Counted from the stretch's first letter, positions 1-64,000 are shown. The stretch: 64,000 bases of DNA from Octopus bimaculoides (GCF_001194135.2 NC_068991.1:24789701-24853700), one strand, 5' to 3'. Translations and numbers: made by a program. Notes: a model not told the origin generated them from the letters alone.

Positions 1-2426
1 TTACTTTTCATAAAAAGCCTTTACTCTTTTTGATTTCCAATGTGCATTTTCGCTTATTTTTCTTCTTACTTTCCCCCCTATATGCAGACTGGCCAGGTTG
101 CCAGGTTGCCCGATGGCAAGTGGGCTCCTGCGCCATTAGAATTCATATATGGGGGCCCATCCCCTCAAGTTTGAGAATTTGTTATTCACTCCTGGAAGAA
201 TGCATTATTTCAGCCTGGCTGTGTTTCTAGACAGTTGAAAAGAATACTTTTAACAAAAAAAAAAAAGAAGGATTGTAGTTGCGGGTGGGCCCTCTTAGTC
301 TCCTGGCAACCAATATTTTTAGACCCAGTCCGCTANNNNNNNNNNNNNNNNNNNNNNNNNNNNNNNNNNNNNNNNNNNNNNNNNNNNNNNNNNNNNNNNN
401 NNNNNNNNNNNNNNNNNNNNNNNNNNNNNNNNNNNNNNNNNNNNNNNNNNNNNNNNNNNNNNNNNNNNNNNNNNNNNNNNNNNNNNNNNNNNNNNNNNNN
501 NNNNNNNNNNNNNNNNNNNNNNNNNNNNNNNNNNNNNNNNNNNNNNNNNNNNNNNNNNNNNNNNNNNNNNNNNNNNNNNNNNNNNNNNNNNNNNNNNNNN
601 NNNNNNNNNNNNNNNNNNNNNNNNNNNNNNNNNNNNNNNNNNNNNNNNNNNNNNNNNNNNNNNNNNNNNNNNNNNNNNNNNNNNNNNNNNNNNNNNNNNN
701 NNNNNNNNNNNNNNNNNNNNNNNNNNNNNNNNNNNNNNNNNNNNNNNNNNNNNNNNNNNNNNNNNNNNNNNNNNNNNNNNNNNNNNNNNNNNNNNNNNNN
801 NNNNNNNNNNNNNNNNNNNNNNNNNNNNNNNNNNNNNNNNNNNNNNNNNNNNNNNNNNNNNNNNNNNNNNNNNNNNNNNNNNNNNNNNNNNNNNNNNNNN
901 NNNNNNNNNNNNNNNNNNNNNNNNNNNNNNNNNNNNNNNNNNNNNNNNNNNNNNNNNNNNNNNNNNNNNNNNNNNNNNNNNNNNNNNNNNNNNGCCTATC
1001 AACCAACAAACAACCTCTAGCCACAGATACACCGGCTAGTTTTTGAATAGCTTCTATATTTAAAGGACAGGCGCAATATGGCCGAATAGCTGAGAAGTTC
1101 GCATCGTAATCACGAGGTGCCGGGTTCGATTCCACTGTGCGCAGTATCTTGGGCAAATATCAATTTCTATAGCTTCAGTTGACCCCTATCTTGTAAGTAA
1201 AAAAAAAAAAAAAATGTTACCTTCTCGAGTCATACCGATTCAAAAGGGCCGGTTTCCCGGGTTTATGACGTATATATTCCCCAACTGAACGGGATGCCGG
1301 TCAGTCTCAGAATTACTCATTTTTTGCCAGCTCAGAGTGGACTGGAGCAACGTGAAATGATGTGTTTTGCTCAAGGACACAACGCGTCACAAAGAGCTAT
1401 CACTTCAAGGGATACCAGCAACTCGATTTGTTGTCAACGCAATAGGTCAAAGCTTCTATGACGGCAGTATGGCAATAGGAAACTATATATTTAGAGTTCA
1501 TACTATCACACATGAATGCAAATTTTCAGAAAAATGGTAAGTTATCGACATACACTTAACCTAATGACAAGAGCTCGACTTGATTACATATTCTAAAGCG
1601 AAAGAGCATTACTAATGTAATGGAACTTGTGAAGTTAATTCTGATGAATGTATGTTAAAGTTCGCCTCAGTCTGAGATTCGAATGAATTTAAAATCAACG
1701 ACATTCTCCAATATGGCTGGAGTAACAATGAGGGAATATGCAATCAGTACTTCAAGGTGAAGAAAAAAAGCAGATTTAAAGTGCCTGAAACAAAAAATGG
1801 AATCAGCTCTCCTAATACTACATCAAATGATGCAGCCAGAGCTGTATTATGGATCCCCGGGCAAGTCAAGGCACCGGGCCCCGTGGTATGTATTTATTAG
1901 CTGCAATCTATACCATACGTAGATCAGAATTGGGTCCCTAGTCCGTGAGGCCCTCGGGTAGCTGCCGACAGCACAGGATACAGCAACAGCTGCATTCCAA
2001 CCAAATCAAGATCATCTCAGGAATCTTAGGCGGCCATTGACACATGAAAATATCAATAAAACAACTCCTTGAAACCTTAAAAAAAAAACTTCAGCAAATT
2101 TGAAAGGGCACAAAGAGTTCAGATAAATACGAACAGGAGCAGCAAAAAGCCACGTTCAAAGTAACACTCAGCATGTGTTAATGAAATCGGTGGCAGAGGA
2201 AAAGATAAGGAAATAGGAAAAGCCACAAGCCAGAAGAGCCGGCTCAGCTAACGACAGGGCCACTTTCAAATTCTAAATTGAATATCCATTTGAATTCTTG
2301 CAAATTTTCACCACCATTATTATGCTGTTTTAACTATGACTACCACACTTCAATATAGCAGAACACAGTTTTACCTTCATAAAACCCAGAATTTCCAGGT
2401 ACGATATATTCAGATTATGAACCTTG

Positions 2427-2597
2427 CAGTGGCGTATGGTAGTTGTTGTATTGGGTGTGCTGCCTCCAAATTTCAAGTAGGAGTATAACAAAAGATTTCC
2501 ATTAAGATTTGATTAAGTTAATGAGTAAAGTTAATATTTATAATGAATTTGCCATTTTCGATTGGTGTACAGCACACACTCGGAATATACGCCCCTG
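2427..2597. mobile_element. MITE with CAGTGGCGTAT / ATACGCCCCTG termini (hAT-like)
   Basis: 11-bp TIR with 1 mismatch plus a shared subterminal GTGTGCTG; no clear target-site duplication. Confidence 0.55.
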
Positions 2598-3710
2598 GTT
2601 AAATACCATTTGAGGGACCACTGCCCTACGTTAAATATGGAAAATGTCATATTCTAGGCTCTATCACCTAAGTGCTTAGAAGCTTGATAAAACTAGCGCA
2701 TGTACCGCCCGAATCAAAACATTTGTTTATATTTATTTTAAAAGTTTTCTAATGGCAGAACCTATGATCCTTTTTGCCCCCATCTCCCGAGACCTGATGC
2801 AAGTTATGTTTAAATTGTTGCAGATCAACACCTGCAGGAAAAAAAACATGAGCGGAGGGGCGATTCCAAGAGGCCGATGCTCTACGAATGAAGGATTGGC
2901 CATAGTAGTTAGTAAAGAGTTCAAGAGAGACGAGAGAATTGGGTGGGGTTATAAAATCGGAATATGTGTAGAGGCCATTTATATTAGCAACAGAAAAGAC
3001 AGTACGCCACGGACCAAGGGCTGGAGTATGTCTGCCGAGTGTCCCCATTCTAGATGAAACCCAGTGTGTCGTTTCTGAAAAAACTTAGACTAGCTGTAAG
3101 CTTCGTAATGCAAAAAGGTTAGCGAGAAACGTTTATTAATTGAATTTANNNNNNNNNNNNNNNNNNNNNNNNNNNNNNNNNNNNNNNNNNNNNNNNNNNN
3201 NNNNNNNNNNNNNNNNNNNNNNNNNNNNNNNNNNNNNNNNNNNNNNNNCCCCCACTCATTTCCAAGGCCGTGGTGAAAAGTAGGAAAAATCCCCGTCAAA
3301 ACGGAGAAAATCCAGCTTATGTGGGCATCCTGATCCGAAACTCTGAAAAACCATTGTTTCAGTTCCTGGATCGGATAGGGTGCTGTACTCATGAGCGAAA
3401 CACTTCATGTCACGTTGGCAGAAATAGCGAATTCTTCCTCAAGTCACGTCCTACAATTTTAAACGAAAGAAAAGACTGGTACACAAATAGACATCCGAGA
3501 CAGGTCCTCCTTGCATAGGAAAATAAAAACTGGTAAAGTATATGTATGTTATATTTGTGTTGTGTACACATACATATACTAACATCAGAAATATACACAA
3601 AATAATACATAAACATATGTGATTCAACTGAAAAAAATATTAAAATATAATTTTTTACGGAAATTGCAGAACAAAGTTTCACTTCCCGTATACATTCTTC
3701 GAAAGATTTG

Positions 3711-3830
3711 GGGGTGTCCACAAAGTCTGGGTACATGAAAATTAATACATACTTTAAGAAATTATTTCTTATATTGAATTGTTTATGATTTTATTTACTC
3801 CATGTACCCAGACTTTGTGGACACCCTGTA
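3711..3830. mobile_element. Tc1/mariner-type MITE, TIR CAGGGTGTCCACAAAGTCTGGGTACAT
   Basis: ~27-bp TIRs, TA at the right end; second copy at 32601-32812. Confidence 0.85.
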
Positions 3831-4287
3831 TAATATTAGGAATTGTATAATAAACATTGCTAAAATATTTTGTGTATTAGATAAGTATAACCAATTTACT
3901 GCACATTTTAACAGCAAAATCCTGTGGATTCCGGTTGAAAACCACTGTTCTTTAAGTGTTTGAAAATCATAGGCTTTTTGCCAACTATTTTGTGGAAAAT
4001 CTGAGAATACGTTTAAATTTGCGGGCAATAAAAATAACCAGCTTAATATATATAGTAACCAGATATTTCTAGCAAACTGAAAAAGCTAGTTTAAAAACCA
4101 AGTTTACTAATATATCGGTTTTTAACACGTCTATATTATAACATACACAATGTTGCTGATTTAAAATTCGGCATTTTAATTTTGAACTTCGGATTCGAGC
4201 AAGTGGAAAAACATCTAGTAAATGTACAATTCGCAGCACAAAATACATATCATAGGTGATTGAGAAAACAAACGTTAAAATGTTAGT

Positions 4288-4303
4288 GGCCCTGAAAAGG
4301 GCC
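4288..4303 (-). terminator. Histone mRNA 3' stem-loop (GGCCCT-TTTC-AGGGCC)
   Basis: Minus strand reads AACC GGCCCTTTTCAGGGCC ACTAA about 30 nt after the H4 stop; 6-bp stem and 4-nt loop match the SLBP-binding consensus. Confidence 0.95.
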
Positions 4304-4332
4304 GGTTGCATCTGTAGGCTGAACTGAAGTGT

Positions 4333-4698
<366 letters not shown>

Positions 4699-5016
4699 CT
4701 AGATATACGGACGTAGCAGAAAGCAACATCGCATACGAATCACGTGCCTCGTAGTTAGATGGGCAAATCAGCAGCAGCAGCAGCAGCCAGTGTTTGACTA
4801 ATTATCATGCTGCCTTCCCATTCCGTTTATTCATTGGCATAAAGATTCTTACTCATTTGTTAGCTGAGATTAAATAAAATGGCTTACTAAGCAGATTGTT
4901 TGCAAGGTTGGTATAAAGTTTCAAACCTGTTTACGAAAATAAAAAAAAAACACCCTACCAAGTGTAAAAAATATGTGTAGAAAATGAATATAAAAACAAA
5001 TTTGCGCAAACGAACG

Positions 5017-5399
5017 AGGGTGGGTGAGAGAGGACTTTCGGAAAATTCACAAAGTCCGATTTTTCCCTCATAATTTTCAGGAAAATGGATATATATATTA
5101 ATGATATTTTATAGAAATACTGTTCAAATAGGAAAAACGATTATAAAGAAATTTCTGGGGAATATTTTCCCCAGAAGGAGTGGGGAGAGGACTGTCGGAA
5201 AATTCACACGATCCGTTTTTTTCTCCTCATAACTTTCAGGAAAATGGATATCCTTAATGAAATTTTATAGAAACACTTTTCAAACGGCATAGATTACAAT
5301 TATGAAGAAATTTCTGGGGAAAATTTTTTCCGAAGGGGTGGTGAGAGGGCTGTCGGAAAGTTCACCCGATCCGTTTTTTCCCCTCATAACTTTCAGGAT
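5017..5399 (+). repeat. ~157-bp tandem repeat, 2.4 copies, upstream of H4
   Basis: Anchor CGGAAA at 5039, 5196 and 5354; shared CTCATAA.TTTCAGGA, AATTTCTGGGGAA. Confidence 0.9.
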
Positions 5400-5581
5400 A
5401 TAGTCTAGCGCCCGGTCACCAAAACCCCATCATTACTAACCAGGTACTGTAGTTCTCGGTAGGCGTTACGAATATTTAGCAGAGTAGTGGTGGTAGTAAG
5501 TAATAGCGTATATTTTATTAGTGGGAGACTGCTAATTGTAGCGAGTCGAGATATAGCATCTAAGCATCCCTCGCTCTAGTT

Positions 5582-5815
5582 CTGTGGTTCTCAACCCGCT
5601 AGGGTAGTACTGTGGGTCTGTGAACTAAACTCGAAGTTTCATACATATACCACCTGTCCTCGTCTGTTGTTTTTTTTTTCGTACATTCTCCCTCCTATAT
5701 ATATATATATATATGTATGTATATAAACATAAGGATAAACATATTAAAAGGGGTCCGTGGGAAAACTCATTTAAATAAAAGGGGTCCTTGATAGTGAAAT
5801 GGTTGGGAACCACTG
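5582..5815. mobile_element. hAT-Charlie-type MITE
   Basis: CTGTGGTTCTCAACC ... GGTTGGGAACCACTG termini; 8-bp flanks CTCTAGTT / CTCGAGTC resemble the NTCTAGAN target consensus. Confidence 0.7.
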
Positions 5816-6007
5816 CTCGAGTCTGTCCGCTGCAAGGAGGAATATAGATTCGTTCAAAACATTAAAAAGCAGGGGGGTGGCATTTCACCTTCAAAGTGGA
5901 GACAGGTGTAATATAAAACAATCATTTTGACCCCTTGCACTATATAGCTGTATATATTTTCTTTTCAAACATGTGACTTTTATCAAGCAACTTGGTCGTG
6001 GCCTTTG

Positions 6008-6213
6008 AACGGAGAGGGTTTCAAAAATCCTTACATGTCTAGAAATAGCAGTCAAAGCCACTATAAACATTCATATTCTATCTGAATTTTTATGTCATGT
6101 CACCCACCGACAGCTTTATTGTGAAGAGATAGAATACGAGTGTTTATAGTCGCTTTATAGTGGTTTTGACTGCTATTTCTAGACATGTAAAGATTTTTGC
6201 AACCCTCTCCGTT
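6008..6213. mobile_element. Foldback MITE with ~60-80-bp near-perfect TIRs
   Basis: AACGGAGAGGGTTTCAAAAATCCTTACATGTCTAGAAATAGCAGTCAAAGCCACTATAAA (6008-6067) pairs with 6154-6213 with 3 mismatches. Confidence 0.85.
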
Positions 6214-6389
6214 ATAATTGTGATTTATTCATAATTATACACACTTCTTATATACATACGTATGTACGTACGTATGTATGTATGTATACGGATTGACGAA
6301 TTCCACTGATTCTTATACCCTTAAATCAGTGACAAGAAATATCACCTTTATCATATTTATGTATTAAAATTCTCTACTCTTCATAGTTT

Positions 6390-7745
6390 CAGTCATTGAA
6401 TAAAGCAGTTCTGAAAGAGAGCAGCGTCAGATAATGAACGCTAGACACATCGGTACAGAAAGGTGGGATTGTTGAAACACCTGGCTGCTTAGAAAACACA
6501 AGTGGTCGCACGACTCTGGAGAAAAGCGAAAAGGAGGTAAGGGAGATCTGGTGGTTCTGTGGCTGGACCTCCCAAACATCTGTGGGTCCATGCCACAAAA
6601 GCTGGTAGAGGAGGCTCTTCAAGGACATGTCCCCAGGATGATCACTGACCTCATTCTGGATTATCATCAAATTCTAGACGAGATTCACCTCTGGACAGGT
6701 TGGAAAGGAGCAACATAACTGGCTGCACCGTCTCATTAATCCTTTTCTCCCTCACCATGCACATGGTGATCAAGTCGGTAGAGGTGCAGTGTCAGAAATG
6801 CCAGACGAAATCTGGCATGCAACAACTACTTATAAGAGCCTTTCGTAGACGACCTGATCAGTTGCCCGTGGCAGGCGGATCCTTCAAGGACTCGAGATGC
6901 TCATCTCATGGACAAGGACGAGCTTCAAATCATCAAAATCGAGGTGTCGTGTGCTAAAGAAAGGGAGAGTGGTGGAGAAGCTTCGTTTCATTTTGTTCTG
7001 ACCTGCCATCCCAACTTTGACAGAACAACTAGTCAAGAGCTTGGAGAAGTTCTTTGACAGCAGCCTGAAGGACGCAGTTTCTTTCTGCAGAACCAGTGAC
7101 AACCTTGACAAATGGCTTATTAAGGTCGACAAACTGGACTACCTGGTCGTTTCAAAACTTGGATATGCCAGTATACCATACTGCCAAGGGTTTTGTGGCC
7201 CCTGTCATTATATGATGTCAACTGTAGAAATCCTGGAGATGAAGATTATCAGTTTCTGAGGTGGTGGTTAGACTTACCAAGGAGCCTAAGCAGCGTTGCT
7301 TTCTATGGGTCGACCAACATTTTCCCCTCCCATTTAGCGGCTTCTCAGAGAAGTTCATAGTGGCAAGAACAAGATAAGCCATGAAGTATAGAGAATTTAG
7401 TGACATAAGAGTAGCAGCAGCTGGCATTGCAGTTCGCACAAGTAGGAAGTGCAACACTACCAGAAAGTTGTCGGTGGGAATGTAACCAGTTGAGACTGTG
7501 ACAGTCAGGCTTGGGATGCTTTCCAATCCATCAAGTTGAAGCGCTAAAGGCGAAGAGCGACAATATCTAATCCAAGAAGTTCGCATAGGCATTAAAGAAG
7601 AAAGGGCAAGCAGGATGGTGGGACTCAATGAACAAGGAGGGCCGATATACATCAACGGAAAATCACCTGGTCAGGTCTCTGGCTGACTGACGTCCGTCAT
7701 ATCAGATTTCTAATCCAACACCTACCTGTCGTTAGACGGTCCCTT
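6390..7745 (+). mobile_element. Degenerate R2-group (HERO/NeSL-like) non-LTR retrotransposon, RT and downstream region
   Basis: Frameshifted motifs DTSVQKGGIVETPGCLEN, KGDLVVLWLDLPN..GSMPQKLVEEAL, ITGCTVSLILFSLTMHMVIKS, VKSLEKFFDSSLKD, WLDLPRSLSSVAFYG, RMVGLNEQG, RKITWSGLW; many stops. Clade assignment is from memory of the family. Confidence 0.78.
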
Positions 7746-8544
7746 CAACAATCGACTGGCTCCCTCCCCAAAAATTTCGGGCCTTGTATTTAGAGTAGAA
7801 AAGAATATTTGGGGGTTGTCTCCCCTGCTATTTATTTATTTATTGTCAGTCTTAGCAATTTACATAATGATTGTTCTCATGACTGAGAATATAATTTAAA
7901 TTTCTCTGCTACTCCCTACTTCCCTAATAACTCATGTAAGAGATGATCATGTCAGACACCAAAGACCTTCGTTTCTGAGAGCCACTGAAGCCGAGTTGGT
8001 AGTTTATGAAATGGGATAATGATTCAAATTAACGAAAGGGTGTGATTGTTAACAACTGCTTCCATCACCTCTTAGATATTGAAAATACAGCGATAGAAGT
8101 GGGATCTCGAGCTACTTACCGCTAAATAATAAAAGCTAAGCTCATTATTTTTGCTCTTTTGATCCGCATCGTTTCAAGGTGTTATTTTTTAAAGTTTAAT
8201 TATAGGTCAAATTCCATACTGCAAGCATGAAATAGATTCGAATACAATCACGTCTCATATGAACAATGAAATGGTTAATTTCTACGATAACTTTATTTTA
8301 AGCATTCTATCCATGTACCTTTATTCGTAGAGAGAGGAATAGTGATTTGGGTAAAGAAGGGGTGATTTAAAAAGAAATGTACATTTAAAATATTTAATCA
8401 CAAATATATATCCTTCTCTACATGATTTGTATTTCTCACAATAACGAAATATTTAACCCATTCCGTCCACGAGATATGTATATTTTGGTAACATTTTACT
8501 TTATGTTGTGATTTTCAGAGAAGTACATAATACCTAGCATAAAT

Positions 8545-8858
8545 TGGTATCAAATTCTGGTACAAGGCCAGCACTTTCAGGGGAAGGGACAAGTCGATTA
8601 CATCGACCTAGTGTTCAGCTGGCACTTATTTTATCGATCCCGAAAGGATGAAAAGCAAAGTCGACCTCGGTGGACTCATTGTTTTAATAACTAGTATGAA
8701 CTAGCCATTTCTGAGTTCAAATTCCGCCGATGTCGACTTTGCCTTTTATCCTTTCGGGGTCGATAAATTAAGTATCAGTTGCATTCTGGGGTCGATCTAA
8801 CCGATCCCCCCCCCAAAAAAAAATTTTCGGGCCTTGCACCTAGAGTAGAAAAGATTAT
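8545..8858. mobile_element. Two oppositely oriented copies of a CORE-like SINE
   Basis: TTTATCGATCCCGAAAGGATGAAAAGCAAAGTCGACCTCGG and its reverse complement about 50 nt later. Confidence 0.8.
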
Positions 8859-9976
8859 ATTCTTTAAATAATTAAATTTTAAAAAATGCTCTCCCTGATT
8901 TTCTTTTTTATTAAAACACTCTAGAAAAACTTGTTCGGTTAGTATTTGGCTTTCCTGTCGTGATATTCGTGCAATTCATACCTTAACACTGCTTTNNNNN
9001 NNNNNNNNNNNNNNNNNNNNNNNNNNNNNNNNNNNNNNNNNNNNNNNNNNNNNNNNNNNNNNNNNNNNNNNNNNNNNNNNNNNNNNNNNNNNNNNNNNNN
9101 NNNNNNNNNNNNNNNNNNNNNNNNNNNNNNNNNNNNNNNNNNNNNNNNNNNNNNNNNNNNNNNNNNNNNNNNNNNNNNNNNNNNNNNNNNNNNNNNNNNN
9201 NNNNNNNNNNNNNNNNNNNNNNNNNNNNNNNNNNNNNNNNNNNNNNNNNNNNNNNNNNNNNNNNNNNNNNNNNNNNNNNNNNNNNNNNNNNNNNNNNNNN
9301 NNNNNNNNNNNNNNNNNNNNNNNNNNNNNNNNNNNNNNNNNNNNNNNNNNNNNNNNNNNNNNNNNNNNNNNNNNNNNNNNNNNNNNNNNNNNNNNNNNNN
9401 NNNNNNNNNNNNNNNNNNNNNNNNNNNNNNNNNNNNNNNNNNNNNNNNNNNNNNNNNNNNNNNNNNNNNNNNNNNNNNNNNNNNNNNNNNNNNNNNNNNN
9501 NNNNNNNNNNNNNNNNNNNNNNNNNNNNNNNNNNNNNNNNNNNNNNNNNNNNNNNNNNNNNNNNNNNNNNNNNNNNNNNNNNNNNNNNNNNNNNNNNNNN
9601 NNNNNNNNNNNNNNNNNNNNNNNNNNNNNNNNNNNNNNNNNNNNNNNNNNNNNNNNNNNNNNNNNNNNNNNNNNNNNNNNNNNNNNNNNNNNNNNNNNNN
9701 NNNNNNNNNNNNNNNNNNNNNNNNNNNNNNNNNNNNNNNNNNNNNNNNNNNNNNNNNNNNNNNNNNNNNNNNNNNNNNNNNNNNNNNNNNNNNNNNNNNN
9801 NNNNNNNNNNNNNNNNNNNNNNNNNNNNNNNNNNNNNNNNNNNNNNNNNNNNNNNNNNNNNNNNNNNNNNNNNNNNNNNNNNNNNNNNNNNNNNNNNNNN
9901 NNNNNNNNNNNNNNNNNNNNNNNNNNNNNNNNNNNNNNNNNNNNNNNNNNNNNNNNNNNNNATATATATATACAGT

Positions 9977-10280
9977 GAAGGCGCGTGGCTCAGTGATTAA
10001 GGTATTGCATTCATGATTGTGAGATTGTGGGTTCGATTCTCAGACCAGGCATTGCATTGTGTTCTTGAACAAAACACTTCATTTCATGTTGCTCAGCGAT
10101 CATTTCGTCATCTGACATGTGGCACCTGTTGCACCTGTACAGGTAATGTCAATTTGATGGAAGGAGTGTGCTTATGTCTACACAAACATTTGATCACTAT
10201 AAACAAATCATCGGTGTAGTTGTTCGGTAAGAAATTGTCAATCCCTCATACATCATCTAACGATAGGAGAGTCTGTCATC
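9977..10280 (+). mobile_element. tRNA-derived SINE
   Basis: Head GAAGGCGCGTGGCTCAGTGATTAAGG...GGGTTCGATTCTC with pol III A/B boxes, continuing into non-tRNA body. Confidence 0.75.
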
Positions 10281-11640
10281 ATACATATATGTATATGTAT
10301 GTATTTATATGCAGAGTATACATATGCACTTAGTATTTAAAAGTGACCCCTAAACAGAGTTAATGGTTAACTGTATACATGTTTTTTGACTGAGTTATCA
10401 TTTAGAAAATTTTAAACAGAACCGAAAACTAACTTAAATATTACTACATTAGCTAAGGGTATTAGTATGAGGCATTTGCATGAATTCTCTGCACTCTCTG
10501 TTCAAACTCTCACTGAGGTCAACTTTGCCCTTCATTTTGGAGTCGATACTTCTTTACTTCTTCATTTTTTGCTCCATTGTTTTGAAATATGAGATACAAA
10601 AAAAAAAAAAAAGTTTGGAAAAATCCCAACAAAAACTGAGAAATTCCAACTCTTCCAAAAGTCTACCAAAATTAGTTGTAGAAAGGAATCGGCTCTACAT
10701 CAAGTTTAAAATATTCAAGACATAACAGAACTCTAATGCTATGACATGACAGCACCCTAATAAGTTAAGGGTCCAAGGCAAGACAACTAACTGGTACCAT
10801 AAATATCCAACAAATGATAATTCTGAAATGAATTGGCAACGATCAGCTTAAGAAAGAATAATCTCAGTGCCATCGCCTGGATTATTTGCTGAGAAGTAAC
10901 TTTATTAGAAATCTTTTCATCCTTTGATAATCAGTCTGAAAATTATTATCAGTGAAAAGGTAATAAACAATACTAAATGGAAAGGATTATTGAGAGTAAA
11001 ATAGGCAAGCATTTAAATCATTACTTTGTATATTTTGTGTCTATTGGGGGAGAAGTACAGCCTGAAATTTGGAAGGACTTAACATTTGACAAGCATCATT
11101 CCAGACAAAAGTTTGATTTTTCATTATTATGGATGGCAAGTGATGGGGAATAATTAAAGATTTCTTGTAATCTTTGGCTGCATTTTTTGTCTATTTAGCA
11201 CCGTGGGTGCTAAATATTACACAACAGCAGTCAAGTAGACAGGAACAGTAGCACCAATATATTGAACATAGTGTTGTTTATGAAAAAAATGGCCTACATA
11301 AAACTGAAGCCCAGTACAAAAGGAACAAGATTTTTACTCTTTCCCTTTATCTTAACCATGTACAGATATAATCGCAGCTGACTCTACTTTGATGACACTA
11401 AATGTTGGTTGAGCTATTGACTTTATTTAAATGTATCAAAATAAGTTCCAGGAACTGTCAACAGCTACTAAAATAGACAGGAAATAGCATTACATCCTCA
11501 TATGATTTAGTGAGTTTTTATTTTCCAATGAAATTGAAGCACTAAATTACTTAGATAGATTGTTCTGGTGAGGCTACATGTCAACCATATATAAAATTGT
11601 TTGAAGTTTCCCTCTAACTGGACTTTGACTACTATCAAGT

Positions 11641-11946
11641 TCACCAACCGCAGCAGCAGCAGCACCATTGAAGAGAGCATAGAAGGCAGTAAAGGCTAAG
11701 CATGCCTGATCTGGTGATAAGAAAAAGAAGAGGAAAGAAAGCTACTTTATCTATATCTACAAAGTGTTGAAACAAGTCCTCCCTGACACTGGTATCTCCA
11801 ATAAAGCTGTGTCTATGAATAGTTTTGTCAATGATTTGCTTGAAAGAATAGCTTCTGAGCCCAGTTGCTTGGCTGACTACAAGTGTTTGATCATCAGTAG
11901 CCATGAAGTACAGACTGCTGTCCCTTTTCTCCTTCCTCGTGAATAA
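11641..11946 (+). pseudogene. H2B: Histone H2B pseudogene
   Basis: One frame reads [99 protein letters not shown]. This is clearly the H2B fold ([30 protein letters not shown]), with in-frame stops at 11680 and 11707, small deletions and a premature stop in place of LAKHAVSEG. No stem-loop seen. Confidence 0.92.
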
Positions 11947-12468
11947 TTAACCATAGCTATTAAATATCAATTTGCTAACATATCAAGCAAATAAGTGTCA
12001 AAATTTATGTTGTCATTGAATCAACAAGCCTGAGAATTAAGATCATCTTAATAATTTATTTCAAATGTGAAAGTGATAAGAAAGGTGATTCCCTCTTTGT
12101 TTTTAAAAGCTTATTGAATTACCTGATCAGCAAGCTGCAAGTGTTGCTAAGCATCCCTTTAAATATTACATCAATCATGGATTTGATGATGTTTACTTGA
12201 AACAAACTTACAAGTGACAGGGTAAGCATAATACTTGGTATGAAATATAGTGTTGCAACATTTGTTGAGGAATAACTGATGTGAAAATCTGGCACTTTCT
12301 TGAGTAGAGATTAGAGAGTAGTGGGTGAATCAGAAAACTTCATGAAATTAATCATTCTCAGTGAATAAATTTATAGTCGATTACCTCTGAATCAGTGGTC
12401 CTTAATAATTTTTTTGCCTACAGAACCCTTTGATTCCTATTTTACTCTACTGGACCTCTATAGCAATT

Positions 12469-12506
<38 letters not shown>

Positions 12507-13641
12507 GCTCTAAATCAAAAGGAACTCACTGATTATACAACTCAGTTTTCTAAAGATATCACCCTACACCAAGCAAGTGACCATCACTCCTACTGATATT
12601 GAATTCATGCACTTCATCAGTGGGGAGATGGTTTATATTGTGTCAATATAACTAGTAGGATGGTCCTTTTCAAGATCCCCATATTATTTATGGTTTTGTA
12701 AATGTGAATAGAATGCACTATAAGTTGAGTACTTTGTGATTTTGAAACTATTTTAATGTTCTAATATTCTTGGAGAGGCAATGTTTGTTTGTTTATATGT
12801 ATGTGTGTGTGTGTGTATATGTATATAATGTGATTTGTTTATATTGGTTTCAAATTTTGACCCCAGTGTTCAAGTGGCACTTATTTTATCGACCTTCAAA
12901 GGATGAAAGGCAAAGTCGATATTGGTGAAATTTGAACTCAGAACTTGAAGATGAATTAAATGCCACTAAGAATTTTGTCTGGCGTACTAACAATTCTTCC
13001 AGCTCACCACCTTATGACATGTTTATATTGACAATAATTTTAGCACAGTAGATATTGAAATATCACTGTCGTAATTTTACGGATATACTGGTAACTTCTT
13101 ATCTCTTTTGACTAGAACTTTTTGAATCATTATATCTTGTGTAGTCATTGATTCTTCCATTACCCTCAGTGGTGACATATTGTTTTATGATCCAGAATAT
13201 GGAACTACTGAAGTTGGCAGAGGTAATTTACCAGAAACTTAGCACTGAAACAAAAGTGAAAGAATTGTTTTCTTTGAAATAAAGTAAACTGTGATACAAA
13301 TTTGATGTAATAAAGTAGTAATTGTAAAATCAAATTTCTGTAAAGTGTCTTTGAGTTATTTTACAATGTTATTAATAATAAACTACTATATAAAAATTAG
13401 ACAGGCTAATACTATCAAAAGCAATTAACTGTAAGATCTACAAAGCAATATGCAGTGATTCACCAAATGCATTGGTTCATTACAGCATACAGCTGAATTA
13501 TGTATCAATCCCAACTTTCCAAGAAAATTAAATGTACTTTCAACATTTATTTATTCCTATAAAGTAAGAGAACAATGGCACGTCTGTGCGTGTGGACACA
13601 TGCACGCGTGCGCGCGCACACACACACGCACAGAAGCACAA

Positions 13642-14008
13642 ATATGGCTGTGTGGTAAGAAGTTTGCTTCCCAACCACATGGTTTAGGATTCAGTCCTAC
13701 TGCATGGCACCTTGGGCAAGTGTTTTCCACTATAGCTTTGTGAGTAGATTTGTTAGGCAAACACTGAAAGAAGTACATCATATTTATATGTATATGTCTA
13801 TGTTTGTCCCCCCCAACACCATTTGACAACTGGTGTTGGTATGTTTACTTACCCTTACCTTAGGGGTTCGGTAAAAGAGGCCAATAGAATAAGTACCAGG
13901 CATAAAGAAGAAAATAGAAAATAAGTACAGGGGTCGATACACTTGACTAAAATTTATCAAAGTGGTGCCCCAGCATGGCAGCAATCTAATGACTGAAACA
14001 GATAAAAG
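13642..14008 (+). mobile_element. Abundant tRNA-headed SINE (other copies near 1066, 24565, 35400, 48005, 50700, 55630, 63000, 63810)
   Basis: Head TGGCTGTGTGGTAAGAAGTTTGCTTCCCAACCACATGG...CACCTTGGGCAAGTG and tail CCCCAGCATGGC.GCA.TC.AATGACTGAAACA recur through the window. Confidence 0.8.
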
Positions 14009-14022
14009 ATATATATATATAT

Positions 14023-14970
14023 AGGGGTTGGACAAAATAATGGAAACACCTTGCATCATAGCATCATAATTTTGAAATATCTATAAAACTGTCAAAAGCT
14101 TGTTTATTTTTATGTTTTTTTATTTATTATTAGTGTTGCTTAATATGTTTTGCTAAAATTGCTGTTTCTTTTCAGATATCATCAGAAAAAGGTAATTAAA
14201 ATTCATCAAAATGACAGATCTATCGGACTTTCAAAGAGGTCAAATTGTTGGTGCTCATATGGCAGGTGCTAGCGTAATGAAAACAGCCAAAATATTTGGT
14301 GTATCAAGAAGTAATGACAGCCTTTGAGAAAGAAGGAAAAACCTCCTCATCAAAACAAAACTCCAGAAGAAAACCAAAACTTTCAGATAGGGACCGTTGG
14401 ACTCTTACATGAATTGTTAGAAAGGATCACAAAAGTACAGCTCCCAAAATTACTGCAAAATTACCTTGAGAACCCAGTTTCCACAAAAACTGCTTGCTAG
14501 CAGCTGCACAAAGCCAGATTTCATGGGAGGGGTGCAATCAGAAAACCACTACTTTCAAAAACAAACGTTGCAAAGCATTTAGAGTGGTCTCTAGAGCAGT
14601 GGAAGAATGTTATTTTCTTGAACGAGTCATCCTTTACCTTATTTCTGACCATCGGCTGAGTATATGCGTGGAGACTGCAAAAGAAGCATTTAACCTAGAC
14701 TGCCTTCTTTCAACTGTTAAACATGGAGGAGGATCTGTGATGATCTGGGGGTGGGGGCTATATCTTGGAAATCTGCTGGCCCAATGGCTTCCCTTCATGG
14801 CAGAATTAATAGTCAAGACTATTTAAGCATTTTATCTGATCAAATTCATCTTATGATTGCGGAACTGTTTCCAGAAGGAAATGCAATCTTTCAGGATGAT
14901 AATACACCAATTCACACAGCTAAAGTTGTTACTGAATGGCACAAGGAACATTCTAGTGAAGTTGAACATT
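14023..14970 (+). mobile_element. 3'-truncated Tc1 transposon (DD34E type)
   Basis: Left TIR-like AGGGGTTGGACAAAATAATGGAAACACC after (TA)n; transposase from 14211 MTDLSDFQRGQIVGA..., TVKHGGGSVMIWG, FQDDNTPIHTAK; frameshifts and stops; ends before the third catalytic residue. Confidence 0.9.
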
Positions 14971-15437
14971 CTGTGAGATCTGCTTCTCCATGCCCTGGTG
15001 CATATTCTTTTCTTTTCTACTCTACACACAAAGCCTGAAATTTTGGGGGAAGGGGCCAGTCAATTACATTGACCCTAGTATGCAACTGGTACTTAATTTA
15101 TCGACCTTGATAGGATGAAAGGCAAAGTCGACCTCGGTGAAATTTGAACTCAGAACATAAAAACAGACAAAATACTGCTAAGCATTTTGTCACCTTATCC
15201 TGGTGCATATTCACCTCTTGTCCAAGGTAGCCATATTCTTCCACCTCCTTTATTACATCATCTCCAACTACTATTCAGACCATGCTGACAGAGCTGGACA
15301 TCAGAAACTTGGAAGCAGGCTTCAAAATGAACTGCATGAAAACCAAGTTCATGTGGTCCAATATTCAGCAATAGGCCAAATAGTAATTGGAGACGATGTG
15401 TATGTGTGTATCTGTGTGCATATGTGTGTGTATATAC

Positions 15438-15480
<43 letters not shown>

Positions 15481-15511
15481 NNNNNNNNNNNNNNNNNNNT
15501 ATATGTTTGTA

Positions 15512-16371
15512 CAGGGTGCAATGGGTAAATTGTTGCCATTTTATATTTTTAATTTCACGCATGTGCATTGTTTGTTTTTGATTTTGTCGACTACACAGCA
15601 TAGTAGAGTCAGTTGGGCTCTGTCTGTGAGAAAAACATCACCGTGACATAATATACCCTGCCAGAAATTTGGAAACGACCTGCTGTACTACTTGAAATTC
15701 ATGCCTGATGCTCCAATAGAAACATTTCAGAGTGTTTGGGCGTCAATCTGAGGATGGTGCAATCTGAGGACATGTACTGAGAGTGATAAAAATCAAACAT
15801 CCAACTAGTGATGATGACATTATGCTTCCATTCAACTTCCCACATGGCCTCAGACTCAACACAGAGGCCTACATCAAGTGCCTGGAGGAGGCAGTGCTGT
15901 CCTGGGTCAAGAGGGTTGCTTCTGGAAGACCCTATGTCTGGACACAGGACACTGCATCATGCCACACAAGCAGAACACAGTCATGGCTGTCAGACAATTT
16001 CTGCAACCACATCACTCCTAACATCTGGCCACCTAACTCCCCAGACGGTAATCCCCTTGATTATTATGTGTGGGACACAGTTGAGCGACAGACCAACAAA
16101 ACTCCTTGTAACACCAAAGATGAACTGAAGGCAAGGATTATGACAGTATTCACCAACTTAAACAAGGAGACAGTCCAGAGGTGTTGCAGGAGATTCCGAA
16201 GACGTCTGGAGGCCATGGTGGAAACCAGTGGCAATTTTATGGAATAAATTTACTCTTCAAGTATTTCAAAATATTTTAATGCAATTTTGGTAGATATATC
16301 AGTTAAAATGAGATGTCAATGTTATTTTCATTTTTGTGTAATTTAGACGACAATTTATTCACCACACCCTG
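15512..16371 (+). mobile_element. Internally deleted DD37D (maT-type) mariner element with both TIRs
   Basis: TA|CAGGGTGCAATGGGTAAATTGT ... ACAATTTATTCACCACACCCTG|TA; ORF 15783-16247 has WTQDTASCH...WPPNSPDGNPLDYYVW (36 residues between the last two D, consistent with one codon deleted from 37). Confidence 0.85.
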
Positions 16372-16434
16372 TATATATGTATGTATGTGTGTGCGTGTGT
16401 GTGTGTATGTGTGTGTGTGTGTGTGTGTGTATAT

Positions 16435-16795
16435 GTTGTTGGCACTCTGTCGCTTACAACGTCGAGGGTTCCAGTTGATCCAATCAACGGAACAGCCTGC
16501 TTGTGAAATTAACGTGCAAGTGGCTGAACACTCCACAGACATGTGTACCCTTAACGTAGTTCTCGGGGATATTCAGCGTGACACAGTGTGACAAGGCTAG
16601 CCCTTTGAAATACAGGTACAACAGAAACAGGAAGAAAGAGTGAGAGAAAGTTGTGGTGGAAGAGTACAGCAGGGTTCACCACCATCTCCTGCCGGAGCCT
16701 CGTGGAGCTTTAGCTCTATAAACACTCACAATGCCCGGTCTGGGAATTGAAACCGCGATCCTATGACTGCGAGTCTGCTGCCCTAACCACTGGGC

Positions 16796-16797
<2 letters not shown>
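16435..16797 (-). mobile_element. tRNA-Arg-derived SINE (OR1/OR2-like)
   Basis: Near-copy of 53525-53908, 5' head slightly truncated. Confidence 0.85.
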
Positions 16798-16826
<29 letters not shown>

Positions 16827-17249
16827 TGCATACATATACATGTATAGATAGACAGATAATCAACAATAATCCACAAGTACTTGAACATGCCCCACCATCC
16901 TTGGAAATATATTTGTAATATAATATTGATATATAATACTTTAGTATAGTATTGATTCACACACATGAGCGCGTGCGCACACACACACACACACAATAAT
17001 TGTATTTTAAGATGTGTACCTTGAACCAGATTGACTGAGAGTTTGTTTTCCTATGTCATTCAGTGACAGTCTTGAGACTTCAAGAGCTTTAGTGAAAATA
17101 ATTGCCTTGCTAGTAGCATCATAAGAGCCATAAATTATGTTTAGCTTGAGAGGTAGCCACAATGTTTGTCTGAAGACTTTATCCATCATCCATCTCCCAC
17201 CCATATGATTGGAAACATTTATCAGATTGCACAAGTTGTGTTTTTTTTA

Positions 17250-18140
17250 GGTGATGAAAGTCATGGAGCAGGTCATAGCCCAACTAATTAGGGTGAGAGT
17301 TACTTTAGATGAGATGCTATATTTCTGGTAAGATGGCTGCAGGAGAAATACCTAACCAAAGATAAACCTCTGTACTTGGCTTTTTTACATGGAGAAAGCC
17401 TTTGACATGGTCCCCTGATCCCTTATCTGGTGGTCAATGTGAAAACTAGATGAGTGGTTGGTGAGAGCTGTACAAGCCTTGTATAGGGATGCTGTCAGTA
17501 AAGTGAGGGTTGGCAATGAGTATAGCAAAGAATTCAGAGTAGAAATAGGGATTCACCAAGGATCAGTCCTCAGCCCCCTCTAGTTCATCATAATCCTCCA
17601 GGCAATAACAGAGGAATTCAAGACAGGCTGTCCCTGGGAGCTCCTCTATGCTGATGACCTTGTTCTTATAGCTGAATCACTATCAGAACTAGAGAAGTTT
17701 CAGGTGTGGAAGCAAGGTTTAGAATCAAAGGGCGTTAGAGTTACCTAACAAAAACTAAAGTCTTAGTAGGTAGGAAGGAGGACAAATCACAAATCCCTTC
17801 AGGTAAATGGCCCTTCTCGATCTGTAGAAAAGGTGTAGGTAGAAACTCCATAAGATGTGCCCACTGTAAGCTATGGACACATAAGAAGTGCAGCAATATC
17901 AAAAGAAGGTTAACTGGGAAGATAGGTTTTGTGTGTGGAAGATGTACAGGTGCACTAAACACCAAAAATATACAGAAAACAGATTCCATCACACATTGGG
18001 TGGGGCAGGGACTAGAAGTAGTTGATAGCTTCTGCTACCTAGGTGACCAAGTCAGTAGCGGTGGTGGATGTTCTGGGAGTGTAGCTGCCAGAATAAGAAT
18101 AGGCTGGGCGAAGTTCAGAGAGCTCCTACCTCTGCTGGTA
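17250..18140 (+). mobile_element. RTE-clade LINE reverse transcriptase fragment
   Basis: Remnants MEKAFD.VP, GIHQGSVLSPL, ELLYADDLVLIAES, LEVVDSFCYLGD, RIRIGWAKFRELLPLL with stops and frameshifts. Confidence 0.9.
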
Positions 18141-19512
18141 TACTGTATGATTAAGAAATTTGCTTTGCTATTGCATGGTTTCAGGTTTGATCCCATTGTG
18201 TAGCACCTTGGTTAAGTGTCTTCTAGTTTCTATAGCCTTGGATCAACTTATATTGATTTGAATCTATGGTAGAAGATACTTGCCCACTGAATGTAATCTA
18301 GGAGACTGCTGAAACCTGTCAGAGCAACCTGTTCTCGTTTTTGACAGCAGATACAATCTAGTACCTAGTTTAACACTACCAGTTGGTCTTTGGGTATTTC
18401 AGTAGAGTACATGCTATTGACAATTCTTTCCTTTCCTCCCACCAGTATTGGGAGCTCTGAAAAAGTCATAGGTGCTATCCTACATTCTCTAGCTAAGTAT
18501 TAAAAATATAAAAAAATAGTGGCTGTCACATTGACCAGAATTACAAGCACTGTTGCTGCTCAGTAAGTGACAATAACTGTAATATGATACAAACTCACAT
18601 TGCTCACTTGACTTTTGTGACTCTCAGTAGTTTAACTGATGCGACTTTTAGTAGTGTGATTAGAATTTTTTACTGGAATAAAATTCATTTTAAGCAATTT
18701 CTATTCTTTTTTTAACACCCATTTTATATAACGTAATAAGTCTTTATAACTTTTCTTGTTTTAACTTTCTTTCAAGAAACCCATCTAGTTTTTTAGGTCA
18801 CTTCTGTTTCGATCCCTCTTACTAAATGTTTTATTACTGGTTTGCCTCTTTCTATCACTCTGTTTCGCTCATTCTTCGCGTATTTTTTCTGTTTCTCTCT
18901 TTACACTTTCGTCCCTCAGTCTTTCACTAGCTTGTTCTTTATGTTTATATGACTTTTGCTTTCATATCTCTCCCCTTATTTTCTTTCCACTCCTTCACAT
19001 TCTACAGTTCTCTCATCGATACAGTTTTTTTCTTCCATTCTCGCAAGTTATTTCTTTTTATCCTCTAAACCTGTTGCTCTAGTTTTGTGTCAGTTCTCTC
19101 TCCGCACTTGCAATTTTATTGCCTCTACCAACTGTTTTTCATAAATATATTTACATACACACACACACACTATCTTCTACAACACTAAATACATAAATAA
19201 CAGACTCAGCGATTTAATCTAACAGCAAGTAACTTCCTATGCCCATTCTACTTGTCTTTCCTTTATCCCCCCCCCCCAATAATCATATATACAGACATAA
19301 AATATGTAATTTTCTAAAATATGGTTATCTCCCTTCAAATGATGATCTTCTTTCTCACTTATATAATATCTCGAAGATAGTTTACTAGTATGTCGCCTAT
19401 TATAGGCTAGCATCAAGTACTCTTGTCGCTAGTTTTTCGTTCTTTATCTCTTCGTCATCTTTTGCTTTATATATAGTTATAGTCTAAAAGAAACCTAAAT
19501 CAACAAGTAGCC

Positions 19513-19610
19513 ATGGCAAATAATAACAACGAGGAAAAAGCTCGCCAGCTCCTACTTCAAGCAGAGAAAAAACTCGGATCTTCGAAAGGTATTCTCTCGT
19601 CATTGTTTGG
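19513..19610 (+). CDS. NAPA: Alpha-SNAP (NSF attachment protein alpha) exon 1
   Basis: ATG...MANNNNEEKARQLLLQAEKKLGSSKGILSSLFG, donor GG|gtaagc, 98 nt, phase 2. Confidence 0.93.
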
Positions 19611-20071
19611 GTAAGCATATTTTGATTACAATGTAAACCCAATTACTCCGCCTCCCATGTTAGAAAATATATATATATACAGTAGGATAAAAAAAAAAGG
19701 GATGAGCAAATACAGAATGGTGTTTCCTACATTGTCGAATCTGTCTGTGTAAATATGCATTTGCCCGTCCCTCTCTTATACGAAAGAAAACTCCCCAAAT
19801 TACTCTAGAATTTGGTTATCTCAGATTAATGTATTTATTTCAGTAAATAGTGCTCACTTTTGATCAGACTGTCACTTCACATATGAATATGAATTTCACA
19901 TATTTTAAAAAACATTTTCCTTTCCACTTGCATCGTCTTGCTTGGTTGTATTGTGTTCTTTGGACATTCGAACGCTCTGACAACAGATATGTTCTTATAT
20001 ATACATAAATTTTACATATTTACGCATACACATCATATTTATACATATCTGCTTTACATTACTTATTGCAA

Positions 20072-20115
<44 letters not shown>

Positions 20116-20695
20116 ACTGGAGTTTACACTCTATCGAACGGATACACACATACATGTTCTTATACATTACTCATACAACCATATCCACATTTGAGGTCTA
20201 GGATTTGTGACCTATTGAACAGTTTATAACCTAATTAATGTAGATATACCTGTAATTCTATATGTCAAGTAGTTAATATGTGTGTGTTAAATATAATGTA
20301 ATGTTGATTTTACCACCCCCGATATCAGTCGGGTGGGCTGTCAAAGAGATCAACTCAATTCACACCAATATTATCTCTGACATCACATCAGGATCGATTG
20401 TTTGTCATTACGAGTAACCTATAATATTATAGTATCAAGTCTGTGTGTATGTATGTGGATGGATTTGTTCATTCTAGTGGACGTGTGATATGATTAGTAT
20501 TTTTTTTTATCATACATGACGTGATGTGATATTTTCATCACCCTTTCACAAAATAAATATTTATTATAATACTGCCACTTGTCATATAACAAACTCGAGC
20601 ATTCTTCGGACTACGTAATAAATAGATTTCTCTAAATAACAAGTGTTCAATTTTTCGCATACATTTACCGTTACAGCTTCTGGTACTACCACCAC

Positions 20696-20748
<53 letters not shown>

Positions 20749-22110
20749 TTACTTTTCGTAATGAGATAAAAAAAAAACCCAAGGCTGTGTACATTATAGA
20801 ACATTTATATATATATATATATATATATGTTTTATTCCTAATGGACACTAAACATTTTGCTTTTTGTTGTTGTTTTAAATTTCTTTTCGTTGGATTTAGC
20901 TTTAAAGGAATTTTAGGTTTTACACATGTCCTCTTAACAAAAGTATTATTCTGAAAACAAGGATTGAAGGCTTAGATAAAATTATTTTGAAAAAATTATT
21001 TAATTTGAAAATCTTCAAATGGTGGTGGTGGTGGTGGGAGACAAGGCATTTATATTTTGTACTAATTTACAGTACAGTTATTTTGATTATTATTTAAAAA
21101 ATTATTATTATTATGAAATCATCATTTTTATGAATAAGCAAATCGTTACTATTTTTTCTGTCGTTATTTATTATGCACGCACTATGCTACTACCGTAAGT
21201 TTTTGGCGAATCAAGACCGTAACATAGTTTCGATTCACAGTTGAAATTAATTTTACTGCATCGCTAATGAAAAAGGCATAAACGTCATCATAGCACATTT
21301 TAGATTGTCTTTTGGGAATTTATAACTTCATGATTATTCTAAGAGATTGTTAATTATTTGTGTCAATGCCCAACGTAAATCGTCACTAAATAGTAAACAC
21401 TCATATACATAAAAGCTATCAACATAAAGCTATTATCATAATGAATGTACATGCAAATAAAATTTAGCAAAACTAGTATTCCTATAGAGCATGCATGCAC
21501 GAATTTATAGTGGGGACATAAGTTATGTTTATAATTCAAAGGCACTTTATTTTTTTGTTGCAAAATAATGTAATGAAAGATTGACTGTCTTTACTTTCAG
21601 CAACAATTTGGTGGTGTGACATGTAATTCGATAGGAGATCCAAATTAAATTCTTACATCAAATTTTCCAAGCACAAGAAAAATACTGACAGTGGTTCTAC
21701 TAAATTCGTTATTTTCAAAATTAATTGTAAGAAAGGCAGTGTATTTCATCCGAAAGTAACAAATGGTGAACCACTTTCTTTAAGTTTATAATAAATAAGT
21801 TATAAGTAGTTATTACCTCGTATTGTGTATGTGCACCTCAGCATATCAAGAAACCGCTTGTGTTTATAAGGAGCTATCTGAAAAGTGGGCGTTGGTATTG
21901 AAGAAAGATTGAGTTTATTGAGTTTTATTTTATTTAGGGAATGGGGTACTATTTTGGAGAGGGCCTAGGCTTAGTTAAATGAATTGGTCCTAGTATTTCA
22001 TTGATCTGGGAGTAGATATTATCAGGGTGTGAACTCACCAGAAGGAAGTATTGAATTTTGAAAACTATAGAAACACTGTTTTCATCTGTCCATTATTCAC
22101 TAACAACTGT

Positions 22111-23040
22111 CATCATCATCATCATCATCGTTTAACGTCCGCTTTCCATGCTAGCATGGGTTGGACGATTTGACTGAGGACTGGTGAAACCGGATGGCAA
22201 CACCAGGCTCCAGTCTGATTTGGCAGAGTTTCTACAGCTGGATGCCCTTCCTAACGCCAACCACTCAGAGAGTGTAGTGGGTGCTTTTACGTGTCACCCG
22301 CACGAAAACGGCCACGCTCGAAATGGTGTCTTTTATGNNNNNNNNNNNNNNNNNNNNNNNNNNNNNNNNNNNNNNNNNNNNNNNNNNNNNNNNNNNNNNN
22401 NNNNNNNNNNNNNNNNNNNNNNNNNNNNNNNNNNNNNNNNNNNNNNNNNNNNNNNNNNNNNNNNNNNNNNNNNNNNNNNNNNNNNNNNNNNNNNNNNNNN
22501 NNNNNNNNNNNNNNNNNNNNNNNNNNNNNNNNNNNNNNNNNNNNNNNNNNNNNNNNNNNNNNNNNNNNNNNNNNNNNNNNNNNNNNNNNNNNNNNNNNNN
22601 NNNNNNNNNNNNNNNNNNNNNNNNNNNNNNNNNNNNNNNNNNNNNNNNNNNNNNNNNNNNNNNNNNNNNNNNNNNNNNNNNNNNNNNNNNAGTCATCGCC
22701 TCGGTGAGGCCCAATGTACGAAGGTCTTGCCTCACCACCTCAGCCCAGGTCTTCCTGGGCCTACCTCTTCCACGGGTTCCCTCAACTGTTAGGGTGTGGC
22801 ACTTTTTCACGCAGCTATCCTCCTCCATTCTCACCACATGTCCATACCAGCGCAATCGTCTCTCTTGCACGCCACAACTGATGCTTCTAATGTTCAGCTT
22901 TTCTCTCAAGATACTTACACTCTGACGGGTATTCACATTGACATTACACATCCAACGGAGCATACTGGCTTCATTCCTTGCGAGCTTACGTATGTCCTCA
23001 GCAGTTACAGCCCATGTTTCACTGCCATGTAGCATATAAG
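22111..23040 (-). mobile_element. Young RTE LINE 3' end (ORF2 C-terminus, 3'UTR, (GAT)n tail) in alpha-SNAP intron 1
   Basis: Open frame LHGSETWAVTAED...RRLRWYGHVVRM...GRGRPRKTWAEVVRQDL up to the N-gap; tail ends GGACGTTAAACGATGATG. Confidence 0.92.
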
Positions 23041-26000
23041 CATGAAACCTGAAATTTTTATAAGGAATATGTTGAAAGTTTAGCATTTATAATTAATTAA
23101 TGGTGCACTAAACAGTGGATGATGATATTTAATGTATTTGTGAATGCTCAAATGTGGAAACTGTCTTGGATGACAAGTTCTTTGTAGACTTGTGTGCATG
23201 AAAATTAACCATGTTGGGCTATGAATAATGCCAGTAAACTTTAAGGTGTGTTTCTGTGTAGTTTCATCAGTTACAGACGTTGAATCAGTTGTTCATAGCT
23301 CACTAAAATCTGCCAGTCTTATATGTAAAGAGCAAAAAATACATTTTGCTGGTACTTGCTAAGCTTTGTCAAATTGGAATTAATTAATAACACACTAAAG
23401 GTGGTGAGCTGGCAGAATCATTAGCACGCTGGGCAAAATGCTTTGTGGCATTACATCTCGTCTTTACATTCTGAGTTCAAATTCCATCGAGATGAACTTT
23501 GTTTTTCATCCTTTGGGGGTCAGTAATATAAGTACCCGCTGAGTACTGGGGTTAATGTAATTGACTTGCCCCTGAACTTGCTAGTCTTGTGCCAAAATTT
23601 GAAATTAGTTAAAGACACCACTATGCAGCGATCTCTAACTGATGAAGAAATGTATCTTACATGCAGAAAAGTATCTTACACTAATGATTTCATTTAGAGC
23701 TCAGCTCAGAGAATGTCTCCTTTGAGACAGATACCACCATGATCTTTCCATGTTTGAATGCACATGAACATGTTAAATATAAATGTATATTTTATTTTAA
23801 TCATTGCTGCATAATGTGCTTTTAATTAGATAATTCCATCTTTATAAGATGAACACTCACCAACAAATGTATTTTTTGTTATTTACTTATAAGAACAGTA
23901 GTTCTTAGTGAGCTATGAATGATTGATTTGGTGTCTGTAACTGACGAAGTGTAAGACACATGTTTCTGCATAGTTACACTGGCATCATTTGTAGTCCTGC
24001 TCAGTGTATTTTTACACATGTAATCTATAAGAATTCCTACTGTGAGGAAGTTACCACAGCAAAGGTCTTTCTACATTTGAGTGAACTGAAATGTATTAAA
24101 TGTAAATTTACACAACTTTATTTTAGCATTCATGCTTTTCCACATGGTTGTTATGCAACTTAAATAAATCAAATTACTTCCAAGTTGAAGCTGAAATTAA
24201 ACTGTCACTGCCGTATATATATATATATATATNNNNNNNNNNNNNNNNNNNNNNNNNNNNNNNNNNNNNNNNNNNNNNNNNNNNNNNNNNNNNNNNNNNN
24301 NNNNNNNNNNNNNNNNNNNNNNNNNNNNNNNNNNNNNNNNNNNNNNNNNNNNNNNNNNNNNNNNNNNNNNNNNNNNNNNNNNNNNNNNNNNNNNNNNNNN
24401 NNNNNNNNNNNNNNNNNNNNNNNNNNNNNNNNNNNNNNNNNNNNNNNNNNNNNNNNNNNNNNNNNNNNNNNNNNNNNNNNNNNNNNNNNNNNNNNNNNNN
24501 NNNNNNNNNNNNNNNNNNNNNNNNNNNNNNNNNNNNNNNNNNNNNNNNNNNNNNNNNNNNNNACCGAGGCTGGTGTGTTTACGTCCCCATAACTTAACGG
24601 TTCGGCAAAAAGAGACCGGTAGAATAAGTACTAGGCTTCCAAAGAATAAGTCCTGGGGTCGATTTGCTCGACTAAAAGGCGGTGCCCCAGCATGGCCGCA
24701 GTCAAATGACTGAAACAAGTAAAAGAGTATACTATGTTGACTGCTCTTATTGTAACAGTTCCTGAGTTAGTTTTTTCTGAAATTGAATTCTTCTCTGAAT
24801 AATGATAGCAAATTCTTATTTTTAAAGAAATAACTAAAATGCCATCATCATCAGTTCTGCTTTAGCCATACTGCCATTGTTTATCTCTTTCTCATGGGTT
24901 TACAATACAACATCCATCTATATATTATTCCTTCCTCATAATGCAAAGTTCACAGAGTCCCAACTACTTTGATCTACCACTGTTGCATATTCAATCACCA
25001 AACTATGACACTTTCCTCTAACATGTGTCATCAATACTTGTTCGTGTCTATATCAATATTATCAGTTTTCATATATATGTATTTACCAATGCCTTTGATA
25101 CCTTTTTAGTTTTTCAACTTAACTGCATTCAAACTTCTTCATAAATTACCATCATGCTTGTTCTTGTCCAAAATGTCAACCCTCCCTGCAAATCCCTGTC
25201 TGCTAATGTCTTTCCTACAGACATTGATGCACAGATATTCAAGCTAAGCATTAACCATACCATTCTCACCAATCCCAGACAGCCTGTAAATTAATAAAAT
25301 ATACTCAATATACCAAATTTTTTTAGACTGTAGCATTTATACCAGAATTTATATTAAGATTATATGGTTTACAACATCATTTGTGTCACACTCAGCTCCT
25401 CAGATGAAAGATGATCTTTGCCATTGACTTATTTTTGGAGGGTAGAATGAACAACCATTCTCTTGAGTTTTTAATCTATATCTAAATTCCTTAACACCCA
25501 CCACAGTCTAAAATGTGGAACCCTACAATGTAGAATTATTTGTTCTTGTTTGTTAAGAAGTTGTTAACTAGACATGACATCTATATTTCCATATCCAGAT
25601 TCAAAGCTATATGGTTTATAATGAAATAGTTAAGTGAGTGCTAACATAGTTGATGTTGGTAGGGCTGTTTTGTATGTTATAGGCCTTAGAATATACCAAT
25701 GTGATCCCTACTATTTCTAGCATAATAAATGACCACGTAGAGGATGGACTACCTTTCGAGTTAGTTTAAAAGATAGAAATTAAGAGTGTGATAAAATAAT
25801 GAAAGAAATATTTACTGAGTAAGTGAGTACTATTAGACAAATGAATGAAATGAATGATAATTAGGTGTGACATATCAGAAAAGTTACACAAATTGGCAGT
25901 TAAATGCGTTGACTAGCAGAATACCACCCAGAGGGCAATCTTTCTGCTAGATAGTTTAATGATTAAGTCTAGTCGAGAAAGACAACTTGAATTAAGAATT

Positions 26001-26116
26001 GAATGAAGATATGCATGAAATGTGAAACCTGAAACAAAATCAATGATGTGTGGCCTGTGTTGTGTGTGTGTGTGTGTATATGTGTGTGCGTATCTTTCTC
26101 TCTTTGTCATATATAA

Positions 26117-26316
26117 TTTACAGACGAGAAAGTAAATTTTGAATGCAGTATAGCTGAGAAAACAGCAGAGAAAGATTGGGTATTTACCCTTAGAAGACAG
26201 AAAAAAATTGCCAGCAGGCAGCTACTTTTTTCCATCTTCTAAGGGTAAATATCCAATCTTTCTCTGCTGTTTATACAGCTATACTATGTTTGAAATTTGT
26301 TTTCTTGTCTGTAAAA
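26117..26316. repeat. ~200-bp imperfect hairpin in alpha-SNAP intron 1
   Basis: Arms of ~80 nt: ...TATAGCTGAGAAAACAGCAGAGAAAGATTGGGTATTTACCCTTAGAAGA / TCTTCTAAGGGTAAATATCCAATCTTTCTCTGCTGTTTATACAGCTATA...; loop ~38 nt. Confidence 0.85.
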
Positions 26317-26396
26317 TACCAACACATTCGGTGTTTCCAAAGTTTGTTTATAAAATATTCTCATGTCTTTGCTTGATTCAATTCATAGTGTCATAC

Positions 26397-26481
<85 letters not shown>

Positions 26482-26654
26482 GCACACACATGTTCACATA
26501 CACATATACTTGTTGGCATTAGGAAGAGCATTCAGCCATAGAAACCACACCAAAGTAGATACTGTAACACTATGCAGTCCTTGGACCCATCAGATTCTTG
26601 TCAAACCATCCAACCCATGTCAACATAGATGTTAAATGATGATGACGATCACAA

Positions 26655-27212
26655 CACACACACCATCATCATTTAACTTCCATTGTCCATGCCAGCATGA
26701 GTTGGATGGTTTGATCAGAGCTGGCAAGTTGGAAGGCTGCACAAAACTCCAGTCTGACTTGGTATGGTTTCTATGGCTTGATGCCCTTCTTAAAGCCAAC
26801 CACTCTGAGAGTGTAATGGGTGCTTTTATGTGCCACCAGCATGGGTGCCATTTGTGTGATACAAGTATCTACTATGATTTTACTTGGCTTGATGGGTCTT
26901 CTCAAGCACGACATAATGCCAAATGTCTCGGTCTTGCCTTCATTAAGGTCCAACACTCGAAAGGAACTCAGCTACCTTGCCTTTGTGAGGCCCAATGCTT
27001 GAAAGGTGCTTTTTACGTGCCAGTTATGTGACACCAGCATCAGTCATGACTATGATTTCACTTGGCTTGATGGGTCTTCTCAAGCACAACATACCACCAA
27101 AGGTCCTGGTCACTAGTCATTGGCACTATGAGGCCCAAAGTTCGAAGATCATGCTTCACCACCTTGTCCCATGTCTTTCTGGGTCCACCTCTACCACTGG
27201 TTCCCTCAACAT
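26655..27212 (-). mobile_element. Older RTE LINE 3' fragment with internal duplication
   Basis: NVEGTSGRGGPRKTWDKVVKHDLRTLGL on the minus strand; CTATGATTT.ACTTGGCTTGATGGGTCTTCTCAAGCAC occurs twice. Confidence 0.8.
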
Positions 27213-28709
27213 TCTGTCTTATAAGGGTAAATACCCAATTTTTCTCTGTTGTCTTTACAACTTTCCTGTGTTTGAAATTTACTTTCTTGTCTCCAATATA
27301 CCAACCACATTCAACACTTCCAAAGTTTTGTATGTAAAATGATGTATTCAAAAGTTATTATTTAGCATTAAAATTGACGATAATTGTTGTCAGGAGAGCT
27401 GTTTAGCTTAATGATTACAGCACTCAGCTGGTATGTGAGGGATATAGGTTCAAGTCCTGTAGCCACCTGCTGGCAACTTTTTTTCTGTCTTATAAGGGTA
27501 AATACCCAATCTTTTACTGGTATCCTTTCAGCTTAAATGTGTTCAAAATTTATTTGTCTGCAAAATACTAACCACATTTGATGCTTCCAAAGTTTATATA
27601 TANNNNNNNNNNNNNNNNNNNNNNNNNNNNNNNNNNNNNNNNNNNNNNNNNNNNNNNNNNNNNNNNNNNNNNNNNNNNNNNNNNNNNNNNNNNNNNNNNN
27701 NNATACATATGGTGAATGCGTAAGTACTGACAGAGGATTAAGTCTGGAATCAGCCGAGTTGAGTGGTCTCGACTGATGAGGCTATACAATTGGCCAAAAC
27801 TGACCGATCAATATAGGCAATTCTAGATCAGTGTCTCTGAGCAATTACAGTCCATATCAATACATATGTATACAATTATGTGCTTTAACTACAACATTAA
27901 GGCCTTTTAGCTCTTTTGTCTAGCAGTGTAGGTGTTCTAATATTTAGTGACAATTATAGTGTGTGTATGTGTGTGTGTGTATGTATATGTATATATACAC
28001 ACACATTTAAAGAAATTCATGTGCAAGGAACTACTGCAAAAAGAAGACCAAAGAAGAAAAGGGCTGAGAGAGTGAAAGCTGATCTCAGGTAACTGAACCC
28101 TTCAAAAGAATACAAGACAGGCTGAAATGCCATGTTGGAGAGAATCCTTCCAAGCCATACTTTACAAACCTGCTCAAAAATACCCCTTAAAACTTCAAAT
28201 ACATTTGCCTTTGAAACTTAGTCACCCATCTCTAAAAAACTTTAATTCAATAATAATAATTGACTTATCACTTAATCTAGTAGTCACTCAGGATATAGGT
28301 ATATGCCACCTACGAACAAAATAGGATCACNNNNNNNNNNNNNNNNNNNNNNNNNNNNNNNNNNNNNNNNNNNNNNNNNNNNNNNNNNNNNNNNNNNNNN
28401 NNNNNNNNNNNNNNNNNNNNNNNNNNNNNNNNNNNNNNNNNNNNNNNNNNNNNNNNNNNNNNNNNNNNNNNNNNNNNNNNNNNNNNNNNNNNNNNNNNNN
28501 NNNNNNNNNNNNNNNNNNNNNNNNNAACAACAGATGAAAATTAGGTATTTGTACTGTTGGCACATACTAATAGTGTTAGTGAGAACTGTGTTATCTACAG
28601 TGAATATTTTAATAGCCCCCATGATTCTTAATATAGGAAAGTAGTTAATTATCAATTGAAATTCAATAAACTACATACAATTCATGAAATCTATTCTTTC
28701 ATTTTTCAG

Positions 28710-28789
28710 AAGTCCTTCCAAGACTGAAGAAGCAGCTGAATTATTTGTCAGGGCTGCAAATGCATTCAAGATGGCCAAAAACTGGGCTT
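28710..28789 (+). CDS. NAPA: Alpha-SNAP exon 2
   Basis: tttttcag|A...SPSKTEEAAELFVRAANAFKMAKNWA, T|gtaagt, 80 nt, in phase with exons 1 and 3. Confidence 0.95.
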
Positions 28790-29670
28790 GTAAGTTATGA
28801 TGTTATGTCTATCAATTGCATTACCCTTATACTTATCACAATATTTTGACAAAGTATATAAAGATAGAAATTATGGTTTAGTATAAAATGCTAGAAGCCA
28901 TATGATAGAAATAAACATTTTTCTACAGATCTCTGAAGTTGAACATTGTCAGGCTTGGTTAAAACCTGTATAGTGACCATTTTTCTATCTAAGCACCATC
29001 TAGATCCAATATTATTTGAGAAAATTGAACTGGGGTTTGTGAGTAGCTCAAATCCCCTATTCAACGACATCTGAAAGTTAATGAAGTCACTTTCTAGGAA
29101 ATGACCCATATCAAACATGTTTAGTTATACTTCAGTTTGATTTTAGTCCATATAATACACTGTAATATATTGTTTCAAGGTAGTATTTAGTTGTATTAAG
29201 TGCAGTGTGTGTGTATGTGTGATGTGAACATTTCTGTCTTAATTTTTTCTCTGTTTTGATATGAAATTTGTAATCTTCATTTTCAAAATGTTAGGGAGTC
29301 AATCAAGGTAAACTTTGGCTCCATTGAAGTTGAGAAGGTACCTTGACTAAAAAGAAAAAAACAAAACAAAACACTCCCCCTTCTTTGATTGGTTTGACAA
29401 TTTCTCTGAGGTCTCTGATTAAGTAGTCTATAGTACAAATTATATAATTGGACATGCAACTCAAAGAAGTGAACATACTTGGAATGTTAGCAAAATGTAC
29501 CTTTGGGCTTTGAGGCTATAATCATTCTAGATTTTAGAGCAAGGCATTCTAAGTCAGAAATTCTTTGCATTTTTTTCGGTATTTAGTAGTTACAGATAAT
29601 TCAAAACCAGTTAATTATTGGCACTCTTGACCTTCTGTATATCTATTCTTTTTACTTTACTGTTTTATAG

Positions 29671-29787
29671 CTGCTGGACAATGTTTTTGTAGAGCAGCCC
29701 AGCTTCAGATTAGTCTTCAAAGTCGACATGAAGCTGCATCACATTATGTTGATGCAGGGAATGCTTACAAGAAAGCTGATCCAAATG
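29671..29787 (+). CDS. NAPA: Alpha-SNAP exon 3
   Basis: ttttatag|CT...[40 protein letters not shown]|gtaaga, 117 nt. Confidence 0.96.
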
Positions 29788-30335
29788 GTAAGAGTTGACT
29801 GTTTTTTTTTCTTTTATCATCTTCCCTCAGGTTTACCATCCTAGAGCATCTGGTTGTAAAGCAATGATTCAATAATATATTCATCTAACCCATGATAGCA
29901 TGGAATTATTATATTAGCTTACAGCTGTTTCTGCTATAAGATGCAGTGGACTCATTGTTGAAAGTTTCTGAGTAACATTTCATGTTTGAGGTTCTGATGA
30001 AGCTATAAAGTATTATTACTCAGTCACTCAAATATGAGTACATCACCTCTTATGGTGGAAACAGCTGTAAGCTAATCATTTATTCCTTTGTCATCTCTTT
30101 TTTCTTTTTATCACTTTGTACTCGACTAATGCTTTCTTCGGAAGCATATGTATATTGAATTCTACACCAGGTTATTAGTATCGTAATACCTAAGTGAAAT
30201 AAATATATACACACATGCATGTTCTTCTCAATGTTTCTTGAAGTAAGTTGCAAATAATTTCTTTTATACTTTCATCCATTTCTAATGTCAATGTCACTTT
30301 AAAAACAATTTTATTTCTTTATTTTAATTGTGCAG

Positions 30336-30382
30336 AAGCTATCAACAGTCTCTTGAAAGCTGTTGAAATTTACACAGATATG
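30336..30382 (+). CDS. NAPA: Alpha-SNAP exon 4
   Basis: tgtgcag|AA...EAINSLLKAVEIYTDM|gtgagt, 47 nt. Confidence 0.95.
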
Positions 30383-30787
30383 GTGAGTATTACTTAAACT
30401 TCTTGAATTCTTCTTCATAATTCCTTGAAACTGCTTTCTCCCTTCAGCAGTCTTTAAATCTTTACATACAGTTTTATTTGTCATGGAAAATGCATTGCAT
30501 TTAAAATTAATTTTAAACTGCTATATGCTGTCTTGTTTGAAAATTACTGTAGGTCTGCTTTCTCTAAAAGCCTTTTATGTTGCCAAAGGTCATTATGAAT
30601 CTCTGAAGAAATTGAATGTATTTTTTAGACACCTTTTGATTAATGTGTTAATCATGGCACTAGGAATGAAGAGGAATCAAAACTCCTGGAGTTCTGTGAT
30701 GCAAAATTTCTATCTTTATATACTTTGTCAAAATATTGTGATAAGTATAAGGGTAATGCAATTGATGGACATAACATCATAACTTAC

Positions 30788-30867
30788 AAGCCCAGTTTTT
30801 GGCCATCTTGAATGCATTTGCAGCCCTGACAAATAATTCAGCTGCTTCTTCAGTCTTGGAAGGACTT
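30788..30867 (-). pseudogene. Antisense copy of alpha-SNAP exon 2 inside intron 4
   Basis: 80/80 nt identical to 28710-28789 in reverse complement, with the acceptor (ctg at 30868-30870) and donor (acttac at 30782-30787) retained. Confidence 0.95.
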
Positions 30868-32469
30868 CTGAAAAATGAAAGAATAGATTTCATGAATTGT
30901 ATGTAGTTTATTGAATTTCAAATTGATAATTAACTGCTTTCCCATATTAAGAATCATGGGGGCTATTAAAATATTCACTGTAGATAACACAGTTCTCACT
31001 AACACTATTAGTATGTGCCAACAGTACAAATACCTAATTTTCATCTGTTGTTGTNNNNNNNNNNNNNNNNNNNNNNNNNNNNNNNNNNNNNNNNNNNNNN
31101 NNNNNNNNNNNNNNNNNNNNNNNNNNNNNNNNNNNNNNNNNNNNNNNNNNNNNNNNNNNNNNNNNNNNNNNNNNNNNNNNNNNNNNNNNNNNNNNNNNNN
31201 NNNNNNNNNNNNNNNNNCCTGTGATCCTATTTTGTTCGTAGGTGGCATATACCTATATCCTGAGTGACTACTAGATTAAGTGATAAGTCAATTATTATTA
31301 TTGAATTAAAGTTTTTTAGAGATGGGTGACTAAGTTTCAAAGGCAAATGTATTTGAAGTTTTAAGGGGTATTTTTGAGCAGGTTTGTAAAGTATGGCTTG
31401 GAAGGATTCTCTCCAACATGGCATTTCAGCCTGTCTTGTATTCTTTTGAGGGGTTCAGTTACCTGAGATCAGCTTTCACCCTCTCAGCCCTTTTCTTCTT
31501 TGGTCTTCTTTTTGCAGTAGTTCCTTGCACATGAATTTCTTTAAATGTGTGTGTATATATACATATACATACATATACACACACACACACACACACATGC
31601 ACACACACACTATAATTGTCACTAAATATGACTAGGATATTAGAATACCTACATTGCTAGAAAAAAGAGCTAAAAGCCCTTAATGCTGTAGTTAAAGCAC
31701 ATAATTGTATACATATGTATTGACATGGACTGTAACCACCAAGAAACACTGGTCTAGAATTGCCTATACTGAAAGAAGAATAGCTTTAAAAATAGATTTT
31801 GAGATTATCAATGGTGAGAATGGGCTAAACAGAAATTGAATAGTGTGAGGTAGAATTTGATCTTTCTACCTAGCCATTTGTGGAAATGCTCAGATCAGAG
31901 ACATTAGTGGAAAAATTATTGTTTTTGTTGAATTTGAGGGTAACTGATTTGTTAGACACTATCCTATGAATCTTCTTGATCAGAATTTAGTGATGTTATT
32001 TTTTCAATAACAGTAACTGCGTTCAATATTAAAATAAAAGTTAATTGAAGATGTATGTAATTCTTAATCTCTTATCTCTATATCATCAGTTTTTTTCCAT
32101 GGTGACAAAGGTTTTTAATACAGCACCTCTCATGTGCTGTTACTCCTAACAGCTACACCACTAGTGTGCTCAGGGTTGACTTAATTGATACATTTAGTGA
32201 GCTTGAGATTTTGATTGTATTTTTTATTGATAAATGTCCTTCCTATCGTAAATTACTGTGATGATATGGGTTGGGTTTGTTTATTTTCACACAAGCAGTA
32301 AAGACATCAGCTTTCTTGGGTTGAGGCTCCCTCTAATTAGTGTTAGAGCCCCTGAGGGAAACACAACTACTTATCATATTTATTGCATATGAATGTAAAA
32401 TTGAGTTTCTGTATTTTTGACAAATGCTCTGTAGCAAAGACCTAAATGGTTTTGTTCTTTTTCTTACAG

Positions 32470-32547
32470 GGTAGATTCACTATTGCTGCCAAACATCATA
32501 TTACTGTCGCTGAAATCTATGAGAATGAGTTGGCTGACATTGAGCAG
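32470..32547 (+). CDS. NAPA: Alpha-SNAP exon 5
   Basis: ttcttacag|[26 protein letters not shown]|gttggt, 78 nt; contains the hallmark [10 protein letters not shown] motif. Confidence 0.97.
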
Positions 32548-32600
32548 GTTGGTTATTTTCTTTTTGGGAAGTTGCAGTATTTGGATTGTGTTGTATTCTA

Positions 32601-32812
32601 CAGGGTGTCCACAAAGTCTGGGTACATAGGGATTAACACATACTTTAAGAAATTATTATTTCTTACATCTAATTGTTTATGTTATGATTTTATTTACTCC
32701 ATGTACCCACATGGGGATTAACACATACTTTAAAAACTTATTATTTCTTATATTTAATTGATTATGTTATGATTTTATTTACTCTATGTACCCAGACTTT
32801 GTGGACACCCTG
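32601..32812. mobile_element. Same MITE family, TA target duplication, internal segment duplicated
   Basis: TA|CAGGGTGTCCACAAAGTCTGGGTACATA ... TATGTACCCAGACTTTGTGGACACCCTG|TA; internal GGGATTAACACATACTTTAA...TTATTTACTC occurs twice. Confidence 0.9.
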
Positions 32813-32836
32813 TAGAGTAAGACATTTATACACAAC

Positions 32837-33742
32837 AGGGATGCTGTCAGTAAGGTGAGGGTTGGCAATGAGTATAGCGAAGGATTCAGAGTAGAAATAG
32901 GGGTTCACCAAGGATCAGTCCTTAGCCCCCTCTTGTTCATCATTATCCTATAGGCAATTCAAGACAGGCTGCCCTTTTATGCCGATGACCTTGCTCTTAT
33001 AGCTGAATCACTACCAGAACTAGAGAAGTTTCAGGTGTGGAAGCAAGGTCTAGAATAGAAGGGCTTTAAAGTTAATCTAGCAAAAACCAAAGTCTTAGTA
33101 AATAGGAAACCAAACAAATCACAATTCCATTCAGGTAGATGGCCTGGCTTGATCTGTAGAAAAGGCATAGGTACAAACTCCTTAAGATGTACCCGGTGTA
33201 AGCTATGGACACATAAGAGGTGCAGCAATATCAGAGGGAGGATAATTTTGTGTGTGGAAAGTGCACAGGTACAATAAGCACCAAAAAAGTACAGAAAATA
33301 GATTCCATCACATGCCAGTGGGAAAACTAGAAGTAGTTGATAGCTTCTGTTACCAAGTCAGTAGCAGTGGTGGATGCTCTGAGAGCATAGCTGCTAGAAT
33401 ATCAATAAGCTGGGCAAAGTTCAGAGAGCTCCTACCTCTGCTGGTAACAAAGGGCCTCTTGCTCAGAGTGAAAGGCGCATTGTATGATACCTGTGTGCAA
33501 ACAACCATGCTACATGACAATGAAACATGGGCTGTGACTGCTGAGGACATGAGTAGGCTTGTAAGAAATGAAGCTAGTATACTCCACTGAAGGTGTAATG
33601 TCAGTATGTATGCATGACTGAGTGTAAGAGTTGGACATAAGAAGCATCAGATGTGTGCAAGAGATACGACTGTGCTGGTATGGTCATATGATGAGTATGG
33701 ATGAGGACAGCTGTGTGAAGAAGTGTCACACCCTAACGGTGT
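32837..33742 (+). mobile_element. RTE LINE fragment in alpha-SNAP intron 5
   Basis: Same family as 17250-18140 (GVHQGSVLSPLL, YADDLALIAES, ISWAKFRELLPLL, ETWAVTAED). Confidence 0.9.
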
Positions 33743-34336
33743 AAATATACACTTCCATGTGTACTTTTCCTTTTCTTATATCTATCTCAAAGTTTAGTAC
33801 CAGTCATTCTTTGGTGTGGCTGGAATCAAATTATTACTGAAATGAAGCACAAGGACTAATAATAATGGTTTCAAATTTTGGCTCATGGCCAGCAATTTCA
33901 GGAGAGGGATTAAGTCGATTTTATCGACCCCGAAAGGATGAAAGGCAAAGTCAACCTCAGCTAATAATAATAGAAATAGTACATAGGACATAGCTGAAGC
34001 ACTGTTAAAAAACAGATTGAGAGGAATCCCTCATAACTGAAGAATATATCCACAAGATGATAGAAACCTGTATGTGATGAGTTCATATAGAATAGGCCGT
34101 TGTACATTAGCTATTATATACAGCCTACTATCAGAACTAGGGTCTGAATCCATTCTGTTATTTTAGCTCCATGAAAATTCCAGTGATATATCAGCAAAAA
34201 GAATATTCTTATTGAAAAGTTGTTCAATGGCTTCATAATACTAGGTCCAACTTTGGAGAAACATTGACTTAATGTGATCTTAATTTAAAGATATTTTGTG
34301 TATTAGTTCATAGTATAATTTTGTTTTTTTATATAG

Positions 34337-34392
34337 GCTATTTCTCACTATGAACAAGCTGCTGACTATTATAAAGGAGAAGAATCCACAAG
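34337..34392 (+). CDS. NAPA: Alpha-SNAP exon 6
   Basis: ttatatag|AISHYEQAADYYKGEEST-AG|gtttgt, 56 nt. Confidence 0.96.
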
Positions 34393-35093
34393 GTTTGTGA
34401 CATTTCTTTTTTGGTTCTAATATTCTAATTTATATTTAAAACAATTAAATGACACTTGTCGAGATTTACTGTGTGCTGAAATTTATTTGAATATTTCTTG
34501 TGTGGTGAAATTTATTTAGAATTTAAATAATAACAAATTCTTGTTATATGCCACAAAAGATCTACTTAATGGACAGCATTCCTTCATTCTTTTATGATGA
34601 CAAAAAGAAAAAATAATATTTTATATGTGAAACAGAAACAAGTGTGATAAGGCATATAAATATTTGAATTTGCAAAGTTGCTAGAACTGTCCTGGAAATT
34701 GGAATATTGGGTAGATTTTGCAATGTTCAGAGTTCAGTTCTTGCTGAAGTTCACTTTACTTTTCATCCTTCAGAGTCTTGATTTATCCATAATATTCCTC
34801 TCTCTAATCACTTCACCTGCCGAGGCATAAGCAGCAAAGTTTATAATAACATCAGCCAAGATAAATGGCTCAAAAGAGCTCAGTTCTATCTGAACTATTT
34901 TTGGAAAATTTACATAATAGTTTAGAAGCAACTTGTATCTATCTTGATATTAAATGTAAACATGTAGAATTTTCTTCTCTTTTGCTTAGTGAACACGAAA
35001 AATTGAATTTGTAGATCTAGCCATCATTTGAAACAAAGCAACGAGACATAAACTTTTTATTATTTGATTTAAATTACTATTCTTTTATTACAG

Positions 35094-35178
35094 TGCAGCT
35101 AATAAATGCTTCCTGAAAGTAGCCCAATACTCAGCACAGCTAGAGCAGTACCAAAAAGCAATTGATATTTATGAAGAG
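35094..35178 (+). CDS. NAPA: Alpha-SNAP exon 7
   Basis: attacag|T...[29 protein letters not shown]|gtaggg, 85 nt. Confidence 0.96.
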
Positions 35179-35262
35179 GTAGGGTACCTGCTTATTTGTT
35201 TATGCTGTAGGGGACCTGCTTATTTGTTTATGCTATAGGGGACCTGCTTATTTGTTTATGCT
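35179..35262 (+). repeat. 28-bp unit x3 beginning exactly at the exon 7 donor
   Basis: GTAGGGTACCTGCTTATTTGTTTATGCT / GTAGGGGACC... / ATAGGGGACC... Confidence 0.95.
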
Positions 35263-35988
35263 GTGATAAATTGACAAATTTTCTAAAACTAGACATTTGT
35301 AACCATATGTGTGTGTGTGTGTGTGATATTATCATTATTATCATTTAATATCCACTTTTCCATTGTCGTATGGGTTGGAATGGAATTTGATGAGGCAGAT
35401 TTTATATGGCCAGATGCCCTTCTTGTTGCCAACCCTTACCTGTTTCCAAGTAAGGTAATTTTTCCTGGTGACCAGACATGTCTTAGAAGATTGGAAACAA
35501 AGGATACTGCTTGCATGACGATGACACTTGCTTACAACTATCATGTGATATGAAGGCAGGGAGACAGTAATACAGGTACACACACACACACACAATGATG
35601 GGCTTCTTTCAGTTTCCGTCTTCCAAATCCATTTGCAATGCTTTGGTTGACCTAGTGCTATTGTAGGAAACACTTGCCCAAAGACCAAGATGCTACGCAG
35701 TGGGACTGAACCTGAAATTATGTAATTAGGAAACAAAACGTATTAGCACACAGCCACAAAACAAAATAAAACTAGTTAAACATAAAATGTTTGTGTAATT
35801 GTAGTAATGTCTTTTTTTTTTTTGTTGTTAAATTTACATACATGAATATGCTCAACTACATACAGCTTGTGTATGCATTAGCCAAAGAAAAAATGTTGAA
35901 AACATTTGCACACATTTCTTTATGGAAAAAAGATCGTTACAATCAAACTGTTAGCAAAAATGCTTCAATTTTTTTCTTCAAATTTTAG

Positions 35989-36162
35989 GTTGCTGCTGCT
36001 TCAATGGAGAATTCCTTACTGAAATACAGTGCTAAAGATCATTTCTTTCGAGCTGCTCTCTGTCACATGTGTAATGATATTGTTAATGCTAAACTGGTGA
36101 TTCCAAAATACGAGGAGATGTTCCCTGCATTCTCTGACTCAAGGGAGTGTAACTTATTAAAG
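35989..36162 (+). CDS. NAPA: Alpha-SNAP exon 8
   Basis: aattttag|[58 protein letters not shown]|gtaagt, 174 nt. Confidence 0.97.
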
Positions 36163-37116
36163 GTAAGTCATCATTATTTTACACACATTATTTTACTCTC
36201 TTCTAGTGATATAGTCTTTGACAGAGCTATCCTCCTATCATAGTTTGAAACAAGCCAGTTTTAGTCTTGAACCTGATGTAATACATTGCCAAAAAACCAA
36301 GTTCATGCATGAAGATCATGGGAAATTGAAGTAGATCAATAGTTCAAGTTATTATGATTGGGTGTCCTATTGCTCCTTGCTGAAGACAGAAAGATGCAAT
36401 TTCTTTGACAATACCAGATGTTTTAGACCACAGAATAATTTCTGGTAAAGAAGAGCCTGGAAGTTGGGTTTTCTTGTCCTTGTAACTGAATGTGGGTTCT
36501 TTTAGGGATAGTGTTTTGATTCTTATTTTCAATGTTAATAACAATGTTTGACATGTTCTATAAGCACCCACCCACCCATATACAAAAGCAGTTTGTTGTA
36601 TGTGGGTGGGAATGTTTCTTTGGAAGTTGTTCAAGTTGCTGTGTATGTGATATTCTTAATTATATGGATATGATCTTGTTCAAAATTGCTTCAGATTTTG
36701 TTGTTTTTAATGATTTTAAAATCCAAAATTTAGTTAAACTACAAAGTATTGATCTTTTTACATATACCCTGTATTTTATGTATTCACACATATATTCTTT
36801 ACATTCCAAAATGGAGAGAGCTTTATGATAGTCAAAATTCAGTTCTGAATTTAATTCCTATTCATTACAATTTCAACCTTTGTTGCTTTGGAGTCAGTAA
36901 ATTACCATAATCAAATTAATCAAATATAAACATCTCTCTGTCACTAACATTGGCTGAAGTTTTCAAGAGTTATTTCTTTTAGCTTCAGTTCAACTGTTAT
37001 CAAACAGACTTACAATCAATAACATTCTTTCTTATTGGAGCTATGTAGAAATATATTCTTTAATGTTTCCTCTCCTTATTAAGATGCTAAGGTGTCTTTT
37101 AAAGGAGAACTTGTTA

Positions 37117-37268
37117 TGGCGTTAGGAAGGGCATCCAGCTGTAGAAACTCTGCCAAATCAGACTGGAGCCTGGTGTTGCCATCCGGTTTCACCAGTCCTC
37201 AGTCAAATCGTCCAACCCATGCTAGCATGGAAAGCGGACGTTAAACGATGATGATGATGATGATGATG
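37117..37268 (+). mobile_element. RTE-type 3' tail insertion in alpha-SNAP intron 8
   Basis: TGGCGTTAGGAAGGGCATCCAGC...GGACGTTAAAC(GAT)n; identical to the reverse complement of 22111-22259. Confidence 0.9.
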
Positions 37269-37462
37269 AAAGTACAGGCACTGATTAAGGTGCACAATAC
37301 TTGCAAATTGAATCTGTCAGTTGGTTTTCCAGTGACTGCTTGAATTGTGTTGCTTCATTCATTTTACAAATAACTTTGGGGTAGCATAATATTATATGCT
37401 CATATTCTCTAAAAAAAATCTGTCTTCATGCTTTTGATAGGAGAAGAAATGCATAACTAGTA

Positions 37463-37498
<36 letters not shown>

Positions 37499-37538
37499 TG
37501 TATTTGTTTATTTACATCTCTCACATTTTCATTTACAG

Positions 37539-37685
37539 ACTGTTTTGGATTCAATGGACAACATTGAGGCATTCACTAAAGCTGTTAGTGACTACGATTC
37601 CATATCTCGGCTAGACCAATGGCTGACGATGATTTTCTTGAGAATCAAGAATAAAATCACAGAAGAGGAGGAGAACATTTGTTAA
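37539..37685 (+). CDS. NAPA: Alpha-SNAP exon 9 (terminal coding exon)
   Basis: atttacag|[48 protein letters not shown], 147 nt; contains the [10 protein letters not shown] motif. Total CDS is 882 nt = 293 aa + stop. Confidence 0.96.
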
Positions 37686-37979
37686 AACTTCTAGGATGTT
37701 TTCCTTGTTGACTGTTAGTTTTTAACCCTCTTCCTTATTACCTCTTTTTTTCAACAAACACATTCTCTTCCTCTCCCATCATTTCTTTAATTTTAGGGTA
37801 GGAATTAGTTACACTATCCTAAGCACCCCCTCTCCCTTATGCAATTAAACTATTACAGAGAAGTTTGTTATCAGTATACCCCTTTCACTGTATTCTGTAA
37901 GATTAGGCTACTAGTAATCCTTTGAGATCCTACTTTCTAATCTAATCCTTGTTACTTGATGCTATTTTTAAAATCTCTT

Positions 37980-38026
<47 letters not shown>

Positions 38027-38395
38027 AAGATATTTCAATCAGCACAAAAAGAGTCCAGAATTGATATTTATCAGTAAAAAGTTTAGAAACTACAGTTTTG
38101 TGATTCTGATTCTGGATAGCTAGGGTGATCAGATGAACTAAATAAAATGTATATCTGGTATCCAGCTAACATTGTTAAGGATGCTGAACAAACTGGACAT
38201 TTGATTAAGCAATGGATGCCTTGTGCTTGAATTTTCTAGCTTGATTTGTTTGAGATGAGTTCAGGAAAACAAATGCAATTGATTAGCTATCCATGGGGTG
38301 TCTTCCTCTTGTTTATAATGCTATGGAATCTGGGGTAACCCCAAGCTCGAAGCCTGCATNNNNNNNNNNNNNNNNNNNNNNNNNNNNNNNNNNNN

Positions 38396-38430
<35 letters not shown>

Positions 38431-39614
38431 ATCTATATATGTGTATACACACATACAAAGTATTCCTGCCCTTTTAGGTCACAGGTTAATCACTGCTAGG
38501 ATACCTAACTTCTACTTGAATTGTATTTGTACTGTGAATTAATTTTTTTGCTTTTTTCATCATTATATTAATAATGTAAAGATTGAATGGAAATACTCAA
38601 TGTGACCTAACATTTGTTTCCTTCTTTGTTTCCCATCCATTGTTTCCAAAGGGAAAGCTGAGAAAGCTATGAATACCCACAAACTGTTACCTAGTTTAAC
38701 ACAGCCAGTTGGCCTCTGTATGTCTTTAGTGGAATACACTCTGTCACAAGTATTTAAGCCAGGTTTCCACTTTGAGAATACCTAGCTCTTCCTTCCCTCC
38801 AGTCTTGGAGGCTCTGGAAAAGATCATACATATTTCCCTTTCTCTTGACTAAGCACTGAAAACAAAATTATCCCCCACTCAGTCCCAGAAATAATCCTAA
38901 CTTGAGTGTTGAGAAATGATGGTGGTTAAAGTGATAGAAGTGGTGAATCAGTTCTGGGGAGGGGGCTGAATCTTTCTCCCACTAACCCCACAGTTCAGGA
39001 TAGAGAAATTAAGATCAAGGAAGATAACTTAAGTATTTGACAATGTTTTTTTGTGTGTGTGTGTATGTGTGGTTAGCCGTGTGAGTTTATGAATTTCCTT
39101 CCCATACCTCTTATTTCTGTGAACAGTTTGTTTGATATAAAAGAAAATCTGTATCTTTTGTCAACCAAATTTCTCCATTCTTCTGAAGAATCATTCCTCT
39201 ATATTTAATTCATTGAGTTATCTATTATTTCTTTTTTTAATTTTAAATTTACTTTTTTGCATCCAGTGTTTCTATGGCTTTTCTTTGAATAAAACATGGA
39301 AACTGCTTTTAGCATTGTATTAGATAAGCCTACATTGACACTGGGATTTTGTTTTTATTGTATTGTTTTTTTTTCTGTCTCAGTGTGCTCATCTGCAATT
39401 AGCATGCATGAGTATGTGTGCATGGTTAGTGTGCATATTAATGCAGATTTATATTTGCCTTGCAAACAAGCTAGCAATGGATGCATAGCTCTGTGCTGGA
39501 TCACATTGGAAAAATGGAGAAGGTTTCTGGTACCATCATAAAACAAGACCTTCATAGCAATGAGACAAGGCTTATTTTGGAGCTTCATGTCTTTGCTTAA
39601 TTCGACTCATAGTG

Positions 39615-39667
<53 letters not shown>

Positions 39668-39779
39668 CACACACACCATGCAATAATGTACACTACATGA
39701 AACACGACCGTCTCTTATGACTTTGATGTTTATAATGTTGCCTGTTGGCTAACATACCCTTCAAAGGCTGAGCTTTTGA

Positions 39780-41032
39780 ATATTGGTTATATATATATAT
39801 ATATAGATATGCATGTATATTTATCTGTGTGTACGTATATATGCATGTATATTTATGTGTATATATATGCATCTGTATTTATATATATATATATATATAT
39901 GCATCTATGTGCATATATGCATCTATGTATATATATATATTGTATGTATGTAAATATATATGCATGTATATATTTATATATTGTATGTGTGTATGTAAAT
40001 ATATGTATATATTTATATAGTGTATGTGTATGTAAATATATCTGTATGTATATATTTATACATTGTATGCAAATATATATGTATGTATATATTTATATAT
40101 TGTGTGTATGTAAATATATGTATATATTTATATATTGTATGTGTGTATGTATATATGTATATATATGTGTGTGTGTATGTATTTATGTATATGTAAGTAT
40201 GTGTTTGCGTGTGTATGTATATATATATATATATATATATATNNNNNNNNNNNNNNNNNNNNNNNNNNNNNNNNNNNNNNNNNNNNNNNNNNNNNNNNNN
40301 NNNNNNNNNNNNNNNNNNNNNNNNNNNNNNNNNNNNNNNNNNNNNNNNNNNNNNNNNNNNNNNNNNNNNNNNNNNNNNNNNNNNNNNNNNNNNNNNNNNN
40401 NNNNNNNNNNNNNNNNNNNNNNNNNNNNNNNNNNNNNNNNNNNNNNNNNNNNNNNNNNNNNNNNNNNNNNNNNNNNNNNNNNNNNNNNNNNNNNNNNNNN
40501 NNNNNNNNNNNNNNNNNNNNNNNNNNNNNNNNNNNNNNNNNNNNNNNNNNNNNNNNNNNNNNNNNNNNNNNNNNNNNNNNNNNNNNNNNNNNNNNNNNNN
40601 NNNNNNNNNNNNNNNNNNNNNNNNNNNNNNNNNNNNNNNNNNNNNNNNNNNNNNNNNNNNNNNNNNNNNNNNNNNNNNNNNNNNNNNNNNNNNNNNNNNN
40701 NNNNNNNNNNNNNNNNNNNNNNNNNNNNNNNNNNNNNNNNNNNNNNNNNNNNNNNNNNNNNNNNNNNNNNNNNNNNNNNNNNNNNNNNNNNNNNNNNNNN
40801 NNNNNNNNNNNNNNNNNNNNNNNNNNNNNNNNNNNNNNNNNNNNNNNNNNNNNNNNNNNNNNNNNNNNNNNNNNNNNNNNNNNNNNNNNNNNNNNNNNNN
40901 NNNNNNNNNNNNNNNNNNNNNNNNNNNNNNNNNNNNNNNNNNNNNNNNNNNNNNNNNNNNNNNNNNNNNNNNNNNNNNNTGTGTGTGTATATATATATAT
41001 ATGTATGTATATATGAGTGTATGTATATAATA

Positions 41033-41071
<39 letters not shown>

Positions 41072-41210
41072 GAGTGTATGTATATAATATATTTATATAT
41101 ATATGTATGTATATATGAGTGTATGTATATAATATATTTATATATATGTGTATGTATATAATATATTTATATATATATATATATAATGTGTGTGTGTATG
41201 TATACACACA
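39780..41210. repeat. Compound (TA/TG) microsatellite/minisatellite block spanning a 737-nt N-gap
   Basis: Low-complexity ATATATGTATGTGTATG array; a ~40-45-nt unit (ATATATGAGTGTATGTATATAATATATTTAT) repeats three times after the gap. Confidence 0.95.
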
Positions 41211-42682
41211 CATTTTGGCCCATAGATTTTCAGAAATTAGTGAGCAATCCATGTGAGAACTCTGTATTTTTTGTGTGTGTGTCTGTTTAGATTCAACTGA
41301 ATTCACGGTTATATTGATGATCTGCGAATATAATTTTCCAGTCTATTTTTGCACCTATTTAGAATCTATGTTGTATTATTTTATCTTTTTCTCTACTAAT
41401 TCTTTGTCATATTCTCAGTTAATGACTATATGAAATGGGCCACTGTAATTTTCTGTGAATAAATATGTTGTTTTAGTATATGTTCAACCTGAAAAATATC
41501 ATTTTAGTGAATTTGATAATATGAGAAAAATTTCTTTTCATTTGGTACAAAGTCATTGTTTTTATGTGGTAGGGGTATTGCTAATTAAATTAACTTTAGT
41601 TTATTCATGGTATGTATTTTATCAGATCAAACATTTATAAAAGATGAAGTTGGTCTTGGCAGTTTTTGATCTCAGGAAGTACAATAACAAAATATAATAC
41701 TGAGAAGTGTTTAATCCAGTACTCTACCATTGTTGCTCATTCTTCCCTTAAATTGAAATCTTCTGGAATTATATCCAGGACCATTGGAAGAAATAGTTTG
41801 CTTACTTATTGTTTAGTTTTTACTTAGTCTGAATATGCTATTGTTGACTAACTAAAATACTTGATCATATTCATACAGTCCATAAGACTGAATGCTGGTC
41901 ATTTGTCAATAGTATCCACTGCTTTTTGTCATACATATATTTAGCTGTCACTGCCAGATGTTATCTGTCACATGCTAAGAATTTAGGACAGTGATTTTAA
42001 TCCCATTAAAATTCCATATGAACGTGTGGTCAAGTTGTATGATTATGTGTTGGATGATTATATCATCATCATTTTAGCATCCGCTTTTCCATGCTTGCAT
42101 GAGTCAAATTGAAATTTGTTGGGACAAATTTTCTATTGCCAGATGCACTTCCTTTGGTAATCCACTCCTGTTTCCAAGTGCTCTAGCCAGTCAAACATGA
42201 ACAGCACAAAGGTTGAACACGTTTTCATGGAAGATTACAGACAAATGACACTGCTTGTATAATGGCCACTTTCATTTAAAATTAGCACATGACGTGATAA
42301 GGAGAGACACACACACACACACACAGAGGAATCCTCTGTATTATGAAAGTAATGTGTTCCTGAAACACCTGACATATCACAAAATCAATAATACAAGCTT
42401 TAGTTTCCCATTGATTTCCATATAAAGTGATAATGCTTTCTGACGGAATTTTTATGAAAATAAAACAAAAACCAACATGATCACTTTTATGCATGAAAAT
42501 AACAGTCATAGTACAATATGTATATATAAAAAACACTTGAAGAGAAATATGTTAGGGAATAAATAATAATTGTAATATTATTATAGGGTATGTTCTTACC
42601 ACAAAAGTTGTTGATATGTTGACTAGTGTGTGAGGGATGGTGGTGGGACAAGAGATAATGAGAGGATGAGGGACATTATTTT

Positions 42683-43085
42683 CTATGCCATAAAGTTATC
42701 AACATCTACTTGAGAGGCAAAGGAGTTATCCAAAATTGTTTGGTGTTTATGGCACATGATTTCTTTGTATAACTTGATGTAAGAATGGAGTTCTTTGTAA
42801 ACTCTGCTTGTAATTTTTAGGTTACATACACAAATAGGGTTGTTGGCAAAAATTTGCAGACTTTCCTCTCTAAGTGCCAACCCTTTACTAATATTCCTTG
42901 CAGTCAATTTAAGTGGATTTGGTGGAATTTCTGTATTCTCAGCTTTCTCTTGTTCTTACACTATCAGCTCTTCATTATATAAACTTTCTATGTTGGACAC
43001 AAGCAATTCAACCATATCAACGTCTATAACTTCTTCAAACCTTACATTATTTACAAGTGTCACAATATCTTTCCAAATTTGATGT
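42683..43085 (-). mobile_element. Tigger/pogo transposase C-terminal relic
   Basis: QIWKDIVTLVNNVRFEEVIDVDMVELLVSNIESLYNEELIV*EQE...LTARNISKGLALREESLQIFANN...YKELHSYIKLYKEIMCHKHQTILDNSF, typical of the pogo/TIGD C-terminus. Confidence 0.7.
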
Positions 43086-46000
43086 AGACTTTTTGCTTGT
43101 GGAAAACTTGTAAAGTCATAGTTACAGTCTGGTCATATATTTTTTCACATACTCACACATATGCATATGACAAACTTCTTTCAGTTTCTGCCTAACAAAT
43201 CCACTCAAGGCTTCAGCTGGCTTTGGGTTATAGAAGATATTACCCAAAGTGGCTACACTGTAGGACTGAACCATTTTGTAGGGAAGTAAGCTTCTTAGCC
43301 ATGCAGCTATGCTTGCACCTAAGCACGAGATTTTAAAATCAAGGTAGGAAATATGATGTAGTAATTTCTAACATGGGTATAAAGCCACAATTCTGGAGGA
43401 CAGATCAGTTAAAACATCAACCAAAGTACTTTACTACTACTTTATTTTACCATTTTGTAGAAGGAAGAAAGTCAAATGTAATCTCAAGGGAAACAAAATG
43501 GGAGCGTGTGTGGGGGTGAGCACATATTTTGTCAGACAAATGATTCTGCCAATCCTTTTTTTATTTAAATATGACAATAATAATTATAATAATAATAGTT
43601 GGGTTTTAAAGGAAAGAAACAGTATTTTAAGTAATGATGATGAATATGATAAAAAAAGATTTGTTAATAATGATGCTTGCTAACAATAGTGATAATGATG
43701 ATGGTTGTGAGAATTGATAATGATTGAAATAATGATTAAATTGATAATGACTGTATCCTAACATGGTCACACTCTAGCTGAAACAAGCAAAAGTAAAAAA
43801 AAACTATAAATGATTACAAGGTAAAATAATTTTTCATCCACTCAATTTCACTTATTCTTTGTCCCTTCACCCACCTCAATAAATCTGTAGAAATTCTTTC
43901 CCTTTAGAAGTGAACTGTCCAAGTATATAATAATACTGCACCATGCTAACTTCTCCCTCATTGTGGATCCCAATTAACAAAGCTGTCTAGCTTTCAACTG
44001 AAGATAAAAATGATTGCCCAAATATTAACAGCTGTATCGTTATTTATAACAAAAGATTTGTGTCACAGTTTAGTATTCCTTTTTCTTCCTCTCTCTCCTA
44101 ACCTATTTAGTTTTATCACATACTATCTTGTATTAACACACATTTGTTCTTTCTCATATATCCACTCTCTAACCCACAACCGATTCTCTCTTTATTTTTT
44201 TCTCCCACTTTATTTTATTTTCTGCATTGCATTCTTTTTGTTTATTTACTCACTCTTTATTTTCTCCCTAATTTTGCATCTACTCTCTTTCTTCTCCATC
44301 TGAATAATTTTGCCCTTCCAGCACTCCCCCCCCCTTTATTCTTTGTTATGCTATCAGACCTACAATAGTTGAGAAGTTTGGTGCTATCAACATTATGTAA
44401 TCTACACTCAAAAAAATATTCCTGTCAAATGTTGAAAACTTATGTGGAAACAAACTCAGGGAAGGGAGTTATTAACATACTTGTTCTGTGCTCTCGAAAA
44501 AGTATCTCTGCAAAATTTTATTAAAATATTCAAGCCTATTGCAAACAAAATGATATTAGCAGCTGATTAACAGAAGTCAAAGTGAAGTCCTAAACTTAAA
44601 GATCAGCCAATTCCCTTCAAGATTACTGTATACAGAAAAACTAAAACGACAGGACAGTTTGCAAGGTTGTTTTGAAAACTTTTTCTATCACAATGTGAAC
44701 TCAAATATCAAATGTCAGGCATACTTTGCTATCCTATCCATCTTTAGTTACCTTATAATATCCAACAAGTTAAACTATACTGACAGATCGTTGACCAACT
44801 CCAAGGGAAATAAATTGAAGAACAGTAATTTACTAAAATTTATTTTTCTCAGAAAATCATAATCAATGAACAGCTGGTAAACAATAAATAAAATTTAGAA
44901 GCCCATTGACAGGACAGTTTCAATGATGAAGAATACTTTGGAAAGAGTTGAGAAAAGAGGATCCAGTGAGAGCTGATTGGTATGTGCTTAAGTCAGAGAG
45001 GGGGGGTATATGGTGTGATACCAATAGCATAGTGATAGTTATCCTGGAAATGGAAGTTGAGGTAGAGGATGCATCCTGGTTTAAAAAAGATGACTACAAC
45101 CATATCAATGTAGCTGAAATGGATATTATGTTCAAGGGAATAAATTTAGCTTTGGAGTTGGGGTTGTGTGATGTCTAAATTCAAACTGATTCAGCTACTT
45201 TGTTTTGGTAGTAACTACCTGTGAAAAGAGAATCCAAACCAAGGGAGTTACAGTGATTATTGTCAAGTGATGCCTGGGGATCTTAGTAGGAGAATTAATA
45301 AAAAAGTGATCTGCAGCTGCAAGTAGTCCTTGTTCTCTCAGAGAAAATAAGGTGAATGTTCTTACTAGGGCAAGAAATACCTGGATTGGGGTTCCAGAGG
45401 ATTTAGGGTGGGGGGACTGATTATAGTATGCTAGCAGGTGGATAGAACATTATTTTTGACCAGAAAGGTTGACATCAATGCCACTAGGGAAGTCTAGAAG
45501 CAGTGACAGTCGATTGACCTCACTCCAAGTGTGCATGAGATTTGAAGGTGAAGCAGTTGATAGTGGATATGACACTATCAGCAAGAGTTGTGCCTCACCA
45601 TGATTGACTGTGGGTCTGGGCAAGTAGCAATATAAAGTGTAAGGTAGAGGCTGCAGCTGAAATTACTAGAGTTCTGAATGAGATACTTTTCGAGAATGGG
45701 TTTCAATAGATGGGCTGCTGGTGGACAATGTTCCTGCATTTCTTTCAGAGATGCTGGGCAAGTGAAAGGTCAGACATTACTTTAGAGTTGCATATAGGTC
45801 AGGCAGAAAGGGAATCATTGAGAGACACCATCGAACAATCAAAGCCATTGTCAAAACAGTGTATTTCCCTGATAGAGGCAGTTTTCTGGTACATGTCACC
45901 TTGATCGGGCCAGGCAGAGGAGTTGATACCCCAGAGAGCTGTGTTCTAGCATGAGTGGTACTGTACCACTCATCTAAGTACAGTACCACTCATCTAAGTA

Positions 46001-47364
46001 CAGTACCAGCAGGTATTGCAGGAGAGGAAGGTCTTGCATTTGTTAAGATCAAACATGAAGTTAACATCAGTCATCCTTCCTTACCCCCATGAGGACACCA
46101 TCCCTGTAGAAGAAGGGAAGAGTAACTGATGCTAATTCTCAGAATAACATTTCTGTTGAGAGGATTTGTGTCACATACTGGATATCCATAAAGTAATCAG
46201 TACATTAGATGATGAAGCTAATGATGACAGATGAGAAGAATCCAAGACCAGTACTGCATTCTGTGAAAGTTACAGAGGGAGTGGCATCTACCTTTCTGGA
46301 TGAGTGACAATGAGATATTATGAGGGAAGAGGGGTTTAGGCTAGATGTTTCACTTGTAAATAGATAGCAATAAGCTGGGAGGAGGTGGGCATGTTTAGTT
46401 GTTTGTAGATTTTCCAGGTGTGTGTGTGGCAGTTTTTAGTGCATGAAGTAATCTTAAGTTCAGAGAGGCATGTGATGTTATGAGATAGTGGATGAGATGG
46501 AGAATGGTGATATCAGTTGTATGTAAGGGACCTTTTTTGTTGTTGCTGGAAACAGGTGTTGCCAGTGAATGGCCTTTGTGTGCAGCAGACTTCTTTTGCA
46601 ATGTAACCTGGTGCCTCTTTCTCCTGTGGTTAAAGTAAGGGCAAATTGCTTTTTTTTTGTTCACCTAATTCCCACCTACAATTTTATATTCCATACATGT
46701 GTAATATAGTTATAGCACCTATTACCAACAATATATCGTAACTTATCATCTGTGTAAATTTGATTAAATGTGCAAGTGAATCCAATCATCAAGGTCATCA
46801 ACAACGAAGCAGAATTGAAGCAGTTATGTCAATAAAAAGACAGAAACGTAAGCCCCTATTTAACTATTTTATGATTTCCAGAATCCCAAACTCAGCACCT
46901 ACCACTGAGGAAGCACAGTGTGCTGAAATCACATGATCTGATGGTTCTAGCATCCATTCCAGATAATTCTCCTCTGCTACAATATGTGTACTTTTAAGTA
47001 TCATGTACCTACTTGAGAGGTACTCCCAGGGTGAATGCTGTAGAATCCCAAAAGGTTGCTTGATATGTCCTCTTCTACTAGTCCTATTAAATGCCGATAT
47101 GACTTTGTTAATAACTGTTAATTTACATAGAGATAACCAGAAGCAGAACAGGGAAGAAAATTTCCCTTAAATAACACACTACTGTCTCAAAGGACACATT
47201 AAATAAAGTAATTATACATAGCCTTGCCTTTGATAATGTCTACTTTATCAGAGTTGATCTGGGGCTTGAGATGAAGTGGAGAATAGCATTTAGTTAGGTA
47301 TTTGAATTGTGTACATTTTTCTACATCCAATGGCAATAAGTCACTGGTGAAGGACATGGCATAT

Positions 47365-47970
47365 TGTTACGTCCTTGATGATACGCCACGTCCTCGACGA
47401 CATGCCACGTCCTCGACGACATGCCACGTCCTTGACAATACACTGAGTCTTTGGCCAGTTATGAGTGGTGCCTGAAGGATGAAGGGTCTTCACATGTAAT
47501 CTCATGGAAGACCATAGAAAACCCAGGTCCCTACATCAATGGAAGCAAGCATTGGAAGTTATGCATAGCTGAATGAGCGAGAATATTAAAGAACTCCCTT
47601 GACCCGAGAACTTCTTAAATTCCAGGACGTTTTTGGACCTGCTTACACTTCAGAAGATTCCTACTGAAGTTCTGGGACTCACAAGCTGACCAGGTTGATT
47701 TAAGAAAGCGGTCTAGGGGAGACGATCTCTTCCACTTAACCCTTCTCCTTTATCCGTGTGTTCAGCACCTATCTCTTCTTTCTTCTCGTTGGAGAGAGGT
47801 TATACGCCATCGGTAATTAGGGTCTGAGAAGACGCTGTAAAGCCATGTGCTTTATGGACGTGAAACCCAGGGTAACTCTATAGGCCGGCCATAACTATCT
47901 TTATTTAATTACTCTACTGCTCTATAGCTTAGAGTGTGCTTTTCTTTCGGCTTTATGATTCACTGCTTAT
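47365..47970. mobile_element. Possible solo-LTR-like element upstream of EFCAB11
   Basis: Starts TGTTACG, contains four 19-bp tandem units, is CpG-richer than the flanks and has AATAAA on the minus strand near 47900; no confirmed TSD. Confidence 0.35.
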
Positions 47971-48379
47971 ATATATATGTATATATGTGGGGGGGGGGTG
48001 TCCCCCACTATCGCTTGGCAATCGGTGTTGGTGTGTTTGTGTCCCCGTAACCTAGCGGTTTGGCAGAAAAATCTGATAGAATAAGTACTAGGCTTTTAAA
48101 AAATAAATCCTGGGGTGGTTTTGTTCGACTAAAGCCCCTCAAAGCGGTGCTCCAGCATGGCCGCAGTCAAATGACTGAAACAAGTAAAAGATAAAAGCTA
48201 TGAGAAACCTCGAGAACAGTTCTTTACGTAACCAGTTATACCCGATTTACTAGATGAGTTCTCTCCCTTGAAAGTTCGCACGAGCAAAATTATCTCATTT
48301 ACAACACAAAGAAAGCTAATAATCAAATATTTGATTATTTTCCTTTCCCCGATTCGTTTTTCTTTTATTACTCAGATAC

Positions 48380-48475
48380 ATGGATGTTTCACGGGACTTT
48401 ACCTTAGCACCTAACACAGGTTATCGATTAATAAAACGAACATTACAAGCCGAAGATATTTGTTTACTGCGTAAT
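48380..48475 (+). CDS. EFCAB11: EF-hand calcium-binding domain protein 11, probable first coding exon
   Basis: ATG...MDVSRDFTLAPNTGYRLIKRTLQAEDICLLRN|gtaagt, 96 nt, phase 0 matching the next exon, in a CpG-richer region. Weak sequence conservation, so assigned by phase and position. Confidence 0.62.
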
Positions 48476-48479
48476 GTAA

Positions 48480-48493
48480 GTATCCATAGTAAC
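48480..48493. promoter_or_regulatory. Candidate RFX X-box at the start of EFCAB11 intron 1
   Basis: GTATCCATAGTAAC fits GTHNYY-AT-RRNAAC. Confidence 0.5.
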
Positions 48494-48989
48494 AGTTGGT
48501 AAAATTCCAACGAGGAATCTGTTAAGTGCTTACTATTTCTGTGGGAATCTTTTGAAATCCAACTTTTATTTGTACCAAAATATATACAAATTTATAAACT
48601 TTCAGGGTTGTTTATATCACGATTTTTCAAAATTGTGCAACAAGTGTTAAATAAACAGGTGAAGGTAACAAGTAGAGGCGAAAATGATGAAGCTTCGTCC
48701 TTTTAATTCTGTCATTNNNNNNNNNNNNNNNNNNNNNNNNNNNNNNNNNNNNNNNNNNNNNNNNNNNNNNNNNNNNNNNNNNNNNNNNNNNNNNNNNNNN
48801 NNNNNNNNNNNNNNNNNNNNNNNNNNNNNNNNNNNNNNNNNNNNNNNNNNNNNNNNNNNNNNNNNNNNNNNNNNNNNNNNNNNNNNNNNNNNNNNNNNNN
48901 NNNNNNNNNNNNNNNNNNNNNNNNNNNNNNATATTTTAATTAAATTTTCTATAAATATGCTTCAGATTGTATAGATTTCGATTATATCG

Positions 48990-49480
48990 GAATTTGTTGT
49001 GAAAACTTTTTCTGTGGGTGGAAAGAGGATTTACAGAAAATTCACTCAAGTTGGCTTTGTTTCCTTATAACTTTCAGAAAAAGGGATATTTTTTAATGAA
49101 ATTATATATGCGTGAACACACTGACAATTTTTTTCGAAATTTCAAGTTTCATTTTGTAGATGTATGTGACGTGTGTCACTATGTATGTGTACGAGCCCTC
49201 CAATTTTTTTCTTATTAAATTCCGATATAACCGTAATCTGCTCACTGAAATGTATTTATAGAAAATTTCATTAAAAAATTACCATTTTTTTCCTGAAAGT
49301 TATGAGTAAAGAAAGCCGTCTCGTTTGAATTTTCCGAAACTCCTCACCCAACCCCCAGAAAAAACTTTTTCACCACATTTTCCTATATAATTAGTATGTA
49401 CACCAACTGAAGCACATTTTTGGAAAATTTCATTAAAAAATATCCATTTTCCTAGAAGTTATGAGGCAACAAATCGGTGG
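48990..49480. repeat. Diverged copies of the same ~157-bp family in mixed orientation in EFCAB11 intron 1
   Basis: ...GAAAATTCAC...TATAACTTTCAGAAAAAGGGATATTTTTTAATGAAATT (plus) and AATTTCATTAAAAAAT...TTTCCTGAAAGTTATGAG (twice, minus). Confidence 0.65.
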
Positions 49481-49795
49481 GGTACACATGTGGAGGTATG
49501 CCATGTTATACAAACTGGATAAATAAAACTCAAGTACACTCATGTGAGTGTATTTATTTTTAGTTGGCAGGAGACGCAAAGAAACTCAAGGGCTGAGAGT
49601 TTCGGGCTTACCTCAAATTCCTAGTTATTTAGTTATTTTGTAGCTGCCGCCTATTATAAATGATTATAAGCTCTGTCTGAAGAGAATCAAAAGACAATTT
49701 ACCTACCAGCAATTTTAAGTCTCTATTTGTTATCTTGTTGTTTCTTTAATTATAGTCTAAAATAATTTATAATTTTGCATTTTGTTTCCCTACAG

Positions 49796-49891
49796 GTATT
49801 TAAAGAATTTGATGAAGGCAATAAAGGGTATTTATCTCGAGAAGATATAAAAATGAGCATTCTATGTCTTTTTGGATACAAACCCTCGAAG
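49796..49891 (+). CDS. EFCAB11: EFCAB11 exon 2 (EF-hand 1)
   Basis: ccctacag|VFKEFDEGNKGYLSREDIKMSILCLFGYKPSK|gtgatt; matches the EFCAB11 motif KGYLSRED...LFGYKPSK. Confidence 0.92.
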
Positions 49892-50150
49892 GTGATTTTT
49901 AAAATTAATTCTTAACATTTAAAATTAATTCTAAACTATTAGTCTTGGAATCTTTTCCTTTTGGCTGCTGGCATCAATTTCTGTTTGAATTGATTTCACA
50001 TTCAGTGTAATGATATACTTTTATAGGCTGATGAATGACATGAAAATCATTTTTGCTATAAATCAATAAATAAAGAGTTATTAGCTATTTAAAGTTTTTT
50101 AAAATTTGGGTAATTTTAGCCAATCATAAGCCACAGACACATTCATACCT

Positions 50151-50164
50151 GTTTCCATAGTAAC
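50151..50164. promoter_or_regulatory. Second candidate RFX X-box in EFCAB11 intron 2
   Basis: GTTTCCATAGTAAC fits GTHNYY-AT-RRNAAC; may belong to a transposon relic. Confidence 0.35.
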
Positions 50165-51963
50165 AAACAAAACATGAAAACTCTTTTGTCTGCGAGAATG
50201 CATGTATTGACAAATATATTGAAACCACTTGTTTTACCTATCTGCTGACAATTGAGCATGTGAATTTATGTGGCGCAGGAGATATGAAAATTGTGATTTT
50301 TTTGAGAAATTGATTGAATGCATTTCTAACTTTTGTTTTCAATGAACTGGTCAACAAAATGTTTGTTTTTTTAAAAAATATTTAATTTGTAATGTGCTAT
50401 TTTGTTTTTAGATAAATCTTTTAAGTTTGTGCTATCGCATTAAATGCGTATTGAATGCTTCAAATTACAAAAGATGTGTTGTTTCCTCGTTTTCCGCATA
50501 TAGAATACAAATATTGACAAGACGTGCTATCACACACAAAATGACAGCTTCCAAATCCTGTTTCCTGACTGGGTGAAAATTATCAAACTTTAAACCTCTA
50601 TAACTTTTTAAAAACACTTTTCTGGAAAAGGTGCAATATCTCCAGCAATTCAGCTTGGAAAAGTACATTAATGTGTCAAATTTTAAAATTTTCACACCAC
50701 CACCACGATCATCATCATTTTAATGTTCATTTTTTCCATGCTCACATAGGGCAGACAGAATTTTGTTGGGGTAGATTTTCTACATTCAGATTCCCACTCT
50801 TGTTGCCAACCTTTCACCTGTTTCCAAGATATGTTTTTAATGAAAGATTACGCACAAAGATGTTCTCTTGGACGACAGAGAAAATAACACATACTCATAT
50901 GCATATATGTATACACATGCATTATATACAACAGGCTACTTTTAGTTTCCAACTACCAAATTCACTCACAAGGCTTTGAATTGGATTGAACCTGGAACCA
51001 TGCAGTTGGGAAGCAAGCTTCTTATCACGTAGCCACTCACACCTGCGTCTCTAGGCATGCACACACACGTTCATGTTTGTGTGTGTAGGTATATTTATCA
51101 TCTAGTCTGCTATTGTTGCCTGACACCTTGACACTCCCACATCATTTTCCTGTTACTCTTGTCCATCCATTGGTATGGGACCTACCTACTTCCTGTTCCC
51201 CTACCACTATCCTCACTATTCAACCACCCTTGTCCTTATTACATTCACCTTCACCCTCATCACCCTATCCTGTACTACCAGTCATCTCCCCCATTCACTT
51301 TACCTGCTATTATACTCTTGATTCTTTTCACCAGCTCACACACTGGCTCTCATTTTGTCTCCTCCTCCTCCTCCTTCTTCTTCTTCTTTATCTGCCATTA
51401 TACTGTTGCTTCTTTTCATCACCTCTGCACCCTGACTCACCTTCCGTCCTCCCTCTGTCTCCTGGGTCACATTGCTTCTGTTATCATCCTATCTCCTTGC
51501 TCACATTACTTTGTACTTGTTTTAGAATACTGGGTACCCTCAGTATTTGTCCCTCTTATGACTCACCACTATCATTCATGTTTCTGTCTTATTGTTTGTG
51601 CCTCCCACTGGACCTGGCTACCTCTGTAGTGATGGTGTCACACAAAAATCCACTCAGTACACCCTGTAAAGTCAAGAGGACCCTTTAGTTTTGTTGAGGA
51701 TATGATATCTTCCTAGTGATGAACCCAGTACACTCTGTAAAGTGACTGGCTTCAAGGACATGCAGTTGTTGAAACCATGCCAAAAGTAAAATACATGAGT
51801 GGGATGTGGTCCTTTGATCTGTCTAAATGAGCAGTACCTGAGATTGTGAGCTGACTCTGAATATGGCGATTCATCCAACCCATGCCAGCATGGAAAGTGA
51901 ATGTAAAACAAAGTTGATGATGATGACAATGAAGTTGATGATTATATATTTATTTATTTGTAG

Positions 51964-52018
51964 TATGAAACTGATAGAATAATGCAAGCCTATTCTGATG
52001 AATTCAGTGAAGAAATGG
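51964..52018 (+). CDS. EFCAB11: EFCAB11 exon 3
   Basis: atttgtag|YETDRIMQAYSDEFSEEM-G|gtaagt, 55 nt, bridges phase 0 to phase 1. Confidence 0.85.
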
Positions 52019-53153
52019 GTAAGTTTAATAATGTTTATCTGGAAAACATAGAGTAGTTTTAGCACGTTTTCATGTTTTCTAGAATGAATTTGTTAAATTC
52101 AATTTCAGTTTACCATCATAATAATTTTGGATATTTCTTGCAAAAGTCAGTTAACTTGCTTGGTAATATTGATTTAAAATTTTGGCACAAGGCCATCAAT
52201 TTTGGGGGTGGTGGTGGTGATAAGTTGATTACATTGACCCCAATGTTCAACTGGTACATATTTTATTGACCCCAAAATGATAAAAGGCAAAGTTCACCTT
52301 GGTGGAATTTGAACTCAGGGCATGCAGACGGATGAAATGCTGCTAAGCATTTTGCCTGATGTGCTAATGATTCTACCAACTCACCGCCTTAACTGGCTTG
52401 TTAGTATTCTTTACTCAGTTTTATATCTGTAGTTTCTCTTTTTGATTTGGGTTTACAGAGTTTGATCTCCCAACATGATATTGGTTGTAGAAGTAAATGA
52501 CTAAGTGAATAGAGAAGGAAACAGTTTCTTATGCAAGATTTTAAAATTGTTGTGTGTTGGAGAAGAACATTGAAATCCTGCAGGATCTGATGAGCCAGAG
52601 GACTGCATCAGACTCCAGTATCTGCTTTGACATGGTTTCTATGGCTGGATGCCCTTTCTAATGCTAGACACTTTACAGTGTACTCAGTGCTTTTTTCTTG
52701 GCACTGGCACTAGTAAGATTGTCAAGTGACTTACAAGATGAAAAAGCCCTTCATGTGTACGAATGATTGTATATATATGAGTGTAAAACTCTACCTGTTG
52801 TACTTGTCTCCTTCCTTCATATATATATGTATGTTTGTATATATGTTTATATATCTGCAGGTGTAGATGTGTTTGACAGACAGTAGGGTATATTTGTGTA
52901 CATACATATATAACTCATATGTATATTCAAGTTTTGCGGTGAATGTTTTACGGGTTATGTTTTTGCGTATGTGTTTTTATTTGTATATACGTCTATCCAC
53001 GTATGTATGTGCATGTGTATATGAACATAATGTTGCGTGCATGGGTATATATATGTGTGTATGTGCGTGTATGTGTGTATTGTATGTATGTATGTTTACA
53101 TATGTATAGACATATATGTGTGTGTGTCTATGTATATGTACACGCATGTGTGA

Positions 53154-53202
<49 letters not shown>

Positions 53203-53524
53203 CATACACACGTGTGTGTGTGTGCGTACATGTATGTATATGTGTACATGTGTGCATATGCAGATTCTATGAATGCTGACATTCCCTGGTTGACATTGCT
53301 TGAGAAAAACAATGATGTGATCGTTACATTCATTGATGAAATGATGACCAGTCTGTCTCTCTCTGTTTTCAAAGACCAGGGGAATAAAAAAAAACCCTTT
53401 ATTTGAAGAAACAGAAATCGGTTGGCAACAAGAAGAGCATCTAGTCAAAAAATGGTACTGGAATAAGTTTCTATCTAACCTATGCAGGTGTGGATAAACA
53501 GATGTTAACTAAACAAACTATTAT

Positions 53525-53908
53525 TGTTGTTGGCACTCAGTCGCTTACGACGTCGAGGGTTCCAGTTGATCTGATCAACGGAACAGCCTGCTCATGAAAT
53601 TAACATGCAAGTGGCTGAGCACTCCACTGACACGTGTACCCTTAACGTAGTTCTCAGGGATATTCAGCGTGATACAGTGTGACAAGGCTGACCCTTTGAA
53701 TTACAGGCACAACAGAAACAGGAAGTAAGAGTGAGAGAAAGTTGTGGTGAAAGAGTACAGCAGGGTTCGCCACCATCCCCTGCTGGAGCCTTGTGGAGCT
53801 TTTAGGTGTTTTCGCTCAATAAACACTCACAACGCCCGGTCTGGGAATCGAAACCGCGATCCTATGACCGCGAGTCCACTGCCCTAACCACTGGGCCATT
53901 GCGCCTCC
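53525..53908 (-). mobile_element. Full-length tRNA-Arg-derived SINE (OR1/OR2-like)
   Basis: Minus strand GGAGGCGCAATGGCCCAGTGGTTAGGGCAGTGGACTCGCGGTCATAGGATCGCGGTTTCGATTCCCAGACC (TCG anticodon position), then a ~310-nt body ending in (AAC)n. Confidence 0.85.
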
Positions 53909-54249
53909 AAACAAACTAATATATGTGTGTGTGTACACACACACATGCACATGTATTTTTGCATGTCTTCACATATTGAAAATGGTGACAGTGTTTATGT
54001 CACTCATAATAAAATGTCCTGTTGCTCACCAGTTTCATTGTCTGAACACTACAAGAATAAAGACACTTTACTTGAAAATCAAGGTAACAGGTAACAGGAA
54101 GTGCATGGAATGATGACAATGCTGGTGATGATGATGATGACGATGACGATGACCATGAAGATGATGGTGATGACAAATGTTTGTAATGATGATGATGGGT
54201 GTGATGATGACAATAATGATGATGCATTTACATGTATTTCATTCTACAG

Positions 54250-54351
54250 GTTTAACTTTAGAAAGCTTCATAAAAGCCATGACACCAAAGATGGCTGCAA
54301 GAGATGAAAATGAAGAGATTCGGCTTACATTCATGGCTTTTGATTTTAGTT
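54250..54351 (+). CDS. EFCAB11: EFCAB11 exon 4
   Basis: ttctacag|GT...GLTLESFIKAMTPKMAARDENEEIRLTFMAFDFS-T|gtaagt, 102 nt. Confidence 0.9.
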
Positions 54352-56320
54352 GTAAGTAATTCTAATATATTTGTTACATCTATTGACCCATTACTCTAAA
54401 ATTTGGCTGGTTCATACAAACTTAAAATTTTTTCCCCTACTTTGATATTCTGTTGTCTAGAGCCCTTCATTACTACTAATGTCCCCTCCCCACCCTGTAA
54501 TCTGATCTTATCAATTATTTTTATATTTCACTTAAAAATATTACTCAGTTGAAGGGGTTCTATGGCGACCTCATTAGTGCTGATGGCTTGAAAAAGAACC
54601 CGGTACACTTTGTAAAGTGGTTAGAATTGGGAAAGGTGTGCAGCCATAGAAACTATGTTGAAACTGAGACAATAAAGCAATACGTGGTCCTCTGACACAT
54701 TGGAGCCTATTGAACCTTCCAACCTATGCCAGCTTGGAAAGTGGACATGAAATTATGATGATGATGATGATGATGGTGGTGGCTGTTGTTACCAATTGTG
54801 TTATATTGTTAGACATTCATCACCAAGTGCTTATCTCTTTCTTTTGCTCTTCTTATGTGATTTAATCAGAAGAAGAATGAAAATGCTTCTTACCTTTTCT
54901 AAGGTCTTCCAAGACTGGAGGAAGCAAGATCTTTATCCTGGTTGGTGACCTGATTCAAATGCTTGCAACAGAGTAGACTCTCCAAAAAGGTAACCTTCCA
55001 AGGGCCCAGTAACAGATTAATCCTGCCATCACACGGAGGAACTGTCTTACATACAGACTTCCTCAAAGTTTCCACTCACTAACTTTCAGTCACATGACTT
55101 TGCTTGAGCTGATGCCATGATAGGAGACACTTGGTGAATGTGCTAGGCAGTGGGATTGAACCTAAATTTATATAGTTATGAAACACTTAACCACACTACC
55201 AAACTTGCAAAGATAATTCATAAGTTGAACAGTAGATACTGCTTTAGGTCACATAAATCTACTTTTGAGCTAACCATTTAGAAATTTTTCTTTCTTTTTA
55301 TAGTTTTATATCACTTTTTTTAAAAACCTTTTTATATGAAAATACTTGAGACTGCCTCTAGTTCTATAATATAAACTTCCTGTTTTAAAGTGATCTAAAA
55401 CAAAACCTTACATTAAAATTTTGTGTTAATTTATGTTCCAAATACCAGCTTAATAATATCAAGTTATTTTACACAAATTTCTTTATTATTTTCAAAATTA
55501 ACAGGAACAAACGGGATGGTTTGTTTTAGTGGTTAGATATCTTCTGCTCACCAATTACTCAACTGTCAGCAGAAACCATGAACATTTATATTAAATTACT
55601 CCATATTTATTCATCTACAAAGGTACAGGTATGGCTGTATGGTTAAGAAGACAGCTTTGCAATCACATGGTTTCAGGTTTAGTTCCACTGTGTAGCACTT
55701 TGGACGAATGCCTTCTACTATAGCCTCAGGTTCACCAATGCTTTGTGAGTGAATTTGGTGAATTTGGAAACTGTAGTAAACCCTTGTGTATGTATGCATG
55801 TATATATGTACATATGTATGTGCATGTGTGTGTGAGTGAATGTAGATATTTCACAGCTTGCCTTGAGCAAGTCAGTGAATTGATATTTGTATTTCTTGTT
55901 GGCATTATGATCAGTTCCTCTGCGCTTACTTGACAAACAGGAAAGGGTTAGTGACAGGAAAAGCAATCTGGTCATAAAACCCTGCCTCATGAAATTACTG
56001 TGTAACCCATACTAGCTTAAATAAAACAAAACTAGCACAAAGAGCAAGTTGCTTAACATTTAGAGACCATTGATATTCGCCAATGCATGATGAAGCCCTG
56101 TTGATTGAAGACCAAAGGCAGTTTGGATTGTTATGATTGTGTCTTCTTCAAAGACCCCAGGAGTATAAGCAGAGTGAAATTGCTATATCCTGGAATAGAA
56201 ACCATTCATGGGCTAGTTTACCATGAAATTATCTCCTATTCTGTATCACTTTCCTCAGCAATTACTTTTGGAATTTTCTTTTTCAAAATTTTCAATTTAA
56301 CGTGTTTTCTTTCTTTTTAG

Positions 56321-56411
56321 GCCATGGTTTCATCACTATTGCTGATTTAAAGAAAGTTTTCAAGGAAGTGGCTCCAAAATTTCCTGAAGAAAATATTGAA
56401 GTTATTTTTAG
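56321..56411 (+). CDS. EFCAB11: EFCAB11 exon 5
   Basis: tctttttag|GC...CHGFITIADLKKVFKEVAPKFPEENIEVIF-AG|gtgagt, 91 nt. Confidence 0.92.
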
Positions 56412-57122
56412 GTGAGTGAATATTTTCGACTTTCAGGCAAGCTACTCTTGTCTTTTAGATTGTTTATTTCTATTTACAGCTAGAAATGATAGATGTAGTA
56501 AAATATTGAAGTTAATTGCAAGTTAATATATTAATCTGATGGAAATTAAATGTAAATATTGACCTGATAGATTCTGGCAGTTCATAAATGACTTAAAACT
56601 TGAGAACAAAATGACATCTATAATTCTGTCAAGAGAAAAGATGATGGTAGTGTTGATGGTGATATCTTATTTGCTACAGAGTTTTTGTTACTAAAATGGG
56701 TTACCTAAAGTGTGTGTTGTGTTGGTGGTGGTGGTGGTGGTGGTACTGGGTTTATACAGTAATTGAATGATAAAAAGAAAAGACTGAATGATGTTAAAAA
56801 TATACATAGCATACAAATAAGTGATGAAACAAAAAGTCCTCTTGATATAGGAGAATCTCCAACAAAGACCAATCAAGGAAGCCCAGATTCAGGATCATTC
56901 TGACCATCAAAAGCAACTGCTGTCATTCTCTGATCTACAGATGAATGCTTAGAGTAGATCCATCTGCTCTTGTCATTTTTGTCACTGAAATCCACCTTAT
57001 AATAAATTTACCGGAGGAGAGCTGCACTTTGCTCTCCACTCTTATCTGCTTTTCCAACTTGAAAGACTCAATGAGAGTTTGACTGAAAAGTGTCTGTTTT
57101 TGGAATTTCAGTTTTGTCCATC

Positions 57123-57770
57123 ATAATAATAATAATAATAATAATAATAATCATAATAATCCTTTCTAGTAAAGGCACAAGGCCTGAAATTTGCGAGGAG
57201 GAGGCTTGTTGAATTCATTGACCTCAGTGTTTCATTGGTACTTAATTTATTGACCCTGAAAGGATTTAAAGGCAAAGTTGACCTCAGCGGAATTTGAACT
57301 CAGAATGTAAATACCGCTAAGCATTTCACCCAGCATGCTAACGATTCTGCCAGCTTGCCAATCTTAATAATAATGGTTTCAAATTGTGGCACAAGGCCAG
57401 CAATTTCGGGGGATGGGGTAAGTCTACATCTGATACTTTATCGACCCTGAAAGCTGACCTCGGCAGAATTTTAACTCAGAACATAAAAGACTAATGAAAT
57501 GCCACTAAGCATTTTGTCCGGTGTGCTAATGATTCTGCCAGCTCACCACCTTAATAATAATGATTTGAACTCAGAACATAGCAGCAGAAGAAATACCATT
57601 AAGCATTTCACCCAGTGTGCTAACAATTCTGCTAGTTCGCCTTATTATTATTATTATTATTATTATTAGTAGTAGTATTATAATGGTTACAAATTTTTGG
57701 GGAGAGGGGTTTTATTTGATTACATTAACCCTAGTACATGACTGGTACTCATTCTATTGACCCCCAAAAC
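57123..57770 (-). mobile_element. Stack of 3-4 same-orientation CORE-like SINE copies separated by (AAT)n/(ATT)n
   Basis: Repeated GGAATTTGAACTCAGAA...CTAAGCATTT...GCTAA.GATTCTGCCAGC blocks at ~57290, 57470 and 57565. Confidence 0.8.
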
Positions 57771-57842
57771 ATCAAATTATATTTTCTATAGATAATATTT
57801 TGATTTTCATTAGTCATTTGTTTTTATTGGTTTAAATGTCAG

Positions 57843-57927
57843 GGAAGTGGACCAGGATGGAGATGGAAGAGTTAGTTTCAAAGACTTTGAATTCATGATG
57901 AAATATGATTCAGATAATCTGGTTTAA
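57843..57927 (+). CDS. EFCAB11: EFCAB11 exon 6 (C-terminal EF-hand and stop)
   Basis: aatgtcag|G...REVDQDGDGRVSFKDFEFMMKYDSDNLV*; canonical EF-hand loop DQDGDGRVSFKD. Total CDS is 525 nt = 174 aa + stop. Confidence 0.92.
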
Positions 57928-58559
57928 AATAATCTGGATCAGATCAGATATTCTGTTCAAGTGCAGGTAAGATATGTTTAATTTTATCTGAAAAAAATAT
58001 ACTACTTAAAATTAAGTTTAATTCTTAAAATAAATCTATGTTTCATGAGAAGAGGTGGTTCTGATATCTCAGATACACCAACTTATTTTATATGAATTTT
58101 TCAACTTTTTAGTTAACAAAGATCCTCATAATTTTCTTGTTTTATTTACTGTACAGTTGTTATTTAGGTTTTAAATATATATTTATATTTTTTCATTTTA
58201 CTGAACACTCAGGAGGAGATATGGTTATGTCGATATTGAGTTTGGTTTCAAGTTACAACCCACTGCCTGGCATCTTAGGCAAGTGTGGCTTCTATTTTAG
58301 CCATAGGTTGACTAATGCCTTGTGAATGAAGTTGGTTGATAGTAACTGTGCAGAAGCCTGTTATGTGTGTGTGTGTGTGTGTTTGAATGTTTATATTCAG
58401 TGTCTTCACATGACATTGTTTAAGCAAAAACAATGGTACTATGTGTAAATATACATACACACACACACACACACGTATATATATATATATATTTCAAAAA
58501 TTTAACAAAAATACAACAAACGGAAAATTTTACAAAAGCATGATTATTACCAATGTTGC

Positions 58560-58976
58560 CTTCCTGGCACGTGAAAAGACATTCGAGCAAGATCGTTGCC
58601 AGTGCCGATGGACTGGCTCCTGTGCAGGTGACACGTAATACACCATTTCGAGCGTGGCCTTTGCCAGTAAGACATCCGAGCGAGATCATTGCCAGTGCCG
58701 ATGGACTGGCTCCTGTGCAGGTGGCATGTAAAACACACCATTTCGAGCGTGGCCGTTGCCAGTACCCACCTGACTGGCCCTTGTGCCAGTGGCACGTAAA
58801 AGCACCCACTACACTTTCGGAGTGGTTGACGTTAGGAAGGGCATCCAGCTATAGAAACTCTGTCAAATCAGATTGGAGCCTGGTGTTGCCTCCTGGTCCA
58901 CCAGTCCTCACTCAAATCTTCCAACCCATGCTAGCATGGAACGCGGACGTTAAACGACGATGATGATGATGATGAT
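58560..58976 (+). mobile_element. RTE-type 3'UTR/SINE with two ~96-bp internal tandem units and (GAT)n tail
   Basis: GACAT.CGAGC.AGATC.TTGCCAGTGCCGATGGACTGGCTCCTGTGCAGGT twice, followed by the same tail as 37117-37268. Confidence 0.85.
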
Positions 58977-59633
58977 AACAAACAGAAAATTTGTACATCA
59001 GTCAACGTCCAAAAAATCATTACAATTTTGTACCTTTAATGTTGATATTGTTCACTTGTGGTGGTGCCAGTGGTGAAAAGCCACTGGGAATAGCTAACGA
59101 ACATACAGGACAATGATGAAAACAAACGCAACAAAAAAAAAAAATGTGCAGCTGCAAGACAGACAGATATGGGGTAACACAAAGGAAAATGAAAATGTCC
59201 TGTAGGACTGGAGACAAGAGAAGGACAGATAGAAAGTCAGAACGAGTATATACACATTCATATGTCTACTAGTTCATGTATATGATAAATATAGACAGAA
59301 AAAAAAATTTACTTCAAGAAATATTTATTTCATTTTTACATATTTTCATATATTCACAGAATCTATTTGTTAATCTTCAATTCTTTATACATACATAAAC
59401 ACACACTCATATATATACATAATGTATTGGTACGTTTCAAGCAATGTTTACACAGTGCAGTTATATGTGGTTTGGAGCAATGATATAATAATGTAACAGA
59501 ACAAAGAAATAGCCTTAAAATCTAAACCATCAATTGTCTGTTATATTATTACATTGTTATCCTATCATTTTGTTACCTTATTTTCTCATCACATTAAAAG
59601 AAACCACATATGACTGCACTGGTTTCATATAAG

Positions 59634-59685
<52 letters not shown>

Positions 59686-60063
59686 CTTTAGGCTAGTTAA
59701 AATATATACGTGACATATTTCAACTGCTAAAGGCAAATTTACTGCAGTTACTGTGTAGAAAAAATTCTCTCTTATGGTAAACAGGTGTAAAAACATGATA
59801 TCTGTCCAGTGCTGTCATCTGTCGGATTAGGTGGTAGCACTGNNNNNNNNNNNNNNNNNNNNNNNNNNNNNNNNNNNNNNNNNNNNNNNNNNNNNNNNNN
59901 NNNNNNNNNNNNNNNNNNNNNNNNNNNNNNNNNNNNNNNNNNNNNNNNNNNNNNNNNNNNNNNNNNNNNNNNNNNNNNNNNNNNNNNNNNNNNNNNNNNN
60001 NNNNNNNNNNNNNNNNNNNNNNNNNNNNNNNNNNNNNNNNNNNNNNNNNNNNNNNNNNNNNNN

Positions 60064-60110
<47 letters not shown>

Positions 60111-60114
60111 AACT

Positions 60115-60512
60115 TTATAAAGGTTGTGAGTGATTTTCAATTTCTGTTGATGTACAGTCTTCTTCATCTTCATTGGAAGCCAACATTGGATCAAGCACTG
60201 TGGATTTATGGGACTGTGGACTTTCTGAATGTAAGACACTAGTAGCTGTTTGATTATGGAGTTGCTGTTGCTGAGGTGACATGTTAAGCACTTGTTGGTT
60301 GATAGTTTCAGATAGATCTTTCTGATCAAGATCACTCTGAAGAAGTTCATTATTGTAAACCATATCGTCTGTCACTTGACTACTGCTGTGAGAATTATGG
60401 AAACCGCTTCCAAGAGAGACTATCTCCTGTGGTTGTGACACTACCATCACACTGGCATCATTAGATGAAGGAGACAGTGGAACATTTGTCAGACTGTTTT
60501 CAGTTAATACTT
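60115..60512 (-). CDS. Terminal coding exon of an unidentified gene (S/Q/E-rich, likely disordered C-terminus)
   Basis: Strong acceptor ttttttttcttcttcttcttaccag|AA, then an open frame of 132 codons EVLTENSLTNVPLSPSSND...PQQQQLHNQ...NEDEEDCTSTEIENHSQPL* with protein-like composition. Confidence 0.75.
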
Positions 60513-60694
60513 CTGGTAAGAAGAAGAAGAAAAAAAAAGACAAATATATATTCATTTATATAAGAAACTAAACCAGATGCAGGGAAGGTTTTTATATCTG
60601 AAGGCTGCATCAAATTAAGTCTATGGAAAATTTTATAAAAAAAAAAAAATAAAGATGTAAACTGATCTTTTAATGACACATTATATTTACATAT

Positions 60695-60736
<42 letters not shown>

Positions 60737-63545
60737 GTATATCTTTCACCTAATCTCTGGTTCAGATGATGTATTCGCTCTCTTTTATAATCCTCTCCTT
60801 GGTTGCCTAAGCAAATATACAAGCCTCAATTAATTGAGTACTCTTAGCACTTACTTGCTCCCTTCACTGACTTCTACCCTCCTCCCCTTCCCTCTGAACT
60901 ACATGTAGCACTGAGTACTCTTTATGTTGTCCTATATTTGTGCCACAACAGAAAACCAAGAACTTGCGTTTCTTCAAAGTAATGAATAAGCACCACTTTG
61001 AGGGAACGTCTAGTACTGGTACTATGAAATGTGCCCACTACTCACTGTAAAGTAGTTGATAAGTGGGCAGAGAATACACAAGGTTCTGAGGCCATTTATT
61101 TAACCTCTCAAGTGTTGGTGCTACAAAAAACACATCCAGTACACTAAGTAAAATGGTTGATGATAGAAAAGGTATGTAACCCTTTCTATCACCAACTAAG
61201 TCAGATGACAATCTATGGAAGCAGCAGCTTGCAATAGTAACAATCACCCAATCTGTCAAGTATGGAAAGTGGATGTAAAATTGATAGTGATGCAATCAAC
61301 AAAAATGTGTTTTTCTTAATGGAAAAAATCTTGCTTTCTTCCAGAAGGCTGCACTTAAAGGTCATATTTCCCACACCCCAGGTATAGACTTGCAGACGGT
61401 GTCCCAAAATGGCTACAGTCCAATGACTGAAACCAGTGTTGTAATAAAGTAAAAGATAGAGCCTGCTTTTAAGTAATGAGGTATGAACATTTTCACAAGT
61501 TCTGCTTAACCCTTTCAACACCAACCCACCTGGAACTGCCTCTATTAAAGGGTTCGATGTTTAATTTCAAATCTTGGACTCAAATCTCTTTATTACATGA
61601 ACGGTAATTTTATACTTCAGTTGGTATACATTTTTTTTTATTATTAAGTCAAAAGTTGTTTTTGTTTTATTTCACTAAATCCCTCATAGTTCTCGATCAT
61701 TTTGAAAATTAAAATACAAAGGTGGAATATATTTTTAGATAGGATCAGAAGGCAGTTAGTGCCTTCTCTCTACTTTTTAATGGCAAAAATAAGAAACATA
61801 TCCTTTCAAAAGAGAAATCTAGTTCACATTTTTTTGATATAGCCTAAAAAGATGTAGAGGGATCACTACCACCTTTTTAATATTTACTTTCCTGTGCTTG
61901 CGAGGGTCAGATGGAATTTGTTTAGGCAGATTTTCTGCAGTTAAATGCCTTTCTGCTGTTAACTTTCACTTGTTTCTTAGCAAGGTAATATTTCCCTATG
62001 GCAGGACAAGTTTTCACAGAAGTTAAGGAAACAAATGACACTCCTTGTATGATGGTGACACTCGTTTTTCAACTATTACGCAATGTCAGGACAAGGAGGC
62101 ACAAATGCACACAGTTTGTTGATTGACTTCAAGAAGTGCTGAGTTTCATGAGGCTGAAACTTACAAAAGGGATAAAAGAGGATTGTGACAAATGGTTGAG
62201 TGTTCTGTCGGAGAAGACTTGGTCAAACCTAAAGAAAAAATGGATATGTAAAAAAAAAGCATGATAATGGTGGTGGAAGTTGGGATGTTTAGTCCCTACA
62301 ATTGAGACTGTCTTGCCAGTTATGTTCACATTAAGTCTTCCTGCCAATAACTTTCTACTGGTGTTCCTCTCTTCCTTACCCTCCTATTTATCATTCTCTT
62401 TTTCCACTACTCCTCCTCTCATCACCCTATTTCTCTTTGTCCCTTTCATCCTGCCACTCTCCTACCAATCTCGCTTGGTCCATGATTCTCCTCTTCTTGC
62501 TTTTATTTTGGTTCCCTTCTATTACACTGTTTTCCTGTTTCCTGACTATCTTCTATCATAAACCCTCTCTTCTCTAGCCCCCTTCTCTCTCTCTCTGAAT
62601 GGAGACAGCACAGAAAGCTACTTTCCTTAAGTCTTGTCAGGGATGAGGACTTCTCTTGTACTGGTGAATGAATAAACAGAAATAATGTTGGGTAGAGAAG
62701 ATTCTTTAGTTTTGCTGGGGGCAAAACCAATACCATGATAAAATATATTGGTTCACTTTGTATAGTTGTTAGCGATAAAAAAAAAAGGACATCCAGTAAT
62801 AGAAACGTCCAAAATGTTACATACAAGAGAGGTGTAGACTCTAATCCATCCAGAAAGGTAGTGACACTGAATAAGGGCCTAATAAGACCCTGACAACCTG
62901 TCTAACCTGTGCCACTATTAAAAATGAATGTAAAAATTATTCTGTCTCTTTGTATCTTTGTCTCCCTGTGCCGTATGTATCCACCATCATCAGCAAGAAA
63001 TATATTTTCAGAGCCAAGACTTCAACCACCTCCTTATCATCATGTAACGTCTGCTTTTCCATTCTTGCATGGGTCAGGCAGAATTTGTTGAGGGAGGCAG
63101 ATTTTCTACAGCCATATGCCCTTCCTATTGCCAGCCCTTATCTGTTTGCAAGCAAGGTAATATTTTCATGGTCAGATATGTGTTCAAGGACGACGGGAAA
63201 TGAGCAACATTGTTTGAGTGACAATGATTCTCATTCACAACTATCAAATATCAAGATAAGGGTACACACACACACATATATATATATGACAGGCTTTTTT
63301 CTGTTTCTGTCTATCAAATCCACTTATAAGGCTCTGGTCAGCCAGGGGCTATAATAGAAGACAGTTGCTCAAGTTGCTGCACAATGGGACTGAACCCAAG
63401 TTTTACATGGTTTGGAAGCAAGCCTCTTAACTACACAACCATGCCTGCACCTACTATCTTAACAAAAGTATAATTATTTGCTAAAAAAAATCATGACCTT
63501 AATTATAGAGAAGGAGTGTATTAAAGATAGTTCTAATGTACTTAC

Positions 63546-63680
63546 CTGTAGAAAGTATATCATGAGACGACAATACAATATGGCTTTGATTGCCATCGTC
63601 TTCAGATGGCTGTGTTGTTACTGTGACAATGTGATCACTCATGTCTTGTGTGATTACAACTGATTCACTGCCTTGGAAGT
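63546..63680 (-). CDS. Internal exon of the same unidentified minus-strand gene
   Basis: ttttttttctttacttcaag|AC...DFQGSESVVITQDMSDHIVTVTTQPSEDDGNQSHIVLSSHDILST-G|gtaagt, 135 nt, phase 1/1, joins the 60512 exon in frame (G+AA = Glu). Confidence 0.78.
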
Positions 63681-63963
63681 CTTGAAGTAAAGAAAAAAAA
63701 AACAAGGAAAAACAGATCAGGTCATTGAATATATTTGTGTTTGTTTATCACAAAGTATAAAGAAAAAAATAGTGGAACATGAATTTTCAATAACAATATT
63801 ATAGGTGTAGGTGTGGCTGTGTGGTAAGAAGTTTGCTTCCGAACCACATATCTTGGGTTCAGTCTCACTGTGTGGCACTACGGGCAAGTGTCTTCTACTA
63901 ATAGATCTGGGCCAACCAAAGTCTTTTGTGTGGATTTAGTAGACAGAAACTGAAAAAAACCCA

Positions 63964-64000
<37 letters not shown>

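What the first reader, a model, noticed from the sequence alone, without database searches (positions are those of the whole stretch)
27812..31768. Alpha-SNAP carries a 1-kb inverted duplication that puts a perfect antisense copy of exon 2 into its own intron 4
Seen: the arms 27812-28872 and 30705-31768 are reverse complements. They include the end of intron 1, all of exon 2 (80/80 identical, both splice sites intact) and the start of intron 2, and they enclose exons 3-4. Known: long intramolecular dsRNA is the ADAR substrate, coleoid cephalopods recode neural proteins extensively by A-to-I editing, and inverted intronic repeats promote back-splicing and exon skipping. Inference: the pre-mRNA of a core SNARE-recycling factor has a built-in editing-complementary sequence for a whole coding exon. 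It could hyper-edit exon 2 (codons AGT, AAG, ACT, GAA, AAT, ATG, AAC are all recodable), mask its splice sites, or circularise or skip exons 3-4 (164 nt, frameshifting). Recombination between the arms would also invert exons 3-4.
Basis: partly seen in the sequence, partly recalled or inferred. Interest (0 to 1): 0.82.

Follow-up and report, generated by a model that had tools for sequence, protein, structure and literature searches.

The report
Inverted exon copy inside octopus alpha-SNAP
The alpha-SNAP gene of the California two-spot octopus carries, in its fourth intron, a backwards copy of about 1 kb that includes its own second exon. The copy is almost certainly real DNA and is missing from three related species. 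It looks like a repair by-product that could make the gene's RNA fold on itself, but no effect on the RNA has been shown.

Summary
The window is Octopus bimaculoides alpha-SNAP: 9 exons, an intact 293-aa reading frame, identical to XP_052827596.1. Arms 27808-28875 and 30702-31772 are reverse complements. Exon 2 (28710-28789) has an 80/80 antisense copy with both splice signals at 30788-30867, in intron 4. Exons 3-4 (164 nt) lie between the arms.

Each arm has an N gap at the same homologous place. The gap flanks align collinearly to 143 nt of ordinary unique intron in O. vulgaris and O. sinensis.

An assembly artefact is unlikely. All four junctions lie inside gap-free contigs. The arms differ by 0.6% in the inner part and 9-10% in the outer 150 nt, plus four indels, against a reported heterozygosity of 0.08%. 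The right arm keeps an ancestral 11-nt stretch that the left arm has lost.

The copy is absent from O. vulgaris, O. sinensis and Argonauta hians. It sits in a 1773-nt block (161 nt + copy + 541 nt) bounded by 10-11-nt direct repeats.

Best reading: a lineage-specific complex insertion, partly homogenised by arm-to-arm gene conversion. It is predicted to form long double-stranded pre-mRNA. Editing, exon skipping and circular RNA remain untested inference, and the lack of conservation argues against a selected role. Interest is moderate.

The parts
19513..37685 (+). Alpha-SNAP coding region of Octopus bimaculoides. Nine exons: 19513-19610, 28710-28789, 29671-29787, 30336-30382, 32470-32547, 34337-34392, 35094-35178, 35989-36162, 37539-37685.
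   Evidence: The product is identical to XP_052827596.1 and 99% identical to the O. vulgaris/O. sinensis protein.
27808..28875 (+). Left arm, the source copy: end of intron 1, exon 2, first 86 nt of intron 2. It holds N gap 28331-28525.
   Evidence: Collinear with O. vulgaris and O. sinensis across both of its ends. Reverse complement of 30702-31772.
28710..28789 (+). Exon 2 (80 nt, 26 adenosines; encodes (G)SPSKTEEAAELFVRAANAFKMAKNWA).
28876..30701 (+). Spacer between the arms (1826 nt). It contains exon 3 (29671-29787), exon 4 (30336-30382) and, at its end, segment A.
   Evidence: The stretch 28526-30540 is collinear with O. vulgaris/O. sinensis at about 92%.
30531..30540 (.). Left direct repeat TCTTGTTTGA bounding the extra block.
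   Evidence: O. vulgaris and O. sinensis have one copy, TCTTGGTTTGA, at the empty site.
30541..32313 (.). 1773-nt block present in O. bimaculoides intron 4 and absent from O. vulgaris and O. sinensis. It consists of A + inverted arm + B.
   Evidence: The collinear alignment jumps from window 30540 to 32314, with an 11-nt overlap in the orthologue. Intron 4 is 2087 nt here and 302 nt in O. vulgaris.
30541..30701 (.). Segment A (161 nt). Unique in the window and absent from the three orthologous loci.
   Evidence: No other match in the window, L001 or L002, and no match in the window-to-L003 comparison. The only relative found is window 30525-30705, at 87% to three Logan contigs (L004-L006) that have different flanks on both sides.
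30702..31772 (-). Right arm, the derived inverted copy of 27808-28875. It holds N gap 31055-31217. The first 3 nt at the inner junction are ambiguous.
   Evidence: The other species have no second copy: both arms hit one place only in L001, L002 and L003.
30788..30867 (-). Antisense copy of exon 2, 80/80, with AG and GT preserved on the minus strand.
31773..32313 (.). Segment B (541 nt). Unique; origin unknown.
   Evidence: No match in the window, L001, L002 or L004, and none in the window-to-L003 comparison. Its open frames have no homologue among 5.8 billion proteins.
32314..32324 (.). Right direct repeat TCTTGGGTTGA bounding the extra block.
27603..27702 (.). 100-N gap 105 nt upstream of the left arm. 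It is a join of two scaffolds of the older shotgun assembly.
   Evidence: The older gene model XP_014785293.1 (269 aa) lacks exon 1 and starts in the end of intron 1. The chromosome assembly is Hi-C data integrated with the old shotgun assembly (PMC9068888). The join is collinear with O. vulgaris, where 28 nt correspond to the gap.

Best explanation
This is a real germline structural feature of the Octopus bimaculoides lineage, not a designed regulatory element.

Origin. A 1.77-kb composite block was put into intron 4 of alpha-SNAP. It has three parts: a 161-nt piece (A) related to another locus, a 1.07-kb inverted copy of the intron 1/exon 2/intron 2 region lying 1.8 kb upstream, and a 541-nt piece (B) of unknown origin. 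The block is bounded by 10-11-nt direct repeats, and there is short homology at the junctions. That is the signature of a staggered break filled by repair or replication synthesis that switched templates several times. This step is inferred.

Age. The event is old. The outer 150 nt of the arms differ by 9-10%, about as much as O. bimaculoides differs from O. vulgaris there. The inner ~900 nt, exon 2 included, are kept at about 99.4% identity, most likely by arm-to-arm gene conversion. This is inferred from the divergence pattern.

RNA. Both arms are transcribed on one pre-mRNA, which is shown by the gene structure. They are predicted to pair into roughly 0.5 + 0.35 kb of near-perfect double-stranded RNA, with exons 3-4 in the loop (shown by folding). 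In ADAR-rich octopus neurons, such a duplex is expected to be promiscuously A-to-I edited, mostly in intron RNA. It may also favour an exon 3-4 circular RNA or some exon 2 editing, as side effects. These steps are inferred from established ADAR and circular-RNA biology and were not tested. The normal 293-aa protein is still made.
For: Reality of the duplication:
- The four junctions of the two arms (27807/27808, 28875/28876, 30701/30702, 31772/31773) and both ends of the block (30540/30541, 32313/32314) lie inside gap-free contigs 27703-28330, 28526-31054 and 31218-38359.
- The arms differ at 20 positions and 4 indels. Reported heterozygosity is 0.08% (PMC7656900).
- The right arm carries private changes. 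It also carries the ancestral 11 nt ATATCCTAGTC (ATACCCTAGTC in O. vulgaris) that the left arm lacks, and it runs on into B rather than into intron 1.
- The estimated gap lengths (195 and 163) are close to the 143 nt of the orthologues.

Lineage specificity: there is one sense copy only in O. vulgaris (no Ns), O. sinensis (no Ns) and Argonauta hians.

Composite insertion. A's relative, in L004-L006, starts with ATGCAGTCTTGTTTGA. This matches the O. vulgaris empty site, ATGCAGTCTTGGTTTGA.

Heterogeneous divergence: arm-to-arm differences are 16/152 in the outer part (this tally includes two sites just outside the arm; one search gives 14 within the arm) and 4/647 in the inner part, Fisher p = 4e-9. 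Both arms have private changes.

Duplex: the minimum-free-energy fold pairs 345/350 arm bases and 80/80 exon 2 bases. The exon 2 duplex is -155 kcal/mol.

Intact gene.
Against: - No read depth, long read or PCR evidence could be obtained. The source is a gapped short-read assembly, and both arms have an unresolved gap.
- Near-identity of the inner arms could be partly inflated by gap-closing with reads from both copies.
- The substitution counts in the outer 150 nt are small. Five of them form one cluster (27839-27844), so the age estimate is rough.
- The substitution rate between species is also about twofold higher in the outer part (7.9% vs 3.9%).
- Direction is not settled without a closer outgroup. 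It could be an insertion in O. bimaculoides or a loss in the O. vulgaris/O. sinensis lineage.
- The origin of B is unknown. A's relative comes from an unidentified sample.
- All RNA-level statements are predictions.
Confidence: 0.62

Rival explanations
1. Assembly artefact. There is only one copy of the exon 2 region, and a haplotype variant or a repeat contig was placed a second time, inverted, in intron 4 by the short-read assembler, scaffolder or gap closer.
For: - The window has 13 gaps.
- Each arm has a gap at the same homologous place, although the orthologous sequence there is ordinary.
- A scaffold join lies 105 nt from the left arm.
- The assembly is Hi-C data on an old shotgun assembly.
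Against: - All junctions are inside contigs.
- The right arm is flanked by 161 and 541 nt of unique sequence. These run on, without gaps, into orthologous intron 4 on both sides.
- The arms differ far more than alleles should.
- The right arm holds ancestral bases that are not present in the left arm.
- A single-copy model needs two independent chimeric contigs.
Confidence: 0.1
2. A selected regulatory element. The antisense copy acts as an editing-complementary sequence or splicing switch, maintained because it recodes exon 2 or regulates exon 3-4 skipping or circularisation of alpha-SNAP in neurons.
For: - A perfect 154-nt complement centred on exon 2.
- A predicted stable duplex.
- The inner arm, exon 2 included, is kept at about 99.4% identity while the outer end has drifted to about 90%. 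Selection for pairing could explain this as well as gene conversion does.
Against: - The copy is absent from O. vulgaris, O. sinensis and Argonauta hians, whose alpha-SNAP proteins are nearly identical.
- Known editing-complementary sequences are short, imperfect and conserved. A 1-kb near-perfect duplex gives promiscuous rather than site-specific editing (established knowledge).
- The homogenised region covers 900 nt of mostly intron, not just the exon.
- A single annotated protein isoform.
- No paper linking alpha-SNAP editing to octopus was found.
Confidence: 0.1
3. The block is ancestral and was lost. The inverted duplication predates the split of the O. bimaculoides and O. vulgaris lineages. 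The O. vulgaris/O. sinensis lineage then deleted the whole 1773-nt block by recombination or slippage between the 10-11-nt direct repeats.
For: - In the outer 150 nt the three lineages are nearly equidistant: left-only 7, right-only 6-8, vulgaris-only 4. That fits a duplication as old as the split.
- The empty site retains exactly one repeat copy.
- The first 16 nt of A's relative in L004 match the O. vulgaris empty site. This is expected if that stretch belongs to an ancestral intron.
Against: - Argonauta hians has no second copy either, though its introns are too diverged to align.
- Precise loss between 10-nt repeats is rarer than a single insertion.
- L004 shares only 181 nt with the locus and has no exon 5 or B-like sequence in 1.27 kb downstream.
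Confidence: 0.2
4. Gene-fragment capture by a transposable element, Helitron-like or Pack-MULE-like. A and B are the element's ends, the inverted exon 2 region is its cargo, and the direct repeats are a target-site duplication.
For: - 10-11-nt direct repeats at the ends.
- A has a relative with different flanks elsewhere.
- Rolling-circle elements are noted in octopods (PMC7656900).
Against: - No terminal inverted repeats. The best inverted match of the two ends is 15/17, with one gap, and lies 14 nt inside the block, which is about chance level.
- No other copy of A or B in 64 kb of window plus 113 kb of orthologous loci.
- No protein homologue for B's frames.
- A's relative shares its first 16 nt with the empty target site. 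A mobile element's end would not do that.
Confidence: 0.07

Closest known systems
Reverse-complementary intronic repeats (for example inverted Alu pairs) flanking circularised exons and serving as ADAR hyper-editing substrates in mammals
   Same: Two inverted, highly similar segments lie in the introns on either side of internal exons of one pre-mRNA. They are close together (1.8 kb) and are predicted to pair. Nearby inverted repeats are described as the conventional source of long dsRNA for editing across metazoans (PMC9989829).
   Different: The arms are not copies of a dispersed mobile element. They are a local duplication of the gene's own sequence, they are three times longer than an Alu, and one arm contains a coding exon with its splice sites. 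No editing or circular RNA has been observed here.
Editing-complementary sequences (ECS) of recoding sites, such as the intron 11 ECS of GluA2 Q/R and the intronic ECS of Drosophila synaptotagmin
   Same: An intronic sequence downstream of, and complementary to, a coding exon of a synaptic gene.
   Different: Classical ECS are tens of nucleotides long, imperfectly paired, direct editing to specific adenosines, and are conserved among related species. This one is about 1 kb, perfect over the exon, and absent from three related species. Membership is not established.
Genomic palindromes with arm-to-arm gene conversion (human Y and X chromosome palindromes)
   Same: Inverted arms around a unique spacer. 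Arm identity over most of the length is far higher than the age suggested by the unconverted edge (0.6% vs 9-10%).
   Different: The scale is 1 kb arms against 9 kb to 1.45 Mb. The spacer carries two exons of an essential single-copy gene, so a crossover would break the gene. Conversion is inferred from one genome only.
Complex templated insertions from replication template switching (FoSTeS/MMBIR) or filler-DNA capture at double-strand breaks
   Same: Several unrelated pieces are joined in one insertion, one of them a nearby segment in inverted orientation. There are 1-3 nt of ambiguity at the inner junction and longer homology at the outer ends.
   Different: The mechanism cannot be observed after the fact. 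The 10-11-nt flanking duplication and the 16-nt match at the left end are longer than the usual microhomology.
False duplications and misplaced haplotigs in short-read assemblies
   Same: Near-identical sequence twice, close together, next to gaps, in a gapped scaffold assembly.
   Different: The junctions are inside contigs, unique flanks surround the second copy, and divergence is far above heterozygosity.

Membership tests
Alpha-SNAP (soluble NSF attachment protein, Pfam PF14938) | Full-length protein homologous to alpha-SNAP over its whole length | tested here: met
   The 293-aa product is 99% identical to O. vulgaris/O. sinensis alpha-SNAP and 87% to the squid SNAP-type protein. PF14938 is precomputed for the hits. 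The product is identical to XP_052827596.1.
Intragenic inverted duplication (real DNA) | Two reverse-complementary copies, each joined to distinct unique flanks within continuous sequence | tested here: met
   All four arm junctions and both block ends lie within gap-free contigs.
Intragenic inverted duplication (real DNA) | Copies differ by more than allelic variation and carry private changes | tested here: met
   20 substitutions and 4 indels, with private changes on both arms. Heterozygosity is 0.08%.
Intragenic inverted duplication (real DNA) | Read depth and spanning reads consistent with two copies | not testable with these tools
   No O. bimaculoides reads or independent assemblies could be reached. 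Exact look-ups of three arm and junction reading frames found nothing.
Assembly false duplication or haplotig | The second copy is bounded by gaps or contig ends and differs from the first at the level of heterozygosity | tested here: not met
Editing-complementary sequence (ECS) of a recoding site | Intronic sequence complementary to the edited exon on the same pre-mRNA | tested here: met
   80/80 complement of exon 2 in intron 4, with all 80 bases paired in the fold.
Editing-complementary sequence (ECS) of a recoding site | Conserved together with the exon among related species | tested here: not met
   Absent from O. vulgaris, O. sinensis and Argonauta hians.
Editing-complementary sequence (ECS) of a recoding site | A-to-I editing observed at specific exon positions and dependent on the complement | not testable with these tools
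   No RNA data were available. The literature search found no paper holding all three terms alpha-SNAP, RNA editing and octopus.
Circular-RNA-promoting flanking inverted repeats | Reverse-complementary matches in the introns upstream and downstream of the circularised exons | tested here: met
   The left arm includes the first 86 nt of intron 2, together with exon 2 and the end of intron 1. The right arm lies in intron 4. Exons 3-4 lie between them.
Circular-RNA-promoting flanking inverted repeats | Back-splice junction reads (30382 joined to 29671) | not testable with these tools
   No RNA-seq access.
Palindrome with arm-to-arm gene conversion | Arm identity higher than expected from the age of the duplication, with a sharp boundary | tested here: inconclusive
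   Outer 150 nt 9-10% against inner 0.6%, p = 4e-9. The boundary falls at an 11-nt indel and a microsatellite. This rests on one genome, small counts, and a twofold rate difference between the regions.
Gene-fragment-capturing transposon (Pack-MULE or Helitron) | Conserved element ends (terminal inverted repeats or Helitron termini) and multiple copies | tested here: not met
   No terminal inverted repeats above chance. No further copies of A or B in the sequence available. Helitron termini were not examined in detail, and a genome-wide copy count was not possible.

The most novel reading that the evidence does not exclude
This could be a naturally caught birth of an editing-complementary sequence. 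An inverted duplication of a coding exon into a downstream intron would give O. bimaculoides, and not its relatives, a species-specific duplex. That duplex would make ADAR recode exon 2 of alpha-SNAP in mature neuronal mRNA, or gate an exon 3-4 circular RNA or exon skipping. The arms would be kept paired by selection as well as by gene conversion.
Probability: 0.15. Interest if true: 0.7.

Novelty: new member of a known kind. Interest (0 to 1): 0.38.

Why it matters
How exon-complementary intronic sequences arise is usually reconstructed after the fact. Here one species has a 1-kb inverted copy of its own exon in the same pre-mRNA, and three relatives with an almost identical protein have none. 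That is a clean natural comparison in an animal with very active ADAR editing.

Public O. bimaculoides neural RNA-seq with matched DNA-seq exists. The predictions could therefore be checked quickly: A-to-G clusters in both arms, editing of exon 2, a 30382-to-29671 back-splice, and exon 2-to-5 junctions.

The locus is also a small model of a palindrome whose crossover product would break an essential gene. This makes it useful for asking how such structures persist. If the RNA shows nothing, the locus is just a tolerated structural scar, and a caution for annotators of this gapped assembly.

Tried and rejected
Independent read-level support:
- I looked up the exact reading frames across the inner junction (30483-30782, 99 aa) and inside the arms (65 aa and 38 aa) in the public contig collection. 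Nothing was found.
- A homology search with the 99-aa frame gave one hit (P0124) in three Logan contigs of an unidentified sample. They share only segment A, 181 nt at 87%, and no exon or arm sequence. So they do not confirm the junction, but they show that A has a relative elsewhere.
- A literature search for the run accessions did not identify the sample.

Origin of B: a search with all nine open frames of the region containing B and its two junctions, concatenated, found nothing.

Haplotig reading: rejected on divergence, ancestral bases in the right arm, and unique flanks.

Simple inversion polymorphism without duplication: rejected. The arm is joined to four different neighbours, which one copy per haplotype cannot give without moving exon 2 out of place.

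Dispersed-repeat reading: rejected. The arms hit one place only in each orthologous locus, and they are the only long repeat above 95% in the window.

Transposon capture: no terminal inverted repeats, and no extra copies.

Intrinsic difficulty of the gap region: rejected. The orthologous 143 nt are unique, and the excerpt examined around them is 45% G+C.

Papers:
- The original genome paper and the 2017 cephalopod editing paper are not held. The heterozygosity figure is therefore cited second-hand from PMC7656900.
- No paper linking alpha-SNAP editing to octopus was found.

The 80/80 identity of exon 2 among the three Octopus species is not informative: about one difference would be expected anyway.

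Full report
What is there. The window is a gapped short-read scaffold with 13 runs of N and 35.7% G+C. The exons are 19513-19610, 28710-28789, 29671-29787, 30336-30382, 32470-32547, 34337-34392, 35094-35178, 35989-36162 and 37539-37685. Every intron is GT..AG and the reading frame is 293 aa. The protein is identical to XP_052827596.1 of Octopus bimaculoides. It is 99% identical to the O. vulgaris/O. sinensis protein and 87% to the squid SNAP-type protein. The chromosome-scale O. bimaculoides assembly is Hi-C data integrated with the older shotgun assembly (PMC9068888). The older gene model (269 aa) lacks exon 1 and starts in the end of intron 1. This marks the 100-N gap at 27603-27702 as a join of two old scaffolds.

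The observation. The repeat finder and a gapped alignment show that 27808-28875 and 30702-31772 are reverse complements. Exon 2 and its AG and GT are reproduced exactly at 30788-30867, and the perfect stretch is 154 nt. The copy lies in intron 4. The 1826-nt spacer holds exons 3 and 4 (117 + 47 = 164 nt). In a self-comparison of the 64 kb, this is the only long repeat pair above 95% identity.

Two qualifications apply. First, each arm has an N gap (28331-28525 and 31055-31217), so only 873 and 908 bases per arm are read. Second, the arms are not uniformly alike. The outer 150 nt carry 14 mismatches and an 11-nt indel. The rest carries 6 mismatches and a 1-nt indel, plus two microsatellite length differences.

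The gaps. The sequences on the two sides of each gap agree between the arms to within 2-3 nt. They align collinearly to O. vulgaris and O. sinensis. There the missing stretch is 143 nt of unique, ordinary sequence; the 165-nt excerpt examined, which includes that stretch, is 45% G+C. The estimated gap lengths of 195 and 163 are of that order. The gaps are in intron, so frame is not an issue. Ordinary sequence that failed to assemble at the same spot in both arms is what a two-copy repeat does to a short-read assembler.

Real or artefact.
- All four junctions of the arms, and both ends of the surrounding extra block, lie inside gap-free contigs: 27703-28330, 28526-31054 and 31218-38359.
- The right arm is embedded in unique sequence: A (161 nt) on one side and B (541 nt) on the other. 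Each runs on without a gap into intron 4 sequence that is orthologous to the other species.
- The arms differ far more than alleles should in a genome with 0.08% heterozygosity (PMC7656900).
- In a four-way alignment the right arm keeps the state of O. vulgaris/O. sinensis at seven positions where the left arm has changed. It also keeps 11 nt (ATATCCTAGTC) that the left arm has lost. In addition it has six private changes of its own in the outer part and two more in the inner part.
- Such a sequence cannot be produced from reads of the left arm. Because it continues into B and not into intron 1, it is not an allele of the left arm either.
- A one-copy model would need two independent chimeric contigs.

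I put the probability that the duplication is real at about 0.9. Read depth and long reads were not available.

Comparison with other species. The orthologous loci were fetched from O. vulgaris (GCA_951406725.2), O. sinensis (GCA_006345805.1) and Argonauta hians (GCA_054771915.1). None contains an N. In each, both arms hit one and the same place, the sense copy around exon 2, and intron 4 has no antisense exon 2. Against O. vulgaris and O. sinensis the collinear alignment stops at 30540 and resumes at 32314. Intron 4 is 2087 nt here and 302 nt in O. vulgaris. The extra 1773 nt are A (30541-30701), the inverted arm (30702-31772) and B (31773-32313). They are bounded by TCTTGTTTGA (30531-30540) and TCTTGGGTTGA (32314-32324), where the other species have a single TCTTGGTTTGA.

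A and B. Neither has any other match in the window or in the orthologous loci. The open frames in and around B have no homologue among 5.8 billion proteins. A does have one relative. A 99-aa open frame across the inner junction hit a 71-aa frame (P0124) on three 1.47-kb Logan contigs of an unidentified sample. These contigs match window 30525-30705 at 87% and nothing else in intron 4, and their flanks differ on both sides. Their similarity starts with ATGCAGTCTTGTTTGA. This is also the sequence of the empty site in O. vulgaris, with one extra G. It ends within 4 nt of the junction with the inverted arm.

The simplest reading is this. A was copied from another locus after a broken end of intron 4 annealed to a 16-nt match there. 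Synthesis then switched to the nearby exon 2 region on the opposite strand, then to the source of B, and then back. In short, it is a multi-template repair insertion.

The alternatives are listed as rivals: an ancestral block later lost in the O. vulgaris lineage between the direct repeats, or capture by a mobile element. No terminal inverted repeats above chance were found.

Age and gene conversion. I counted sites where O. vulgaris and O. sinensis agree. The outer 152 nt show 7 left-only, 8 right-only (two of them just outside the arm) and 4 vulgaris-only changes. The inner 647 nt show 2, 2 and 23. Arm-to-arm divergence is thus 9-10% in the outer part against 0.6% in the inner part (Fisher p = 4e-9). 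The switch falls at the 11-nt indel and a TG/TA microsatellite. In the outer part the three lineages are about equidistant, so the duplication is roughly as old as the split of the two octopus lineages. The inner part, with exon 2, must then have been homogenised later. Arm-to-arm gene conversion, halted by the indel and the microsatellite, is the standard explanation.

There are caveats. The counts are small. Five changes form one cluster. Interspecies divergence is twofold higher in the outer part. Gap closing may also have blurred a few real differences. If the arms do convert each other, they also risk crossing over.

What it does. Both arms are in one transcription unit. A minimum-free-energy fold of 28526-31054 pairs 345 of 350 left-arm bases with the right arm, including all 80 exon 2 bases. 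The exon 2 duplex alone is -155 kcal/mol, and the outer arm halves cofold at -872 kcal/mol. From established knowledge, long near-perfect double-stranded RNA formed by nearby inverted repeats is the conventional ADAR substrate and is edited promiscuously (PMC9989829). Complementary introns that flank exons favour back-splicing. So hyper-editing of the intron parts is likely wherever the duplex forms. Some editing of exon 2 and an exon 3-4 circular RNA are plausible.

None of this could be tested here, for three reasons. No O. bimaculoides reads or transcripts could be reached. No paper on alpha-SNAP editing in octopus was found. The key editing paper is not held.

Several points argue against a selected function:
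- The copy is absent from three relatives with nearly the same protein.
- The duplex is unlike known editing-complementary sequences in length, perfection and conservation.
- The homogenised tract is mostly intron.
- NCBI lists one 293-aa product without an isoform label.

Verdict. The artefact reading is unlikely. The feature is a lineage-specific, exon-containing inverted duplication that arrived as part of a composite insertion and has been partly homogenised since. It belongs to known kinds: intragenic inverted repeats, small palindromes and templated complex insertions. Its RNA consequences are a good, cheap hypothesis rather than a finding. Interest is moderate, 0.38. The most novel reading not excluded is a newborn editing-complementary sequence that gives species-specific recoding or circularisation. 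It gets a probability of about 0.15 and would deserve about 0.7.

Noticed in passing
window 22110-22259 and 37117-37266: A 150-nt, 100% identical inverted pair in intron 1 and intron 8 of the same gene. More distant relatives lie at 58783-58975 and 26661-26841. Both copies are missing from the collinear positions in O. vulgaris and O. sinensis, so they look like young SINE-like insertions. They are a second possible source of intragenic double-stranded RNA.
   Followed up: partly
window 32589-32824 (intron 5): About 212 nt (32601-32812) are absent from O. vulgaris and O. sinensis. The stretch holds an 85-nt tandem pair (32624-32793, 92%) framed by 41-nt inverted ends (32589-32629 / 32784-32824, 93%), with a relative at 3712-3830. 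It is a MITE-like insertion specific to O. bimaculoides.
   Followed up: partly
window 26114-26318, 27212-27305, 27483-27576 (intron 1): A near-palindromic element (98-nt arms, 83% complementary, 9-nt loop) with two further partial copies just upstream of the left arm.
   Followed up: no
window 27603-27702: This exactly 100-N gap is a join of two scaffolds of the older assembly. It is why the older RefSeq model XP_014785293.1 (269 aa) lacks exon 1 and starts inside intron 1 with MKSILSFFR. The join is collinear with O. vulgaris.
   Followed up: yes
L004-L006 (Logan SRR11869384, SRR11869390, SRR11869391), positions 31-208: Three runs of an unidentified sample give the same 1.47-kb contig. It carries an 87% relative of segment A (window 30525-30705) with different flanks. 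The species and the locus are unknown.
   Followed up: partly
L001 35147-38433 and L002 33987-37178: The downstream neighbour of alpha-SNAP in O. vulgaris and O. sinensis is an EF-hand protein gene on the same strand. It was not looked for in the window.
   Followed up: no
window 26391-26508: A long (TA)n tract running into (CA)n in intron 1. The arms themselves contain a TG/TA microsatellite (27959-28005 and 31546-31609) whose length differs between the arms.
   Followed up: no
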